47,378 bases of DNA, from assembly GCA_964525635.1 (NCBI GenBank), contig CAZGJX010000018.1, forward strand, positions 1-47,378, in the 5' to 3' direction. Shown here piece by piece: positions 1 through 47,378 of this stretch. Both the position numbers and the translations under genes were made by a program. The stretch's first letter is position 1. Each line of letters begins with the position of its first letter. The notes beneath the pieces were generated by a model. That model was not told where the DNA came from and did not search any database. It was given only the letters and a program-made list of their open reading frames with translations. This DNA is from an uncultured archaeon. Lineage in GTDB: Archaea > Asgardarchaeota > Lokiarchaeia > Sigyniarchaeales > SOKP01.

Positions 1-180
1 ATTAATAATTCCTATACTTAACACCCCAATTGAGAAACTAAAAATGGAAACTAGTATATTTATAACTATTGATAATAATAATCCTATAATTCTAAAATTG
101 GCTTCACCTGCTTTCTTACTTATAAAAAAGTAAAATGAAGCAAAAGATATTATTGTAAATACCCATTCTATTGGTTCCAT
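1..180 (-). CDS. partial membrane protein (runs off the window start)
   Basis: ATG at 180 and 60 open codons to position 1 (MEPIEWVFTIISFASFYFF...LSIGIIN), with two hydrophobic stretches. Not in the ORF track. Confidence 0.6.
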   Translation of the reverse strand, partial: MEPIEWVFTIISFASFYFFISKKAGEANFRIIGLLLSIVINILVSIFSFSIGVLSIGIIN

Positions 181-343
181 TTTTTATCTTTATTATTGAT
201 TATTAGTATATATAATTTTTCACGAAATTCGAAATATAGAAAATATCTATAAAAGATAAATCTATTTAATATTTAAATGTTTTCATTAAAATCGAATTAT
301 AAAAAAAATATAAATATCTAAAAAACTTTTTTTTATATGATAA

Positions 344-1417
344 ATGAAAGAAAAAAACGAAAGATTTCTTTTTGAAGGAAGAATTCAGAATTTTGAAAGA
401 AAAATACTTCGATATTATATTGAACAGGCGAATTTTAATGAGCAATCAAAAGTATTAACAAAAATTTTAGCTTATTTAAATATTTATGGAAAATTAACAC
501 AAAAAAAGCTAAAAATTTTGACTCAATTTTCTAGTTCAACTATTTCAACTAGTTTATTTAATTTAATCAATATTGGATATGTAAAGAAAGAAAAAATTCC
601 CAAATCACGTGAATATAATTACTTCTCAGCCTTTCCTACCCAAGAATCAATAGATGAAACCCTTGGAAGAGTGACAATTGAAATTAGGTTTTTTAAAGAG
701 AAAATAAGTGATTTAGAGAAGATTATTACTAAAAATATAAATGGTTATGACCTCCTTCTTAATAGATTAAAGGAAGCTATAGAAATATTTGAATTATATC
801 ATAAAATTCTAGATATTATTCAAGATTTAGGAAGTCCAATAGACATTAATAAGTATAAAATTCCACAAAAAAACATAACTAGAGATGATATAAAAAATAT
901 ATATAGAGAATTTAATCCTAAAATAAAGAAAATAGAGGAAGAAATAATTGATTTTTATCTTTATAAATCAGCTTACTCTACTTTAAATGATTTTTTTTTA
1001 ATTATTTATGTATATTTTATTACAAGAAAAGTTTTAACTCAAGAAAAAATAAGAGAGCTTACAGGTTTATCCTTTGGAAAAGTGTCCCAAGTAATAAATT
1101 CACTTTTAAAAAAGCAACTTATAGAAAAATTAAATAAAAAAGAATATGGAAATTTTATTCCAAAAAATAAAACTCAACAAATTTTTTACTCTATGATTTC
1201 TATTCATAATTCTTTCTTACATTCAGGTTTTAATTCTCTAAAAGAAATTCTGAAATGGGAAGAGGAATTCGGAAAAATTAAATCAGAATTGATTGATAAT
1301 GAAAAAAATCTTAAATTTCTTAATGGTTATGACAAAATATTAAAAGTTGTAAATAAGTATTTAGACTTGTTACCAATATATAAAAAAGCAAATTTAATTT
1401 TCTCAAAACTACTTTAA
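344..1417 (+). CDS. tandem winged-HTH transcriptional regulator (GbsR/MarR-like, internally duplicated)
   Basis: Two similar HTH segments, LTQKKLKILTQFSSSTISTSL and LTQEKIRELTGLSFGKVSQVI, each followed by a helical region ending in NGYD. Confidence 0.7.
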   Translation: MKEKNERFLFEGRIQNFERKILRYYIEQANFNEQSKVLTKILAYLNIYGKLTQKKLKILTQFSSSTISTSLFNLINIGYVKKEKIPKSREYNYFSAFPTQESIDETLGRVTIEIRFFKEKISDLEKIITKNINGYDLLLNRLKEAIEIFELYHKILDIIQDLGSPIDINKYKIPQKNITRDDIKNIYREFNPKIKKIEEEIIDFYLYKSAYSTLNDFFLIIYVYFITRKVLTQEKIRELTGLSFGKVSQVINSLLKKQLIEKLNKKEYGNFIPKNKTQQIFYSMISIHNSFLHSGFNSLKEILKWEEEFGKIKSELIDNEKNLKFLNGYDKILKVVNKYLDLLPIYKKANLIFSKLL

Positions 1418-1595
1418 TATTATTTCCTGTACTTACTTATAATACATCTATATTTATTCTGGTCCCTAAATTATTGTATTCTTTATTTATTTTACAATGA
1501 ATTATCTCATAAAATTTAATTTATAAAAAAAGTAAAGATTCAATTTAAACGAATATTTTAAAATTAGAAAGTTCCCTTTATTATACACTATTTTA

Positions 1596-2216
1596 TTATT
1601 CTCTAATTCCTAATAAATACTTTAATGAAAAAATAACTATATTTGAAAGATATTCGACTAATTTATCATTTTTATCAAATAATTTCATTATAGATAGATG
1701 ATGATAGAGAATTGCATTGATGAGATTATAAATAAAGACGAAAACTTCAATTAATCTTTCCTCAGGGATTTGTCTAAAATTTTCATTTTTTTTTCTTAAT
1801 TTTTGAGCCGTATTTTTAAAAAAAGAATAAATTTTCTTTTTGTGGGATTCGAGTAATATTTTATCAGATTGTATAGCAGATCTAAAAGCTAGATTATATC
1901 CTTTCTTTTCCTCATGATTCTTATATAGTTCTAATATAAAATTATTGAGAAAATCTCCAATATTATTGTTATCAATGTTAAATAAATCCTGTCTGTCTAA
2001 AAAATTTTCCATTGATTCTTTAAAATATTTTCTTATAATATCTTCTTTTCCTTTTGGAAAATATTTATAAATCGTACCTATGCTAATATTAGCTGATTTT
2101 GCAACATGATTTGTACTTGTTTTATGGTATCCTTGTTTTAAGATTAGATCAAAGAATACTTTGTAAATTAGGTCTATTTTTTCTTGTCTATTTCGAGAAA
2201 TTTTTTTACTTGACAT
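1596..2216 (-). CDS. TetR/AcrR family transcriptional regulator
   Basis: N-terminal GYHKTSTNHVAKSANISIGTIYKYFP TetR HTH signature. Confidence 0.9.
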   Translation of the reverse strand: MSSKKISRNRQEKIDLIYKVFFDLILKQGYHKTSTNHVAKSANISIGTIYKYFPKGKEDIIRKYFKESMENFLDRQDLFNIDNNNIGDFLNNFILELYKNHEEKKGYNLAFRSAIQSDKILLESHKKKIYSFFKNTAQKLRKKNENFRQIPEERLIEVFVFIYNLINAILYHHLSIMKLFDKNDKLVEYLSNIVIFSLKYLLGIRE

Positions 2217-2229
2217 TATAGTATTTTAA

Positions 2230-2271
2230 ATGAGCAATTACTCATAAAGTTTATAAATGAGTAATTACTCA
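2230..2271. promoter_or_regulatory. two palindromic operators flanking a symmetric TATA box in a divergent promoter
   Basis: ATGAGCAATTACTCAT (2230-2245, one mismatch) and perfect TGAGTAATTACTCA (2258-2271) flank TTTATAAA (2250-2257), between the TetR and methyltransferase starts. Confidence 0.75.
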
Positions 2272-2285
2272 CTTACATAAAATAT

Positions 2286-3179
2286 TTGGAGACATATAAG
2301 AAAATGACTCAAGAAGAAATATCAATGTTTTATAGACCTATTAATCAAAATGATATAAATATTATAGAAAAGATTGTATATCCAATTTTTTCCAAAAAAA
2401 GTATAGAAGATAAGCATTATTGGATGGAAATTAGGTCATTATTTAAATCTGCTATGAAAAACGTTAAACTTAATTTTTTTAAAAGAAATATATTTTGGTT
2501 ATATGTAAATAGAATTATAACTAAGGGTCTTAAAAAAGAAAAACCTCTTATTGAAATTGAAAATACATTAAGAAATTTTATCAGAAAACACGCCAATAAT
2601 GATAAAGATAAATATCCAATTTCATTACAACGTGCGAAAACCAATTTTGAAAACATTAAAAATTATATCATAGGAGAGAAGATACTTGATCTCGGTGCAG
2701 GTGATGGCCTCTTAGCCCAAGAAATAAAAGATCAACTTGGTAAAGAAGTAATTCTTGTTGATATAATAGATTATAATTACACAAATTTACCATTAATCTT
2801 ATATGATTCAGAAAAAAGTATTCCATTAGCAGATGATGAAGTAGATACCACAATTCTCTATACAGTGCTACATCATTCGAGTGACCCTAAGCATCTATTA
2901 AAGGAAGCAACGAGAATAACAAAACAACGTTTAATAATCAAAGAAGCTTATATTGATAATGATGATATCAGAATAACTAATAGCTTTTTTGATTGGTTTT
3001 ACAATCGAGTAATTGGAGATGAAGATATAAATGTACCACTCAATTATCTTAAGATTGAAAAGTGGAAAATACTTCTGAAATCATATGGTTTTGATACAAT
3101 TGAAACTAGATATGTTGGAATTGATGAACCTATTATTCCAGAGTATCAAGTATTAATTATTGCAAATAATATAAATTAA
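2286..3179 (+). CDS. class I SAM-dependent methyltransferase
   Basis: Motif I ILDLGAGDG, then LVDI, LPL..DEVD and VLHH. TTG start; a downstream ATG is also possible. Confidence 0.85.
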   Translation: METYKKMTQEEISMFYRPINQNDINIIEKIVYPIFSKKSIEDKHYWMEIRSLFKSAMKNVKLNFFKRNIFWLYVNRIITKGLKKEKPLIEIENTLRNFIRKHANNDKDKYPISLQRAKTNFENIKNYIIGEKILDLGAGDGLLAQEIKDQLGKEVILVDIIDYNYTNLPLILYDSEKSIPLADDEVDTTILYTVLHHSSDPKHLLKEATRITKQRLIIKEAYIDNDDIRITNSFFDWFYNRVIGDEDINVPLNYLKIEKWKILLKSYGFDTIETRYVGIDEPIIPEYQVLIIANNIN

Positions 3180-3673
3180 TCAATTAAAATGTAAGAATAA
3201 AAGAATTTATTATTCTAAAAAATCATCAAATTTTATATAACAAATTAAGAAAGGAAAAATAATGAAGTTTCACATTATATTTATAAAAAACATTTTGAAA
3301 AAATTAATTTGTTAGATTATCTCTAAAAATATAAAATCTGTCTCTTTATCAATTTTCAATTTATTTATTATGATTTCTATTATGATATTTTCATTGTTTA
3401 AAATCATTTATGGTATTAATATGTCAAATATAATTCGGATTGCTTTAGGTTCACATATTGCATCAGTTGGGGAGATAGTTGAAGGATTAGATAAAATCTT
3501 CTAATTTATATTTCACGATGATTTCTATGATTTTTTTTTTCATTCATTTTACTTATTAATAAAAAGAATCTATTTAGAGAAAATTTTCATATATTTTTCT
3601 TCTTTAATTGAACCTTTTTTTTCTAAAAGTAGTTAAAATAATGGTTAATCTTTGAGTGATTAGAATGAAAGAT

Positions 3674-4249
3674 TTATTTTTCTTTTCTAAGTTTAAACTC
3701 TAAATGAATAATTCCGGGAGTTATTTCTTCGATATTAGTCATAAAATCAAGATTAAAATGTTGACTTAATAGATATTTATAGAAACTGGTAAAAAAATCC
3801 GAAAATTTTTCTTGTAAATCATGTATTCCTCTAAAAATTAATTTAGAGTCTATAATTTCAATATCCAAAATATTAAACCACTTAAGACCTCTTTTTCCAA
3901 AAAAGTTTATGGAGAACTGAGCATATTGTTGTAAAGTATCAGAGGTCATAGGTTTTGCCACTAAAAATCTTAAAATATCTGCAGTAAGATCACCTACTTC
4001 TATTGCTAATTTATTTATATTATCATTATCTATGAAAGAAAGGAGATTTATAAAGAGGGTTTTTGAAATAAATAACATATTATTATTTTGGTTATATAAT
4101 TGTAAATCAACCCATTCTTGTAGCCCTTCCTTAGCTATTAAATTACGACTTTTTCTTTCTTGTTTAGCAATTGTATCTAAATTTTTAAGGCCATCTTCAG
4201 GAAGGCGAAAGCCAATATAATTATATTCTTTGGTTTTTTTTGGACTCAT
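3674..4249 (-). CDS. ribbon-helix-helix (CopG-like) domain protein, paralog 1
   Basis: N-terminal YIGFRLPEDGLKNLDTIAKQERKSRNLIAKEGL RHH pattern; very similar to 5938-6531. Confidence 0.65.
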   Translation of the reverse strand: MSPKKTKEYNYIGFRLPEDGLKNLDTIAKQERKSRNLIAKEGLQEWVDLQLYNQNNNMLFISKTLFINLLSFIDNDNINKLAIEVGDLTADILRFLVAKPMTSDTLQQYAQFSINFFGKRGLKWFNILDIEIIDSKLIFRGIHDLQEKFSDFFTSFYKYLLSQHFNLDFMTNIEEITPGIIHLEFKLRKEK

Positions 4250-4568
4250 TTTTTGCTAAGAAAAAAATTTTTCTTTATTTAATAAGTAATCTTATCTCTT
4301 AAAAAAGTAGTTATTTATTTTATTTCTATTAGATTTGGAATATTACTCTTTAAAATGAAAGATTAAGGATCATTTAATTTATTAAAAAAAAATCTTTCAT
4401 TTAATGTTATCTTTGTATCTATTACTTTATTCCTCTTTTTTAAGAAAAAAATTTGCTATTCTTATTTATTTTAATGCAGAATATATTATTTGAGAGCTAA
4501 GTTAAAATGATAAAATAGATTAAATTATAATTTATTACCAATTAATTACGAGAAGACCACTTCCTCTA

Positions 4569-5881
4569 CAGTAGTTCGTAATTTTATAATCTTACATTTC
4601 TATCACCTTTTCCTTTTTAAAATGTTATCAAGAGAAAATATTGAGTAATAATTTGAGTCTTAGGGTTCTGGATTGCATGAAGGTCACTCCAAATGCACCA
4701 TTCATGAATTCAAGCAATCTTTCTTGATATCTGAATACCTGCCAAATATTCCAAAGATATATAGCAATAAGAAAAAGAAATAGGCGCGTGCTTAAATTTA
4801 CAGAACAGGTTCGAGGTTGAAATAGATGCTTATCTCTATATCCCGTCTCTATGTTAAATCTAAGCTTGTAAAGCTTATCTGTCTGCTTGGGAGTGATGTC
4901 TAGGAAGGGAGTTTTCATGAATGCTTTGACTTTACCATTTAAAAGCTGTGGTGTCACCTCAATTGGAACGGTGAGCTTTCTGATCTAAGTATCTCTTAAA
5001 TCTACTTTATGCCATCTTTTCTGCCAATTGCGTGGTTCTATCTTTTCATAAAGAGCAAGTGAAGTTTTAACCCGTTGAGTCATGATTCTTCGAGCAATAC
5101 ATGGAACATTCATCTCTGTCAGCTTGCGTAAAACGCGTACTGTTGGGAACTCACCATCCATTATTATAAGATTTGGTTTTAAGAGGTGTGATACTCTTTC
5201 ATAGAGTTGAAGAAAGAGATCGTAGATCTTTGCACCAGGAGGACGATGGATGACCGCTATAGTAAAATTAAATTTATCAAGATGGATATCAGCAGTGAGA
5301 AAGGTATACCCTTTATTAGTACTATGCTTTAATGATCCTTTTTTAATATCTGGATTATCATTATTCCCATAATATGGATCTACATGAAAATCAAGGATGA
5401 ATATTCCTTTTTTCTCTATATCATTCCTAAGTTTATTTGAAAGATTGTTATAAGAAGATTTTAATAAGTTATTAATAAAATCCTCCATGATCGTCGGAGA
5501 TAGATCCCTTAAGCATTTGAGAATGAGTTCAGACGAAGTATACCCTGTTCTACATTCTCTTAGAAATCGTGTTGCACCTGAGATTGACCAACCATAAGTG
5601 GCTGCTAACTCAATAGGTGAAATAAAGCTACTTGGCATGTATCGCGGAGTATTGAATCCAGGAAATGCATGTGCAGGATGCAAGTCCTGCCATGAATGCC
5701 GAAAGTTTAAAAAAGAAAGTGATTTTCTTATACTTAAGAAAACCTTCCGTTTTTTCTGATTTTGAATGGTCATGAAAAAACGAATGTTTTCTTCTATTTC
5801 AAGCTTTGGTTACCGTCTATCATTTTGCAATTTCAACTAAATCAAAAATTTGGATATACCTTTATTTTTTACGAAGTACTG
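4569..5881 (-). mobile_element. ISH3-family (IS4-like) insertion sequence
   Basis: 13-bp terminal inverted repeats: CAGTAGTTCGTAA (4569-4581) and 5869-5881, whose reverse complement is CAGTACTTCGTAA. CAGTA ends are typical of the ISH3 family. Probable 4-bp target duplication TCTA/TTTA. Visibly higher GC than the flanks. Confidence 0.85.
4628..5773 (-). pseudogene. DDE transposase interrupted by one in-frame TAG (381 codons if read through)
   Basis: ORFs 4985-5773 and 4628-4957 share a frame and join as DLRDT*IRKLTVPIEVTPQ. Motifs ILDFHVDPYYG, IIMDGEF and YKLRFNIETGYR. Confidence 0.85.
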
Positions 5882-5937
5882 TTTAGGGAGTGGTAGTTCA
5901 ATTAATTCTCATAGTGGTTTAATTTATTGCTGAAAAC

Positions 5938-6531
5938 TTATTCAAAATTGCTAAATTTAAAATCTAAATGTATAAAATTTGATGTAATTTCTTCCATTTC
6001 AGAATAAAGATTTATATTGAAATTTTTAGATAATAGATATTTAAAAAAGAAAGCAAAAAAATTAGAAAAGTCTCCTTTTAAATCATGAATCCCCTTAAAT
6101 ACTAATGTACTATTTCTCATTTCAATATTTAAAGAATTGAACCACCTAAGACCTGTTTTTCCAAAAAGGTTTAATACGAACTGAATGTAGATGGGCAATG
6201 TGTCAATATTCATTGGTTTTGCTACTAAAAATCTTAAAATATCTGCCATAATATCACCTAATTCAGTAGCAATATCTTCCTTATTATCTTTATTTATAAA
6301 AGAAAGGAGATGTATAAAAAATGTTTTTGAAACTGAAATGATATTGTTATTTTGATTATATAATTGTAAGTCAATCCATTCTTGTAAGCCTTCTTTGGCG
6401 ATTAAACCACGACTTTTATTTTCCTGTTTAACGATCATATCTAACTTTTTAAGATCATTTTCGGATAGTCTAAATCCAATATAATTTCTTCTATCCAAGT
6501 TCTTTTGATTCATTTTTTTTCTCAGTATCAT
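5938..6531 (-). CDS. ribbon-helix-helix (CopG-like) domain protein, paralog 2
   Basis: YIGFRLSENDLKKLDMIVKQENKSRGLIAKEGLQEW; shares long blocks such as ADILRFLVAKPM with 3674-4249. Confidence 0.65.
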   Translation of the reverse strand: MILRKKMNQKNLDRRNYIGFRLSENDLKKLDMIVKQENKSRGLIAKEGLQEWIDLQLYNQNNNIISVSKTFFIHLLSFINKDNKEDIATELGDIMADILRFLVAKPMNIDTLPIYIQFVLNLFGKTGLRWFNSLNIEMRNSTLVFKGIHDLKGDFSNFFAFFFKYLLSKNFNINLYSEMEEITSNFIHLDFKFSNFE

Positions 6532-6633
6532 ATAATGTTTTCTTTACCTATAAATGTTCGCAATACATTGACTAGTTGTCATTGAAAGCACTTAAATATT
6601 ATGTTTTCTTTTAGATATTAAGGTATATCAAAA

Positions 6634-8202
6634 ATGAAAATTTTATATGTGAATCCAGCTAGACTAAAATCTGGATTGGATGCGATAATAAAAGGCCCTC
6701 CTATGAGCCTTATATCCATTGCTGCTATGGTACCAGAACATGATGCTAAATTATTTGATTTTAAAGTTCATAAATTTAGGGAAAAACAATTTAAACAAGA
6801 ATTAAATCGTTCAGATATAGTCGCTATAACTTCTATGACGCCACAAATATCACATGCACTTGAAGTTGCAGAAATGGCCAAAGAACAAGGATGTACTACT
6901 ATCTTAGGAGGATATCATCCTACTTTAGCTCCTAATTTTGTTGTAAATCATAAATATGTAGACTATACTATTCGAGGTGAAGGTGAACATTCTTTTAAAG
7001 AGATCGTGGATTTTATTGATGGTAATAAGAATCAAATGAATCTTAAAGATATAAAGGGAATCTCGTTTTTAAATTCAGAAAATAAAGTTCATCATAATGC
7101 CGAAAGGCCATTAGAATTAAATTTAGATAATTTTCCATTGCCAAGAAGAGATTTATTAGATGATAAAAGGTATGTCTATTTAGGAGCGATAGTTGCTCAA
7201 CTTGAGACTTCAAGAGGATGCCCACATTTATGTAAATTTTGTTGTATTAGGAAAATGTGGAAAGACCCCTCCCAACATATTGTATATCGTACTAAAAGCA
7301 CGTCTAGAATAATGAGGGAGATATATGATGTCAACCCGAAAAATGATTTTATCTTCTTTTGTGAAGATAATTTTACTATTCAAATAAAACGGACAAAAAA
7401 GATATTAGAAACAATCATAAAATCAGGTATTCAAAATGAATTTCACTTTACTGCTCAATCAAGAATCGATACTTTATATAAAAATCCATGGGTTATTGAT
7501 TTAATGCATAAAGCAGGTATACGTCAATTATTTCTAGGAATAGAATCTGTACATCAACAAAGCCTTGATGCTATGAATAAGAGAAATACAACACCAGAAA
7601 TGACCCAAAAAGTAGTTTCCATGCTTCATGATAGAGGGATCTCTATATTTGGAGGAATAATTATAGGCTTCCCAGGTGAGACCAAAACAATGGTACATCA
7701 AACAATTCAGTTTGCAAGAAGTTTAGATTTAACCTGCATGCAATTTACTCCAATTACAGCATTTCCTGGTACAGAATTTTATCAGGAAATGAAAGATGCT
7801 AAAATGATTACTAGTAAGAATTATAAACATTATGATTTATTTCACCCAATGATGCGAACTCCCGAATTAACCAATATAGAAATGTATCGTTTGGTAGGTG
7901 AAGCTTATGCATCTACTTACCTAGATAGACATTGGTTGAAAACACAAGGAAAGAGATTTTTAAATCCATTTGGAAAATTTAATTGGATGTTTAATAATAT
8001 TTTTAGACTTGCAAAAAATGTAGTTAGGAATGGAGTAGAAATGCTACATTCTCAGGGAATTTCACACAGAGTTATTTCAGAGGAGTTGAAAACCCTCATG
8101 AAAAGGGGTTTACCTCACGATCTTAATTTAGAAAATGTTATTCCTAATAAAGAATCTCTTTTATTATCTCAACCGACAGAAACCTTAATTAAAAATATAT
8201 AA
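6634..8202 (+). CDS. B12-binding radical SAM protein
   Basis: ETSRGCPHLCKFC (CxxxCxxC); N-terminal cobalamin-binding domain motifs GGYHPT and RGEGE; GIES. Confidence 0.9.
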   Translation: MKILYVNPARLKSGLDAIIKGPPMSLISIAAMVPEHDAKLFDFKVHKFREKQFKQELNRSDIVAITSMTPQISHALEVAEMAKEQGCTTILGGYHPTLAPNFVVNHKYVDYTIRGEGEHSFKEIVDFIDGNKNQMNLKDIKGISFLNSENKVHHNAERPLELNLDNFPLPRRDLLDDKRYVYLGAIVAQLETSRGCPHLCKFCCIRKMWKDPSQHIVYRTKSTSRIMREIYDVNPKNDFIFFCEDNFTIQIKRTKKILETIIKSGIQNEFHFTAQSRIDTLYKNPWVIDLMHKAGIRQLFLGIESVHQQSLDAMNKRNTTPEMTQKVVSMLHDRGISIFGGIIIGFPGETKTMVHQTIQFARSLDLTCMQFTPITAFPGTEFYQEMKDAKMITSKNYKHYDLFHPMMRTPELTNIEMYRLVGEAYASTYLDRHWLKTQGKRFLNPFGKFNWMFNNIFRLAKNVVRNGVEMLHSQGISHRVISEELKTLMKRGLPHDLNLENVIPNKESLLLSQPTETLIKNI

Positions 8203-8329
8203 TTTCTTTTATAAACTTCTTTCTTTAATTTTTTAGATACAATAGATTAGAATAACTAATAATTCTTGAAATATCTACAAGATAAATTAATTAAAGATGT
8301 CTTTTTTTATTCTTAAATGAAATTAATAG

Positions 8330-8947
8330 GTGGACAAAATGAACTTACTTCAAAATTTATCAAGGGATAATCAAGGTGAATTTAAATGGATAATCAAACC
8401 AATTAATTGGAATTTTTTTTCTGAAGGCGTTATAGAAATATTTGCTTCAGATAATACAGACTTTTTTCAAGACCCTAGCACAAATAATGGAATTTCGACG
8501 GCTCCTTTATTTTATAAATATGTAAATGGTGATTTTATAGCAAGGGTGAGAGTTAAACCTCAATATTCTTCAATATATAATGGTGAAGGTTTAATGATCT
8601 ATAATAATGAAAAATCTTGGATAAAATTATGTTATGAAAACACAGATTTGGAGATTCCTACAATTGTAAGTGTAGCTACTAATGATGTATCTGATGATGC
8701 TAATGGTATAGAATTAGATATGGAATATATATATTTAAAAATTATTCGAAAAAATGATTCTTTTTATCTTTTTTATTCAAATAATATAGATAATTGGCAT
8801 ATGGTCCGGTTTTTTCGATTAAAACTACCCAATAATATAAAAGTGGGATTAGAGGCGCAATCTCCAATAGGTAAGGGCGCAATGGTAAAATTTACTAATT
8901 TTTTAATTGAAAATAAAACTGTTGATAATCTTCGTAAAGGGGATTAA
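8330..8947 (+). CDS. DUF1349 (Ree1-like) beta-sandwich protein
   Basis: TDFFQDP, GLMIY, WIKLCYE, SVATNDVSDDAN and AQSPIG motifs. Confidence 0.75.
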   Translation: MDKMNLLQNLSRDNQGEFKWIIKPINWNFFSEGVIEIFASDNTDFFQDPSTNNGISTAPLFYKYVNGDFIARVRVKPQYSSIYNGEGLMIYNNEKSWIKLCYENTDLEIPTIVSVATNDVSDDANGIELDMEYIYLKIIRKNDSFYLFYSNNIDNWHMVRFFRLKLPNNIKVGLEAQSPIGKGAMVKFTNFLIENKTVDNLRKGD

Positions 8948-9053
8948 AAAGATTGTAAAATCTTAAAATAAAGGAGGATGTAAAATAACAAATCTTTATT
9001 ATTACATAGATGATTCTAAAATGAGGTAAATATCTTAAAAAAGGAAATAATTA

Positions 9054-9560
9054 CTATCCTAAATCCATTTCAATATGACATATTTCTGCTGTTTGTAATC
9101 GTTTTTTAGTAATAGTTGGATCAATTCCCCTTATATAGGAAATCGCACCTGTTAATATTCCTCCTACTGGGCAAGCAGTATTTCCTTCTAGATCATAACC
9201 CCCAATACGTTTTGGACAGATCATACATTTTTGAACGACAATTTTAATATCTTTTCCCTCTATATCTAAGTCTAATTCTTTTGCTAAGTTAATTGTATTC
9301 ATTAGTTCATTAATTATTTTTCTATCAGAATCATTAATCCTAACAACTTTATTATCTAACATTTCTTTCATGATTTCCCTTCCAATCCAAATGCTTAGAA
9401 CATCCATTGCATCTTGTGTATCAATACCCATGTCGAGATTTAGTAAAATATCTTTAGTTTTTATCAATCCATATCCTAAACCAATCATCATTTTATTGAG
9501 AATATTTTTTTCTGATGTAAATTTATTTTTATTAAAGAATTTCATTTCATAATTCACCAA
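9054..9560 (-). CDS. V4R/methanogen-output-domain-like cysteine-containing protein
   Basis: Helical N-half with IGREI; CMICP...ACPVGGILTGAI...CHI metal-ligand pattern. Overlaps the upstream gene. Confidence 0.45.
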   Translation of the reverse strand: MVNYEMKFFNKNKFTSEKNILNKMMIGLGYGLIKTKDILLNLDMGIDTQDAMDVLSIWIGREIMKEMLDNKVVRINDSDRKIINELMNTINLAKELDLDIEGKDIKIVVQKCMICPKRIGGYDLEGNTACPVGGILTGAISYIRGIDPTITKKRLQTAEICHIEMDLG

Positions 9561-10125
9561 TTATTTCTTTCTTAATAAATCCCTTTTTCACATATTTATC
9601 TAAAATATCTATTACTTTTTCTGAATTAACCTTCTTATTTAACGCTTTTTCTAAGATAGGTAATCTATTTAATATTCTATTTAAACTAACCTCTACCTCT
9701 TTTGAAACAAACATTATAATAAATTTTTCTCTTATATCTGGTATTTTCTGACTTTTAATGAACTCAGGACCTAAATTGTAAGAATAAATAATTTTTTCTT
9801 CTCTTGGTAAATTATTAATTTCCTCTTCACTGAGAATTTTGGAAGTTATGTTATTTTTGCTATCTTCATTATAATCAATATTTTCCTTTTTTTCCATTTT
9901 TACTAAATTAGGCACAATATGGATTCCTCTAACTTTAAAATATTTATCAATATGTACAAGTAAAGAACTTTCACAGTGTTCAATTATAACTGGTACAGGA
10001 TCTTGCTTAGTTTTCTCAATAATTTCCTTTTTCACATTAAAAGTGATGGTTTTTTTACATACAGGACATCTTGCTAAAACGGTTTTAAGCGTATCTAATT
10101 CTTCTTCAAATATATTTCCATCCAT
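9547..10125 (-). CDS. Zn-binding N-terminal domain protein with possible C-terminal winged helix
   Basis: CPVC...EHC...VHIDKYFKVRG; C-terminal VIDILDKYVKKGFI. Confidence 0.5.
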   Translation of the reverse strand: MDGNIFEEELDTLKTVLARCPVCKKTITFNVKKEIIEKTKQDPVPVIIEHCESSLLVHIDKYFKVRGIHIVPNLVKMEKKENIDYNEDSKNNITSKILSEEEINNLPREEKIIYSYNLGPEFIKSQKIPDIREKFIIMFVSKEVEVSLNRILNRLPILEKALNKKVNSEKVIDILDKYVKKGFIKKEIIGEL

Positions 10126-10449
10126 AGGTTATCAATTCATTTTTTTTTAAAATAAATATTTTCACTTAAGAAAATATAGGACTTTTTTGAAAATATAATT
10201 AATTATTCTGTATTTAAATATTATTTAAAGATTATATAGAATGTGTTAACCGCAATTTCATAATATAAAAAAATACAAATAAATATGAGAAACGGAAGTA
10301 TAAAATATTGATACCTAATCTCAATTATTTTTAATGTAGTCGTTATTTAGTTTTGGGTTGGGTAAAAATAGATGTATTTTTCTTAAAGTTTAAATTTATC
10401 ATGCTTTATTATAATAATAAAGATATTAAAATAAAAATCTAAGATTGTT

Positions 10450-11025
10450 ATGAGTGAAGATAAAGAAGGATTAAAAAAACTTATAATGTTGATCTCTGAG
10501 TTAAGAGCTAAAGATGAAGAAAGATATGAAGCTCACGTCGACTTTATGAATCAAACGATAAAAATGATTAGTGCTATCGAATCCCAGATGAATAAACATT
10601 GGAAAACGGTATTAGAATCATTAAAAGAATTAAATGAGAATATTAATGCAAATCTAGATTCTTTATTGACAGGTATCAATCCTAAAGGATTAAGAGAAAC
10701 ATCTAATTCTCTTCGAGAAATAATGGATACTATGAATAAGAGTGTTCAATCTATGAATCTTGAAAAGGTCTTAAGTGAACTTAAACTATTGAAAGGATTA
10801 AATGTTCAATATACACAAATGCCTACCCAAGAAGTATATGTAGGGCAACAACCCGAACAAATAACCACTACTCTCAAACCACCTGGCTTAAAAGCACCAG
10901 GTACTACTAGCGCTAAGACTGAAGAATCTCAATGGGTTGATCCTAATGAAGCAGAGAAAAAGAAGAGAGAAAAAGAAGAAGAAGAGCCTCATTTATTAAA
11001 ACCAAGTGATTTCTTTGGTTCTTAA
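10450..11025 (+). CDS. coiled-coil protein with disordered Pro/Glu/Lys-rich tail
   Basis: Heptad-rich N-terminal ~115 aa, low-complexity linker and C-terminal PHLLKPSDFFGS. Confidence 0.7.
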   Translation: MSEDKEGLKKLIMLISELRAKDEERYEAHVDFMNQTIKMISAIESQMNKHWKTVLESLKELNENINANLDSLLTGINPKGLRETSNSLREIMDTMNKSVQSMNLEKVLSELKLLKGLNVQYTQMPTQEVYVGQQPEQITTTLKPPGLKAPGTTSAKTEESQWVDPNEAEKKKREKEEEEPHLLKPSDFFGS

Positions 11026-11421
11026 GGGATCATAGTTTTGTATTATTAATTATCTTAAATCAATATAAAATTGGATTTAATAATATATATCCATTTTATT
11101 ACTGGAAGTATTCTATAACCTTATAACTATTTATAAAAATCGAGCAATTCTTAGAAAAATCACCAATTTCTATTCTAGTTATCAATCTTTTTTATTTTTT
11201 ATATCTTCTTATTCTCTTTTATAATACTCCTTTTTTATGATTTTATTTATAAGAAATAGAAAATTCTTTTTAAAACCATAGAGAATGAAAAATCTTTAAT
11301 TTAGTATATGGATATGAAGAAATTGTAGTTGAAACATAGATATAGAAAATTTAAGAGAGATAGGAGGAATTATATTAAAATTATTCAAATTTCGTTATTT
11401 TTTAGAACTATTGAAGAACTC

Positions 11422-11441
11422 TTTAGGGTGTGGTAGTTCAA
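11422..11441 (-). repeat. second, truncated copy of the hairpin element targeted by the IS
   Basis: TTTAGGGTGTGGTAGTTCAA matches 5882-5901 (TTTAGGGAGTGGTAGTTCAA) at 19 of 20 positions. Confidence 0.65.
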
Positions 11442-12328
11442 ATAGCACCCATTATATCTGAATACATATTTATTTCGATATTATAGTAATTTTTAATGAT
11501 ATCTAATAGAAATTCAAAATAATCCTTATTAAAATTCTTTAAATATTTCTTTTCCAATAAATCTTTAATTTCCATTTTATTGACACTCTCTTCTTTTTTA
11601 GAAAAGTTATCAATAATAAAATTAACTTCATTATACAGTAATTTAAATCTTTTTTTCAATCGTGGTAATGTATTTTCCTTTTTTTCATAAAATTCAGCAA
11701 TTATACTATTAATTACTTTGATATTTTTACCAAAATTCTTTATCCCCTTTATTTTTAAATCTTGAATTAAGATTGTTTCCTCCATTAATTTATTGAGTTC
11801 AAAAGATTTATCATTTATAATTTTAACATTATAATTAAAAAGATTATGGGTAATAATATCAAGAAAGTTATCCAGAAGTTTAATATCCAAATTATCTAAT
11901 TCTTCACTAATAACAATTATTTTTTTTTTTAATAATATAGCTTTAAAAATATAAACATAGACGATAGTTGGAAATAAATTTTTTATTAATTTGATCTCTT
12001 TTTCATCAAGTAATGATACTTTTGAATCATCAAAATCTAAACCATCAATTAATTTGATCTCATCTAATAATATATCTACTTTTTGATATCCTCTAATATG
12101 AAAGTTTTTATCAAGATAAACTTGAAAATGATGTTCACAACAAAAACCAGGTGGAATACTTACAGTGGTTAAAGTTTTGCTTGTTTTAATTGAATTCAAA
12201 GGAATAAAAAGTTCTTTTTCCTTTTTACATAATGGACAGATTATTTTTACTTTAATTTTAACGTCAGATTCCTCATCTAGTTCAAAACTCTTCAAATATA
12301 CAACACTTTCCTTATAAAGTTTATACAA
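11438..12328 (-). CDS. Zn-binding domain protein with a DENN-core-like segment
   Basis: CPLC...CCEHHFQVYLDKNFHIRGYQKVD, followed by IFKAILLKKKIIVIS. Confidence 0.5.
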   Translation of the reverse strand: MYKLYKESVVYLKSFELDEESDVKIKVKIICPLCKKEKELFIPLNSIKTSKTLTTVSIPPGFCCEHHFQVYLDKNFHIRGYQKVDILLDEIKLIDGLDFDDSKVSLLDEKEIKLIKNLFPTIVYVYIFKAILLKKKIIVISEELDNLDIKLLDNFLDIITHNLFNYNVKIINDKSFELNKLMEETILIQDLKIKGIKNFGKNIKVINSIIAEFYEKKENTLPRLKKRFKLLYNEVNFIIDNFSKKEESVNKMEIKDLLEKKYLKNFNKDYFEFLLDIIKNYYNIEINMYSDIMGAI

Positions 12329-12535
12329 ATAAGACTAATTTAATTTAAATCTAATATTATTTAGAGAAAATTAAAAATTTATTATGTGACTAAATTGACC
12401 AAACCAGTAATATAAAAATTACCTATTATCTATTTAAATATTTGTTAAATTACTATAAATTTATTCAAATATATATCTAATATATTTTCTTTTGATTGAA
12501 TAAAACAATAATAATTTATAATAACTTTTATAAGC

Positions 12536-13882
12536 TTAACTAAAGATTTCCATGAAAGCACCTAATCTTGTTTGGATTTGTTCTATATTTTCACCTATTT
12601 TACGGAAATTGATTACAGTTGTGGGTATATCAAGCTTTCTTTTAATTTTCTTCCGTAATATTGTATAACAATTAGCTATACTATGGCATCCAAAAACTTG
12701 GTTAAATATAATTCCATCAACTTTTAACTCTTTTGCGGATTTAATATAATTATCTGTTAATGCATTTTGATCATATCCAACTCCATGTTCTGTCATTTCT
12801 AATAAAAATTTCGCATAATTTTCAATTGGGTTTGAATTTTTAGAAATTGGAATTTCTTCTAATAGTTTAAATATTTTCCAATCAGCATATATTGTTCTAG
12901 CCCCTAATTTATATAGTATTTCATGTGTTTCTGGTTCCCATCCTCCAAACATAGGTGTTACTAAAATTTTTGGCATTTTAGAAACATCCATTCCAATGCC
13001 ATTTTTTTTTCTTTGTCTAATTTCATTAATCAAATGACTAATATTATCAAGATATCTCTGTGAATTTGAATTATAATCTTGAAAACTAAATCCTAATAAG
13101 ACTAAAATCTCTGCAAACGTTGCAGGATTGCATGGATAAAAATCAGCAATGCTATGTTCATGTAAAATTGTCTTATAATATCTTTTTATTTGATTAGCAA
13201 TACGAAATTGTTTTTTTAAACTGTTATCTGTTATTAAATTGCCTGTTAGTTCTTCTAATTGTGTTATAGCATTTGAAATATTATTTGTTAATAGTTCTAG
13301 TGCATTTCCTATATTTCTCGGGGGTATATCAATCAATATTTGTTTAGCTTTAGGAATTATTAAGTTTAAAGATTCAGAATACTTATTCCATGCGCTACAT
13401 CTTATTGTAAAATTGATATTAGCATCAACATTTTTACCCTTTGAAATAAACATACCTGTAAGATTTGTTATACCATAACAAAAATCGCTAGAAATACCAT
13501 TTTCAATACCTAATTCATAAAGTTCATTATATTTATCATTAATAGTATGAATAACATCATTTAGAACATTATCTAATATTTTAAAAACATCAAATTGCCT
13601 TGCAAAACTTAATAATTTTGAAGTTAAGTTCCATCCAATAAGATTTGAAGCAGAACCTAAAGCAGAGAGATATGTATGTATTTTAAACCTTTCCATTCTA
13701 ATAGGGAAAACAGGAATAGCTCCAGATGCAAATATAAGATCTGAGAAAGGTAATGCAACGGATATTAGTTTTTTTCTTTCTTTAAACTTTTTTTTCTTTA
13801 AATAATCCCTTCCTGCCAGAAAATTATATGCTAGTCGTAATACAGATTTAAATGTTACAATATCATCAGTAAATAAACTTAT
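12536..13882 (-). CDS. 2-hydroxyacyl-CoA dehydratase subunit (HgdA/B, FldB/C family), probable ATA start
   Basis: The frame is open 62 codons upstream of the ATG at 13696 and includes the conserved DLIFASGAIPV. C-terminal VDGII..FGCHS...QIQTRLGAFME. Confidence 0.8.
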   Translation of the reverse strand: MSLFTDDIVTFKSVLRLAYNFLAGRDYLKKKKFKERKKLISVALPFSDLIFASGAIPVFPIRMERFKIHTYLSALGSASNLIGWNLTSKLLSFARQFDVFKILDNVLNDVIHTINDKYNELYELGIENGISSDFCYGITNLTGMFISKGKNVDANINFTIRCSAWNKYSESLNLIIPKAKQILIDIPPRNIGNALELLTNNISNAITQLEELTGNLITDNSLKKQFRIANQIKRYYKTILHEHSIADFYPCNPATFAEILVLLGFSFQDYNSNSQRYLDNISHLINEIRQRKKNGIGMDVSKMPKILVTPMFGGWEPETHEILYKLGARTIYADWKIFKLLEEIPISKNSNPIENYAKFLLEMTEHGVGYDQNALTDNYIKSAKELKVDGIIFNQVFGCHSIANCYTILRKKIKRKLDIPTTVINFRKIGENIEQIQTRLGAFMEIFS

Positions 13883-13883
13883 C

Positions 13884-15020
13884 TTAAATCATCTCCATAA
13901 ATGCTTCTATTCTTGTTGAGAGTTGTCCTCTATTTGAACGAGAATAATCTCTCTCCAAATTTAAAACTTGTATCCCTTCTTCTTGTAATTGTTTCTTAAG
14001 ATTTGCTTGAAAAAGGCTAAAATGATCACAAAATTTTATGATATGATTTATAATAGAGATTTTTTTATGATAATTCTCCTGAAAATTATTTGAAAAATTC
14101 CTGATAAATTTAATTTTATTTTCAAGAAAATTCGGTATTGTGTGATCTCCATATATGTTATTTTCAAACCTATTCTTAAGAAGTTTTATGGGATTATTTA
14201 TGGAACTTAATGTCTTTTCTGTAAATATTTGCGAATAGTAATTATATCCAATCCAAGTATCAAAAAATATAATATTACCACCACTTTCTTCAATTAAATC
14301 AATTAAATAATCTCCAATAAAAATAGAACATCCTGTAAAAAAAATATTTTTAACATTATCAACTTCAGAATTGGTCTTATTTTTATTTTGTTCAATAAAT
14401 CTATCAATTTCTGGTTGTATTTCAGGTCCAAATAAAATAGCTTTCTGAAAGACTTCTAATTTTACTGAACCTTTAATATTTAAATCATTAACAATAGAAA
14501 GAGTTTTTTTAAATTTATTATATTTAATAATGCTTTCTTTTATTTTTCCATCAGAAATCTTCTCGTTAGTGATAATCTCAAGATTTTTTCTTAAATTTTC
14601 TAATTCTAATTCATAATATTTAAAAGAATTTAAATTTCTAGTATAAGATACATAAAAATTTACTCTTTTTAGATTAAAATTATCAGAAATAAGTTCAGAA
14701 ACACATATATCAGTTACACAATGATTTGATAATAAAATATAATCTAACTTATCTAAAAATCTATGCGTTTTAGGCTTAGTAGAAAATAAACCTAAGCAAC
14801 TCTGAGCAAAACTACATGTAGAGGGAGGTAAAAATTCATGACTAGAATTCATTAATTCATCATTTCCTGCAAAAATCATTCTTAAGGGAATAAATCCAGC
14901 AGCATCGAGAAGTTCCTCAGGGATATTATCATGAGCTAAAAAACCAATAACTTTTTTTCCATCCGATTTCTTATTTTCAAGAAATTCTCTATAATCAGAT
15001 AATAAATCTAATGAATTCAT
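13884..15020 (-). CDS. 2-hydroxyacyl-CoA dehydratase subunit (HgdB/FldC family)
   Basis: IPEELLDAAGFIPLR, TCSF, KFCD and GQLSTRIEAFME. Confidence 0.88.
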   Translation of the reverse strand: MNSLDLLSDYREFLENKKSDGKKVIGFLAHDNIPEELLDAAGFIPLRMIFAGNDELMNSSHEFLPPSTCSFAQSCLGLFSTKPKTHRFLDKLDYILLSNHCVTDICVSELISDNFNLKRVNFYVSYTRNLNSFKYYELELENLRKNLEIITNEKISDGKIKESIIKYNKFKKTLSIVNDLNIKGSVKLEVFQKAILFGPEIQPEIDRFIEQNKNKTNSEVDNVKNIFFTGCSIFIGDYLIDLIEESGGNIIFFDTWIGYNYYSQIFTEKTLSSINNPIKLLKNRFENNIYGDHTIPNFLENKIKFIRNFSNNFQENYHKKISIINHIIKFCDHFSLFQANLKKQLQEEGIQVLNLERDYSRSNRGQLSTRIEAFMEMI

Positions 15021-15148
15021 ATTAAATATAAAAATAAAATAATAATACTCAAGAATAAGAGTATATTATTGAAAAAATATATCGGTTTAATAAATAAGTT
15101 ATGATTTTTTATAATTTAATATAAAATGCTCATAATTTAAATTATATT

Positions 15149-15934
15149 TTATCTTTGATTTTTATCCAAAGCAATTAAAGCTGCTCCTATTGCTCCTGTT
15201 AACTGGGGATTTTCTGGACATACTATGTCAAATCCTAATTCTATTTCTAAGTATTTTTTTACCCCTATATTTTTTGCAACTCCTCCACAAAAGACTAATT
15301 GAGGTTCAACACCTATACGTTTTGCCATACTAGCTACTCTTTTAGAAATAGATTTATGGATTCCGGCGGCTATATCTTCTTTAATTATTCCTCTCGCAAA
15401 AAGACTGATTACCTCGCTCTCAGCAAATACCGTACATGTTGAGCTTATTGCTGCAGGACTTCCTGAGCGTAATGCAAGCTCCCCAAAGCTATCAATTGGT
15501 ATTTCTAATGCATGAGACATTACTTCTAAAAATCTTCCTGTACCTGCAGCACATTTATCATTCATTTGAAAATCTATAACTTTACCTGTTTTTAAAGACA
15601 TAACAATTGCTTTACTATCTTGTCCACCAATATCAATTACAGAATTTGCTTGAGGAAAGAAATATTTCGCACCTCTTGCATGTGCTGTGATTTCAGTTAT
15701 TCTATCATCCATAAAATCAATTGAGTTCCTACCATACCCGGTACTCATGATAAAAACATCAGAACGACTAAGTTTATTTTGATCCAAAATATCCTTAAAT
15801 AAATTAAAGCCCACCCTTTTAAAATCATAAGTAGATCGGCTTAATCTCCAATCTATAATTTGATATGCTTCATCTAATAATACAATTTTAGTAGCTAAAG
15901 AGCCAATATCAATTCCAATAACATACATATTCAT
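15149..15934 (-). CDS. CoA-dehydratase activator ATPase (HgdC/BadG family)
   Basis: GIDIGS, TGYGR, DIGGQDSK, MNDKCAAGTGRFLE and CTVFAESE. Confidence 0.93.
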   Translation of the reverse strand: MNMYVIGIDIGSLATKIVLLDEAYQIIDWRLSRSTYDFKRVGFNLFKDILDQNKLSRSDVFIMSTGYGRNSIDFMDDRITEITAHARGAKYFFPQANSVIDIGGQDSKAIVMSLKTGKVIDFQMNDKCAAGTGRFLEVMSHALEIPIDSFGELALRSGSPAAISSTCTVFAESEVISLFARGIIKEDIAAGIHKSISKRVASMAKRIGVEPQLVFCGGVAKNIGVKKYLEIELGFDIVCPENPQLTGAIGAALIALDKNQR

Positions 15935-16100
15935 TTTTTAGAATAATAGTAAGGAAAAAAACTTTTGTTCATAAAGTATGATTATTTAAGTTAAAATCTT
16001 TTTTTTAATTCTGGTCCAAATTAAATATATCATCTAATTTAAAAAATATGTTTAAAAATAAAAATAAAAAAATAAATTAATTTTAGTTAATAATTTTATA

Positions 16101-16895
16101 TTATTTCAATTCTTTTGCTTGTTGTATCCAATCTTCTAGATCTTCTAATAGAGGTACCCTTCTGATTATATCTGGTTTTTCTTCATCTAATTTCTTGAGT
16201 TTTTCTAATGTATTATTAGGATTTCTTTGGGCAAATTCTTTTACTGAATCAATACCAATTTGATTTAAAGCATCAGCATATTCTGGACCTACTCCTTTAA
16301 TTCTCATTAAATCGGCATGTTCTTGCCATTTATCAAGTAATTTAGCTGAAATACCTGTTTTTTTTGCTGTTTCTTCTATCTCTTCCTTTGTCATAGATAA
16401 TAAATTTTCACATTTTTTAATTCCGGCTGATTCTAACTTTTTTGTATATTTGTTGCCAATTCCTTCAATATTAATAATATCCATACCTGGGCCTTCTTTT
16501 TCAGATTTAATGTCATATTTATTCTTAGCAGCTTCAATCCATTCCTCGATATTTTTTTCAGTTGGAAGTTTTCTCACAATATCTGGTTTTTTTTTATCTA
16601 ATTCTTTAATTTTTTCCAAAGTTTGTTTTGGATTACGATAAGCTAGTTCTTTAACAGAATCAATTCCTATTTCATTAAAAACCTCAGCATATTCTGGACC
16701 TACTCCTTTAAGTGAAATTAGGTCTGCATGTTCCTGCCATTTATCTAATAACTTTGGTGAAATCTTAGTCTTAGCGGCAAGTTCCTTCATTGTGTTCCAA
16801 GAAAGTGAAGTTAGATCTTCTACTTCAAATATACCTTCTTTTTCTAATGTTTTAGCATATTCTTTACCAATACCCTCGATTTCAATTAGTTTCAT
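16101..16895 (-). CDS. tandem DUF4332 (HhH-like) domain protein
   Basis: Two ~130-aa copies of IEGIG...LLDKWQEHADL..KGVGPEYA...IGIDSVKE.A.RNP. Confidence 0.8.
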   Translation of the reverse strand: MKLIEIEGIGKEYAKTLEKEGIFEVEDLTSLSWNTMKELAAKTKISPKLLDKWQEHADLISLKGVGPEYAEVFNEIGIDSVKELAYRNPKQTLEKIKELDKKKPDIVRKLPTEKNIEEWIEAAKNKYDIKSEKEGPGMDIINIEGIGNKYTKKLESAGIKKCENLLSMTKEEIEETAKKTGISAKLLDKWQEHADLMRIKGVGPEYADALNQIGIDSVKEFAQRNPNNTLEKLKKLDEEKPDIIRRVPLLEDLEDWIQQAKELK

Positions 16896-17001
16896 CTTTA
16901 ATCACTTTACGATTTATAAATTTAATATTCATTAAAAAGAAAAAAGCATATTTAAATCTATTTTTAAAAAAATAAAGAAAATTAAAATAATATCAAACAG
17001 T

Positions 17002-17853
17002 TTATAATGTTTCAACTAATTGTAATAATATACTCGTTAAAACTAATGTCATAAGGAAAGCTCCTGCCATTTGAATAATATATTTTATTATAGAGCTTTT
17101 TGAAATCATCCCTAAGAATATCCCCAATAAAATAATAAAAACTCCTGTAATGATAAAAGATGCAATAAATATCATTATATTTGGAATTGAAATGAAAAAG
17201 AAAGGAATAAGAGGGATTAATCCTCCTAGAAAAGGAGCTCCCCCATTAACTAATGATACAATAATACCTGCAAAAGATTCAGCTTTTGCATGTAATGTTT
17301 TAATCTTTTTTTTTTTTTTTTTTTTTTAAATAATTTTTATTAATATTTTTTTGAATTAAAATTTGTTTATTTAAATATTAATATTTTGTTTATTTTTTTT
17401 TTAATTATTTTATTTTTTAATATTTTAAAATGTTTTAATATTTTTTTTTTTTTTTTTTTTTACATCAGTTTTCTTAAGATGGATTGGCATTAACATTGCT
17501 TTCTTTAACTCTTCCTCATTTGTTTCTTTAGGTTTTAAATCTTTTCCTTTTTCCTCAAATTCACCCATCGCTTTTCTTATTTCTTTCTTAATTTTATTTT
17601 GCTCGGCTTTTTCAGAAAGAAATGAACCAGAGAAACCAGAGATAAACATTGTAATAGATGTACTTAAGCCAGGGATTATTATTAATTCAGATATTATATC
17701 ATCCCCATTTAAAAACAATATAAAAGATCCAAGAATAACACCAATAATAGTTAACATACCATCGTAAAAATTATTGACAAAATATCTTCTAGAAATTGCT
17801 CCAAGATCAGTAATTTTTATATAGATTTTCCATTTTGACAATATTCTTATCAA
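17002..17853 (-). CDS. VIT1/CCC1-family membrane protein (TIGR00267-like), split by a 135-nt probable assembly artefact
   Basis: N-part RRYFVNNFYDGMLT...SEKAEQ and same-frame C-part KTLHAKAESFAGIIVSLVNGGAPFLGGLIPLIPF...VETL*. Deleting 17294-17428 gives a 238-aa ORF. Confidence 0.75.
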
Positions 17854-17987
17854 TAAATATGTTAAACAATTAGTCTTTTAAATAATAATCATATATTTAA
17901 TATATAATTTATTCTAAAAACTATTATTTTTATAGTTCAATTAATATATAATATTAAAAGTTAATAATTTATTTAATTGAGAGAGAT

Positions 17988-18626
17988 ATGCAAAAAATTA
18001 AGAATCAAATTCTTTCATTAATGATTGAGCACTCCAGAATTATATATTCTGTGATGAGTGATATGGGTGTTTATTATAATACTTGGCAAGAAGGGAATGA
18101 GTCAAAGAATACCCATTTAGAAAAAAAAAGAAACAAAATGCAAATTTTAGAAGAAGATGCTGACGATATAAAAATAAGATTGATAAAAGATTATTCTGAA
18201 GTTCAAGCACAAGGATTAGGTAATTATATGGCTTTAATATTAGGTATGGATAATACTATCAACTCTGCTTTAGAATTTACAGATATTATTTCAAAAATAG
18301 ATCCAACAAATGAAATAAATGATAATATTAAAAATCGATATCATAGACTCATTAATCATATATTAAAAATGACTGATGTGTTAAAGTTAGCAATAAAAAA
18401 TTTAAGAGATAGTCCACAAGAAGTATTTAAAAATACAATATCAATACATGAATTTGAAAATGATATAGATAAAATCTTTAGAGAATTCTTAAATTATCTT
18501 TATGATAATCAAAACATAGATATAAGAACTCTATTTAGAATTAGAGATAGCATTAAGGTATTAGAAGAACTCGCTGATAGAGTACATGATATCGCTGATG
18601 AAATTAGAGTGATTCTTTATCAATAA
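17988..18626 (+). CDS. DUF47/PhoU-like helical protein
   Basis: Repeated LEEDADDIK / FENDIDKI and LEELADRVHDIAD motifs; divergent from the VIT1-like gene. Confidence 0.75.
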   Translation: MQKIKNQILSLMIEHSRIIYSVMSDMGVYYNTWQEGNESKNTHLEKKRNKMQILEEDADDIKIRLIKDYSEVQAQGLGNYMALILGMDNTINSALEFTDIISKIDPTNEINDNIKNRYHRLINHILKMTDVLKLAIKNLRDSPQEVFKNTISIHEFENDIDKIFREFLNYLYDNQNIDIRTLFRIRDSIKVLEELADRVHDIADEIRVILYQ

Positions 18627-18749
18627 CACTTTTTAAAATCTTTTTTAAAATAATTATTTAAACAAAAATATCAAATTCCTTCTTTAATATTTCAACAATT
18701 TATTGTATTATCATAGAAATTTCCAATACCTAATAGAATATTAGAAGAT

Positions 18750-19358
18750 TTATGGTTTAAACCATTCAAAAAAATAGTAACTGATTGTGGTAGGATTTGC
18801 TATTACAAATTTCTTTCTAACTGATGTAGCTAATCTACCAGCTCGTACCATATCTATTGCCCCTATTTTTGAATCATGAGGTAAGACATGTACAATAAAA
18901 GGGGAGTGTTCTAATCCAGGTCCTTTCTTATAAACTACAAAATCTGCTCCAAATTTTAAACCTGGTCTTGGAATATATCCTTTATCTCTCAAATCATTAT
19001 ATATTATGTATTTTTCTTCGAATTTATTATGAATTTGTTTTACTTTTTTATAAAAGTCCTTTATATCAAGCTCAACTTTTTCTTTCACATCATAAATAGA
19101 GATTCTACCTTTATTAAGTAGATAATATGCTTCTATTAAAGATAATTCAGAGGGTTTAGAAAAGTATTCTAAACGAGGTTTGCTTATTCCTAGTGGAGCA
19201 CCAAAAAACTTTTCCTTAGTATATAGATATGAGGCATAGAGAGGATTAAAAACGATGACTCGTGAATTGATCAATTTAGTTGGTATTTGCTCTGGAATAT
19301 CTTTTTCGTCTAAATCTTCAAGAGAGATTTTTTCTTGTGTCTCTTTTTCCATATTCAT
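18750..19358 (-). CDS. endA: tRNA-intron (splicing) endonuclease
   Basis: LSLIEAYYL, GLKFGADFVVYKKGPGLEHS and RLATSVRKK carry the Y/H/K catalytic triad. Confidence 0.93.
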   Translation of the reverse strand: MNMEKETQEKISLEDLDEKDIPEQIPTKLINSRVIVFNPLYASYLYTKEKFFGAPLGISKPRLEYFSKPSELSLIEAYYLLNKGRISIYDVKEKVELDIKDFYKKVKQIHNKFEEKYIIYNDLRDKGYIPRPGLKFGADFVVYKKGPGLEHSPFIVHVLPHDSKIGAIDMVRAGRLATSVRKKFVIANPTTISYYFFEWFKP

Positions 19359-19413
19359 TATTTAGTATCAATCATTAATAATTTATTAAATCTTTTAAAG
19401 TAGAAAATAATTA

Positions 19414-19914
19414 TTATTCACTTTCATTTTTTATTTTATTTATTATAAAAAAAACGATTTTTTTAACTGTTTGATCAATTGAAACTTCAATTGCATAATC
19501 AGGTACTTCAAGTGCTATGAATTGGCTTTCTAATAAGCTTTCAGGCATAAAATGATTTTTCCTTTTTTGTATTCTTTCTAAGATTAGATTTTTCTCACCA
19601 TTCAAAAAAATAAATAAACAATTCCTATTTTTATTTAATATTTGTCTATATGATTCTTTCAGAGAAGAACATGCTAAAATTATATCTCCTTCTTTATTAC
19701 AGAGATTCAACTTTTCTGATAATATTTCTAACCAAGGTATTCTATCAATATCCTCTAGCGGAATACTATTACCCATTTTCTCAATATTAGATTTAGAATG
19801 ATAATCATCACCCTCAATAAAAGGAATTTTCAATGTTTTTGATAAGGCTCTACCTATTGTTGTTTTACCAGAGCCACATACACCCATAATAACATAGATC
19901 ATAGAAGTAATCAA
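19414..19914 (-). CDS. gntK: gluconokinase (GntK/IdnK family)
   Basis: MGVCGSGKTT, EGDDYH, DRIPWL, ACSSLK and HFMPESLLESQF. The true start may be the ATG at 19902. Confidence 0.9.
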   Translation of the reverse strand: MITSMIYVIMGVCGSGKTTIGRALSKTLKIPFIEGDDYHSKSNIEKMGNSIPLEDIDRIPWLEILSEKLNLCNKEGDIILACSSLKESYRQILNKNRNCLFIFLNGEKNLILERIQKRKNHFMPESLLESQFIALEVPDYAIEVSIDQTVKKIVFFIINKIKNESE

Positions 19915-19983
19915 CCTTTTTTATATATTTTATCACAGAAAATACAATAAAAATATATTATGATTAAGTTTAGATAAATTAGA

Positions 19984-21411
19984 TTATTCATTATAATCTT
20001 TACCTGTCCAATCAGTATGAAAATAATTGTCTTCTGCTCTATCAATTCTTTTATATTTATGAGCTCCAAAATAATCTCTCTGAGCCTGTAATAAATTTGC
20101 GGGAAGATTTTCTGTACGATATCCATCATAATAACTTAAAGCACTAGAGATTGCTGGAATAGGTATACCAAGAAGGATAGCAATACTTATTATTTTTCTT
20201 AAACCTGATTGATTTTTAATAACTATTTCTTTAAAAAATGGATCTAGTAAGAGGTTAGGTAATTTTGGATTCTTATCATAAGCTTCTTTAACTTTAATTA
20301 AAAAACTACTTCTAATAATGCAACCATTTCGCCATATTGAAGCAATATTACCAAAATCCAGGTTCCAATTATATTTCTTACTTGCTTCCTTCATTAAGGC
20401 GAATCCTTGTGCATAGGAAATAATTTTAGCCATATAAACTGCCTTTTTTAAATCATCAATATAAACGTCTTTTTCTATTTCTATGTTTATATCAGGCCCT
20501 TTTAGCACTTTACTTGCCTGAACTCGCTCTTTCTTATAGTTTGAAAGATTTCTGGCAAATACACTTTCTGCTATTAATGGTAATGGGATTCCTAAATTTA
20601 AAGCGTTTATAACGGTCCATTTTCCCGTTCCTTTTTGTCCTGCTATATCAAGTATTTTATTTAATAAATATTCTCCATCATTATCCTTGAAAGTCAATAT
20701 TTTTGAAGTGATTTCAATTAAATAACTTTTTAATTCCTCATTATTCCATTTTTTAAATAATAAATGCATCTCATTATAATTTAAACCAATAATATTTTTC
20801 ATAATATGAAAAGCTTCAGATATTATTTGCATATCTCCATATTCAATTCCATTATGTACCATTTTGACAAAATGTCCTGCTCCATTTTCACCTATCCAAT
20901 CACAACAAGGAGTAATATCATTAATTTTAGCACTAATATCTTGAAATATTTTTTTAACAAGGGTCCAAGCTTTTTTAGAGCCTCCAATCATAATACAAGC
21001 TCCTCTTAAAGCTCCTTTTTCCCCACCTGAAATGCCTGTTCCGATAAAAAATAGACCTTTTTCTTCAATAAATTTCGTTCTTCTAATTGTATCTTTATAG
21101 TTAGAATTTCCTCCATCAATTATAACATCACCTTTATTTAAGATTGGCAGCATTTTTGTAATTATTGAATCAATAGCAAATCCTGCCTCAACCATTATCA
21201 TAACCTTTCTAGGTTTTTTCAATTGATTTAATAGGTTTTCTATACTATAACATCCAATAAAGTTTTTACCTTTTCCTCTTCCATTGATAAATTTAGTTAT
21301 TTTTTCGGTTGTTCTATTGAAAACTGCAACTTTATATCCTCTACTTTCGATATTTAATGCTAAAGACTCACCCATAATACCCAGACCTATTATCCCTATA
21401 TCTGCTACTAT
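19984..21411 (-). CDS. gndA: NADP-dependent 6-phosphogluconate dehydrogenase, decarboxylating (probable ATA/ATC start)
   Basis: GHFVKMVHNGIEYGDMQ, GQKGTGKW and QAQRDYFGAH. The Rossmann ADIGIIGLGIMG motif extends upstream of the ATG at 21375. GGAGG at 21421-21425 on the minus strand. Confidence 0.93.
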   Translation of the reverse strand: MVADIGIIGLGIMGESLALNIESRGYKVAVFNRTTEKITKFINGRGKGKNFIGCYSIENLLNQLKKPRKVMIMVEAGFAIDSIITKMLPILNKGDVIIDGGNSNYKDTIRRTKFIEEKGLFFIGTGISGGEKGALRGACIMIGGSKKAWTLVKKIFQDISAKINDITPCCDWIGENGAGHFVKMVHNGIEYGDMQIISEAFHIMKNIIGLNYNEMHLLFKKWNNEELKSYLIEITSKILTFKDNDGEYLLNKILDIAGQKGTGKWTVINALNLGIPLPLIAESVFARNLSNYKKERVQASKVLKGPDINIEIEKDVYIDDLKKAVYMAKIISYAQGFALMKEASKKYNWNLDFGNIASIWRNGCIIRSSFLIKVKEAYDKNPKLPNLLLDPFFKEIVIKNQSGLRKIISIAILLGIPIPAISSALSYYDGYRTENLPANLLQAQRDYFGAHKYKRIDRAEDNYFHTDWTGKDYNE

Positions 21412-22178
21412 GATTTTAATCCTCCTTAATATAAATTTGAAAAATTATTAAATAATAAATGGAACTTTAAATCTTGATGATATAAGAAATAATATTTAAA
21501 AAAATCTTAAATAATTATTTAATAACTTAACTTTCAATTTCTTTTATTATAGAAAAGAAAATTAGAGATCTTTACCAAGAATTAGATCAATTGATATTAT
21601 GACCTCATAATAATGATTAGTTTTACCTTTTCAGTAAACTATCATACCATAATAATCATTTTATTAATAAATAATCATATTTATTCGATCTTAATATCTT
21701 TATAAGCTTTAATGTTATAGAATAGATCTGATGAAACACCAAACCTACTTTCACTCAACATTACTCTAATGAGTTATCATTGTTAGCGGGCAAAAAATAA
21801 CAATCCTTGTAAAGAAAGAAGCTCATGTAGTAAATATATATGAAAAAAGCATTCACAAAAACCACTTCTATGGATGGGATAGAGGTATTCGGACTGATAC
21901 CACAAATAATCTACTGTAATATAATTAATAGTATTATTTAAAATAAGATGAGTATTTTATTTCTCATTTTAATGGTCTTATCAGAAGATTGTTATACTAT
22001 AATTATATAACAATTCTTTTTATTTAATAAAATATGTAAACATTAAGAAGATTTAAAATTATAAATACTATCTTATCGTTACTTTTAGTATGGAGAATAT
22101 AATAACATCTTTATTTTTAGATACTTAATATATTAATTAATCATGTTATTCTGAATTATACAATAAGAGTGATGAGAT

Positions 22179-23060
22179 ATAATACGTAAAATGACTCACG
22201 CTGGCTCATGGTATCCAGGAACAGAAAATGCACTATTAAAGGAAATGAATAATTTATTTACTGATGATAAATTTGGGCCTGGTGAGGAACCACATACTCA
22301 AAATCTAGAAAAAAGAACTATTATTGGAGGATTATGTCCACATGCAGGTATAAGATTCTCTGGTTATTGTGCAGCACACACCTATTTAAATTTGTTTAAA
22401 GAAAGAATTCCAGATACAATTGTTATTCTAGGTAATATACATAATAGATATAATGATATCGCAATATTTGAAAAAGGGGAATGGGAAACACCATTAGGAA
22501 ATTTAGAAGTTGATGATGAATTGGTACAAGTAATTCTAAATAAAAGTGAAATAATCCAACTAGATAATTCAGCATTTACAGGAGATTATGAGGCAGAACA
22601 TAATATTGAAATTCAATTACCATTTATAAAGTATTGTATGAAAGAGAGTAATTTAAAAATCGTACCTATAAAACTTGGATATAAAACATATCATAATTAT
22701 AAACTCTGTGAAGAAGTTGCTTCTGATTTATCTGAATCAATCAATTCTTATAATAAAGATGTTGTCATTGTAGCCTCATCAGATATGCAACATGAGGAAG
22801 TACTTAATCTCAAGAAATTAGAAAAATTTAAATCGAGAGATAAGGATGTTATAAATGCTTTTGAAGAATTAAATGCTGAAAAACTAATGAATATTGCATC
22901 TAATCTTACTGTTTGTGGACCGCAAACAATAACCACGTTATTACTTACTTGTAAAATATTAAATGCAACAAGTGGAAAATTATTAAAGTATTACACAAGC
23001 GTTGATAAAGGAGGATTTGGATATTGTGTAGGATATTTTTCGGGAGTAATTTCTTTGTGA
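22179..23060 (+). CDS. MEMO1 / AmmeMemoRadiSam protein B family
   Basis: HAGSWYP, PHAG..SG, WETPLG, EHNIEIQLPF, ASSDMQH and TVCG. Start is either ATA 22179 or ATG 22191. Confidence 0.9.
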   Translation: MIRKMTHAGSWYPGTENALLKEMNNLFTDDKFGPGEEPHTQNLEKRTIIGGLCPHAGIRFSGYCAAHTYLNLFKERIPDTIVILGNIHNRYNDIAIFEKGEWETPLGNLEVDDELVQVILNKSEIIQLDNSAFTGDYEAEHNIEIQLPFIKYCMKESNLKIVPIKLGYKTYHNYKLCEEVASDLSESINSYNKDVVIVASSDMQHEEVLNLKKLEKFKSRDKDVINAFEELNAEKLMNIASNLTVCGPQTITTLLLTCKILNATSGKLLKYYTSVDKGGFGYCVGYFSGVISL

Positions 23061-23116
23061 TGAGATAAAATTGAATAAATAATAAATTAAAATGAAATAT
23101 AGGAAATTTAAAAAAT

Positions 23117-24088
23117 ATGTCAAATGAAAAAAATAATTCAGAAGATTTCTTAAGTCTTTGGAGAAAAAAAACGGCCTCAGATTTAGAGCGACCTTCTGCT
23201 ATAGGAGAGGCTTTAAATCAACTTGAAAAAATAAAAGATGAAAATGAAAAATTAAGGAATAAGATAAATGATAATATTGAATTAATTAAAAATTCTGAAA
23301 ATTACTTAAAGAACGTTGTTGATGAGCGAGACAAATTAAAATCAGAAAAAGAACAGATTATAAATGATTCTAAAAAGAAAAATGAGAATCTTGAATGGTT
23401 ATTAAAACAAAAAGAAGAAGAGATTTCCTTAAAAATTACTCAAATAAAGAATAAAGATTCTGAAATTTTTGAATTAAAATCTAAAAGAAATAATTTGGGA
23501 TCATCGGGAGCCATATCAACGGGAGTTAATAAATCTTTAATAGAGGATCTTCAATTTGAACTATCAAAAAGAAAAGCTGAAATAGAAAAATTAAATAATA
23601 AATTAAATGCAATGGATAAAAGTCAAGAAAAACCTATAGCAAGCCCAAAATCTTCTGGTGGTCCTTCAAGTCCATTAGAAGTCTTATGTCAGGATCTGCA
23701 ATCAGATCTAAATAGATATAAAAAAATGGCAGAGCATTTACAAGCAGAAAACCAAAAATTACAAAGCAGCATTAGCAAAATAGACACAGCAGACAAAGTA
23801 GACTTAGAGGAACTAAATACTCTAAGAATAGAAAATAAAGAGTTTAGAGAAAGGATCTCAGAATTACAAAATATAATCAATAAAAATAAAATTGAGGATC
23901 TTAGGAAAAAAATAGAAGAAAATGATATAATAATTAATGAATTAAAGGAAACAAATAAATTATTAACTAAGGAAACTCCAGGTCCAATGAAAGAATTAAT
24001 AGATGAGTTGCAAGAGAAAATTAATAAATTAAAAATAACAGTAAATGACCAAGATAGAAAGATTAGAGAATTGCAGAAAAACAAATGA
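23117..24088 (+). CDS. long segmented coiled-coil protein
   Basis: E/K/N-rich heptads interrupted by G/S/P linkers. Confidence 0.75.
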   Translation: MSNEKNNSEDFLSLWRKKTASDLERPSAIGEALNQLEKIKDENEKLRNKINDNIELIKNSENYLKNVVDERDKLKSEKEQIINDSKKKNENLEWLLKQKEEEISLKITQIKNKDSEIFELKSKRNNLGSSGAISTGVNKSLIEDLQFELSKRKAEIEKLNNKLNAMDKSQEKPIASPKSSGGPSSPLEVLCQDLQSDLNRYKKMAEHLQAENQKLQSSISKIDTADKVDLEELNTLRIENKEFRERISELQNIINKNKIEDLRKKIEENDIIINELKETNKLLTKETPGPMKELIDELQEKINKLKITVNDQDRKIRELQKNK

Positions 24089-24245
24089 ACAATATTAGAC
24101 TTAATACAAATTCCTCTCTATTTTTTATTGATAGATATGATTTTATTTACACCATCATTAAATTCAAAAAAAAAGGAATTAAAATAAGGTGAATCTTCTT
24201 GATATTATCGTTTATTGAACATTAAAAATTTTTATTTAAAAGGAG

Positions 24246-24845
24246 TTGATTATAATTCATATTAATTGTCATTACGCGATTGGAGTTATTTTAGCTTCAA
24301 TAGCCTGTTCCTTTTTTTATTTAAACACTATAGAATTTTGGTTGATTGTAATCTTTTCTACTGTATGTGATTTAGATATTTTCTTGAAAAAATTTGCATT
24401 AGATAGAAACCATAGAAATCTTATTTCTCATTCAATTATTCCTAGTTTAATTATTATCATAATTGGTACTTTCACTTTATGGATTGCATTAATTATTAGT
24501 GGAATCTCATATTTATTACACATCATAATTGATACTCTTGATTGGGGGACAAATTTTTTTTATTTTAACCATAAAAATATCGGATTTCGATTTCTTATAT
24601 CTAAAGAGGACCTAAGGAATCTAGAAAAGATATTAACTGAATATAAAAATCCAACATCATTTTTCGATTTTAAATATTATAAAAATAAAATAATTCAAAC
24701 AATTGAAATATTATTATTTATTTTAATGGTAATTTCTATCATTAATTTTGCTTATAATTATCTCTACATTATAATTTTTTATTTTCTTGGATTATTATTC
24801 CACATTTTAAGACATTATCATTTATTGAAAATTGAGAAAAATTAG
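24246..24845 (+). CDS. membrane-bound metal-dependent hydrolase (YdjM-like)
   Basis: H...DLD...HRNLISHS...HIIID motif series with hydrophobic helices. Confidence 0.75.
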   Translation: MIIIHINCHYAIGVILASIACSFFYLNTIEFWLIVIFSTVCDLDIFLKKFALDRNHRNLISHSIIPSLIIIIIGTFTLWIALIISGISYLLHIIIDTLDWGTNFFYFNHKNIGFRFLISKEDLRNLEKILTEYKNPTSFFDFKYYKNKIIQTIEILLFILMVISIINFAYNYLYIIIFYFLGLLFHILRHYHLLKIEKN

Positions 24846-25026
24846 ATTAAATATTCAAATCTTACCGTTTAAATTAAAAATCTTTATGTTTATATAATAA
24901 ATTCTAGCTAAAAATCCCAAAATTAGAATGAGAAATTTATTTCTTTTTTTTTTAGGATATCTAACATTTATTATATTTTAAATGGTATTAAAGACTGTAT
25001 ATATAAAAACAAAATAATAGAGTAAA

Positions 25027-25470
25027 ATGTCAGAAATAGATAAAATTTCAACTCATGTTGGAATTTCATTAGAAAAAGAAATGATTTTTAAATGTGAGTT
25101 AGGGGAAATGAATATAAAAGATTGTTATATTGATGAAGTTCATGAAAATGAAGCTGAAATGTGGGGACCTAATCCCTCTCGTATGTTGGGGATGGCTACA
25201 ATTGGATGTTTATCTGCAAGTTTTATTTTTTGTATGAAAAAAAAGAATTTTAATATAGAGAATCTTGAGACAAACGCTGAAGTGATTATAGAAAGAAATG
25301 AGAAAGGATATTGGCGTGTGAAAAAAATAGATGTAAATATTAAACCAAAATTAGATTCTCCAGAAATGAAAAAAAGAGCAGAACAATGTAGGAAATTTTT
25401 TGAAGATTATTGTGTAGTCACTCAAGCTATACGGGAAGGTATAGAAGTAGATGTGAAATTTGAATATTGA
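25027..25470 (+). CDS. OsmC/Ohr-family protein
   Basis: GPNPSRML...GCL and YCVVTQAI two-cysteine pattern. Confidence 0.8.
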   Translation: MSEIDKISTHVGISLEKEMIFKCELGEMNIKDCYIDEVHENEAEMWGPNPSRMLGMATIGCLSASFIFCMKKKNFNIENLETNAEVIIERNEKGYWRVKKIDVNIKPKLDSPEMKKRAEQCRKFFEDYCVVTQAIREGIEVDVKFEY

Positions 25471-25538
25471 ACTATACTTATTTTTAATTAATTTGATTTT
25501 TTTTATGTTTTTAGATTCTTTTAATAGATGTCAGTTAT

Positions 25539-26534
25539 TTAATCTTTTATCCCTTCATCACAAATTGAAAAGACAGCATCAGCTTCAGGTAAATGGGGTG
25601 CATCAACCACTTTTGCGACTCTTTGTTCTCCTTTTCCTTTTCTCAAATAAACTCTTATAGTAGCACCATGAGCAATAATATTACCTCCTGTATGTGTGAT
25701 TGGATTACCGTAGAAGACATCTGGCTTTGAAGAAACTTGATTTGTAATAAGAACAGCTAATTCATCATAAGTTTCACTTAATCTAAGTAAATCATGAATA
25801 TGACTATTTAAAACTTGTTGCCTTGTTGAAAGAGTACCTCTTCCAATATATTCACTTCGAAAGTGAGAAATAATTGAATCCACAACAATAAGTTTTATAT
25901 TTTTTTCTTTTACCATTCTTGAAGCTTCTTTTGAAAGAAGTATTTGATGATCACTATTATAAGCACGCCCTATTATAATATTTTTAAGTATTTTATTATA
26001 ATCTAAGTCCCTAGCTTCAGCCATATTTATTATTCTTTCAGGTCTAAATGTTCCTTCTGAATCTATATATAAAGCATTTCCTTCAAGACCCCCTAATTCA
26101 TAAGATAATTGTACATTAACACAAAGTTGGTGTGCTAATTGTGTTTTCCCTGTTCGATATTCACCAAACAATTCTGTTACGGCTCCTGGTTCTATTCCCC
26201 CTCCTAATAACTCATCCAAACTATTACTTCCAGTCGTTAATTTTTTAATTTTTCTTCTTTTCTCCCAAATCAATTCGGCAGATTCAAAACCCATTTTTTC
26301 TATATCTTGAGCAGATTTAATGAGTTTAATAGAAGTTTTTTCCCCAAGACCTGTGTCTTCCATTAATTTTAATTGAGGATATATAGCTAATGCACGAATA
26401 GATAAGATTCCTGCATCTTTAAGTTTTTTTAATGTTACATCTCCTATTCCTGGTATATCATCAAGTATAAACTCTTTAGATTTGGATTCCAATTTATCTG
26501 AATTTCTTTCTGAATCAAGATTTTTTTTTGCCAT
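25539..26534 (-). CDS. radA: DNA repair and recombination protein RadA
   Basis: N-terminal HhH (IPGIG), Walker A GEYRTGKTQ, DSEGTFRPER, Walker B LIVVDS and HFRSEYIGRG. Confidence 0.92.
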   Translation of the reverse strand: MAKKNLDSERNSDKLESKSKEFILDDIPGIGDVTLKKLKDAGILSIRALAIYPQLKLMEDTGLGEKTSIKLIKSAQDIEKMGFESAELIWEKRRKIKKLTTGSNSLDELLGGGIEPGAVTELFGEYRTGKTQLAHQLCVNVQLSYELGGLEGNALYIDSEGTFRPERIINMAEARDLDYNKILKNIIIGRAYNSDHQILLSKEASRMVKEKNIKLIVVDSIISHFRSEYIGRGTLSTRQQVLNSHIHDLLRLSETYDELAVLITNQVSSKPDVFYGNPITHTGGNIIAHGATIRVYLRKGKGEQRVAKVVDAPHLPEADAVFSICDEGIKD

Positions 26535-26651
26535 GACATTATCATAAATATTATTTTTAAGAAAATTAGATTCTCTATTCTTTATTATGAAATCAAATAT
26601 AAAAATAATAGGTTAAAAAATAAAGGTTGGAAAAAAAAAAATTATTATTTA

Positions 26652-27341
26652 TTATTTTATTTCTTTCCCGCTTCTTGTTATTATTAATAGAAGAATAAAA
26701 AGTACTACTGAAAATAGCAATACTAGAACCCCCCATGCCTCTGGAAGCCAAATATAACTTAATATTATAAATGGAATAAGAAATATCGCTACAATAATCA
26801 ATAAAACTGGAAATGCTATAGCTTCTCCTTTAATGTCCAAAAGAATTGGTCCCATGATCAAAATAATAATGAAAGTCATTAATACTTTAAATGCTAAAGC
26901 CAAATATGGATCTACTTCAGATGCAAAAATATCTGGAAGGTAAAAAATATCAAGAAGTGGTTCAGAAGTTGCTCCTAAATCCTGCAAACTTGTATCTATA
27001 TATGGTATAATCCCTGCAACTATGAATTGTAAAATAACTGCCATCATAAAAAACAAGAAAATATCATTATAATCTTTAGTTTTTCGATATACTAGTATAA
27101 TATCTCTCAATAAACATAGAATCCATAAACTAAATAATACGATATAAGAGATAACAATTGTCATATCAACAGGATCTAATTTTACCGCCCACATATAATT
27201 AACTGGAAGAAGTGCTACTATATAAGCTAAGTATCGATATCTTTCGTTCCTTTTAAAAACATCAAAAATAAGAAATACTCCGAAAATAATGAATAATACT
27301 GTTAATATAATTACTTTATTAATTAAGTCTACATCCGTCAT
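26652..27341 (-). CDS. multi-pass membrane protein of unknown function
   Basis: About seven hydrophobic segments. Confidence 0.7.
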   Translation of the reverse strand: MTDVDLINKVIILTVLFIIFGVFLIFDVFKRNERYRYLAYIVALLPVNYMWAVKLDPVDMTIVISYIVLFSLWILCLLRDIILVYRKTKDYNDIFLFFMMAVILQFIVAGIIPYIDTSLQDLGATSEPLLDIFYLPDIFASEVDPYLALAFKVLMTFIIILIMGPILLDIKGEAIAFPVLLIIVAIFLIPFIILSYIWLPEAWGVLVLLFSVVLFILLLIITRSGKEIK

Positions 27342-27563
27342 TATTAAATCATTTTCCTTTTTTTTTTTTTAATATGATATATATATAATAATAATTACTT
27401 CATAGTTTTTTAAATATTTAATAATCCAATTATTAAAAATGATATGTTTTTCAGATAATAGTTTTTTGTTTCATTCTTAATAAAAAAAAACACATTTAAA
27501 CTTTAATAAATCATAAGAGATTTAGAAATAATCTATATTCAAGCATAGTAAAAATAAATTTAT

Positions 27564-28952
27564 TTATATGATCTCTGTTACTAATTGAGAAAATTCAGAA
27601 ATCATATTTTTTGCTTTCTTTATATCATCTGATTCAGCAGAAAGCAGAATTGCGTCTCTAGATAATGCTGATTTTATTACAATATAAACATCATTATTAA
27701 TGATTTTTAATTCATTAATAATATCATAAAACTTAAAGTTCCGTTGGATTAAAGTATCCCTTAATTTACTTTGAAAATTTTCTATTTTCTCAGAAGGAAT
27801 TGGAATTGTTTTATGTAATTTTATTCCTTTTGGAAAACCTTTTATTAATGAGCTAATTAAATCATCTTGATTAGTCATTATCTCAAGAATTTTTAATAAA
27901 ATTAAAATTCCATCGCTAAATGGAGCAAATTCAGGAAAGTAAAATTCTAGCGTATCTGAGGCGGCAAAACAAGCTCTTTCCTCCCTAATTTGTCTAGGAA
28001 TTGTACCTGGATAATTTTTAACTTCTTTAACTGGAAAACCATTTTCTTCAATAAATTTTTTGACTACTGATGAAATCTCAGGGTTAATTATAATTGTATT
28101 TCCTTTAGACTTTTGAATTCTCTCATTATATGATATAAATAGCATTAAAAGATCTTCAAAACTTAATTCTGAACCATTTTCATCTATAATTAAAATTCTT
28201 GAAGCATCTACATCAAAACATATTCCTAAATGACTTTCAGAAGCTTTGATAATTTCTATAGTATTTCTAATTGTTCTAATATTAGGAATTGAACCAATTC
28301 TTTGTCGATAATGAGTATTTAATGCAATTATTTCAACGCCTATTTCATTAAGTAATATTGGTACTATTTTTCCCACAGGACTATATGAACAATCAATAAC
28401 AACTTTCCAATTTTTATCCCCAATTTTTTTTCTATCTACGAATTGTTGTAATGATTTTATATAAATATCCTCTGTTTGAGGAATTCCTGTTAATTTTCCT
28501 ATATCATTTGAATTTACTCTATGAATACCTTTAGGATAATTAATATAAGAATTTATCATTTTTTGGTTCTCTAGTTGTGTAATTTCTATACCTTGTGCAT
28601 CTAAGAAACGTATACAAACATAATCTGAATATAAATGACCTCCCGAGAAATAAACACCCCCGCTTGCTCCAAATCTTCTTATTGTAAATTGCAACAATGG
28701 TAATGTACAATCTGATAAATTAAGTGTATTTATCCCAGAACTCATTAATCCAGCTGAAAAGGATCTCTTAAGCATTCTACAATCGTAATGATAATCTCGT
28801 CCAATGATAACTGATTCATTAGGATCAAATTGTTTTCCATAAATCACTGCTAATTTACTAGTAATTTCTGGAACTAACTCAATATTACCTTTTCCAATAA
28901 TTCTTCCATCTTTTACGAATGGAAATATTTCTTTATTTTCTTTACTCATCAT
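27564..28952 (-). CDS. alpha-phosphohexomutase-like protein (probably catalytically degenerate)
   Basis: IIGRD, KVVIDC and SDGI fold motifs are present, but the phosphoserine loop reads FSGGHL and the metal loop FDVDASR. Confidence 0.75.
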   Translation of the reverse strand: MMSKENKEIFPFVKDGRIIGKGNIELVPEITSKLAVIYGKQFDPNESVIIGRDYHYDCRMLKRSFSAGLMSSGINTLNLSDCTLPLLQFTIRRFGASGGVYFSGGHLYSDYVCIRFLDAQGIEITQLENQKMINSYINYPKGIHRVNSNDIGKLTGIPQTEDIYIKSLQQFVDRKKIGDKNWKVVIDCSYSPVGKIVPILLNEIGVEIIALNTHYRQRIGSIPNIRTIRNTIEIIKASESHLGICFDVDASRILIIDENGSELSFEDLLMLFISYNERIQKSKGNTIIINPEISSVVKKFIEENGFPVKEVKNYPGTIPRQIREERACFAASDTLEFYFPEFAPFSDGILILLKILEIMTNQDDLISSLIKGFPKGIKLHKTIPIPSEKIENFQSKLRDTLIQRNFKFYDIINELKIINNDVYIVIKSALSRDAILLSAESDDIKKAKNMISEFSQLVTEII

Positions 28953-29354
28953 AGTTTATTATAAAATAACATTTAATAAATTTAGTTACGTGAAAGGGTA
29001 CACCTTTAAAAATTACCAACTTTTTAAATCAAATTTAATAATTGGGATTTTAAAATAAACTTTTAATTGTAAAAAAAACCATTTCTTTATGTTTTGAAAG
29101 TGAAATATCAATTCATTAATATTCATTCTAATTACTTTCTTTATTACAATATCATTTAATTTCTGTATCAATTTAATTTAATTGACAAATAAAATTCATA
29201 AATATTTTCATATTGTACATACTTCAACCAGCTATCATAAAAGTATTTAAATCAAAGTAATTTATTAATATTTTTAAGAATTGAAATTTAATGAACAATT
29301 TTCAATCCTCCATTGATATTACATTATTATCATTAGCATTTATTTATAATCAAA

Positions 29355-30509
29355 ATGACGTATAAAGACTGGTCAGCAATCATACTAGCGGGTGGAAAAG
29401 GAAATAGGCTTATGCCTTTAACAGCAGAAAATCCTAAACCCCTTATAAAAGTAACTAATGTACCCATGGTGGATTATTCCATTGCTCATTTAATTTATGC
29501 TGATATTAAACATATAATACTTGCTTTAGCGTATAAGGGGGATAAAATAAAAAATTATGTTGAAAAAACTTGGACTTCTGAACGATTAGGTGATGTTGAA
29601 ATTGAATGTATTATTCAGGAAAGTAAAGGTACTGCTGATGCTATACGATTACTATCTGATGATATAAATGCAAAAAATATCGTAATCTCAATGGCAGATA
29701 TAGTTACAAATCTACCAATGAAAGATTTCATGAATTTTCATAAGGAGAAAGGAGGAATCTCAACAATTTCAATGAAGTCAGTAGGATCTTATACCTCTCA
29801 ATATGGAGTAGTTTTAATAGATAATAATCGTAAAATTTATTTATTTTTAGAGAAACCTGCTCCAATGGAGCTTTATGTAAGTAGTATGGCACAAAAAAAT
29901 GATTTATATTTACACACAAACGTAATTAATACTGGAATTTACTGCTTTAATAATGATATAATAAATCTTCTCAATAATAATAATATGGTAGATTTTGGAG
30001 GAGATGTTTTTCCTTTTTTACTTGAAAATGAGTACGATCTATATGGTTATGTTAAAGACTATTATTGGATGGATTGTGGAAATACGCAAATGTATTTATG
30101 GGCTAATTGGGATTTATTAAGAAAATATAGTTGGCCTATTACACCAAATGGTAAAGAATATGATGGAATTTATGTTATGGGAATTATAAATTCTGGAGAA
30201 AATGTGGAGATTCAAAAACCTACTTGTTTTGGAGAACAGGTTCAATTACATAGTAAAGTAAAGATAAAAGAATTAACTTCTATTGGTAATCGTGTAAATA
30301 TTGGTGAGGACACTATTATTGAAAAAAGTGTGATATGGGATAATGTCAATATTGGAGCAGGGTGTAATATCAATGAAAGTGTAATTAGTAATCATTGTAC
30401 GATTGGAGATAATGTAGTAATTGAAAGAACAACAATTGGACCAAACTGTAAAATTAGCGATGATTTGGTATTGAAAAATGAAACTTTAAAATTAGGTATA
30501 AATATTTAA
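29355..30509 (+). CDS. NDP-sugar pyrophosphorylase with C-terminal left-handed beta-helix
   Basis: ILAGGKGNRLMPLT..PKPL, GTADA, FLEKP, NTGIY, YWMDCG and hexapeptide repeats. Confidence 0.9.
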   Translation: MTYKDWSAIILAGGKGNRLMPLTAENPKPLIKVTNVPMVDYSIAHLIYADIKHIILALAYKGDKIKNYVEKTWTSERLGDVEIECIIQESKGTADAIRLLSDDINAKNIVISMADIVTNLPMKDFMNFHKEKGGISTISMKSVGSYTSQYGVVLIDNNRKIYLFLEKPAPMELYVSSMAQKNDLYLHTNVINTGIYCFNNDIINLLNNNNMVDFGGDVFPFLLENEYDLYGYVKDYYWMDCGNTQMYLWANWDLLRKYSWPITPNGKEYDGIYVMGIINSGENVEIQKPTCFGEQVQLHSKVKIKELTSIGNRVNIGEDTIIEKSVIWDNVNIGAGCNINESVISNHCTIGDNVVIERTTIGPNCKISDDLVLKNETLKLGINI

Positions 30510-30570
30510 TCTCTATATAGTTTTTATAAAAAAAAAATAAATGAAAAATATTTTTACTTGAGATGAGATA

Positions 30571-32292
30571 TTATTTCTTTGCAAAAGCTTTAATATCTAT
30601 ATCTTCAAAAAGTCCATCTGCTTGTTCAAGTTTTCTTAAATAGTGCCACTCCCCTTCATCAACGTATTCTCCATTTGCATATTTTAAAGCCATATTATAT
30701 AATCTATTGAAATTTTCATAGTGTAGAGCAACGCGATTTTCGGAATAATCCCTTGCTGACCAAGTTGTTATCAAAAATGGCCAATCACTACTCTGTAAAA
30801 GGAGATTTTCTCGGCCTAATTGTTTCAAAATCTTAATCAAATTGGGATCAGATGAATCTGAATGTTTTGTCATAATTTGTTCACATTTTTCTTCACATTC
30901 ATAAATATGAGCCCAAACATAGGTAGTCCATTCATTTAGCCATACCCAATGACTTGAACCTTGCCCCCAACTTCCTTCTAAGAGTTGAACCGTTCTATTT
31001 GGAGGATTTAATTCCATATATTCCTTTGAAGTAATTAAATCAACTTCAGGATCATCTTCTATCCATCGTAAGATTCGGTTTATCCACCATGGACCCTCAA
31101 ACCACCAATGCCCGTAAAGTTCAGTATCATACATAGCGGATATAACTCCTGGACGTCCATTTTTATCTTTATATTCTCGCAAAACATCTTTAACAAGATT
31201 TACAAAATGACTTGCATTTTCATCCAATTTCCTTGGAATATCATCAGGCCAATAGAGCATTTTATCAGCTAAGTCAATTTTAGCATGAGTAACTTTCCAA
31301 TACCTATGCCCTCCTGGGAAATGCTTTTTATGGAAATCTAGATATTCAGCACATCCCGGATATCCATGCTCTCCTGACCACACCACTATCCCTGTTTTTT
31401 CATCTCTAGTAAAAAATCCAACAGGAGGTTGTGGAGAAGAGGAAGATACTAAATATGTTTCATATTGAGATTTATTAAAATCAAGAGGTTTTTCTTCAAA
31501 TTGAGAAGCAAATTGTTCCCATAATTCTTTTAATAATGGAAATCTTGCGGCATAAACTCCCATAGATTTACCACCCAAAAGTAAAACCGTATCTACAAAA
31601 AAATATTTTATGCCATTTTTTGCTAGAAAATATTCAATTCCTGGACGTTCATATTCTTCTCCATCTATAGGATTTTTCCAGTTATAACCTGGTCTATAAG
31701 CACATTCAGGAATCCAAGCTCCTGTAGGAGGTCTTCCAAAATGCTTTTTATAATTATCTACTGCTATTTTAAATTGTGCATTTATTGATGATTCATGTGA
31801 AAGTAGAGCATTATATCCATGAGTTGCACCACATGTGATAATATCAATATATCCATTGTCTTGTAAGTCTTTAAAAGCTCCAATAATATCTTTATTATAA
31901 GCAATAATAAATCTGTCTTTAATTTTGCTATAATGATCTTCCCACCATTCTGCTAGTCTAATTCGTTCTTCACTATAATTATTTGTTTTAAAATCGTGTT
32001 GATCTTGTAAAGCACCATTAATTTTATCATCTAAATAATTTGTGAATTCGTTTATGAATGATGGATTTTTAAGGGATTCACATAAAACTGGAGTCAAGCC
32101 AATCGTTAATTTTGGAGAATATCCTTGAATTATTGTTTTGTTTATTTCATCCAAAAGAGGGATATAAGATTCTGCAGCAGCTTCATTTAACCAACTTGTA
32201 CCATGTGGCCATATTCCATGGTTTAAGACCCATGGTAAATGAGAATGTAATACTAATGAGAAGTAACCTAATTTATCTGTCATATTTATCAA
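30571..32292 (-). CDS. GH57 1,4-alpha-glucan branching enzyme (DUF1957 type)
   Basis: LHSHLPWV, THGY, WIPECAYRP, YDTELYGHWWFEG and QSSDWPF. Confidence 0.92.
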   Translation of the reverse strand: MINMTDKLGYFSLVLHSHLPWVLNHGIWPHGTSWLNEAAAESYIPLLDEINKTIIQGYSPKLTIGLTPVLCESLKNPSFINEFTNYLDDKINGALQDQHDFKTNNYSEERIRLAEWWEDHYSKIKDRFIIAYNKDIIGAFKDLQDNGYIDIITCGATHGYNALLSHESSINAQFKIAVDNYKKHFGRPPTGAWIPECAYRPGYNWKNPIDGEEYERPGIEYFLAKNGIKYFFVDTVLLLGGKSMGVYAARFPLLKELWEQFASQFEEKPLDFNKSQYETYLVSSSSPQPPVGFFTRDEKTGIVVWSGEHGYPGCAEYLDFHKKHFPGGHRYWKVTHAKIDLADKMLYWPDDIPRKLDENASHFVNLVKDVLREYKDKNGRPGVISAMYDTELYGHWWFEGPWWINRILRWIEDDPEVDLITSKEYMELNPPNRTVQLLEGSWGQGSSHWVWLNEWTTYVWAHIYECEEKCEQIMTKHSDSSDPNLIKILKQLGRENLLLQSSDWPFLITTWSARDYSENRVALHYENFNRLYNMALKYANGEYVDEGEWHYLRKLEQADGLFEDIDIKAFAKK

Positions 32293-32398
32293 AATTTGAA
32301 TTATTGTTTATTATAATTTTAAAATTGAAATTAAGTATTAAATTACTAGATAAATATTATAAATCATTATAGAATTTAACATAAACTAAAAATTAGTT

Positions 32399-33652
32399 CT
32401 AAATTGTAATATATTTTTCTAAAGAAACTCTAATTTCTTTAGCGGCTATATGAGGCAATTTTCTTGCTACTCGCATATCTTCTGCCATTTCTGCGCCTCC
32501 AATTATTTCATGTGGGATTATATCACCAAACATATGGAAATCAGCATCATAATGATATGGGCATCCATTAAATAATATATTTCGATTTTTCTCAACTTTT
32601 ATATCATCTAATGCTTGGAAGATTTTTTTTAAATTTAATGCAAAATCTGAAATTTGATCTATATTTAATTTAGTAAACCTTCTTATATGTTCATTTGGAT
32701 GGAATCTAATATGATAATTTCTTATTGGACTTCCAGAAGTATAAAATGTCCAATAATTTGTTTTTAATATTATCCGATCTGTATCTCCATGAGTAGTTTC
32801 ACATAAATGACAATTATCTTTCATTTCTTTAAATGCTTTTAAAAATCCTTCTAGACGACTTCCATGGCCATCCATATTTAAATCAATATATACTTGACCA
32901 TGTAATCTAGGTTGAGATCCTCCTACTCTCATACCAATATTAAAAAAAGGGCTTACAGGAATATCATAATAATCTCTTGCAATAGCCGCTTGTACAGAAA
33001 AGATGATAGCTTCCTTCATTGATAATAATATATCTCTTATTACATCTTCAGGAATAAGGTCGAAATACATTGAAGGATAAAAGTCTCTTGATAAAGTTAT
33101 CAAATTAATTCCTCTAGCGAGTTTTAAATGGGATGGTAAATTTTTTTTTATATATTTTTCTATTTCAGGATCAATTATTCTTGCCATTGATGGATATCTA
33201 TTAATCAGCGTTAAAGCTTTACAATCTGGTGAAATTTTTTCAATTCTATGTGGAATTTCATGAAAAGGATTATCACGTCTTTTAATTCCTTCACATAAAA
33301 TTATTGTGTATCCATCACCCAATTGATTACCGTTCTTATCATATGCAAGTTCACCCTCTATAACCGATGTAAATACATCTTTTATATTTAATAGTTCTAT
33401 TTTTGAGATTTCCTTCAATTTCAGGTTATATGCGTGAGGTCTGCTCCCACGAATAGGACTCAGATAGGCATAGTGTCCGTAATATCTGATATATTCATCT
33501 CTAAATCCAAATTCTTTTGATTTTATTATTACAGAGGATAATGGGTCCCATCGCTTAATTGGGATATCATATATATCTTTAAAATTCTTTTGATTTATTA
33601 TACCCCACTCCATAAAGGCAGGGAAAGAATCTTTATTAGGTTTTGGTTCCAT
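32399..33652 (-). CDS. GalT/HIT-superfamily nucleotidyltransferase
   Basis: RGSRPH, INRYP, NIGMRVGGSQPRLHGQ, CHLC and FHM. Confidence 0.7.
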   Translation of the reverse strand: MEPKPNKDSFPAFMEWGIINQKNFKDIYDIPIKRWDPLSSVIIKSKEFGFRDEYIRYYGHYAYLSPIRGSRPHAYNLKLKEISKIELLNIKDVFTSVIEGELAYDKNGNQLGDGYTIILCEGIKRRDNPFHEIPHRIEKISPDCKALTLINRYPSMARIIDPEIEKYIKKNLPSHLKLARGINLITLSRDFYPSMYFDLIPEDVIRDILLSMKEAIIFSVQAAIARDYYDIPVSPFFNIGMRVGGSQPRLHGQVYIDLNMDGHGSRLEGFLKAFKEMKDNCHLCETTHGDTDRIILKTNYWTFYTSGSPIRNYHIRFHPNEHIRRFTKLNIDQISDFALNLKKIFQALDDIKVEKNRNILFNGCPYHYDADFHMFGDIIPHEIIGGAEMAEDMRVARKLPHIAAKEIRVSLEKYITI

Positions 33653-33724
33653 AATTTATCTTTACATGTTATTTATTTTAGATTTGAACAAGAAAATAAA
33701 TAGATAGCTCTTATTTATAAATTT

Positions 33725-34603
33725 TTAATTAAGTTCTATTAGCTTTACCTCTATTGAGAGCACTCCTTCGATTTTATAAATTTCTTCTATTATTATGTTC
33801 AATTTTTCCATATCTGGATCAATATAAACTTCATAGATACATCGATCAATTTCTTGACAAATTCCTGATGTAAACACTAAAGTAAATGCATCTTGATGTT
33901 GTGAAAATATATTTGATATCTTTTGAACAACTTTAACAGTCATTTGTTCTCCGAAAATTATTGCTAGTCTGATTATTTTATTAGTATTTACAGGAATCAT
34001 ATCTATTTTTATTGAATCTCCTCGGGTTCTAAACACCATAAAACAATTATCTTTATATTTAGAATTTTTATTAATTTTATTTATGAGTGAATCAGATAAT
34101 ATGATTTCTTTATCTTTCTTTAAATTTTTAAAAGATATTAATGATCCTTCTGTTTCAATTTTTTTTATTGAGACTATTTTATATAATTTATGAATTTCGT
34201 CTTTGAATATTCTATAATACTTTTGTATTTCTTTTTTATTAATCTCAGATTCATCATCAATATAAAAGGCTTTATATATCTCTTGAATATTTTTTATTTT
34301 TTCTATTGATTTTGATAATAAATCTTCATAATAAGAATAATCAGGTTCTTCTTCTGGAATTATAATTGTGATCATTGCCAGCTCTGAACGCCCTCTAGCC
34401 CATTCTGAATCTATTTTAAAGATCCAATTAGCTGTTTTTAATTCTGAAGTAAAATAATGAGAAAAGAATCCTTCATTAACACTATCCAAAAGTGATTTTA
34501 TTTGATTTATATCATTTTTATACAAATTTTCTATTAAGTCATCTGGAGAAGTTAAAAGTACTTGTGGTCCTACAGTTCTATTAAAATAAGTTAGCAATAT
34601 CAT
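33725..34603 (-). CDS. uDENN/longin-like N-terminal domain plus ACT-like C-terminal domain
   Basis: N-terminal LTYFNRTVGPQVLL and ARGRSE; C-terminal ferredoxin-like pattern ending IYKIEGVLSIEV. Confidence 0.5.
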   Translation of the reverse strand: MILLTYFNRTVGPQVLLTSPDDLIENLYKNDINQIKSLLDSVNEGFFSHYFTSELKTANWIFKIDSEWARGRSELAMITIIIPEEEPDYSYYEDLLSKSIEKIKNIQEIYKAFYIDDESEINKKEIQKYYRIFKDEIHKLYKIVSIKKIETEGSLISFKNLKKDKEIILSDSLINKINKNSKYKDNCFMVFRTRGDSIKIDMIPVNTNKIIRLAIIFGEQMTVKVVQKISNIFSQHQDAFTLVFTSGICQEIDRCIYEVYIDPDMEKLNIIIEEIYKIEGVLSIEVKLIELN

Positions 34604-34969
34604 TACTATAAATTGTAATCTATTTTATTGTCTGAAGATTTTTTATTATAACTTAGAATTATTATTAAGATGTTTATAAATATTTCTAAATTTGTGTTAA
34701 TTCTTTTTGATACTATTTTATAATGAATCATTATCGTTATAGAAATATATGTTATAAATTATTAATTGAAAAATGTTCATATTAAATATAGATCAATCAA
34801 CTAATATTTAGTAACATGACTTTTTTTTTTAAAAAATGTAAAAATATACAATAAGATATACTTAAATTAAATTTATGAATACTTTCTTTTCTATTCAAAA
34901 AAAAAAAAGAATGGAGAGAAATGTTTAATTTTACAACCCTTTTTTTCCAATATATCCTTATATTTTATT

Positions 34970-35260
34970 TCAGTATTCAAGTCTCTTTATAATTTTATAA
35001 GTTTTAAACTCTCTTACGGGTTCATCTTTATCTGTATTATCTACAGGAATTTTGATATAATTATTATCATCAAATTCTTCTATATCAGACTTATTTTTAT
35101 ATTTATGAATATTCTTAGCCATTTCCAATTCTTTTAATAAAAATTCTCTTACTGCACATCTTATCAATTCAGATCTAGAGGGATAAAGGCCGTTCTCTCC
35201 TACTAACTTCTCAATTGCATCTATATATGACTCAGGTACATTAACAGTGACAATTTTCAA
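34970..35260 (-). CDS. ribbon-helix-helix (CopG/MetJ) transcriptional regulator
   Basis: MKIVTVNVPESYIDAIEKLV...YPSRSELIRCAVREFL. Confidence 0.88.
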   Translation of the reverse strand: MKIVTVNVPESYIDAIEKLVGENGLYPSRSELIRCAVREFLLKELEMAKNIHKYKNKSDIEEFDDNNYIKIPVDNTDKDEPVREFKTYKIIKRLEY

Positions 35261-35791
35261 AATAAACCGCCTTTAATCACAAATTTTCTTATAATAATAT
35301 TAATTGTAATATCATATATAAAGATTTATTTTTAGTAGATTAATATGTCGAACCTTTTAAAGGTAGGGTGTATAACCAATCTTAATATTTAAGTATTACC
35401 TATTAAAGTATTAATCCATAAAAAAACTTGTTTTTCCTCGTATTTTAATTATTTTTAAAATGAAAAAAATCAACTTTACTTTAATTGATTATAAAAAAAA
35501 AGCTATCTACTTTAAAATGATCTTTAAATTCCTTTTCATTAAATAAAAAGATTCTTTAAAAAATGTTCAATTCTTAATTATTAAATCTAATATTTATTCA
35601 AAATAAATGTTATTATTTCAAATATTAAAAAATAGTTATAAATCAGAAATTAAGAAAATTTCCGATCAATAAATTATAATAAATCAAAAACTTATCTACT
35701 TCTTGAAATTCAAATAAATTTTTATATCTCTCTCATTGATATTATAATAAGAAATTATTGGATTATAAAATTTTAAATTTAGTTTTTAATC

Positions 35792-37180
35792 ATGTCTATT
35801 CAAGAAAAATTTAAGGAAATCATTATAAATCATAAATTTGATGTTTTGAATCATATTTTTTTAACTCCGAAAGATGATTTATCACAATTTACAAAAGAGC
35901 AGGTAAATAATGCCCTATCAATTCTGGAAGGAAATATTTCAGGAGAAGTTCAATATTTTGGTGGTTCTATTGAAAAGAGTAAAGATCAATTTGAAGCTTT
36001 CATAGATACAATAAAGAAAGATATTGAAGCAGAATCTAATGATAATCAAAAAGAATTAAATGATATATTAAAAAAATATGTGAAGATTTTAAAAGAATAC
36101 ACAAGTAAATGTTGTTATGCAATAATTCCTGTTAAAGATATGCCTTGGACAGAAGTTTTATTCAGAACAGTTCCAAAGATAGTTTTTAAAGAAAAAACAA
36201 TTGAGTTAATTGATAGAATTATATCTTATTATGGTGAAATAAAATGTCTGATTTCAAAAACTATAATTCATGGAAGAATAAAAGGAGAACATTCTCTTTT
36301 CGCTCCAGTTATAGGGGATCTAGATTTAAATTATGAATTGGATGACGCGAATCAGAAAGCTAAGAAATCTTTTAATTATTCATATGTTAGTGCTATTATT
36401 AACTCATTAGAATCCACATCAATGAGAAATCATTTAACTCGTTACCATGAGGGATATCAAAGACGGGGTGATCCAATTTGCGATTTTCTCATGAAGAAAG
36501 ATGATTTAATCAACGTGTTTGATAAATTAATGTCTTGTATGGAGTCTGGTAGAATAAATAATAAAGTATCTATAATTGGAATTGCATTACCTCAATCCTC
36601 TGATAAAACAACTTTAGTTATAGTATTAGATGAGAGTGAGAATTCAGGAAAATATGAAAAATGTTTTGAAGCATTATTACGATTATCTGCTGCTTGCTGT
36701 GAAGCCCCTAAGCCACAAATCCAGCCTCAGCAAGCGGCCCCTTTAAGAACACCAGGGGGTCAAGAATTGAAAGTATGGACTGCAGAAGAATTAGCAGATC
36801 AAGCTAGTCAAAGAGGTTCCACTTCGCTACCTCCTGGAATGGATGTATGGACAGAGGAAGAATTGCAGAAAATGTCTGTAGAGAGACAATCAAGCTTACC
36901 TGAAGGAATGGAAACATGGACAGCAGAAGAATTACAAGAATTAGCAAAAAAGAGACAAGGTAATTTAGATATTCCCACATGGGAACCAGATAAAGATATG
37001 AGTGAATGTTCAAAATGTGGTTATGGTTTAAGAAAGGGATGGGATGAATGTCCGATTTGTGGAGCTATAGTTGGGGCTGAAAATGATGAAAGCCAAGAGG
37101 ATGAAAACCAAGAAGATGAAGACCAAGAAGACGATATAGAAAGTAATGAAGAATCAGTTGATTTAGAAAATGAAGATTAA
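35792..37180 (+). CDS. modular protein: globular N-domain, WTxEEL repeats, C4 zinc ribbon and acidic tail
   Basis: Three WTxEEL repeats, CSKC-x10-CPIC and an E/D-rich C-terminus. Confidence 0.75.
   Translation: MSIQEKFKEIIINHKFDVLNHIFLTPKDDLSQFTKEQVNNALSILEGNISGEVQYFGGSIEKSKDQFEAFIDTIKKDIEAESNDNQKELNDILKKYVKILKEYTSKCCYAIIPVKDMPWTEVLFRTVPKIVFKEKTIELIDRIISYYGEIKCLISKTIIHGRIKGEHSLFAPVIGDLDLNYELDDANQKAKKSFNYSYVSAIINSLESTSMRNHLTRYHEGYQRRGDPICDFLMKKDDLINVFDKLMSCMESGRINNKVSIIGIALPQSSDKTTLVIVLDESENSGKYEKCFEALLRLSAACCEAPKPQIQPQQAAPLRTPGGQELKVWTAEELADQASQRGSTSLPPGMDVWTEEELQKMSVERQSSLPEGMETWTAEELQELAKKRQGNLDIPTWEPDKDMSECSKCGYGLRKGWDECPICGAIVGAENDESQEDENQEDEDQEDDIESNEESVDLENED
37094..37138 (+). repeat. 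three 15-bp coding tandem repeats (QEDEN/QEDED/QEDDI)
   Basis: caagaggatgaaaac, caagaagatgaagac, caagaagacgatata. Confidence 0.7.
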
Positions 37181-37411
37181 TCAATTTCACATTTCAACTC
37201 CATTTTTACGACTTTAAAAATAGAAATTCTATAAAATTTTTTTTAATTTTAATCAAATAGATAGATTAAATAATTGAAAAAAATTAATTATTTTTAATTA
37301 ATTGTAAGATTGATTATATTTACTGTGATTTTTAAAATTCTTTCTATTCAAAAGTTTTTTTAAATATTTTTTATTATTAAATTTAAATAAATCAATTTTC
37401 TTGAATTCTAA

Positions 37412-38458
37412 TTGTTAAGTAATATATTTTTATTAAAGGGTAAAAACGTATCAGATTTGGATTTACTCAATATTTACAGTTATCCTTCTGATATAACTTG
37501 GAATGAAGATAAGCAATTCATTCAAAAGATTCTTTATGCTCATAATAATAATGGAAAAGATCAAATTTATCAAACTATATCTGAATTTAAAGCATTTCAA
37601 GAAAATAGTTTACAGAAGGAGCAAAAATACACAATAGAAGATCCTATTCCTCAGGTGATTAATGGACTTAATACCTATACTTTTTATATAAATAATAAAA
37701 TGAGTATAGGATTCATTTTTGACAAAGAAGATAATCCTTATGATTACAGAGATATATGTATGGAATTATTGCATGAAAATTTAATTATGGATTCTAACTT
37801 TTCTCTTGAAGAAGAACTTGAGATTGAGAATTTTTTGATTTCTCTATTTATAGGTATAAGAAGATATGGCGATGAAGTAATTGAAAGAAAACCTATTATT
37901 GAATATAGCTCTAATACCAATCTATTTATCAAGGTCTTTCTATTTGGAATAGATGAGGCTGGTAAAACTTCACTAATTCGTAGAATAAAAACAGGAAATT
38001 ATAATGATAATTATTTCATGCCTACAAGAAAATTTAATATAGAATATATTCAAGAAAATGAGGGACTTTTAGCTTTTTGGGATATGCCAGGACAACGAAC
38101 TTTTAGGAAAAAATGGTTATTAGGTTTACAGGATTCTAATCTTATTATTTATATGATAGATGTAGCTAATCAATTAAGATTTGAAGAAGCTAAAAAAGAA
38201 TTTTGGCGTATTATAAATAGATATGAATTAGCTGGTATTCCTTTACTCATATTAGGCAATAAGATTGATTTAATAAATCAAAATATTGATATTAAACAAA
38301 ATAAAGCACTAAAAAAAGAAATCTTTAGTTTTTTTGAATTTGGTAAAATAAATGATAGGAACTGGAAATTCCTTTTTACTTCAGTTAAAAGTAATTATCA
38401 AATTAATAGGGTATCCAAAAAAATATTTAAGTTAAAATCCTCAATAAATATAAATTAG
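37412..38458 (+). CDS. Arf-like small GTPase with N-terminal longin-like domain
   Basis: G1 GIDEAGKTS, G2 PT, G3 WDMPGQ, G4 NKID and G5 TSVK, with a ~170-aa N-terminal extension. Confidence 0.85.
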   Translation: MLSNIFLLKGKNVSDLDLLNIYSYPSDITWNEDKQFIQKILYAHNNNGKDQIYQTISEFKAFQENSLQKEQKYTIEDPIPQVINGLNTYTFYINNKMSIGFIFDKEDNPYDYRDICMELLHENLIMDSNFSLEEELEIENFLISLFIGIRRYGDEVIERKPIIEYSSNTNLFIKVFLFGIDEAGKTSLIRRIKTGNYNDNYFMPTRKFNIEYIQENEGLLAFWDMPGQRTFRKKWLLGLQDSNLIIYMIDVANQLRFEEAKKEFWRIINRYELAGIPLLILGNKIDLINQNIDIKQNKALKKEIFSFFEFGKINDRNWKFLFTSVKSNYQINRVSKKIFKLKSSININ

Positions 38459-38617
38459 AAATTATATAATTTTTTCATAAAAAAAACTAATTAAACATTT
38501 TAACTATGCTAAAATTACTTTAATCATTAAATTTAAATATTTAGATAATTAAATCTAATTCAAATAAGATAATTTAAGCATAATTTTCAATTAAACAATC
38601 TAAAAAGGGTTGACAAT

Positions 38618-39223
38618 ATGCATAAAAGATTTAAAAACGATCTGATAATTAATATTGATGAGAAAAAAGGACACTTATATCTTGGTGGAGCAGATAAACA
38701 AATCCGTTTATTTATGATAAGACCAATTGATATTATTGAGTTCTCTGAATTTGCAGGACAGAATGCAGCAGATATTCTCATATGGATTGGAAAAACATTA
38801 GGAAAAGAGATAATGCAGAAGTTTTTTTATGATTATTTCTTTTTGGAAACAATCCCAGTGAAGAAAGATATATTCAAAAGCGTACTTGAGGGATTAACTT
38901 TTATGGGATTTGGATATTTAGATGCTACTTTTAAAAAGGATCATATCTTAGTGAGTAATTATAATTCCATGGCAGATGCGGAAAGGGAAAACTATATGGC
39001 AAAGAATCTTTGTATTATAAATCAAGGACTTTTTCATGGAGTACTTGATGTCTTAGGTTTTGAAGCTGAGGGAGAAGAAATAGAATGCGTTTTATTAGGA
39101 AATAAGCGTTGTAAATTCCAGTTTAAATTACTTGAAGATAAAATACCAGACGACGCAATCGATGAGGAAAAGTCAGATCAAGAAGTAAAGACTATTATGG
39201 AATCTTTAGTTAAATCTTATTAA
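38618..39223 (+). CDS. V4R (Bet3/TRAPP-related fold) domain protein
   Basis: IGKTLG, MGFG, LCIINQGLFHG and EIECVLLGNKRCKF V4R signature. Confidence 0.8.
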   Translation: MHKRFKNDLIINIDEKKGHLYLGGADKQIRLFMIRPIDIIEFSEFAGQNAADILIWIGKTLGKEIMQKFFYDYFFLETIPVKKDIFKSVLEGLTFMGFGYLDATFKKDHILVSNYNSMADAERENYMAKNLCIINQGLFHGVLDVLGFEAEGEEIECVLLGNKRCKFQFKLLEDKIPDDAIDEEKSDQEVKTIMESLVKSY

Positions 39224-39448
39224 TTATAGTAATATTTACTAATTCTTTTTGTTCCATAAATTTACAGTTAATTAATATTTCTCTAAACTATATATGACGC
39301 AGTTAATAATCACTCATTCTAATCATTTTTATCTCATTAATACAACCAATTAAATAAGTGAGAAATTGTTGTTATGATTAAATATTTAATGCGTTATAAA
39401 TAATTATTAAACAATTAAATTAGAAAAAAAAAACCTAAAAAATGAGAA

Positions 39449-41797
39449 TTAAGTATGACAAAGTCTTTTTAGTAGGGTTGGATCAACTATTTCTTTTGGT
39501 TTCCAATCTTTTTCCTTGAGATATTTCACGATTTTATCCTTTAAATTTATTGGAATATCAGCTTCAACACGAATAAATTTGTCTAAGTCTTCTGGAATAT
39601 TTACACCTTTATATTTATATTCTAAATCAAGCCAATGGGATAATTTAATCATTCGACCTTTTGAATTATCAGCGGGTCTAAGAGCTAATTTTGCAACTAG
39701 ACAAATAGCTTCCTCAATTGTTTCTGCTGTTGTTAATAAATGTTCAGGACCAGGACCTACCAAATGTTCGGCTGTACCGTCTCGTGCATTATAGACCTTC
39801 CAAGTATCTTCCTTATCAGAACGCCCAAGATACATTCTACGATATTCCGCACCATGTGGTCCTATTACTGCTGGAATCCCAAGGCTATTAGCACTACTTG
39901 CAATACTTGCCGCTTTTTGACTCATTGCACCCCAAGCAACACCAACTGCTCCAACTCTGTTTAAAATGTAATCTGCTATTTCCTCAAAATTTCCCCTTAA
40001 TGGACGCCGAGCAAATATATTTGCTACTTTACAGGCCGCTCCAGTAATATGTGGATTACTAACACAAGATCCTACATTAACCAAACCTCCTCTGTCAAAA
40101 TCCCCTGGAAAACGATCATATAATGTTTCACCATCATCATTTTTAACAAGTCCTATATCCATAGCTGCACATCCTGAAACAACAACTATGTAATTTCTTT
40201 TACAGAATTCTTCTGCCATTTGATAAAGTTCTTGTATTTCATGAGCATAATTTGCACATCCAATTATAGCTACAATTCCTGGGATTTCTCCTAAAACTAT
40301 TGGAGCTCCAACATTACGGATTTCTGTATCTCGGATTGGCCCTCTTCCAACTCTTATATTAAATTTTTCATTTTTAATTTTTTCTCTTGCAGCATACATT
40401 ATAAGTGTAAGAGGAGAGACATTCTTCATGCAATCTGCTTCACACCGACCACAATCTAAACACTCATCATATATATTTGATAATAATGAAAAGTCACCAA
40501 CTTTGGCTGCTTTAATACTATCTACAAGGGGTAAATCATTAGGACAATTTCTCTGGCAATTAGTACATCCATTGCATCTTAAAGCCATTTCTATACAACC
40601 CTTTTCATCGGGAATAGCACTCTTTCCTTTTCTTAATGGTTTCACTCTAATTGCAGTCTCTACTGCTACTTTCGCTGCCTTAATAGGATCTAATATTAAA
40701 ACACCTTTAACTTTACCACTAACTAGGTCATCTACGATTTTATCTGCGAGATCATTTGTTCTATCGGGTAAACCATTCATATTTTTATCATTTGTAGCTA
40801 TAAATGGAGCATCAATCAATTTTGCTTGTTCAAAAGAACGTAAGTTAACACATTGTTCGTCAACCATTACAACATCAGCCAATCCCGAACGAATGAATGA
40901 TAATTGCCTTGAAAGTGAACCCACTATTTTTGCACCATCATAATATCTTGTTAAATCAAGAGCTGTACAACATATTGCCCCCACATCTATTTTTTCTTCT
41001 AATCCTGCTTCTCTTAAATAATCAACTAATTCAATACCGGGTGCTACATTATGACCAATCATTAAAATAGTAGCTTTATTTTCAAAATCCATTGTTCCTG
41101 TTCCTAATTCAACAATTGGAACATTCGGCTCTCCCACGGGGAATCCATATGCTGCTATTTGAACAGCATCCGAAATTTCCATTCCCACAGAATCACATAG
41201 ACCTGCTAAAAAACTTTTTGCTTCGTAATCTAAATAACTAGCTTCCTGACCTGTATGTCCCGCAGCGAGTAGGTGTGTTATATTATGTTGTACCCATTGC
41301 ATTGCTTCTTCTAAATCTTCAAGATTTTCTGGTTTCATTCCAACTATTAATCTTGTACATGGCATTTCAACCTCTATATTATTACCAAAATTTATTGGAA
41401 CATTCCCATATTTTTTTTTTAACCAGTGGAGTAAGTGATCTCCATGAGCTGAATGACAACTCGCCCCAATACAGCAAGCTATCTCTACTATTCTTGCTTG
41501 TTGAGTTTCCATGTTAATTCCACATGCTCCAGTTCTACCTTTTGAAAGATTACATTTTCCAAATGTACAAAGACAACACATATCACAAATTGGCATGTAA
41601 AAAGGCTTATAACGTTCCATTAATGTGAAAAACCAGTTTCTTAAGGTAGGAATTATCGGACGAGGTGTGGGTCCCATAGGTTCAAATTCTATCTCATCTG
41701 CATAACTTATTTTTCCAGTAGTGAATTCAAATCCTTTAATTGTTCCTAAAGGTCCCTTATAATCATCTATTTTTAATCTGGCACCTTTTTTACTCAT
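39449..41797 (-). CDS. cdhA: CO dehydrogenase/acetyl-CoA synthase complex alpha subunit
   Basis: CDMCCLCTFGKC, GHNV, ICCT, DEQC, two CxxCxxCxxxC ferredoxin motifs, GSCVSNPH and WGAMSQKA. Confidence 0.95.
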   Translation of the reverse strand: MSKKGARLKIDDYKGPLGTIKGFEFTTGKISYADEIEFEPMGPTPRPIIPTLRNWFFTLMERYKPFYMPICDMCCLCTFGKCNLSKGRTGACGINMETQQARIVEIACCIGASCHSAHGDHLLHWLKKKYGNVPINFGNNIEVEMPCTRLIVGMKPENLEDLEEAMQWVQHNITHLLAAGHTGQEASYLDYEAKSFLAGLCDSVGMEISDAVQIAAYGFPVGEPNVPIVELGTGTMDFENKATILMIGHNVAPGIELVDYLREAGLEEKIDVGAICCTALDLTRYYDGAKIVGSLSRQLSFIRSGLADVVMVDEQCVNLRSFEQAKLIDAPFIATNDKNMNGLPDRTNDLADKIVDDLVSGKVKGVLILDPIKAAKVAVETAIRVKPLRKGKSAIPDEKGCIEMALRCNGCTNCQRNCPNDLPLVDSIKAAKVGDFSLLSNIYDECLDCGRCEADCMKNVSPLTLIMYAAREKIKNEKFNIRVGRGPIRDTEIRNVGAPIVLGEIPGIVAIIGCANYAHEIQELYQMAEEFCKRNYIVVVSGCAAMDIGLVKNDDGETLYDRFPGDFDRGGLVNVGSCVSNPHITGAACKVANIFARRPLRGNFEEIADYILNRVGAVGVAWGAMSQKAASIASSANSLGIPAVIGPHGAEYRRMYLGRSDKEDTWKVYNARDGTAEHLVGPGPEHLLTTAETIEEAICLVAKLALRPADNSKGRMIKLSHWLDLEYKYKGVNIPEDLDKFIRVEADIPINLKDKIVKYLKEKDWKPKEIVDPTLLKRLCHT

Positions 41798-41971
41798 TTT
41801 TTCTTTTCTCTTTTTATTATTGTTAAGAATTTTGAATAAATGATAATAATTAATGTTATTTTTAATTTTATTTTAAAATTTATATTTAACATATATTTAA
41901 TGGTTTTTTTAGTTTAAAGCTTAATTCTTATATTTCAAAATTAATATAGTACCTTATATTACAGATTATAT

Positions 41972-41987
41972 GTGTGAAATTTCACAC
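41972..41987. promoter_or_regulatory. perfect 16-bp palindrome, candidate operator
   Basis: GTGTGAAATTTCACAC in the divergent intergenic region between cdhA and the small His-rich gene. Confidence 0.5.
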
Positions 41988-42060
41988 TATCATATCAAGT
42001 CATTGATTTTATCAATCTTTATTAATTATTAGATTTTAAACTATTATTGGAATAATAAAA

Positions 42061-42267
42061 ATGAACAAAAATGTCGAAAAATTAGCGAAATTATTAATTC
42101 ATTGGGTAAACCATAATGATTCTCATAAGGAATCATATGAGAAATGGAAAAATATTGCAAAAGAAGAAGGACTTCTATCTGTAGCGGAATGTATAGATAA
42201 AGCTATTGAATTACTTGATAAAAGTACAGAATTTTTACTTAAAGCTAATACAAAAATTAAATTTTAA
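42061..42267 (+). CDS. small His-rich helical protein (possible Ni/metal-binding CODH accessory)
   Basis: EKLAKLLIHWVNHNDSHKESYEKW motif; divergent from cdhA. Confidence 0.65.
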   Translation: MNKNVEKLAKLLIHWVNHNDSHKESYEKWKNIAKEEGLLSVAECIDKAIELLDKSTEFLLKANTKIKF

Positions 42268-42396
42268 GAAATATAATAATTCTCAAATTTTACCAAGTAC
42301 TTATCAACAAATCTGTTATCTATTAACTTCTTTATAGTAACAAAGACACAAGAATATTAATAAATAATAACAGAATTTAGAAATAAAGAAAAATAA

Positions 42397-43602
42397 TTAT
42401 AAGAATAAATTAATTAATGGTAAGAGTTGTTTTTTAAAATATTCAATATATTTATCAATTAGAGCAGGATTATCTGTGAGTACCCATAAATAAACTGGAA
42501 TTTGTAAATCAGAATATTCAAATAATTTTTCTCCTTGGATTGTAAATCCATTTAAAGGGAATTCAAGCTTTATTGATTTTTCTCTAATTAATCCTATTGA
42601 ATTATGAAAATTACTAAGAGTTTGTAATAATAATGCTGTATTGTTAATTAACATCTCATCTGTATTTGTTTGATGATAAGTTCCAAAAATTAAACCATCC
42701 ATAGAAATTAAACTTGTGGCTTTACTATTAATAATTCGTGCAAATTCCTCTAGAATGTTCTCGATTATTTCATATGTATCAGAAACTTTCTTTAAGGCGA
42801 CACTAAACATCTGCATAATAGTTTCTTTCTGAAAAATCGTAGTATCATAATAATCAATGTTAAAATCTTTAAAGTTATCTAAGACGGGATTGAAAGAATC
42901 TTTAATTGCTCTTACATTCTGTTGCCATTCGAGAGTCTTCCTGAAATCTTGATCACTTTTATGAAGTACAATAAGAATAGGTGATTTTTCATCGAGGTTG
43001 GTTAATGATTCTAATACTTGTTGGAAATATTCAGCAGATTCTTTAAATCTTTCAGCATCTTGGACATCAATTACATATAAAATCAAATCAACTTCCGTGA
43101 AAAAGATTTCAGGTTTATTAAAATAATATTTTTCTCTATATTGAACCTGTCCACCTAAATCCCAAGATACAATAGGATAACCAAAAAATTCTAACTTTTC
43201 TCTTTTAACACCTTTAGTTGGTAATAATGATTTAATTATTGAGAATTTATCTTGGAGTACAGCCAGAATGGATGATTTTCCTCCATTATCTAGTCCAATT
43301 AATAATAATTTTTTCTGTTCCTTTAGTTGCTCTTTTATAGTTTTCTCTAATAATTTTGCAATTCTAATCCATTTTATTATAATATTAGGTTCAATTTCCT
43401 TAATTTGAGGGGGATTATCTTCATTTAAATTTGCCATATCTAAAATTGATTCAATATTATACTTTGATAACACTTCTGAAGAGATTTGATCAATTCCTAT
43501 CAACGTATCTGGTTTAAAACGTAATATCTCCTCCAAATCGTTGAAAATAACAGTTCTTTTAAAGAAATCCTTAATTTTTAATAAATTATCTTCCCAAGAC
43601 AT
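42397..43602 (-). CDS. Rag/Arf-like GTPase with N-terminal HhH-like and C-terminal roadblock-like domains
   Basis: G1 GLDNGGKSS, G3 WDLGGQ, G4 HKSD and G5 TTIF; C-terminal LISMDGLIFG; N-terminal LIGIDQISSEVLSKYNIESILDM. Confidence 0.8.
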   Translation of the reverse strand: MSWEDNLLKIKDFFKRTVIFNDLEEILRFKPDTLIGIDQISSEVLSKYNIESILDMANLNEDNPPQIKEIEPNIIIKWIRIAKLLEKTIKEQLKEQKKLLLIGLDNGGKSSILAVLQDKFSIIKSLLPTKGVKREKLEFFGYPIVSWDLGGQVQYREKYYFNKPEIFFTEVDLILYVIDVQDAERFKESAEYFQQVLESLTNLDEKSPILIVLHKSDQDFRKTLEWQQNVRAIKDSFNPVLDNFKDFNIDYYDTTIFQKETIMQMFSVALKKVSDTYEIIENILEEFARIINSKATSLISMDGLIFGTYHQTNTDEMLINNTALLLQTLSNFHNSIGLIREKSIKLEFPLNGFTIQGEKLFEYSDLQIPVYLWVLTDNPALIDKYIEYFKKQLLPLINLFL

Positions 43603-43905
43603 CTCTTATCATTAATAATAATTCAATATTATATAAATAATCTTTAGTATCACAGATAAAAAAAGTTTTATTTATAAATATGGTTTATAAATAAAATTGA
43701 TAAAAAGTAAATACATTTCACTAATGCCATTTTACTATACAATAATCTTAGATTCATATTTTGTATCAATGACAAAAACATTGATAAAAAGGTTCAGAAT
43801 TAATATTTTTATTTTCACATAAAATATATAACTAAATAAATAAGAAATATATTTATTTATTAAGATTTAAAATCTAGTTAATAATAAAAATTTTGGTTCA
43901 GAAAC

Positions 43906-45105
43906 GTGTCTAATCGATATCCGGAAAATATAGTAATTTGCATTGATACGTCACGTTCAATGTTTAGGAGAGATTATTCTCCATCACGGATAGTTTGTAG
44001 TATAAAAGCTATAAAAAAAATAGTTACTGAGAGACTCAATCTTGATCCATCGACTTCATTTGCTATTATAAAATTTTCAAATAGTGCTAAAAAATTGATA
44101 GATTTTACTAATATACAAGATGATATATTTCAAGCTCTTACTTCTTTATCTGTTCAAGGGACTTCTGCAATAGGTGAAGCATTAGCTCTTTCAATAAAAA
44201 TCATAATAGAGGAATTAAGGAAAATAGTTGAAAAGATACCTCGAATTCTTTTAATTTCTGATGGGAATTTTACAAAAACAGTTGTTGATCCTTTAAAGAT
44301 GGCTAGATTGGCTCAAGGATTGAACATTAAAATAGATGCATTTAGACTCAGTAATGGTGGTAAAATAAATATATTAAAAAGACTAAGTGATGTTTCTGGA
44401 GGTAAATATTATTATAATAATGATGAAATTACTCTATATGATTCTGCTTCTAATTTTTCCAATTCGAATATAAAAACTTCTAATTCTGATTTATCAAATA
44501 AAATTGAGAATCCTGCTTTTCTTAGAAAAATTGCTGCTAATTTATTAAGAGTTCAAGATTTAACGAAAGATCAAGAACAAAGAATTAAACAAATAAGAGG
44601 TATGACTGATTTTAAAAAATGTTCAATCTGCTTTTTAGATAAAGATCCTGTTACAAAGGGATCTTTTTATTTGACAGGCAGATATTGCCCAAATTGTCAA
44701 ACTCCCTTTCATATTCATTGTTTAGCTGGTTGGGCAGATTCTCAAGGGGATCCTAAATTAAAAAGATCAGGTACTTGCAGATGTCCACATTGCTTTTATT
44801 TATTAAAGATCCCTACGGAAATATCTCAAGCACAGAGATTAAAAATTCTAACAGATATGCAATCAGGACCAAGTACCTCTCAAAAATCAATAGATGTTAA
44901 TACTGCATTTAAAATGAAAGCATCATTTTTAGGTGATGAAGCTTTATATAATTCCTGTCCTGTCTGTAATATGATTTTTGAAGAACATCAAGAAATTATC
45001 AAATGTGGGAATTATAAATGTGGTGTATTATACCATCACGATTGCTTTTTAAAATTAGAAAATAATATTTGTAAAAATTGTGGATCTAAATTAGAAATTA
45101 AATAA
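43906..45105 (+). CDS. vWA (Ssl1/Rpn10-like) domain protein with two RING-like zinc fingers
   Basis: MIDAS IDTSRSM, GTSAIG and LISDG; two C4HC3 clusters. Confidence 0.8.
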   Translation: MSNRYPENIVICIDTSRSMFRRDYSPSRIVCSIKAIKKIVTERLNLDPSTSFAIIKFSNSAKKLIDFTNIQDDIFQALTSLSVQGTSAIGEALALSIKIIIEELRKIVEKIPRILLISDGNFTKTVVDPLKMARLAQGLNIKIDAFRLSNGGKINILKRLSDVSGGKYYYNNDEITLYDSASNFSNSNIKTSNSDLSNKIENPAFLRKIAANLLRVQDLTKDQEQRIKQIRGMTDFKKCSICFLDKDPVTKGSFYLTGRYCPNCQTPFHIHCLAGWADSQGDPKLKRSGTCRCPHCFYLLKIPTEISQAQRLKILTDMQSGPSTSQKSIDVNTAFKMKASFLGDEALYNSCPVCNMIFEEHQEIIKCGNYKCGVLYHHDCFLKLENNICKNCGSKLEIK

Positions 45106-45155
45106 TAGAAATTATAAGAATTGAATAAAATTCTTTATTTGATATAATTAATAAT

Positions 45156-46034
45156 ATGTCTGAATCTGCTTATATATATGGTAATTTAAAACTTGGGAGA
45201 GGTCATTTCGATCTACCTCCTGTTTTAATAGGGACATTATTTTATAAAGGAGAGACTATAATAGATAGAAATAATCCTGAATTATTTAGTGAAAAAAAAG
45301 CAAAAAACCGTATAAATAATCATAAAAAACTTGCTACTCAATATCATCTACCTGAAATGATTGAAATTACTGCTGATGGACCTAAGTCTATGAAAAAATA
45401 TCTTGAATTTTATTTGGATAATTATAATACACCATTTGTATTAGGTGGTAATTTTAATGCTCGTGTAGAGGGAATTGAATACTTAAATGAGAGAGGTATA
45501 AAACCAACAGAATATATCTATAATACTATTTCAAATTTAAATAACAGTAAGGAGATTGAAATTATAAAAAAAAATAAGATTAACTCTGTTGTAGTATTAA
45601 TTCTTGGTTCTGAAAACATGACATCAACTCAAAGATATAATTATCTAATAAAAAAAAGAACACCTAATAATTTAACTCTCATTGATGCAATAAAGAATCT
45701 TGGTGTAGAGAAGATTTGGATTGATGGGGGAGTAATAAATTTAGAAAGTTTGGCAAGTATTCTTGAAACTCAGCAAATTGTAAGTAAATCACTTTATTTA
45801 CCTGTGGGAACAGCACCAAATTTATTTTTATTTAGATTTTCATCACCTAAACTGAATAAAAAATATCATACTCGATATAGAAGAGCAAGTATAATGTTTA
45901 TCTCTACATGGGTTTCAAATTTTATCTTTTATGGAGCAATTGAAGATGCAACAGAGTCATTTGCATCAGTTTATCAAGCATTTAAATTTAAAAAAATTGT
46001 GAAAAATAAAAATATTAAAATTTTAGATTATTAG
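45156..46034 (+). CDS. MtrH-like pterin-binding methyltransferase homolog (divergent)
   Basis: PPVLIGTLFYKG, IYNTIS, IWID, LPVG and FYGAIE resemble MtrH blocks. Confidence 0.65.
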   Translation: MSESAYIYGNLKLGRGHFDLPPVLIGTLFYKGETIIDRNNPELFSEKKAKNRINNHKKLATQYHLPEMIEITADGPKSMKKYLEFYLDNYNTPFVLGGNFNARVEGIEYLNERGIKPTEYIYNTISNLNNSKEIEIIKKNKINSVVVLILGSENMTSTQRYNYLIKKRTPNNLTLIDAIKNLGVEKIWIDGGVINLESLASILETQQIVSKSLYLPVGTAPNLFLFRFSSPKLNKKYHTRYRRASIMFISTWVSNFIFYGAIEDATESFASVYQAFKFKKIVKNKNIKILDY

Positions 46035-46157
46035 TGTCTCAACTAAATAATTTTAAATAACAATTTCGTCTTAAAGTATACAAGAACAATTTTATATCTT
46101 ATTTAAGATAAAAAAAAAATTGTTATGAAGGAAAAATAATTAAGGTTTGAGAGAAAT

Positions 46158-47285
46158 ATGATAAATAATCAAGAGCGAGATGAAAAAAAAATTGAAGCTT
46201 TAAGACTAATTGATCTTGCAGAAGATTTAGTTAATCGAGGAAAAGGTAAAGAAGCTATAGATTTATATGAGAAAGCAGCTCAACTTTACTTAGATCTTGG
46301 TAGTTATCTTAAAATTGATGAAATATATATTCGAATTGCTTCAATTATCTTAAAATTTAAAAATCATATTCAAGCTGTTTATCGGTTAAAATCAATTATT
46401 CGAAAAACTGAAACTCTAAATTTGGAAGAAATTTCAGCAAAATTATTAATTCAACTAGGAAATATATCATTCAGAATGAAAGATTATGAAACTGCTGGTG
46501 AATCGTATGAAAAGGCTGGTGATTATTTTTATAATCTCGATCCTGAAGAATATTATAATCTCTCTTCAGAACTATTATTAAAGGCGGCTTTAGCTATAGA
46601 AAAAGCCCACTCTGATAGAAATAAGGGAGAGAGACTTATATTAAGAGCAGTTATGATAGAAAATAAGATAGAAAAAGTCCTTGGATTAGAAGAGAAAAGA
46701 TCTATGCAATTATTGGAAATGGAGAAATATGAAGCAGCTGCTAATAAATATGTAGAATTATCAAATTACTTTCAAAAAACAATTAATAATATTAATGAAT
46801 TAATAATAAATTCAGAAGAAATTGAAATTATAAAAAATACTAAAAGTAGATTAATTCATATAACTGCTGAATATGTGATTATAGCATTAATCTGTTTAAA
46901 GGCTTCAAAAAACAAAGAAAATAATCAAAAAATAGTATCTTTAGGAAATACTGCAATAGGACTATTAAAAGATGCCATTATCCTCCTAAAAGAATGTTTT
47001 CATTCCAAAATGATTGAAAATGATAAAGAAGATTATTTGAGAATAACATTTGATACTTTTCTCATTTCTTTAATTCAAAGTATTACAGAAACAAAGAAAA
47101 TCCATCCTCTTAATTTTCTATTAGAAAATTTGGATGATAAATCTATTGTAAAAAGAATAAAAAAAACACCTTATTATCATTTAATTGAAAGAATAGAAAA
47201 AGTAGGATTATTAGAATCTTTAACAAATATTAATGATACTCATTTGGGACGTTTAGATAAAATTAAGAAAATTCTTAATCTATAA
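46158..47285 (+). CDS. TPR/SNAP-like alpha-solenoid protein
   Basis: EAIDLYEKAAQLY, AGESYEKAGDYF and YEAAANKY repeats. Confidence 0.6.
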   Translation: MINNQERDEKKIEALRLIDLAEDLVNRGKGKEAIDLYEKAAQLYLDLGSYLKIDEIYIRIASIILKFKNHIQAVYRLKSIIRKTETLNLEEISAKLLIQLGNISFRMKDYETAGESYEKAGDYFYNLDPEEYYNLSSELLLKAALAIEKAHSDRNKGERLILRAVMIENKIEKVLGLEEKRSMQLLEMEKYEAAANKYVELSNYFQKTINNINELIINSEEIEIIKNTKSRLIHITAEYVIIALICLKASKNKENNQKIVSLGNTAIGLLKDAIILLKECFHSKMIENDKEDYLRITFDTFLISLIQSITETKKIHPLNFLLENLDDKSIVKRIKKTPYYHLIERIEKVGLLESLTNINDTHLGRLDKIKKILNL

Positions 47286-47343
47286 TCTTCATAACTATTT
47301 TATTTTTATAATTAAGTCTTTATAAATAGAAAAAAAACTCCTT

Positions 47344-47359
47344 GCGAACTAAAGTTCGC
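47344..47359. other. small GC-rich hairpin with TAAA loop
   Basis: GCGAAC-TAAA-GTTCGC followed by TTC, downstream of the last gene. Confidence 0.4.
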
Positions 47360-47378
47360 TTCTAATCACAAAACTTTT

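Follow-up and report, generated by a model that had tools for sequence, protein, structure and literature searches.

Does a small GTPase gene that is followed, on the same strand, by a gene for a V4R protein form a functional unit with it, and could such a unit be akin to the eukaryotic TRAPP complex? The question is raised by a locus in the window analysed here, i.e. the whole stretch of 47,378 nucleotides (positions 1 to 47,378 of contig CAZGJX010000018.1, assembly GCA_964525635.1) from an uncultured archaeon of the Lokiarchaeia. An earlier note on this DNA had read the two genes as a GTPase together with both folds that make up its exchange factor in eukaryotes, and thereby as a possible minimal proto-TRAPP module. 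Asgard archaea encode dozens of small GTPases, almost none of which has a known partner, and Tran et al. (2024, PMC10933270) note that such partners are hard to infer from the way genomes are laid out. Should the V4R protein and the 462-aa protein encoded upstream indeed act together with the GTPase, they would be concrete candidates for the control of an archaeal Arf-type GTPase, and the locus would bear on whether the partnership between longin and V4R/Bet3 folds in TRAPP predates the eukaryotes. The two-gene observation and both readings of its parts hold, the proto-TRAPP interpretation is only partly supported, and nothing in the analysis shows that the pair forms a forerunner of eukaryotic TRAPP. 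The controls weaken the case for this particular pair, as family-level synteny explains the adjacency as well.

The GTPase and the V4R protein

The features of the locus are collected in Table 1. Both proteins have many conserved homologs and neither open reading frame is therefore a chance frame. The TTG start of the GTPase gene, of which the genome holds one copy, is situated directly 3' of an in-frame TAA and is in keeping with MLSNIFLLKGKN, the N-terminus conserved among more than 90 homologs.

Table 1. Features of the locus, with positions in the window, strand and the evidence for each
Feature	Position	Strand	Evidence
Upstream conserved partner gene, 462 aa	35792..37180	+	Pfam zinc ribbon, neighbourhood
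Promoter-like AT-rich element ATTAAATTTAAATA	37376..37389	+	Sequence reading; ends 22 nt before TTG start
Longin-Arf-like GTPase gene, 348 aa, TTG start	37412..38458	+	ORF, Pfam, homologs
Longin domain, residues 1-172 (fold core 1-157; low-confidence insert 49-69)	37412..37927	+	AF2 model
Arf-like G domain, residues 172-334	37925..38413	+	Pfam Arf, PDB sequence matches, motif conservation
Intergenic spacer, 159 nt	38459..38617	+	Sequence reading
Stand-alone V4R gene, 201 aa, PoxR/XylR-A-domain type	38618..39223	+	Pfam V4R, AF2 model
Predicted zinc site, codons C132, E154, C157, C165	39011..39112	+	Conservation in homologs
Conserved acidic C-terminal tail ending in amphipathic helix	39143..39220	+	Conservation, model

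The G domain matches Pfam Arf (E 3.1e-29) and further Ras (E 1.7e-13) and Gtr1_RagA (E 2.2e-7). Its best solved relatives in a sequence search of the PDB are Arl3 and Arl8 (E 7e-21), and Arf/Arl/Sar-type proteins make up almost all of the top 60 matches. The G1 to G5 motifs, which had been described as intact, are indeed conserved across 61 homologs: G1 GxDxxGK[TS]S (residues 179-187), the P-T/S of switch I (P204-T205), G3 WDxPGQ (W223-Q228), G4 NKxD (N283-D286) and G5 SVK (S324-K326). Judged by these sequence matches the GTPase is Arf-like rather than Rab-like, which, like the presence of one fused longin domain instead of a pair of free longin subunits, detracts from the proposed likeness to TRAPP. 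Eukaryotic Arfs carry a membrane-binding N-terminal helix, often myristoylated, that is coupled to the interswitch toggle. The N-terminal amphipathic helix of the Arf family proper is absent from the present GTPase, the G domain of which begins around residue 172, after a longin domain of 170 residues.

This N-terminal domain is almost an orphan at the sequence level: it has no Pfam match, a profile search of the PDB returned one chance-level match (E 0.47), and a search of 1.84 billion proteins recovered no more than 32 representatives with E <= 1e-3. An AF2 model of residues 1-172, based on an alignment of 91 sequences (pLDDT 74, pTM 0.70), nevertheless reproduces the element order beta-beta-alpha-beta-beta-beta-alpha-alpha, including the placement of strands and helices, that had been read from the letters, with an extra low-confidence insert at residues 49-69. 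The Foldseek matches are weak (E about 3e-3) although all are of the longin type, as had been anticipated, and the assignment required an exhaustive structural aligner. With the latter (VIA-align), longin domains account for nearly all of the 30 best structural matches, headed by a solved Lokiarchaeal longin domain (8yqg_B; Z 10.1, rmsd 3.4, 124 aligned residues) and followed by the longins of NPRL2, Mon1, HPS, AP2 sigma, Lst4 and VAMP7 (Z 8-10). The TRAPP longins score 7.2-8.2 (synbindin 8.2; Bet5, sedlin and TRAPPC2 7.2-7.3) versus 8.6-10.1 for other longins, where Z differences under about 1 count as ties. SRX (2go5, Z 8.2) and the Lokiarchaeal Rag roadblock structures 8yl2 (6.6) and 9m28 (6.1) are also among the matches. 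According to the model, then, the N-terminal domain is a longin fold.

The identification of the downstream neighbour as a V4R protein was likewise borne out, in that its AF2 model (pLDDT 83) falls clearly in the V4R/Bet3/H-NOX fold group. The Pfam V4R match itself is a borderline one, at 29.7 bits (E 6.8e-7) where the cut-off is 31, and at 32 bits for the open frame. DUF3784 and MetOD1 are the only other Pfam matches at E <= 0.1, and Pfam TRAPP (PF04051) does not match the protein at that threshold; a search of the organism's own genome with PF04051 gave no match, the control queries being silent as well. In VIA-align the model scores Z 14.0 against DmpR (6iy8_A) and 13.4 against PoxR (5fru_A), in both cases with 162 residues aligned over model positions 1-175, versus 11.9 against Bet3 (3cue_B) and 11.7 against the Thorarchaeal TRAPPC3 (7yh2_A), and PoxR, MopR and DmpR occupy the top Foldseek ranks (E 1e-6). 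A profile of the family compared with PDB sequences yielded chance-level matches, with TRAPPC3 at E 0.44.

Among 62 homologs (184-202 aa in length) three residues, C132, E154 and C157, never vary, and a fourth, C165, is kept in at least 90%. The resulting spacing C-x21-E-x2-C-x7-C, i.e. offsets of 22, 3 and 8, is within one residue of the 23/3/8 of XylR, the zinc ligands of which are C149, E172, C175 and C183, as also shown in PoxR, MopR and DmpR (bioRxiv 10.1101/2021.01.17.427014). In these sensor domains the zinc site is a structural one that combines a helix-borne Cys with Glu-x2-Cys-x7-Cys on a hairpin. On structural modelling, and with the predicted zinc site included, the V4R protein is nearer to the PoxR/DmpR sensor domains than to Bet3, and the claim that the two genes supply a GTPase plus both exchange factor-forming folds is qualified to the same extent: the longin and V4R folds are present, but the latter lies closer to the sensors. 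Pfam identified no further domain in the 201 residues, neither a fused AAA+ sigma-54 activator nor an HTH output. The protein ends in a tail with the consensus ...D..SEE.VS.FLSTL, in which D182 and L197 are invariant over the same 62 homologs and E188, F193 and L194 are kept in at least 90%; it is modelled as a helix at residues 187-200 and may constitute a protein-binding motif.

Gene order and promoter-like elements

The adjacency on which the earlier note had built is recurrent, in that 74 of the 77 related loci with room have the V4R gene, in the same direction, directly 3' of the GTPase gene; it is at the same time restricted, as all loci with the pair fall in one GTDB family. Within that family the pair is part of a syntenic block of about 15 kb, nearly all adjacencies of which are kept at 93-100%, including unrelated ones (48/48, 59/62, 33/33 and 23/23). 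In 78 of 79 loci the GTPase gene is directly preceded by the 462-aa gene, read in the same direction, and the internal junctions of the resulting trio are kept in 78 of 79 and 71 of 74 cases; the junctions that bound the trio are the most rearrangement-prone of the block (29/69 upstream, 45/61 downstream). The 462-aa protein consists of an N-terminal region of about 310 residues, repeats rich in tryptophan and acidic residues (WTxEEL), a zinc ribbon and an acidic tail. Its sole Pfam match is the zinc ribbon (residues 406-425), with nothing for the N-terminal region, and its ESM Atlas features scored under 0.8 and gave no lead. A comparison with a 447-aa protein encoded 3' of another V4R gene showed no resemblance.

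Outside the family, the GTPase has an ortholog in a sister family (30-40% identity, same MLxNIFL start), present once per genome, closed genomes included. Neither a V4R gene, nor the 462-aa gene, nor cdhA is found within 8 kb of it, and a search with the V4R profile gave no match in two closed sister-family genomes and a weak one (6e-6) in a third. In three genomes of the own family the GTPase gene stays put and the V4R ortholog is found on another contig or at a distance of at least 1.5 kb. The adjacency was thus not observed beyond the range over which gene order in general is retained.

Five genomes of the own family are devoid of the GTPase and the 462-aa gene, four of them also of the V4R gene. 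We rejected this co-loss of the three genes as evidence, because the absences coincide with assembly breaks and the test is thereby uninformative: the contig of G181 ends 1.3 kb after the RHH gene, in G190 a 100-N scaffold gap follows directly upon that gene, and G161, G172 and G184 also miss the flanking HIT-like gene. The correlation of distance matrices over 36 related loci, which is a weak test, amounts to r = 0.50 for GTPase and V4R as compared with 0.71-0.72 for GTPase and unrelated neighbours, and the partial correlation is -0.02 when three background genes are controlled for. Complex prediction with full-length GTPase and V4R protein returned an ipSAE of 0.00 in both runs, which, as these were made without controls, speaks neither for nor against binding.

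The spacing of the element ATTAAATTTAAATA upstream of the GTPase gene would fit the TATA box of a leaderless transcript. An exact second copy is located 5' of the V4R gene (38526-38539), an identity of low weight since the 14-mer is not enriched in this AT-rich window (4 matches at <=1 mismatch versus 2.1 in shuffles). The spacer further contains an oligo-T run right after the GTPase stop and a Shine-Dalgarno-like GGG triplet (38607-38609). Its length across 73 loci has a median of 128 nt (range 77-199 nt); a TTTAAATTTCTATTATAT-like element roughly 45-60 nt 5' of the V4R start is present in many of the 19 upstream regions sampled, and G occurs at -10 to -8 before that start in 58-79%. As read from these regions, the V4R gene has a conserved promoter-like element and a Shine-Dalgarno-like triplet of its own.

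The genome holds at least 80 small-GTPase loci and four V4R ORFs, two of which have a small GTPase gene no more than 1 kb away. At about one GTPase locus per 56 kb, such proximity is expected, on a rough estimate, in about 1-2% of random placements. The second of the two belongs to a cluster of a Ras/Rab-like GTPase gene, a thioredoxin-like gene and a V4R gene, a cluster whose genes share one direction in 35 of the 36 loci with room and which is conserved across families, including three closed sister-family genomes in which two genes flanking the cluster in the own genome were not found. In addition, one sister-family genome has a V4R1-like gene 3' of yet another small GTPase gene. As a lead towards a relation between V4R proteins and GTPases, the cluster with the Rab-like GTPase is more persuasive than the present pair.

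Readings of the gene pair

We tentatively favour the reading that the locus comprises a separately promoted pair of genes, in which the V4R protein senses a ligand and serves small GTPases, the longin-Arf-like one included, as a regulator or effector, and the two form a loose sensor-switch pair; the V4R protein is then not read as a TRAPP-type exchange factor. The GTPase would cycle between GTP and GDP as any Arf-type switch, with the longin domain in the position where eukaryotic Arfs would have their membrane-binding helix. By analogy with Rag, MglA with MglB and SR-beta with SRX, the fused longin domain most likely provides a built-in platform for dimerisation, which we infer, and for the docking of regulators. 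The V4R fold would be held by the predicted Cys-Glu-Cys-Cys zinc site and would most likely bind a small hydrophobic ligand, and the protein would be loosely coupled to the GTPase, together with the upstream 462-aa protein; a contact of the V4R protein with the GTPase, or an effect on nucleotide exchange, is presumed at most. It is a serious, if on balance doubtful, possibility that the two are neighbours by descent only, i.e. unrelated members of large Asgard paralog families within the retained gene order of about 15 kb. The near-complete conservation of the other adjacencies in the block, the absence of the pair outside the family, the relocation of the V4R gene in three genomes, the lack of an excess GTPase-V4R distance correlation and the promoter-like element of the V4R gene itself all agree with mere descent, and the abundance of GTPase genes makes chance adjacency easier. 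What it leaves unaccounted for is that V4R genes adjoin small GTPase genes repeatedly and independently, that one such cluster is kept across families where two flanking genes were not found, and that the two-in-four proximity is rarely expected from random placement, roughly as that was estimated. A Heimdall protein in which a longin domain is fused to TRAPPC3 has moreover been reported (Tran et al. 2024, PMC10933270), and such a fusion hints, in the Rosetta-stone sense, at a joint function of the longin and V4R folds.

The minimal proto-TRAPP proposed by the earlier note, in which the longin domain and the V4R protein would form a TRAPP-like surface that opens the pocket of the G domain, with the V4R protein as the exchange factor, appears improbable. 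The C-terminus of Bet3 reportedly reaches into the nucleotide pocket of Ypt1, and the acidic tail of the V4R protein, which is conserved, might act in the same manner. Both folds of the TRAPP core are encoded, and the structural matches include TRAPP longins as well as Bet3-family chains (Z 11-12). The genes are adjacent and co-directional in the loci counted above, and the accepted view is that Bet3 probably arose from V4R (Podar et al. 2008, PMC2253512). Nevertheless, the V4R protein is nearer to the PoxR/DmpR sensors and keeps the residues of their zinc site, it goes unmatched by Pfam TRAPP, the G domain is Arf-like, the longins of Mon1, NPRL2, AP-sigma and Lst4 match the N-terminal domain as well as or better than those of TRAPP, and no signal of co-evolution was obtained. 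The GTPase furthermore has orthologs in closed genomes in which the V4R profile is without a match, and this V4R protein is therefore not an obligatory exchange factor. We assign a similarly low likelihood to a V4R protein that, as a ligand-gated exchange factor or other direct regulator, docks on the longin domain and places its acidic tail at the nucleotide pocket; in that case the two genes would work in a manner analogous to the catalytic core that longins and Bet3 form in TRAPP, to which they might even be related, and would be tied to a small-molecule signal.

Comparison with known systems

Fusions of a longin domain to a GTPase have already been published for Asgard archaea, namely for Ca. 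Prometheoarchaeum syntrophicum MK-D1 (Tran, Akil, Senju & Robinson 2024, Commun Biol 7:273, PMC10933270), where GTPase genes are generally found outside operons with roadblock, longin or TRAPPC3 genes. The present GTPase belongs among these longin-fused Arf/Rag-like proteins, with which it shares the N-terminal longin domain, an Arf/Rag-like G domain with complete G1-G5 motifs and the Lokiarchaeial genome; it differs in being a family-specific ortholog, as divergent from the sister-family proteins as given above, and in having conserved neighbours that are not described in that paper. The V4R protein, which we tentatively read as the sensor of a loose sensor-switch pair, shares with the A domains of PoxR, MopR, DmpR and XylR (XylR_N plus V4R; 5fru, 5kbe, 6iy8) the fold of the whole domain, N-terminal strands included, and a predicted Cys-Glu-Cys-Cys zinc site of near-identical spacing. 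Unlike these, it stands alone, i.e. has neither the sigma-54 AAA+ module nor a DNA-binding output, is 14-17% identical in sequence, and adds the conserved acidic C-terminal tail.

The core of TRAPP is composed of Bet3, Trs31 and Trs33 together with the longins Bet5, Trs23 and Trs20, and is the exchange factor of Rab1/Ypt1 (and also of Rab11), hence acting on Rabs. With this core (3cue, 7b6d) and with Thorarchaeota TRAPPC3 (7yh2, 7yh3) the locus has in common that longin and V4R/Bet3 folds are found beside a small GTPase, whereas its one longin is attached in cis to an Arf-like GTPase, free longin subunits are lacking and its V4R protein is closer to the sensors. Platforms of a related kind accompany other GTPases: Rag/Gtr is accompanied by roadblock domains, MglA by MglB, and SR-beta by the longin-like SRX domain of SR-alpha. 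The present GTPase resembles these systems in that a small GTPase is paired with a longin- or roadblock-fold platform, and is distinguished from them by a platform that is N-terminal and has longin topology.

The GTPase and its N-terminal domain

In this AT-rich window (GC 21-33%), an in-frame TAA immediately precedes the TTG codon that opens the GTPase gene, and because more than 90 homologs share the MLSNIFLLKGKN motif as their N-terminal start, this TTG is the true start. Residues 172-334 were assigned to the Arf family (Pfam, E 3.1e-29; weaker matches to Ras, Roc, SRPRB and Gtr1/RagA), and a sequence comparison with solved structures puts Arl3, Arl8 and Arf proteins closest (E 7e-21 and weaker). 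The G1-G5 motifs, described as intact in the earlier note, are indeed conserved across 61 homologs (P-loop GxDxxGK[TS]S, switch-I P-T/S, WDxPGQ in G3, NKxD and SVK; the G3 Gln is present in 54), and from these motifs the protein looks like a functional switch. The window's own genome (100% complete, 4.45 Mb) carries one copy of it and has at least 80 loci that match the Arf model.

Residues 1-172 have no match in Pfam or among PDB sequences, and a profile of 91 homologs, run against 1.84 billion proteins, recovered no more than 32 representatives at E <= 1e-3, almost every one of which shares the ~340-aa architecture or is a piece of it. The AF2 model of this domain (pLDDT 74, pTM 0.70) has strands at 2-9, 20-24, 79-83, 86-93 and 97-103, helices at 34-47, 109-126 and 135-157, and a low-confidence insert at 49-69, i.e. 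the elements follow the longin order. In exhaustive structural alignment the top match was a solved Lokiarchaeal longin (8yqg_B; Z 10.1, rmsd 3.4, 124 residues), followed at Z 8-10 by the longins of NPRL2, Mon1, HPS, SEA/Npr, Fuzzy/Inturned, AP2 sigma, Lst4, Ccz1 and VAMP7, whereas TRAPP longins scored 7.2-8.2. The ranking therefore confirms the proposed longin fold, but not a longin specifically of the TRAPP type.

Features in the window and at related loci
Feature	Location	Strand	Description
Longin-Arf-like GTPase ORF	37412-38458	+	348 aa; TTG start
Stand-alone V4R protein ORF	38618-39223	+	201 aa; ATG start; 159 nt beyond the GTPase ORF
462-aa gene	35792-37180	+	WTxEEL Trp-acidic repeats, zinc ribbon, acidic tail
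cdhA	39449-41797	-	
Gtr1/RagA-like GTPase gene	42397-43602	-	block member; extended at both termini; Pfam Gtr1_RagA E 1e-25
292-aa protein gene	33725-34603	-	block member; no Pfam matches; in only 11/80 loci
RHH/462-aa junction	35261-35791		variable; within 1.5 kb in only 29/69 loci
Second V4R-GTPase cluster	own genome, contig C27, ~33.5-36.2 kb (loci L134:3800-6150 and L137)		Ras/Rab-like GTPase, thioredoxin-like 111-aa gene, 159-aa V4R
In-frame insertion	own genome, contig C27 (L137:735-764)		30 nt, with TAA, inside G3 motif (WDI, LLKNISLKC*, AGQ)
Third case of V4R downstream of a GTPase	sister-family genome G135, C6:88575-92093 (locus L132)	-	five same-strand genes: 166-aa ORF, divergent 198-aa small GTPase, 75-aa ORF, 173-aa protein resembling the window's V4R, second V4R (165 aa)
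XylR_N + V4R protein gene and 447-aa protein gene after it	own genome, contig C49 (L135:3789-5932)		XylR_N + V4R protein of 246 aa; both Pfam families above cut-offs

The V4R protein

The product of the downstream gene is a borderline V4R family match in Pfam. Its AF2 model, made from 62 homologs (pLDDT 83), aligns best, across 162 residues that include the N-terminal strands, with the phenol-sensing A domains of DmpR (Z 14.0) and PoxR (Z 13.4); BcsD, Bet3 (11.9), the archaeal V4R protein 2oso (11.8), Thorarchaeota TRAPPC3 (11.7) and H-NOX rank lower, and the Foldseek order agrees. C132, E154 and C157 are invariant in the family and C165 nearly so, with spacings of 22, 3 and 8 residues, against 23, 3 and 8 for the zinc ligands C149, E172, C175 and C183 (XylR numbering) of XylR, PoxR, MopR and DmpR (bioRxiv 10.1101/2021.01.17.427014). 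The C-terminus is a conserved, acidic tail that includes an amphipathic helix. The fold ranking and the zinc-ligand residues point to a PoxR-type, sensor-like member of the V4R/Bet3 superfamily in preference to a subunit of the Bet3/TRAPPC3 type, as judged from model and sequence. The V4R/Bet3-like neighbour of the earlier note thus holds at the level of the superfamily fold, with the protein nearer to the sensor domains than to Bet3.

Gene order and taxonomic range

Searched with the N-domain alignment, species-representative genomes yielded 111 relatives, and 80 loci were kept. In 74 of these the next gene downstream, co-directional and 90-223 nt past the GTPase match, encodes a V4R ortholog (40-85% identity), so that at face value the pair is syntenic elsewhere; three loci stop short of the possible V4R position and three have other genes there, with a V4R ortholog elsewhere in all three genomes. 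Kept in the same order are also the 462-aa gene (79 loci), RHH (69), HIT-like (62), cdhA (58) and the Rag-like GTPase gene. Restricted to loci with room for the neighbour, adjacency along the block amounts to 48/48 and 59/62, then 29/69 (RHH to 462-aa gene), 78/79 (462-aa gene to GTPase), 71/74 (GTPase to V4R, as the synteny control counts it), 45/61 (V4R to cdhA), 42/49 and 33/33; thus, the GTPase-V4R pair is not kept more faithfully than unrelated neighbours. On either side of the trio of 462-aa gene, GTPase and V4R lie the two softest junctions.

Several observations concern the block itself. The most faithful neighbour of the GTPase gene is the 462-aa gene, whose product has no recognisable fold from Pfam or Atlas features. 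The cdhA gene runs opposite to the trio in the window and its closest relatives but shares the trio's strand in most of the family's other genomes, and since extra genes are inserted in 16 of the 61 loci, the V4R-cdhA junction is rearrangement-prone. The RHH/462-aa junction falls at a contig end in one genome of the family (G181:C2) and at a scaffold gap in another (G190:C1, ~641.8 kb; L175:5775-5874), which suggests a repeat or variable insert. A full archaeal trio also occurs on a contig filed under a 'Candidatus Nanopelagicaceae bacterium' MAG (L062, DATKTW010000126.1); the public record was probably misbinned or mislabelled. Five genomes seemed to have lost the trio together, but this co-loss was rejected, as the absences coincide with assembly breaks.

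The N-domain profile was run on 400 genomes from the phylum. It matched 124 of the 134 genomes of the window's GTDB family and, in two sister families belonging to its order, 1/1 and 11/14 genomes; the ~250 others gave no match. The genomes with the domain form one order by GTDB grouping, despite widely varying NCBI record titles. The sister families have a single GTPase ortholog in each genome, 30-40% identical and with the same MLxNIFL start, and within 8 kb of it there is no V4R, 462-aa gene or cdhA. The V4R profile found nothing in two closed sister-family genomes (6.0 and 4.3 Mb), a weak match only (6e-6) in a third and, in a fourth, one match that lies on a different contig; thus there are genomes with the GTPase in which the profile detects no V4R of this kind. 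The adjacency, conserved as it is in 74 loci, is confined to one GTDB family, where it is part of a syntenic block with equally kept neighbours.

The relation between GTPase and V4R proteins

That the two genes are mere neighbours is a serious possibility. In a distance-correlation test on 36 loci, GTPase and V4R gave r = 0.50, lower than GTPase and the unrelated HIT-like (0.72) and RHH (0.71) genes, with a partial r of -0.02. The spacer measures 77-199 nt across 73 loci, many sampled upstream regions hold a TTTAAATTTCTATTATAT-like element ~45-60 nt ahead of the V4R start, and a G-rich triplet lies at -10 to -8; the V4R gene therefore probably has its own promoter. An identical 14-mer ahead of both genes in the window is statistically unremarkable.

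Other neighbourhoods pair V4R with small GTPases. Of the four V4R ORFs in the own genome, two have a small GTPase gene no more than 1 kb away. The V4R protein of the second cluster is 25% identical to that of the window, and the cluster's Ras/Rab-like GTPase, thioredoxin-like and V4R genes all run in one direction in 35 of the 36 loci with room, spanning two GTDB families, closed sister-family genomes included; two of the genes that flank the own-genome cluster were not found in those closed genomes, and a further Rab-like GTPase nearby varies in position. As a candidate Rab-V4R partnership, this type of cluster is preferable to the window pair. The insertion listed for the upstream Rab-like GTPase of the cluster, which a congeneric genome (locus L138) lacks, may reflect a pseudogene, a mistake in assembly or a small intervening sequence. 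The XylR_N + V4R gene is followed on the same strand by that of a 447-aa protein without Pfam match, whose N-terminus looks by eye like a roadblock/longin start and which has an apparent Cys-rich knuckle at its C-terminus. Together with a longin-TRAPPC3 fusion reported from Heimdall (Tran et al. 2024, PMC10933270), the V4R-GTPase neighbourhoods raise the prior for V4R proteins working with small GTPases in this lineage, with no bearing on exchange-factor activity.

We tentatively favour a role for the V4R protein as regulator or effector of the longin-Arf-like GTPase, though not one of the TRAPP kind. From the proposed minimal proto-TRAPP module there remain the longin, GTPase and V4R folds and their adjacency, but a TRAPP-like exchange-factor role for the V4R protein on this GTPase is improbable, the V4R being sensor-like rather than Bet3-like and the GTPase Arf-like rather than Rab-like.

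In MK-D1, GTPase genes as a rule do not share operons with roadblock, longin or TRAPPC3 genes (Tran et al. 2024, PMC10933270), and no description of the trio was found in the literature searched. The GTPase and the V4R protein are members of known Asgard families: 26 of the 74 small GTPases of MK-D1 are joined to roadblock or longin domains, Arf/Rag-like GTPases with a fused longin domain and both TRAPPC3-like and PoxR-like V4R proteins have been described (Tran et al. 2024, PMC10933270), and V4R has been proposed as the ancestor of Bet3 (Podar et al. 2008, PMC2253512).

Follow-up and report, generated by a model that had tools for sequence, protein, structure and literature searches.

The window analyzed here, a stretch of 47,378 nucleotides from an uncultured Lokiarchaeial genome, contains a gene for a small GTPase that carries an additional domain at its N-terminus, and it raises the question of which family of switches this protein belongs to and what its head may hold on to. 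The Rag/Gtr GTPases are central to nutrient sensing in eukaryotes and their Asgard relatives help to reconstruct the origin of such switches; at stake is what the Asgard Rag-like switches connect to. A preliminary description, made from the letters of the window, had read the gene as an Arf/Rag-intermediate GTPase with a roadblock tail and a helix-hairpin-helix (HhH) head by which it might be tethered to nucleic acid.

Gene and domain layout

The open reading frame was judged real, as it has an ATG start and its orthologues start at the same position. A total of 559 homologues of the 401-aa protein were found, and the best 120 of these 559 (hereafter the closest relatives) are 398–405 aa long with 66–82% identity. 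The AF2 model of the protein has pLDDT 88 and pTM 0.81, and a three-domain layout holds, consisting of an N-domain of (HhH)2 fold, an intact G domain and a roadblock C-domain (Table 1). Profiles and model superposition support this layout as it was first described, and the gene encodes a Lokiarchaeial (Promethearchaeota) protein that is related to the Rag/Gtr nutrient-switch GTPases of eukaryotes and bears an extra degenerate and acidic HhH head. Two alignments were used, a full-family profile of 39 members (A1) and an N-domain alignment of 17 members (A2). A tree was built from the nearest 133 metagenomic representatives.

Table 1. Positions of the GTPase gene, its domains and motifs, and other features of the window
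Feature	Position in window	Strand	Basis or remark
HhH-Rag-like GTPase gene	42397..43602	-	ORF list; 401 aa + stop codon
N-terminal domain, residues 1-94	43321..43602	-	(HhH)2-type core ~ residues 24-90 (43333-43533)
G domain, residues 96-275	42778..43317	-	Pfam Gtr1_RagA E 9.7e-26, Arf E 5.8e-21
C-terminal roadblock-type domain, residues 276-401	42400..42777	-	DSSP on AF2 model and VIA superposition
Degenerate hairpin 1 LIGIDQ, residues 34-39	43486..43503	-	canonical HhH has G-h-G here
Degenerate hairpin 2 IKEIEPN, residues 67-73	43384..43404	-	without Gly; followed by invariant K77-W78
G1 GLDNGGKSS, residues 103-111	43270-43296	-	motif read in translation
Switch I LPTKGV, residues 127-132	43207-43224	-	motif read in translation
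G3 WDLGGQ, residues 147-152	43147-43164	-	motif read in translation
G4 HKSD, residues 214-217	42952-42963	-	motif read in translation
G5 TTIFQKETIMQMFS, residues 254-267	42802-42843	-	motif read in translation
vWA + RING protein, 399 aa	43906..45105	+	Pfam VWA_2, VWA, Ssl1; weak RING matches; candidate partner
AT-rich divergent intergenic region common to Rag-like and vWA-RING genes	43603..43905	.	sequence read
Convergent 68-aa gene just downstream	42061..42267	+	conserved
RadA	25539-26534		HHH_5 at residues 24-77

The G domain and the roadblock domain

All nucleotide-binding and switch residues of the G domain are intact. Residues G103, G108, K109, T129, D148, G151, D179, K215 and D217 are invariant in A1, and T129 and Q152 are kept in all 120 closest relatives. 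The motifs noticed at first reading (the HKSD of G4, an Arf-like G1, the G5 region and a roadblock-like C-domain) were found again, at the positions given in Table 1. In the A1 profile alignment to human RagA, the G3 of the protein, its HKSD and its TTIF fall on the WDCGGQ, HKMD and TSIWD...AWS of RagA, and the T-T/S-I/V-F/Y pattern of G5 is conserved among the relatives. The His of G4, named in the preliminary description as characteristic of eukaryotic Rag/Gtr GTPases, is not conserved in the orthologue group, where the closest relatives have Ser (94), His (13) or Asn (13) as the first residue of G4.

The Pfam model Gtr1_RagA (PF04670) is matched by the protein with 91 bits over residues 98–316 (cut-off 22), against 75 bits for Arf and 30 for Ras, and by 39 of the 39 members of A1. 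The A1 profile scores 113 bits with RagA against 99.6 bits with Arl3. When it was compared with PDB, the E-values were 1.7e-69 for 8yl2, 1.2e-59 for 8zla, 1.7e-31 for RagA (profile positions 96–373) and 2e-27 for Arl3, and phmmer of the protein against PDB gave 8yl2 with E 2.6e-36. A Foldseek comparison of the model matched Rag/Gtr-type structures, namely 8yl2 with E 6e-22 and Rag/Gtr chains with E 1e-17 to 1e-15 across about 300–313 columns. Whole-chain superposition by VIA gave Z 30.9 for 8yl2, 27.0 for RagC and 26.9 for RagA, with 284–289 residues aligned. The G domain by itself lies about equally close to Rag and to Arf/Arl (RagD G domain Z 22.7 vs Arl2 Z 22.2), which together with the 91 vs 75 bits agrees with its description as an Arf/Rag intermediate.

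In the AF2 model, residues 277–400 form an alpha-beta-beta-alpha-beta-beta-beta-alpha fold (DSSP: H277-290, E293-300, E305-310, H313-335, E343-348, E353-362, E369-376, H380-400). The G domain and the C-domain superpose jointly on Rag/Gtr chains across model residues 94–399, with VIA ranges that reach residues 394–399 on RagA, RagC, Gtr1, Gtr2 and LokiRagO, and the A1 alignment with RagA likewise extends through profile position 373. The predicted structure thus shows a roadblock domain directly after the G domain, as in RagA/C, Gtr1/2 and the crystallised LokiRagO, and the roadblock fold proposed earlier is upheld by the Z of 25–27 with which the whole predicted chain superposes on RagA, RagC, Gtr1 and Gtr2. 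A Pfam search of the C-domain alone gave no family above threshold, NCAB1 being sub-threshold. Arf/Arl structures superpose on the G domain only and not on the C-domain.

This bears on the reading of the protein as an Arf-like membrane GTPase, whose N-terminal element would enter the membrane in the GTP state as in Arf and Sar. The Arf model of Pfam does match (Table 1), relatives are named 'ADP-ribosylation factor-like protein' in the database, the GLDNGGKS P-loop, the PTKG of switch I and the WDLGGQ are of Arf type, and the Arl2/Arl3 G domains superpose with Z of about 22. However, the Arf match covers profile positions 10–128 of 174 only and ends before G5, and the G5 is of the Rag type T-T/S-I-F/Y aligned with the TSIWD of RagA. 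The Arf/Arl/Sar family (PF00025) has an N-terminal amphipathic helix, often with a myristoylated Gly2, an NKxD G4 and no extra C-domain; here the first 94 residues fold as an HhH domain in place of an amphipathic helix, with Ser, not Gly, as residue 2, the G4 is H/S/N-K-x-D and a roadblock domain is present, which Arf proteins lack. Zhu et al. 2025 (PMC11914678) also placed an Asgard group earlier called 'Arf-like' close to Rag and not within the Arf clade. We regard the Arf-like membrane reading as very improbable.

The best sequence and structure matches of the Rag/Gtr-type protein are LokiRagO (PDB 8yl2, 'homo-tetrameric RagA-like small GTPase from Asgard Lokiarchaeota') and LokiRagM (8zla/9m28). 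They share with it the G domain and roadblock, the WDLGGQ, an HK-x-D and a TxIY-type G5, and 8yl2 has 284 residues aligned with 30% identity over model residues 96–397. In contrast, 8yl2 (342 aa) aligns from its own residue 33–41 onward and is without an HhH domain, and 8zla has nothing ahead of its G domain but is extended at the C-terminus. A literature search for papers describing 8YL2, 8ZLA/9M28 or 'LokiRag' found none. On RagA-D and Gtr1/Gtr2 (PF04670) the whole G domain plus roadblock superposes with Z 25–27, rmsd 3.1–3.5 A and 281–289 residues, but the identity is just 18–21%. The present protein further differs from these eukaryotic proteins by its Arf-type P-loop and switch I, by the variable first residue of G4 among its orthologues, by its extra (HhH)2 domain and by having no adjacent second Rag gene, and no second roadblock-bearing GTPase gene adjoins the locus. 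An apparent stand-alone roadblock ORF (G000:C52) was rejected, since it is the C-terminal end of a different Rag-like gene that the contig end truncates.

The N-terminal (HhH)2 head

The N-domain was modelled alone (AF2, pLDDT 87) as a five-helix fold with two helix-hairpin-helix units. VIA superposed it on NusA-AR2 with Z 7.3 (rmsd 2.2 A, 64 residues), on Rev1 with 6.9, the Rad51 NTD with 6.7, AF1548 with 6.3, NusA-AR1 with 6.0 and the RNAP alpha-CTD with 5.6. These structural matches of a predicted domain are middling (Z 6–7.7), and the Foldseek search of PDB with the N-domain model gave nothing at E<=1e-3, the best E being 0.045. An ESM Atlas search with residues 1–94 returned no usable match. 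The (HhH)2 relatives with similar scores include DNA binders, for example the Rad51 NTD, the alpha-CTD and the thumbs of Y-family polymerases.

The homology of the head is visible at profile level only. A Pfam search of this protein's N-domain alone gave no family even at E<=10, and BLASTP against the DUF4332/HHH_5 protein at 16101–16895 of the window gave only E 0.045, so that profiles were required. With them, the hhalign probability of A2 was 90% (E 1.6e-6) for this DUF4332 protein and 83.5% (E 8e-6) for the N-terminus of RadA, which is the resemblance within the window that had been noticed from the letters for the N-terminal ~90 aa. A search of the whole genome with the A1 profile matched 16713–16916 (E 1e-7) and 16308–16556 (E 1e-6). 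Among the 17 members of A2, Pfam found HHH_5 in 7 (best E 3.8e-7) and RNA_pol_A_CTD in 7, and the best PDB sequence matches of the A2 profile were NusA AR1/AR2 (E 1.2e-5), with Pol IV, RNAP alpha-CTD and Rad51 also matched. The head is thus homologous to the HHH_5/DUF4332 units, to the RadA/Rad51 N-domain and to the acidic repeats of NusA.

The two hairpins of the head have lost the phosphate-contacting G-h-G loops, which are absent from both hairpins of this orthologue group. Hairpin 1 reads G36-I37-D38, Gly36 being kept by 119 and Asp38 by every one of the 120 closest relatives, at a position where paralogue clusters have GIG or GVG. The counterpart of hairpin 2 in the basic paralogues is h-G-I. 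K77 and W78 are found in 120 of the 120 closest relatives and the DUF4332 protein has a KW at the matching place of the alignment. With pI 4.6 and net charge -5 the HhH core is acidic, as it is in the closest relatives (median pI 4.9; pI <=7 in 119 of 120), and a canonical GIG accompanies a pI of 8–10.6 only in other paralogue clusters. The comparison shows HhH heads of two types, the canonical ones being basic and the degenerate ones acidic. The mean identity of the N-domain to the query is 55% among the closest relatives, and together with the invariant G36 (119/120), D38, K77 and W78 this indicates a domain under selection.

These features decide how far the head may be read as a nucleic-acid tether, in which it would bind DNA or RNA of any sequence and bring the switch to the nucleoid, to an intermediate of recombination or repair or to a ribonucleoprotein. 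The homology to DNA-binding HHH_5 domains, to the RadA/Rad51 NTD, to the thumbs of Pol IV and Rev1 and to the alpha-CTD speaks for it, and so does the fact that many of the subfamily's other clusters, made up of paralogues, keep GIG/GVG and are strongly basic. Against it are the missing G-h-G of both hairpins, the Asp in place of the second Gly of hairpin 1 in every one of the closest relatives, the lack of any Gly in hairpin 2, the acidic core and the best sequence match, which is to NusA AR1/AR2; no DNA-metabolism gene was seen in the conserved neighbourhood either. The acidity and the glycine loss argue against nucleic-acid binding rather than excluding it, and because both hairpins lack the G-h-G, the core is acidic and the best PDB sequence match is NusA AR1/AR2, the tether that the preliminary description had put forward appears unlikely for this protein. 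The GIG/GVG and the basic charge of the paralogue heads mean that the ancestral head may have bound nucleic acid, and ancestral HhH-Rag proteins may have been tethered in this way, the basic GIG heads surviving in other paralogues.

The AR1/AR2 repeats of NusA are protein-binding (HhH)2 modules. The present N-domain is likewise acidic with non-canonical hairpins, and differs from NusA AR1/AR2 and the other (HhH)2 domains in being fused to a small GTPase and in falling, in this copy, under every Pfam threshold.

In VIA the N-domain matches best a mitoribosomal protein of kinetoplastids, mL85 (Z 7.7 over 77 aligned residues), which brings in a translation- or ribosome-associated GTPase whose head would bind rRNA as a module of the S13 or mL85 kind. 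Two members of A2 weakly match Ribosomal_S13, and the MMR_HSR1 match (31.6 bits) and the database name '50S ribosome-binding GTPase' point the same way. However, MMR_HSR1 is a generic G-domain model whose score is far under the 91 bits of Gtr1_RagA, none of the NCBIfam equivalogs for Era, Der, Obg and HflX comes near its cut-off, the head is acidic, and a Z of 7.7 is within the range that VIA calls common for unrelated helical models. A ribosomal role is hardly credible on this evidence. The names '50S ribosome-binding GTPase' and 'Arf-like' were both rejected as family assignments after Pfam, NCBIfam, profile and structure comparison.

Gene neighbourhood, proposed mechanism and distribution

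The orthologue is locked head-to-head with the vWA-RING gene across the shared intergenic region. In loci L001-L006, L040-L046 and L063-L068 the vWA-RING gene lies next to the orthologue and is transcribed away from it, and the head-to-head arrangement was seen in all examined orthologous loci having a flank, which cover 4 genera. In tblastn the 68-aa gene was found at 46–61% identity beside the orthologue in almost every locus, also in that of genome G065, which is without cdhA. Further members of the conserved cluster are another GTPase (37412-38458), a protein of the V4R type (Bet3 superfamily; 38618-39223) and one that is TPR/SNAP-like.

At a probability of about 55%, the protein is a Rag/Gtr-type switch whose HhH head serves as a protein-docking adaptor, with the vWA-RING product as its most likely partner or target. 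The GTPase would cycle between GTP and GDP states and oligomerise via its roadblock domain, as do the heterodimeric Rag proteins and the homotetrameric LokiRagO. The head would dock a protein partner and not act as a nucleic-acid clamp, since the phosphate-contacting glycines are lost in both hairpins, hairpin 1 has an invariant Asp and the domain is acidic. The partner would most likely be the product of the invariably adjacent divergent gene, and the nucleotide state of the GTPase may gate a ubiquitin-ligase-like or scaffold activity. Related genomes share gene order, so that adjacency within one family of them is a weak argument for a physical interaction. The further proposal that the two proteins form a GTP-gated signalling pair of ubiquitin-ligase type, in which the nucleotide state governs the docking of the RING protein by the acidic head, is speculative and quite improbable; if true, it would make the pair an archaeal precursor of the link between Rag GTPases and RING-containing regulators in eukaryotic nutrient signalling.

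Rag-like GTPases of Asgard archaea are already known. Rag-like GTPase-RB, longin-GTPase and longin-GTPase-RB architectures were described in 'Ca. Prometheoarchaeum' MK-D1, and no internal membrane compartments are reported in such organisms (Tran et al. 2024, PMC10933270). The MK-D1 proteins belong to the same Lokiarchaeial Rag-like superfamily, are 'close to Arf in structural homology' and have roadblock fusions; the text and one supplement of that paper name longin and RB fusions only, with no HhH head. A literature search on Asgard, helix-hairpin-helix, Rag and GTPase gave no relevant paper, and we found no description of the HhH fusion in the searchable papers.

The fusion is common among Rag-like proteins of Lokiarchaeia, as an (HhH)2 head is present on 44 of the nearest 151 clusters at 50% identity. 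The Rag-like orthologue itself was found in 8 of the 9 genomes of one Lokiarchaeial family (f1) and in no other family of the sample. The vWA-RING orthologue occurs in 9 of these 9 genomes and in 0 of 71 genomes of 20 other families (E<=1e-20); in the sole f1 genome without a Rag match, the vWA-RING gene lies 452 bases from a contig end. The genome of the window also encodes further Rag-like forms, which are a short form (~305 aa), a long-N form (~480 aa) and a tandem pair located elsewhere.

Rag and Arf traits of the GTPase

The gene called HhH-Rag here encodes a protein with an N-domain (residues 1–94), a G domain (96–275) and a C-domain (276–401), and its start codon is backed by orthologues having an identical start position. 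The window has a G+C content of about 26%, and the MAGs that supplied the related loci are titled Promethearchaeota/Promethearchaeia, i.e. Lokiarchaeia. A word-indexed search (E<=1e-5) gave 559 homologues; the closest 120 of these belong to Lokiarchaeial MAGs, are 398–405 aa long and 66–82% identical, and in most cases bear the name 'ADP-ribosylation factor-like protein'. Every motif quoted for this protein in the preliminary description was found in its sequence.

Features of the HhH-Rag protein and of related or neighbouring genes in the window
Feature	Position	Strand	Remarks
HhH-Rag ORF	42397-43602	minus	401 residues
HhH-Rag G1	residues 103-111		GLDNGGKSS
HhH-Rag switch I	residues 127-132		LPTKGV
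HhH-Rag G3	residues 147-152		WDLGGQ
HhH-Rag G4	residues 214-217		HKSD
HhH-Rag G5	residues 254-267		TTIFQKETIMQMFS
DUF4332/HHH_5 protein	16101-16895
RadA	25539-26534		HHH_5 at residues 24-77
Longin-ACT-like gene	33725-34603
Second small GTPase	37412-38458	plus	348 aa; Arf model E 3e-29; G domain from ~residue 172
V4R protein	38618-39223		after second GTPase
68-aa gene	42061-42267	plus	convergent to HhH-Rag; His-rich start HWVNHNDSH
vWA + RING protein gene	43906-45105		head-to-head with HhH-Rag; 303 AT-rich bases between

The top Pfam match was Gtr1_RagA (E 9.7e-26, 91 bits, residues 98–316), followed by Arf (E 5.8e-21), which spans only positions 10–128 of the 174 in its profile. In NCBIfam the sole match was the generic small_GTP domain, and all translation-factor-type equivalogs scored far under their cut-offs. 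The best PDB sequences were 8yl2 (E 2.6e-36) and 8zla/9m28 (E 4e-30). Both are deposited as 'GTP-binding protein'; in Foldseek the former is titled LokiRagO, 'homo-tetrameric RagA-like small GTPase from Asgard Lokiarchaeota', whereas the latter has the title LokiRagM, 'monomeric Rag-like small GTPase'. Profile A1, built from 39 members of the family, matched 8yl2 at 1.7e-69, 8zla at 1.2e-59 and human RagA at 1.7e-31 over profile positions 96–373, a range that takes in the C-domain as well as the G domain, while Arl3 (2e-27) was matched in the G domain only. In the alignment with RagA, the WDLGGQ, HKxD and TSIY...FS of the family lie over WDCGGQ, HKMD and TSIWD...AWS. The His of G4, taken earlier as a Rag trait, is variable in the orthologue group: in the 120 closest of the 559 homologues G4 begins with Ser (94), His (13) or Asn (13), and K215, D217, T129 and Q152 are invariant.

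The AF2 model made on A1 was confident (pLDDT 88.2, pTM 0.81), and the predicted order of helices and strands after the G domain (H277-290, E293-300, E305-310, H313-335, E343-348, E353-362, E369-376, H380-400) is the roadblock pattern. Foldseek placed 8yl2 on top (E 6e-22) and then RagA, RagC, Gtr1 and Gtr2 (E 1e-17 to 1e-15, 300–313 columns, target-normalised TM 0.74–0.78). By VIA-align, 8yl2 gave Z 30.9 over 284 residues (model 96–397), RagC Z 27.0 (96–399), RagA Z 26.9 (94–398) and Gtr1/2 Z ~26, and Arf/Arl chains gave Z ~21–22 on the G domain only. The proposed roadblock domain is thus supported by the modelled secondary structure and by superposition of Rag/Gtr chains up to model residues 394–399. 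Rag and Arl scored about equally when the comparison was limited to the G domain (RagD Z 22.7, Arl2 Z 22.2); taken with the Rag/Gtr matches, this makes 'Rag-like with Arf-like G-domain traits' an accurate label. Rag-like GTPases of Asgard archaea are already known, and the structures of two have been solved; their Arf-like G-domain traits were already reported by Tran et al. (PMC10933270), and an earlier 'Arf-like' Asgard group was placed near Rag and outside Arf by Zhu et al. 2025 (PMC11914678).

Nature of the HhH head

No Pfam model matched residues 1–94 alone, and BLASTP of the N-domain against the DUF4332/HHH_5 protein of the window was marginal (E 0.045). At profile level, homology to HhH proteins is clear. 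The genome-wide A1 search matched the DUF4332/HHH_5 protein at 16713–16916 (E 1e-7) and 16308–16556 (E 1e-6), and, on a different contig, a RadA-like protein. Seventeen N-domains were aligned (A2), and hhalign matched this alignment to the DUF4332/HHH_5 protein (probability 90%, E 1.6e-6) and to the N-terminus of the window's RadA (83.5%, E 8e-6), which bears out the likeness to both that had been noticed earlier. Seven of the 17 members match HHH_5 (best E 3.8e-7) and seven the RNAP alpha-CTD model; in PDB sequences A2 retrieved NusA AR1+AR2 (E 1.2e-5), Pol IV, alpha-CTD and Rad51/RadA N-domains. The N-domain modelled alone gave a confident fold (pLDDT 87), for which Foldseek had no match at E<=1e-3 and VIA-align found mL85 (Z 7.7), NusA-AR2 (Z 7.3, rmsd 2.2 Å over 64 residues), Rev1, Rad51 NTD (Z 6.7), NusA-AR1, RAD51C NTD and alpha-CTD. 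Since sequence and structure retrieve the same families, we accept a predicted (HhH)2-type fold, though the Z scores are moderate.

It was suggested earlier that this head may tether the GTPase to nucleic acid. The hairpins of HhH-Rag are L-I-G-I-D and I-K-E-I-E-P-N, with the G-h-G motif in neither; among the same 120 homologues Asp38, K77 and W78 are invariant, Gly36 is kept in 119, and the median pI of the HhH core is 4.9, exceeding 7 in one. The acidic repeats of NusA are protein-binding (HhH)2 modules, and they are the closest sequence analogues of the head. Because of the degenerate hairpins, the acidity and the NusA likeness, the head of HhH-Rag is read as a putative protein-docking adaptor, with a probability of about 55–60%. 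The tether is unlikely for HhH-Rag, given the lacking G-h-G, the constant Asp38 and the acidic core, so the earlier reading stands for a Rag-like GTPase with an HhH head and is improbable in its nucleic-acid part. For basic GIG/GVG paralogue heads a tether is plausible: in the 44 HhH-bearing representative clusters (query plus best 150), hairpin type and pI split cleanly, those with GIG, GVG or FIG hairpins being mostly basic (pI 8.3–10.6; one GVG cluster 6.9) and the G-h-D clusters around HhH-Rag acidic to neutral (pI 4.4–6.8). Judged from mean identity to the query in the 120 closest relatives (head 55%, G domain 73%, C-domain 75%), the head is less conserved than the other domains, yet clearly constrained.

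The HhH part of A1 also matches the window's own genome at C107:9123-9320, C123:8433-8612 and C44:13964-14137, in two long ORFs (632 and 748 aa) and in a RadA-like protein of 287 aa; such heads are thus joined to several unrelated proteins there.

Distribution and origin of the fusion

An exhaustive search (E<=1e-3) gave 2601 representative clusters. When the query and the best 150 of these were scanned with an HMM from A2, 44 proved to have the head; in the remainder the P-loop lies either near residue 10 (short forms) or near residue 180 (long-N forms). A quick, midpoint-rooted FastTree tree of 133 metagenomic G+C-domain sequences put the HhH-bearing rows in two neighbouring groups of 39 and 13, the query lying in the latter (support 99), and the 81 HhH-less rows in one clade (support 94). 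By this arrangement the fusion may have arisen once, and a tree of this kind carries no further conclusion. Among 81 genomes sampled from the phylum, 8 of the 9 that belong to the window's own family gave an orthologue at E<=1e-40, against 0 of 71 from 20 other families; two other families hold full-length HhH-G-roadblock proteins that are more distant. No description of an HhH-fused Rag subfamily was found in the literature searched; it is a variant within the known Asgard Rag-like GTPases.

The window's genome has at least two further HhH-bearing paralogues (C111, C19) among 42 profile matches. In another paralogue (C5:12368-13462, minus, locus L012), which matches profile positions 42–396, a single in-frame TGA separates the HhH-like part from the G domain, and the longest ORF (337 aa) begins shortly ahead of the P-loop; a sequencing error, a split gene or a pseudogene could account for this. 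Tandem Rag-like G+roadblock genes of 307 and 308 aa on one strand (C20:26899-27810 and 27968-28864, minus) recall the MK-D1 operon pair modelled as a Gtr1/Gtr2-like heterodimer by Tran et al. 2024 (PMC10933270).

Conserved gene neighbourhood

The arrangement with the vWA-RING gene head-to-head and the 68-aa gene convergent was present in every orthologous locus with a flank (L001-L006, L040-L046, L063-L068; four genera). A vWA-RING orthologue was found in 9 of 9 genomes of the family and, at E<=1e-20, in none outside it in the sample; in the sole family genome without a Rag match this gene lies 452 bases from a contig end. A second vWA-RING paralogue, 30–34% identical to the one in the window, is present at one locus in every family genome (C40:13275-14423, plus, in the window's own, on a contig without an HhH-Rag paralogue).

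The wider cluster (window 32399–47285) keeps the order orf417, orf462, second GTPase, V4R, (cdhA), 68-aa gene, HhH-Rag and vWA-RING in six further family genomes of several genera (L063-L068), and MtrH-like and TPR/SNAP-like genes come after vWA-RING where the flank reaches (L002-L006). As these genomes are kin, the common gene order does no more than hint at a functional link. One genome (G065) lacks cdhA in the cluster. The 68-aa gene is 46–61% identical in nearly all orthologous loci, the cdhA-less one included, and its only Pfam match, DUF7645, is sub-threshold. The N-terminal domain of about 170 aa in the second GTPase (173 residues) had no Pfam match at a threshold as loose as E<=10. The orf462 product is a repeat/Zn-ribbon protein, and tblastn (E<=1e-10) detected the longin-ACT-like gene in one genome only (G030). 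The second GTPase and V4R form a syntenic pair in every family genome that was examined.
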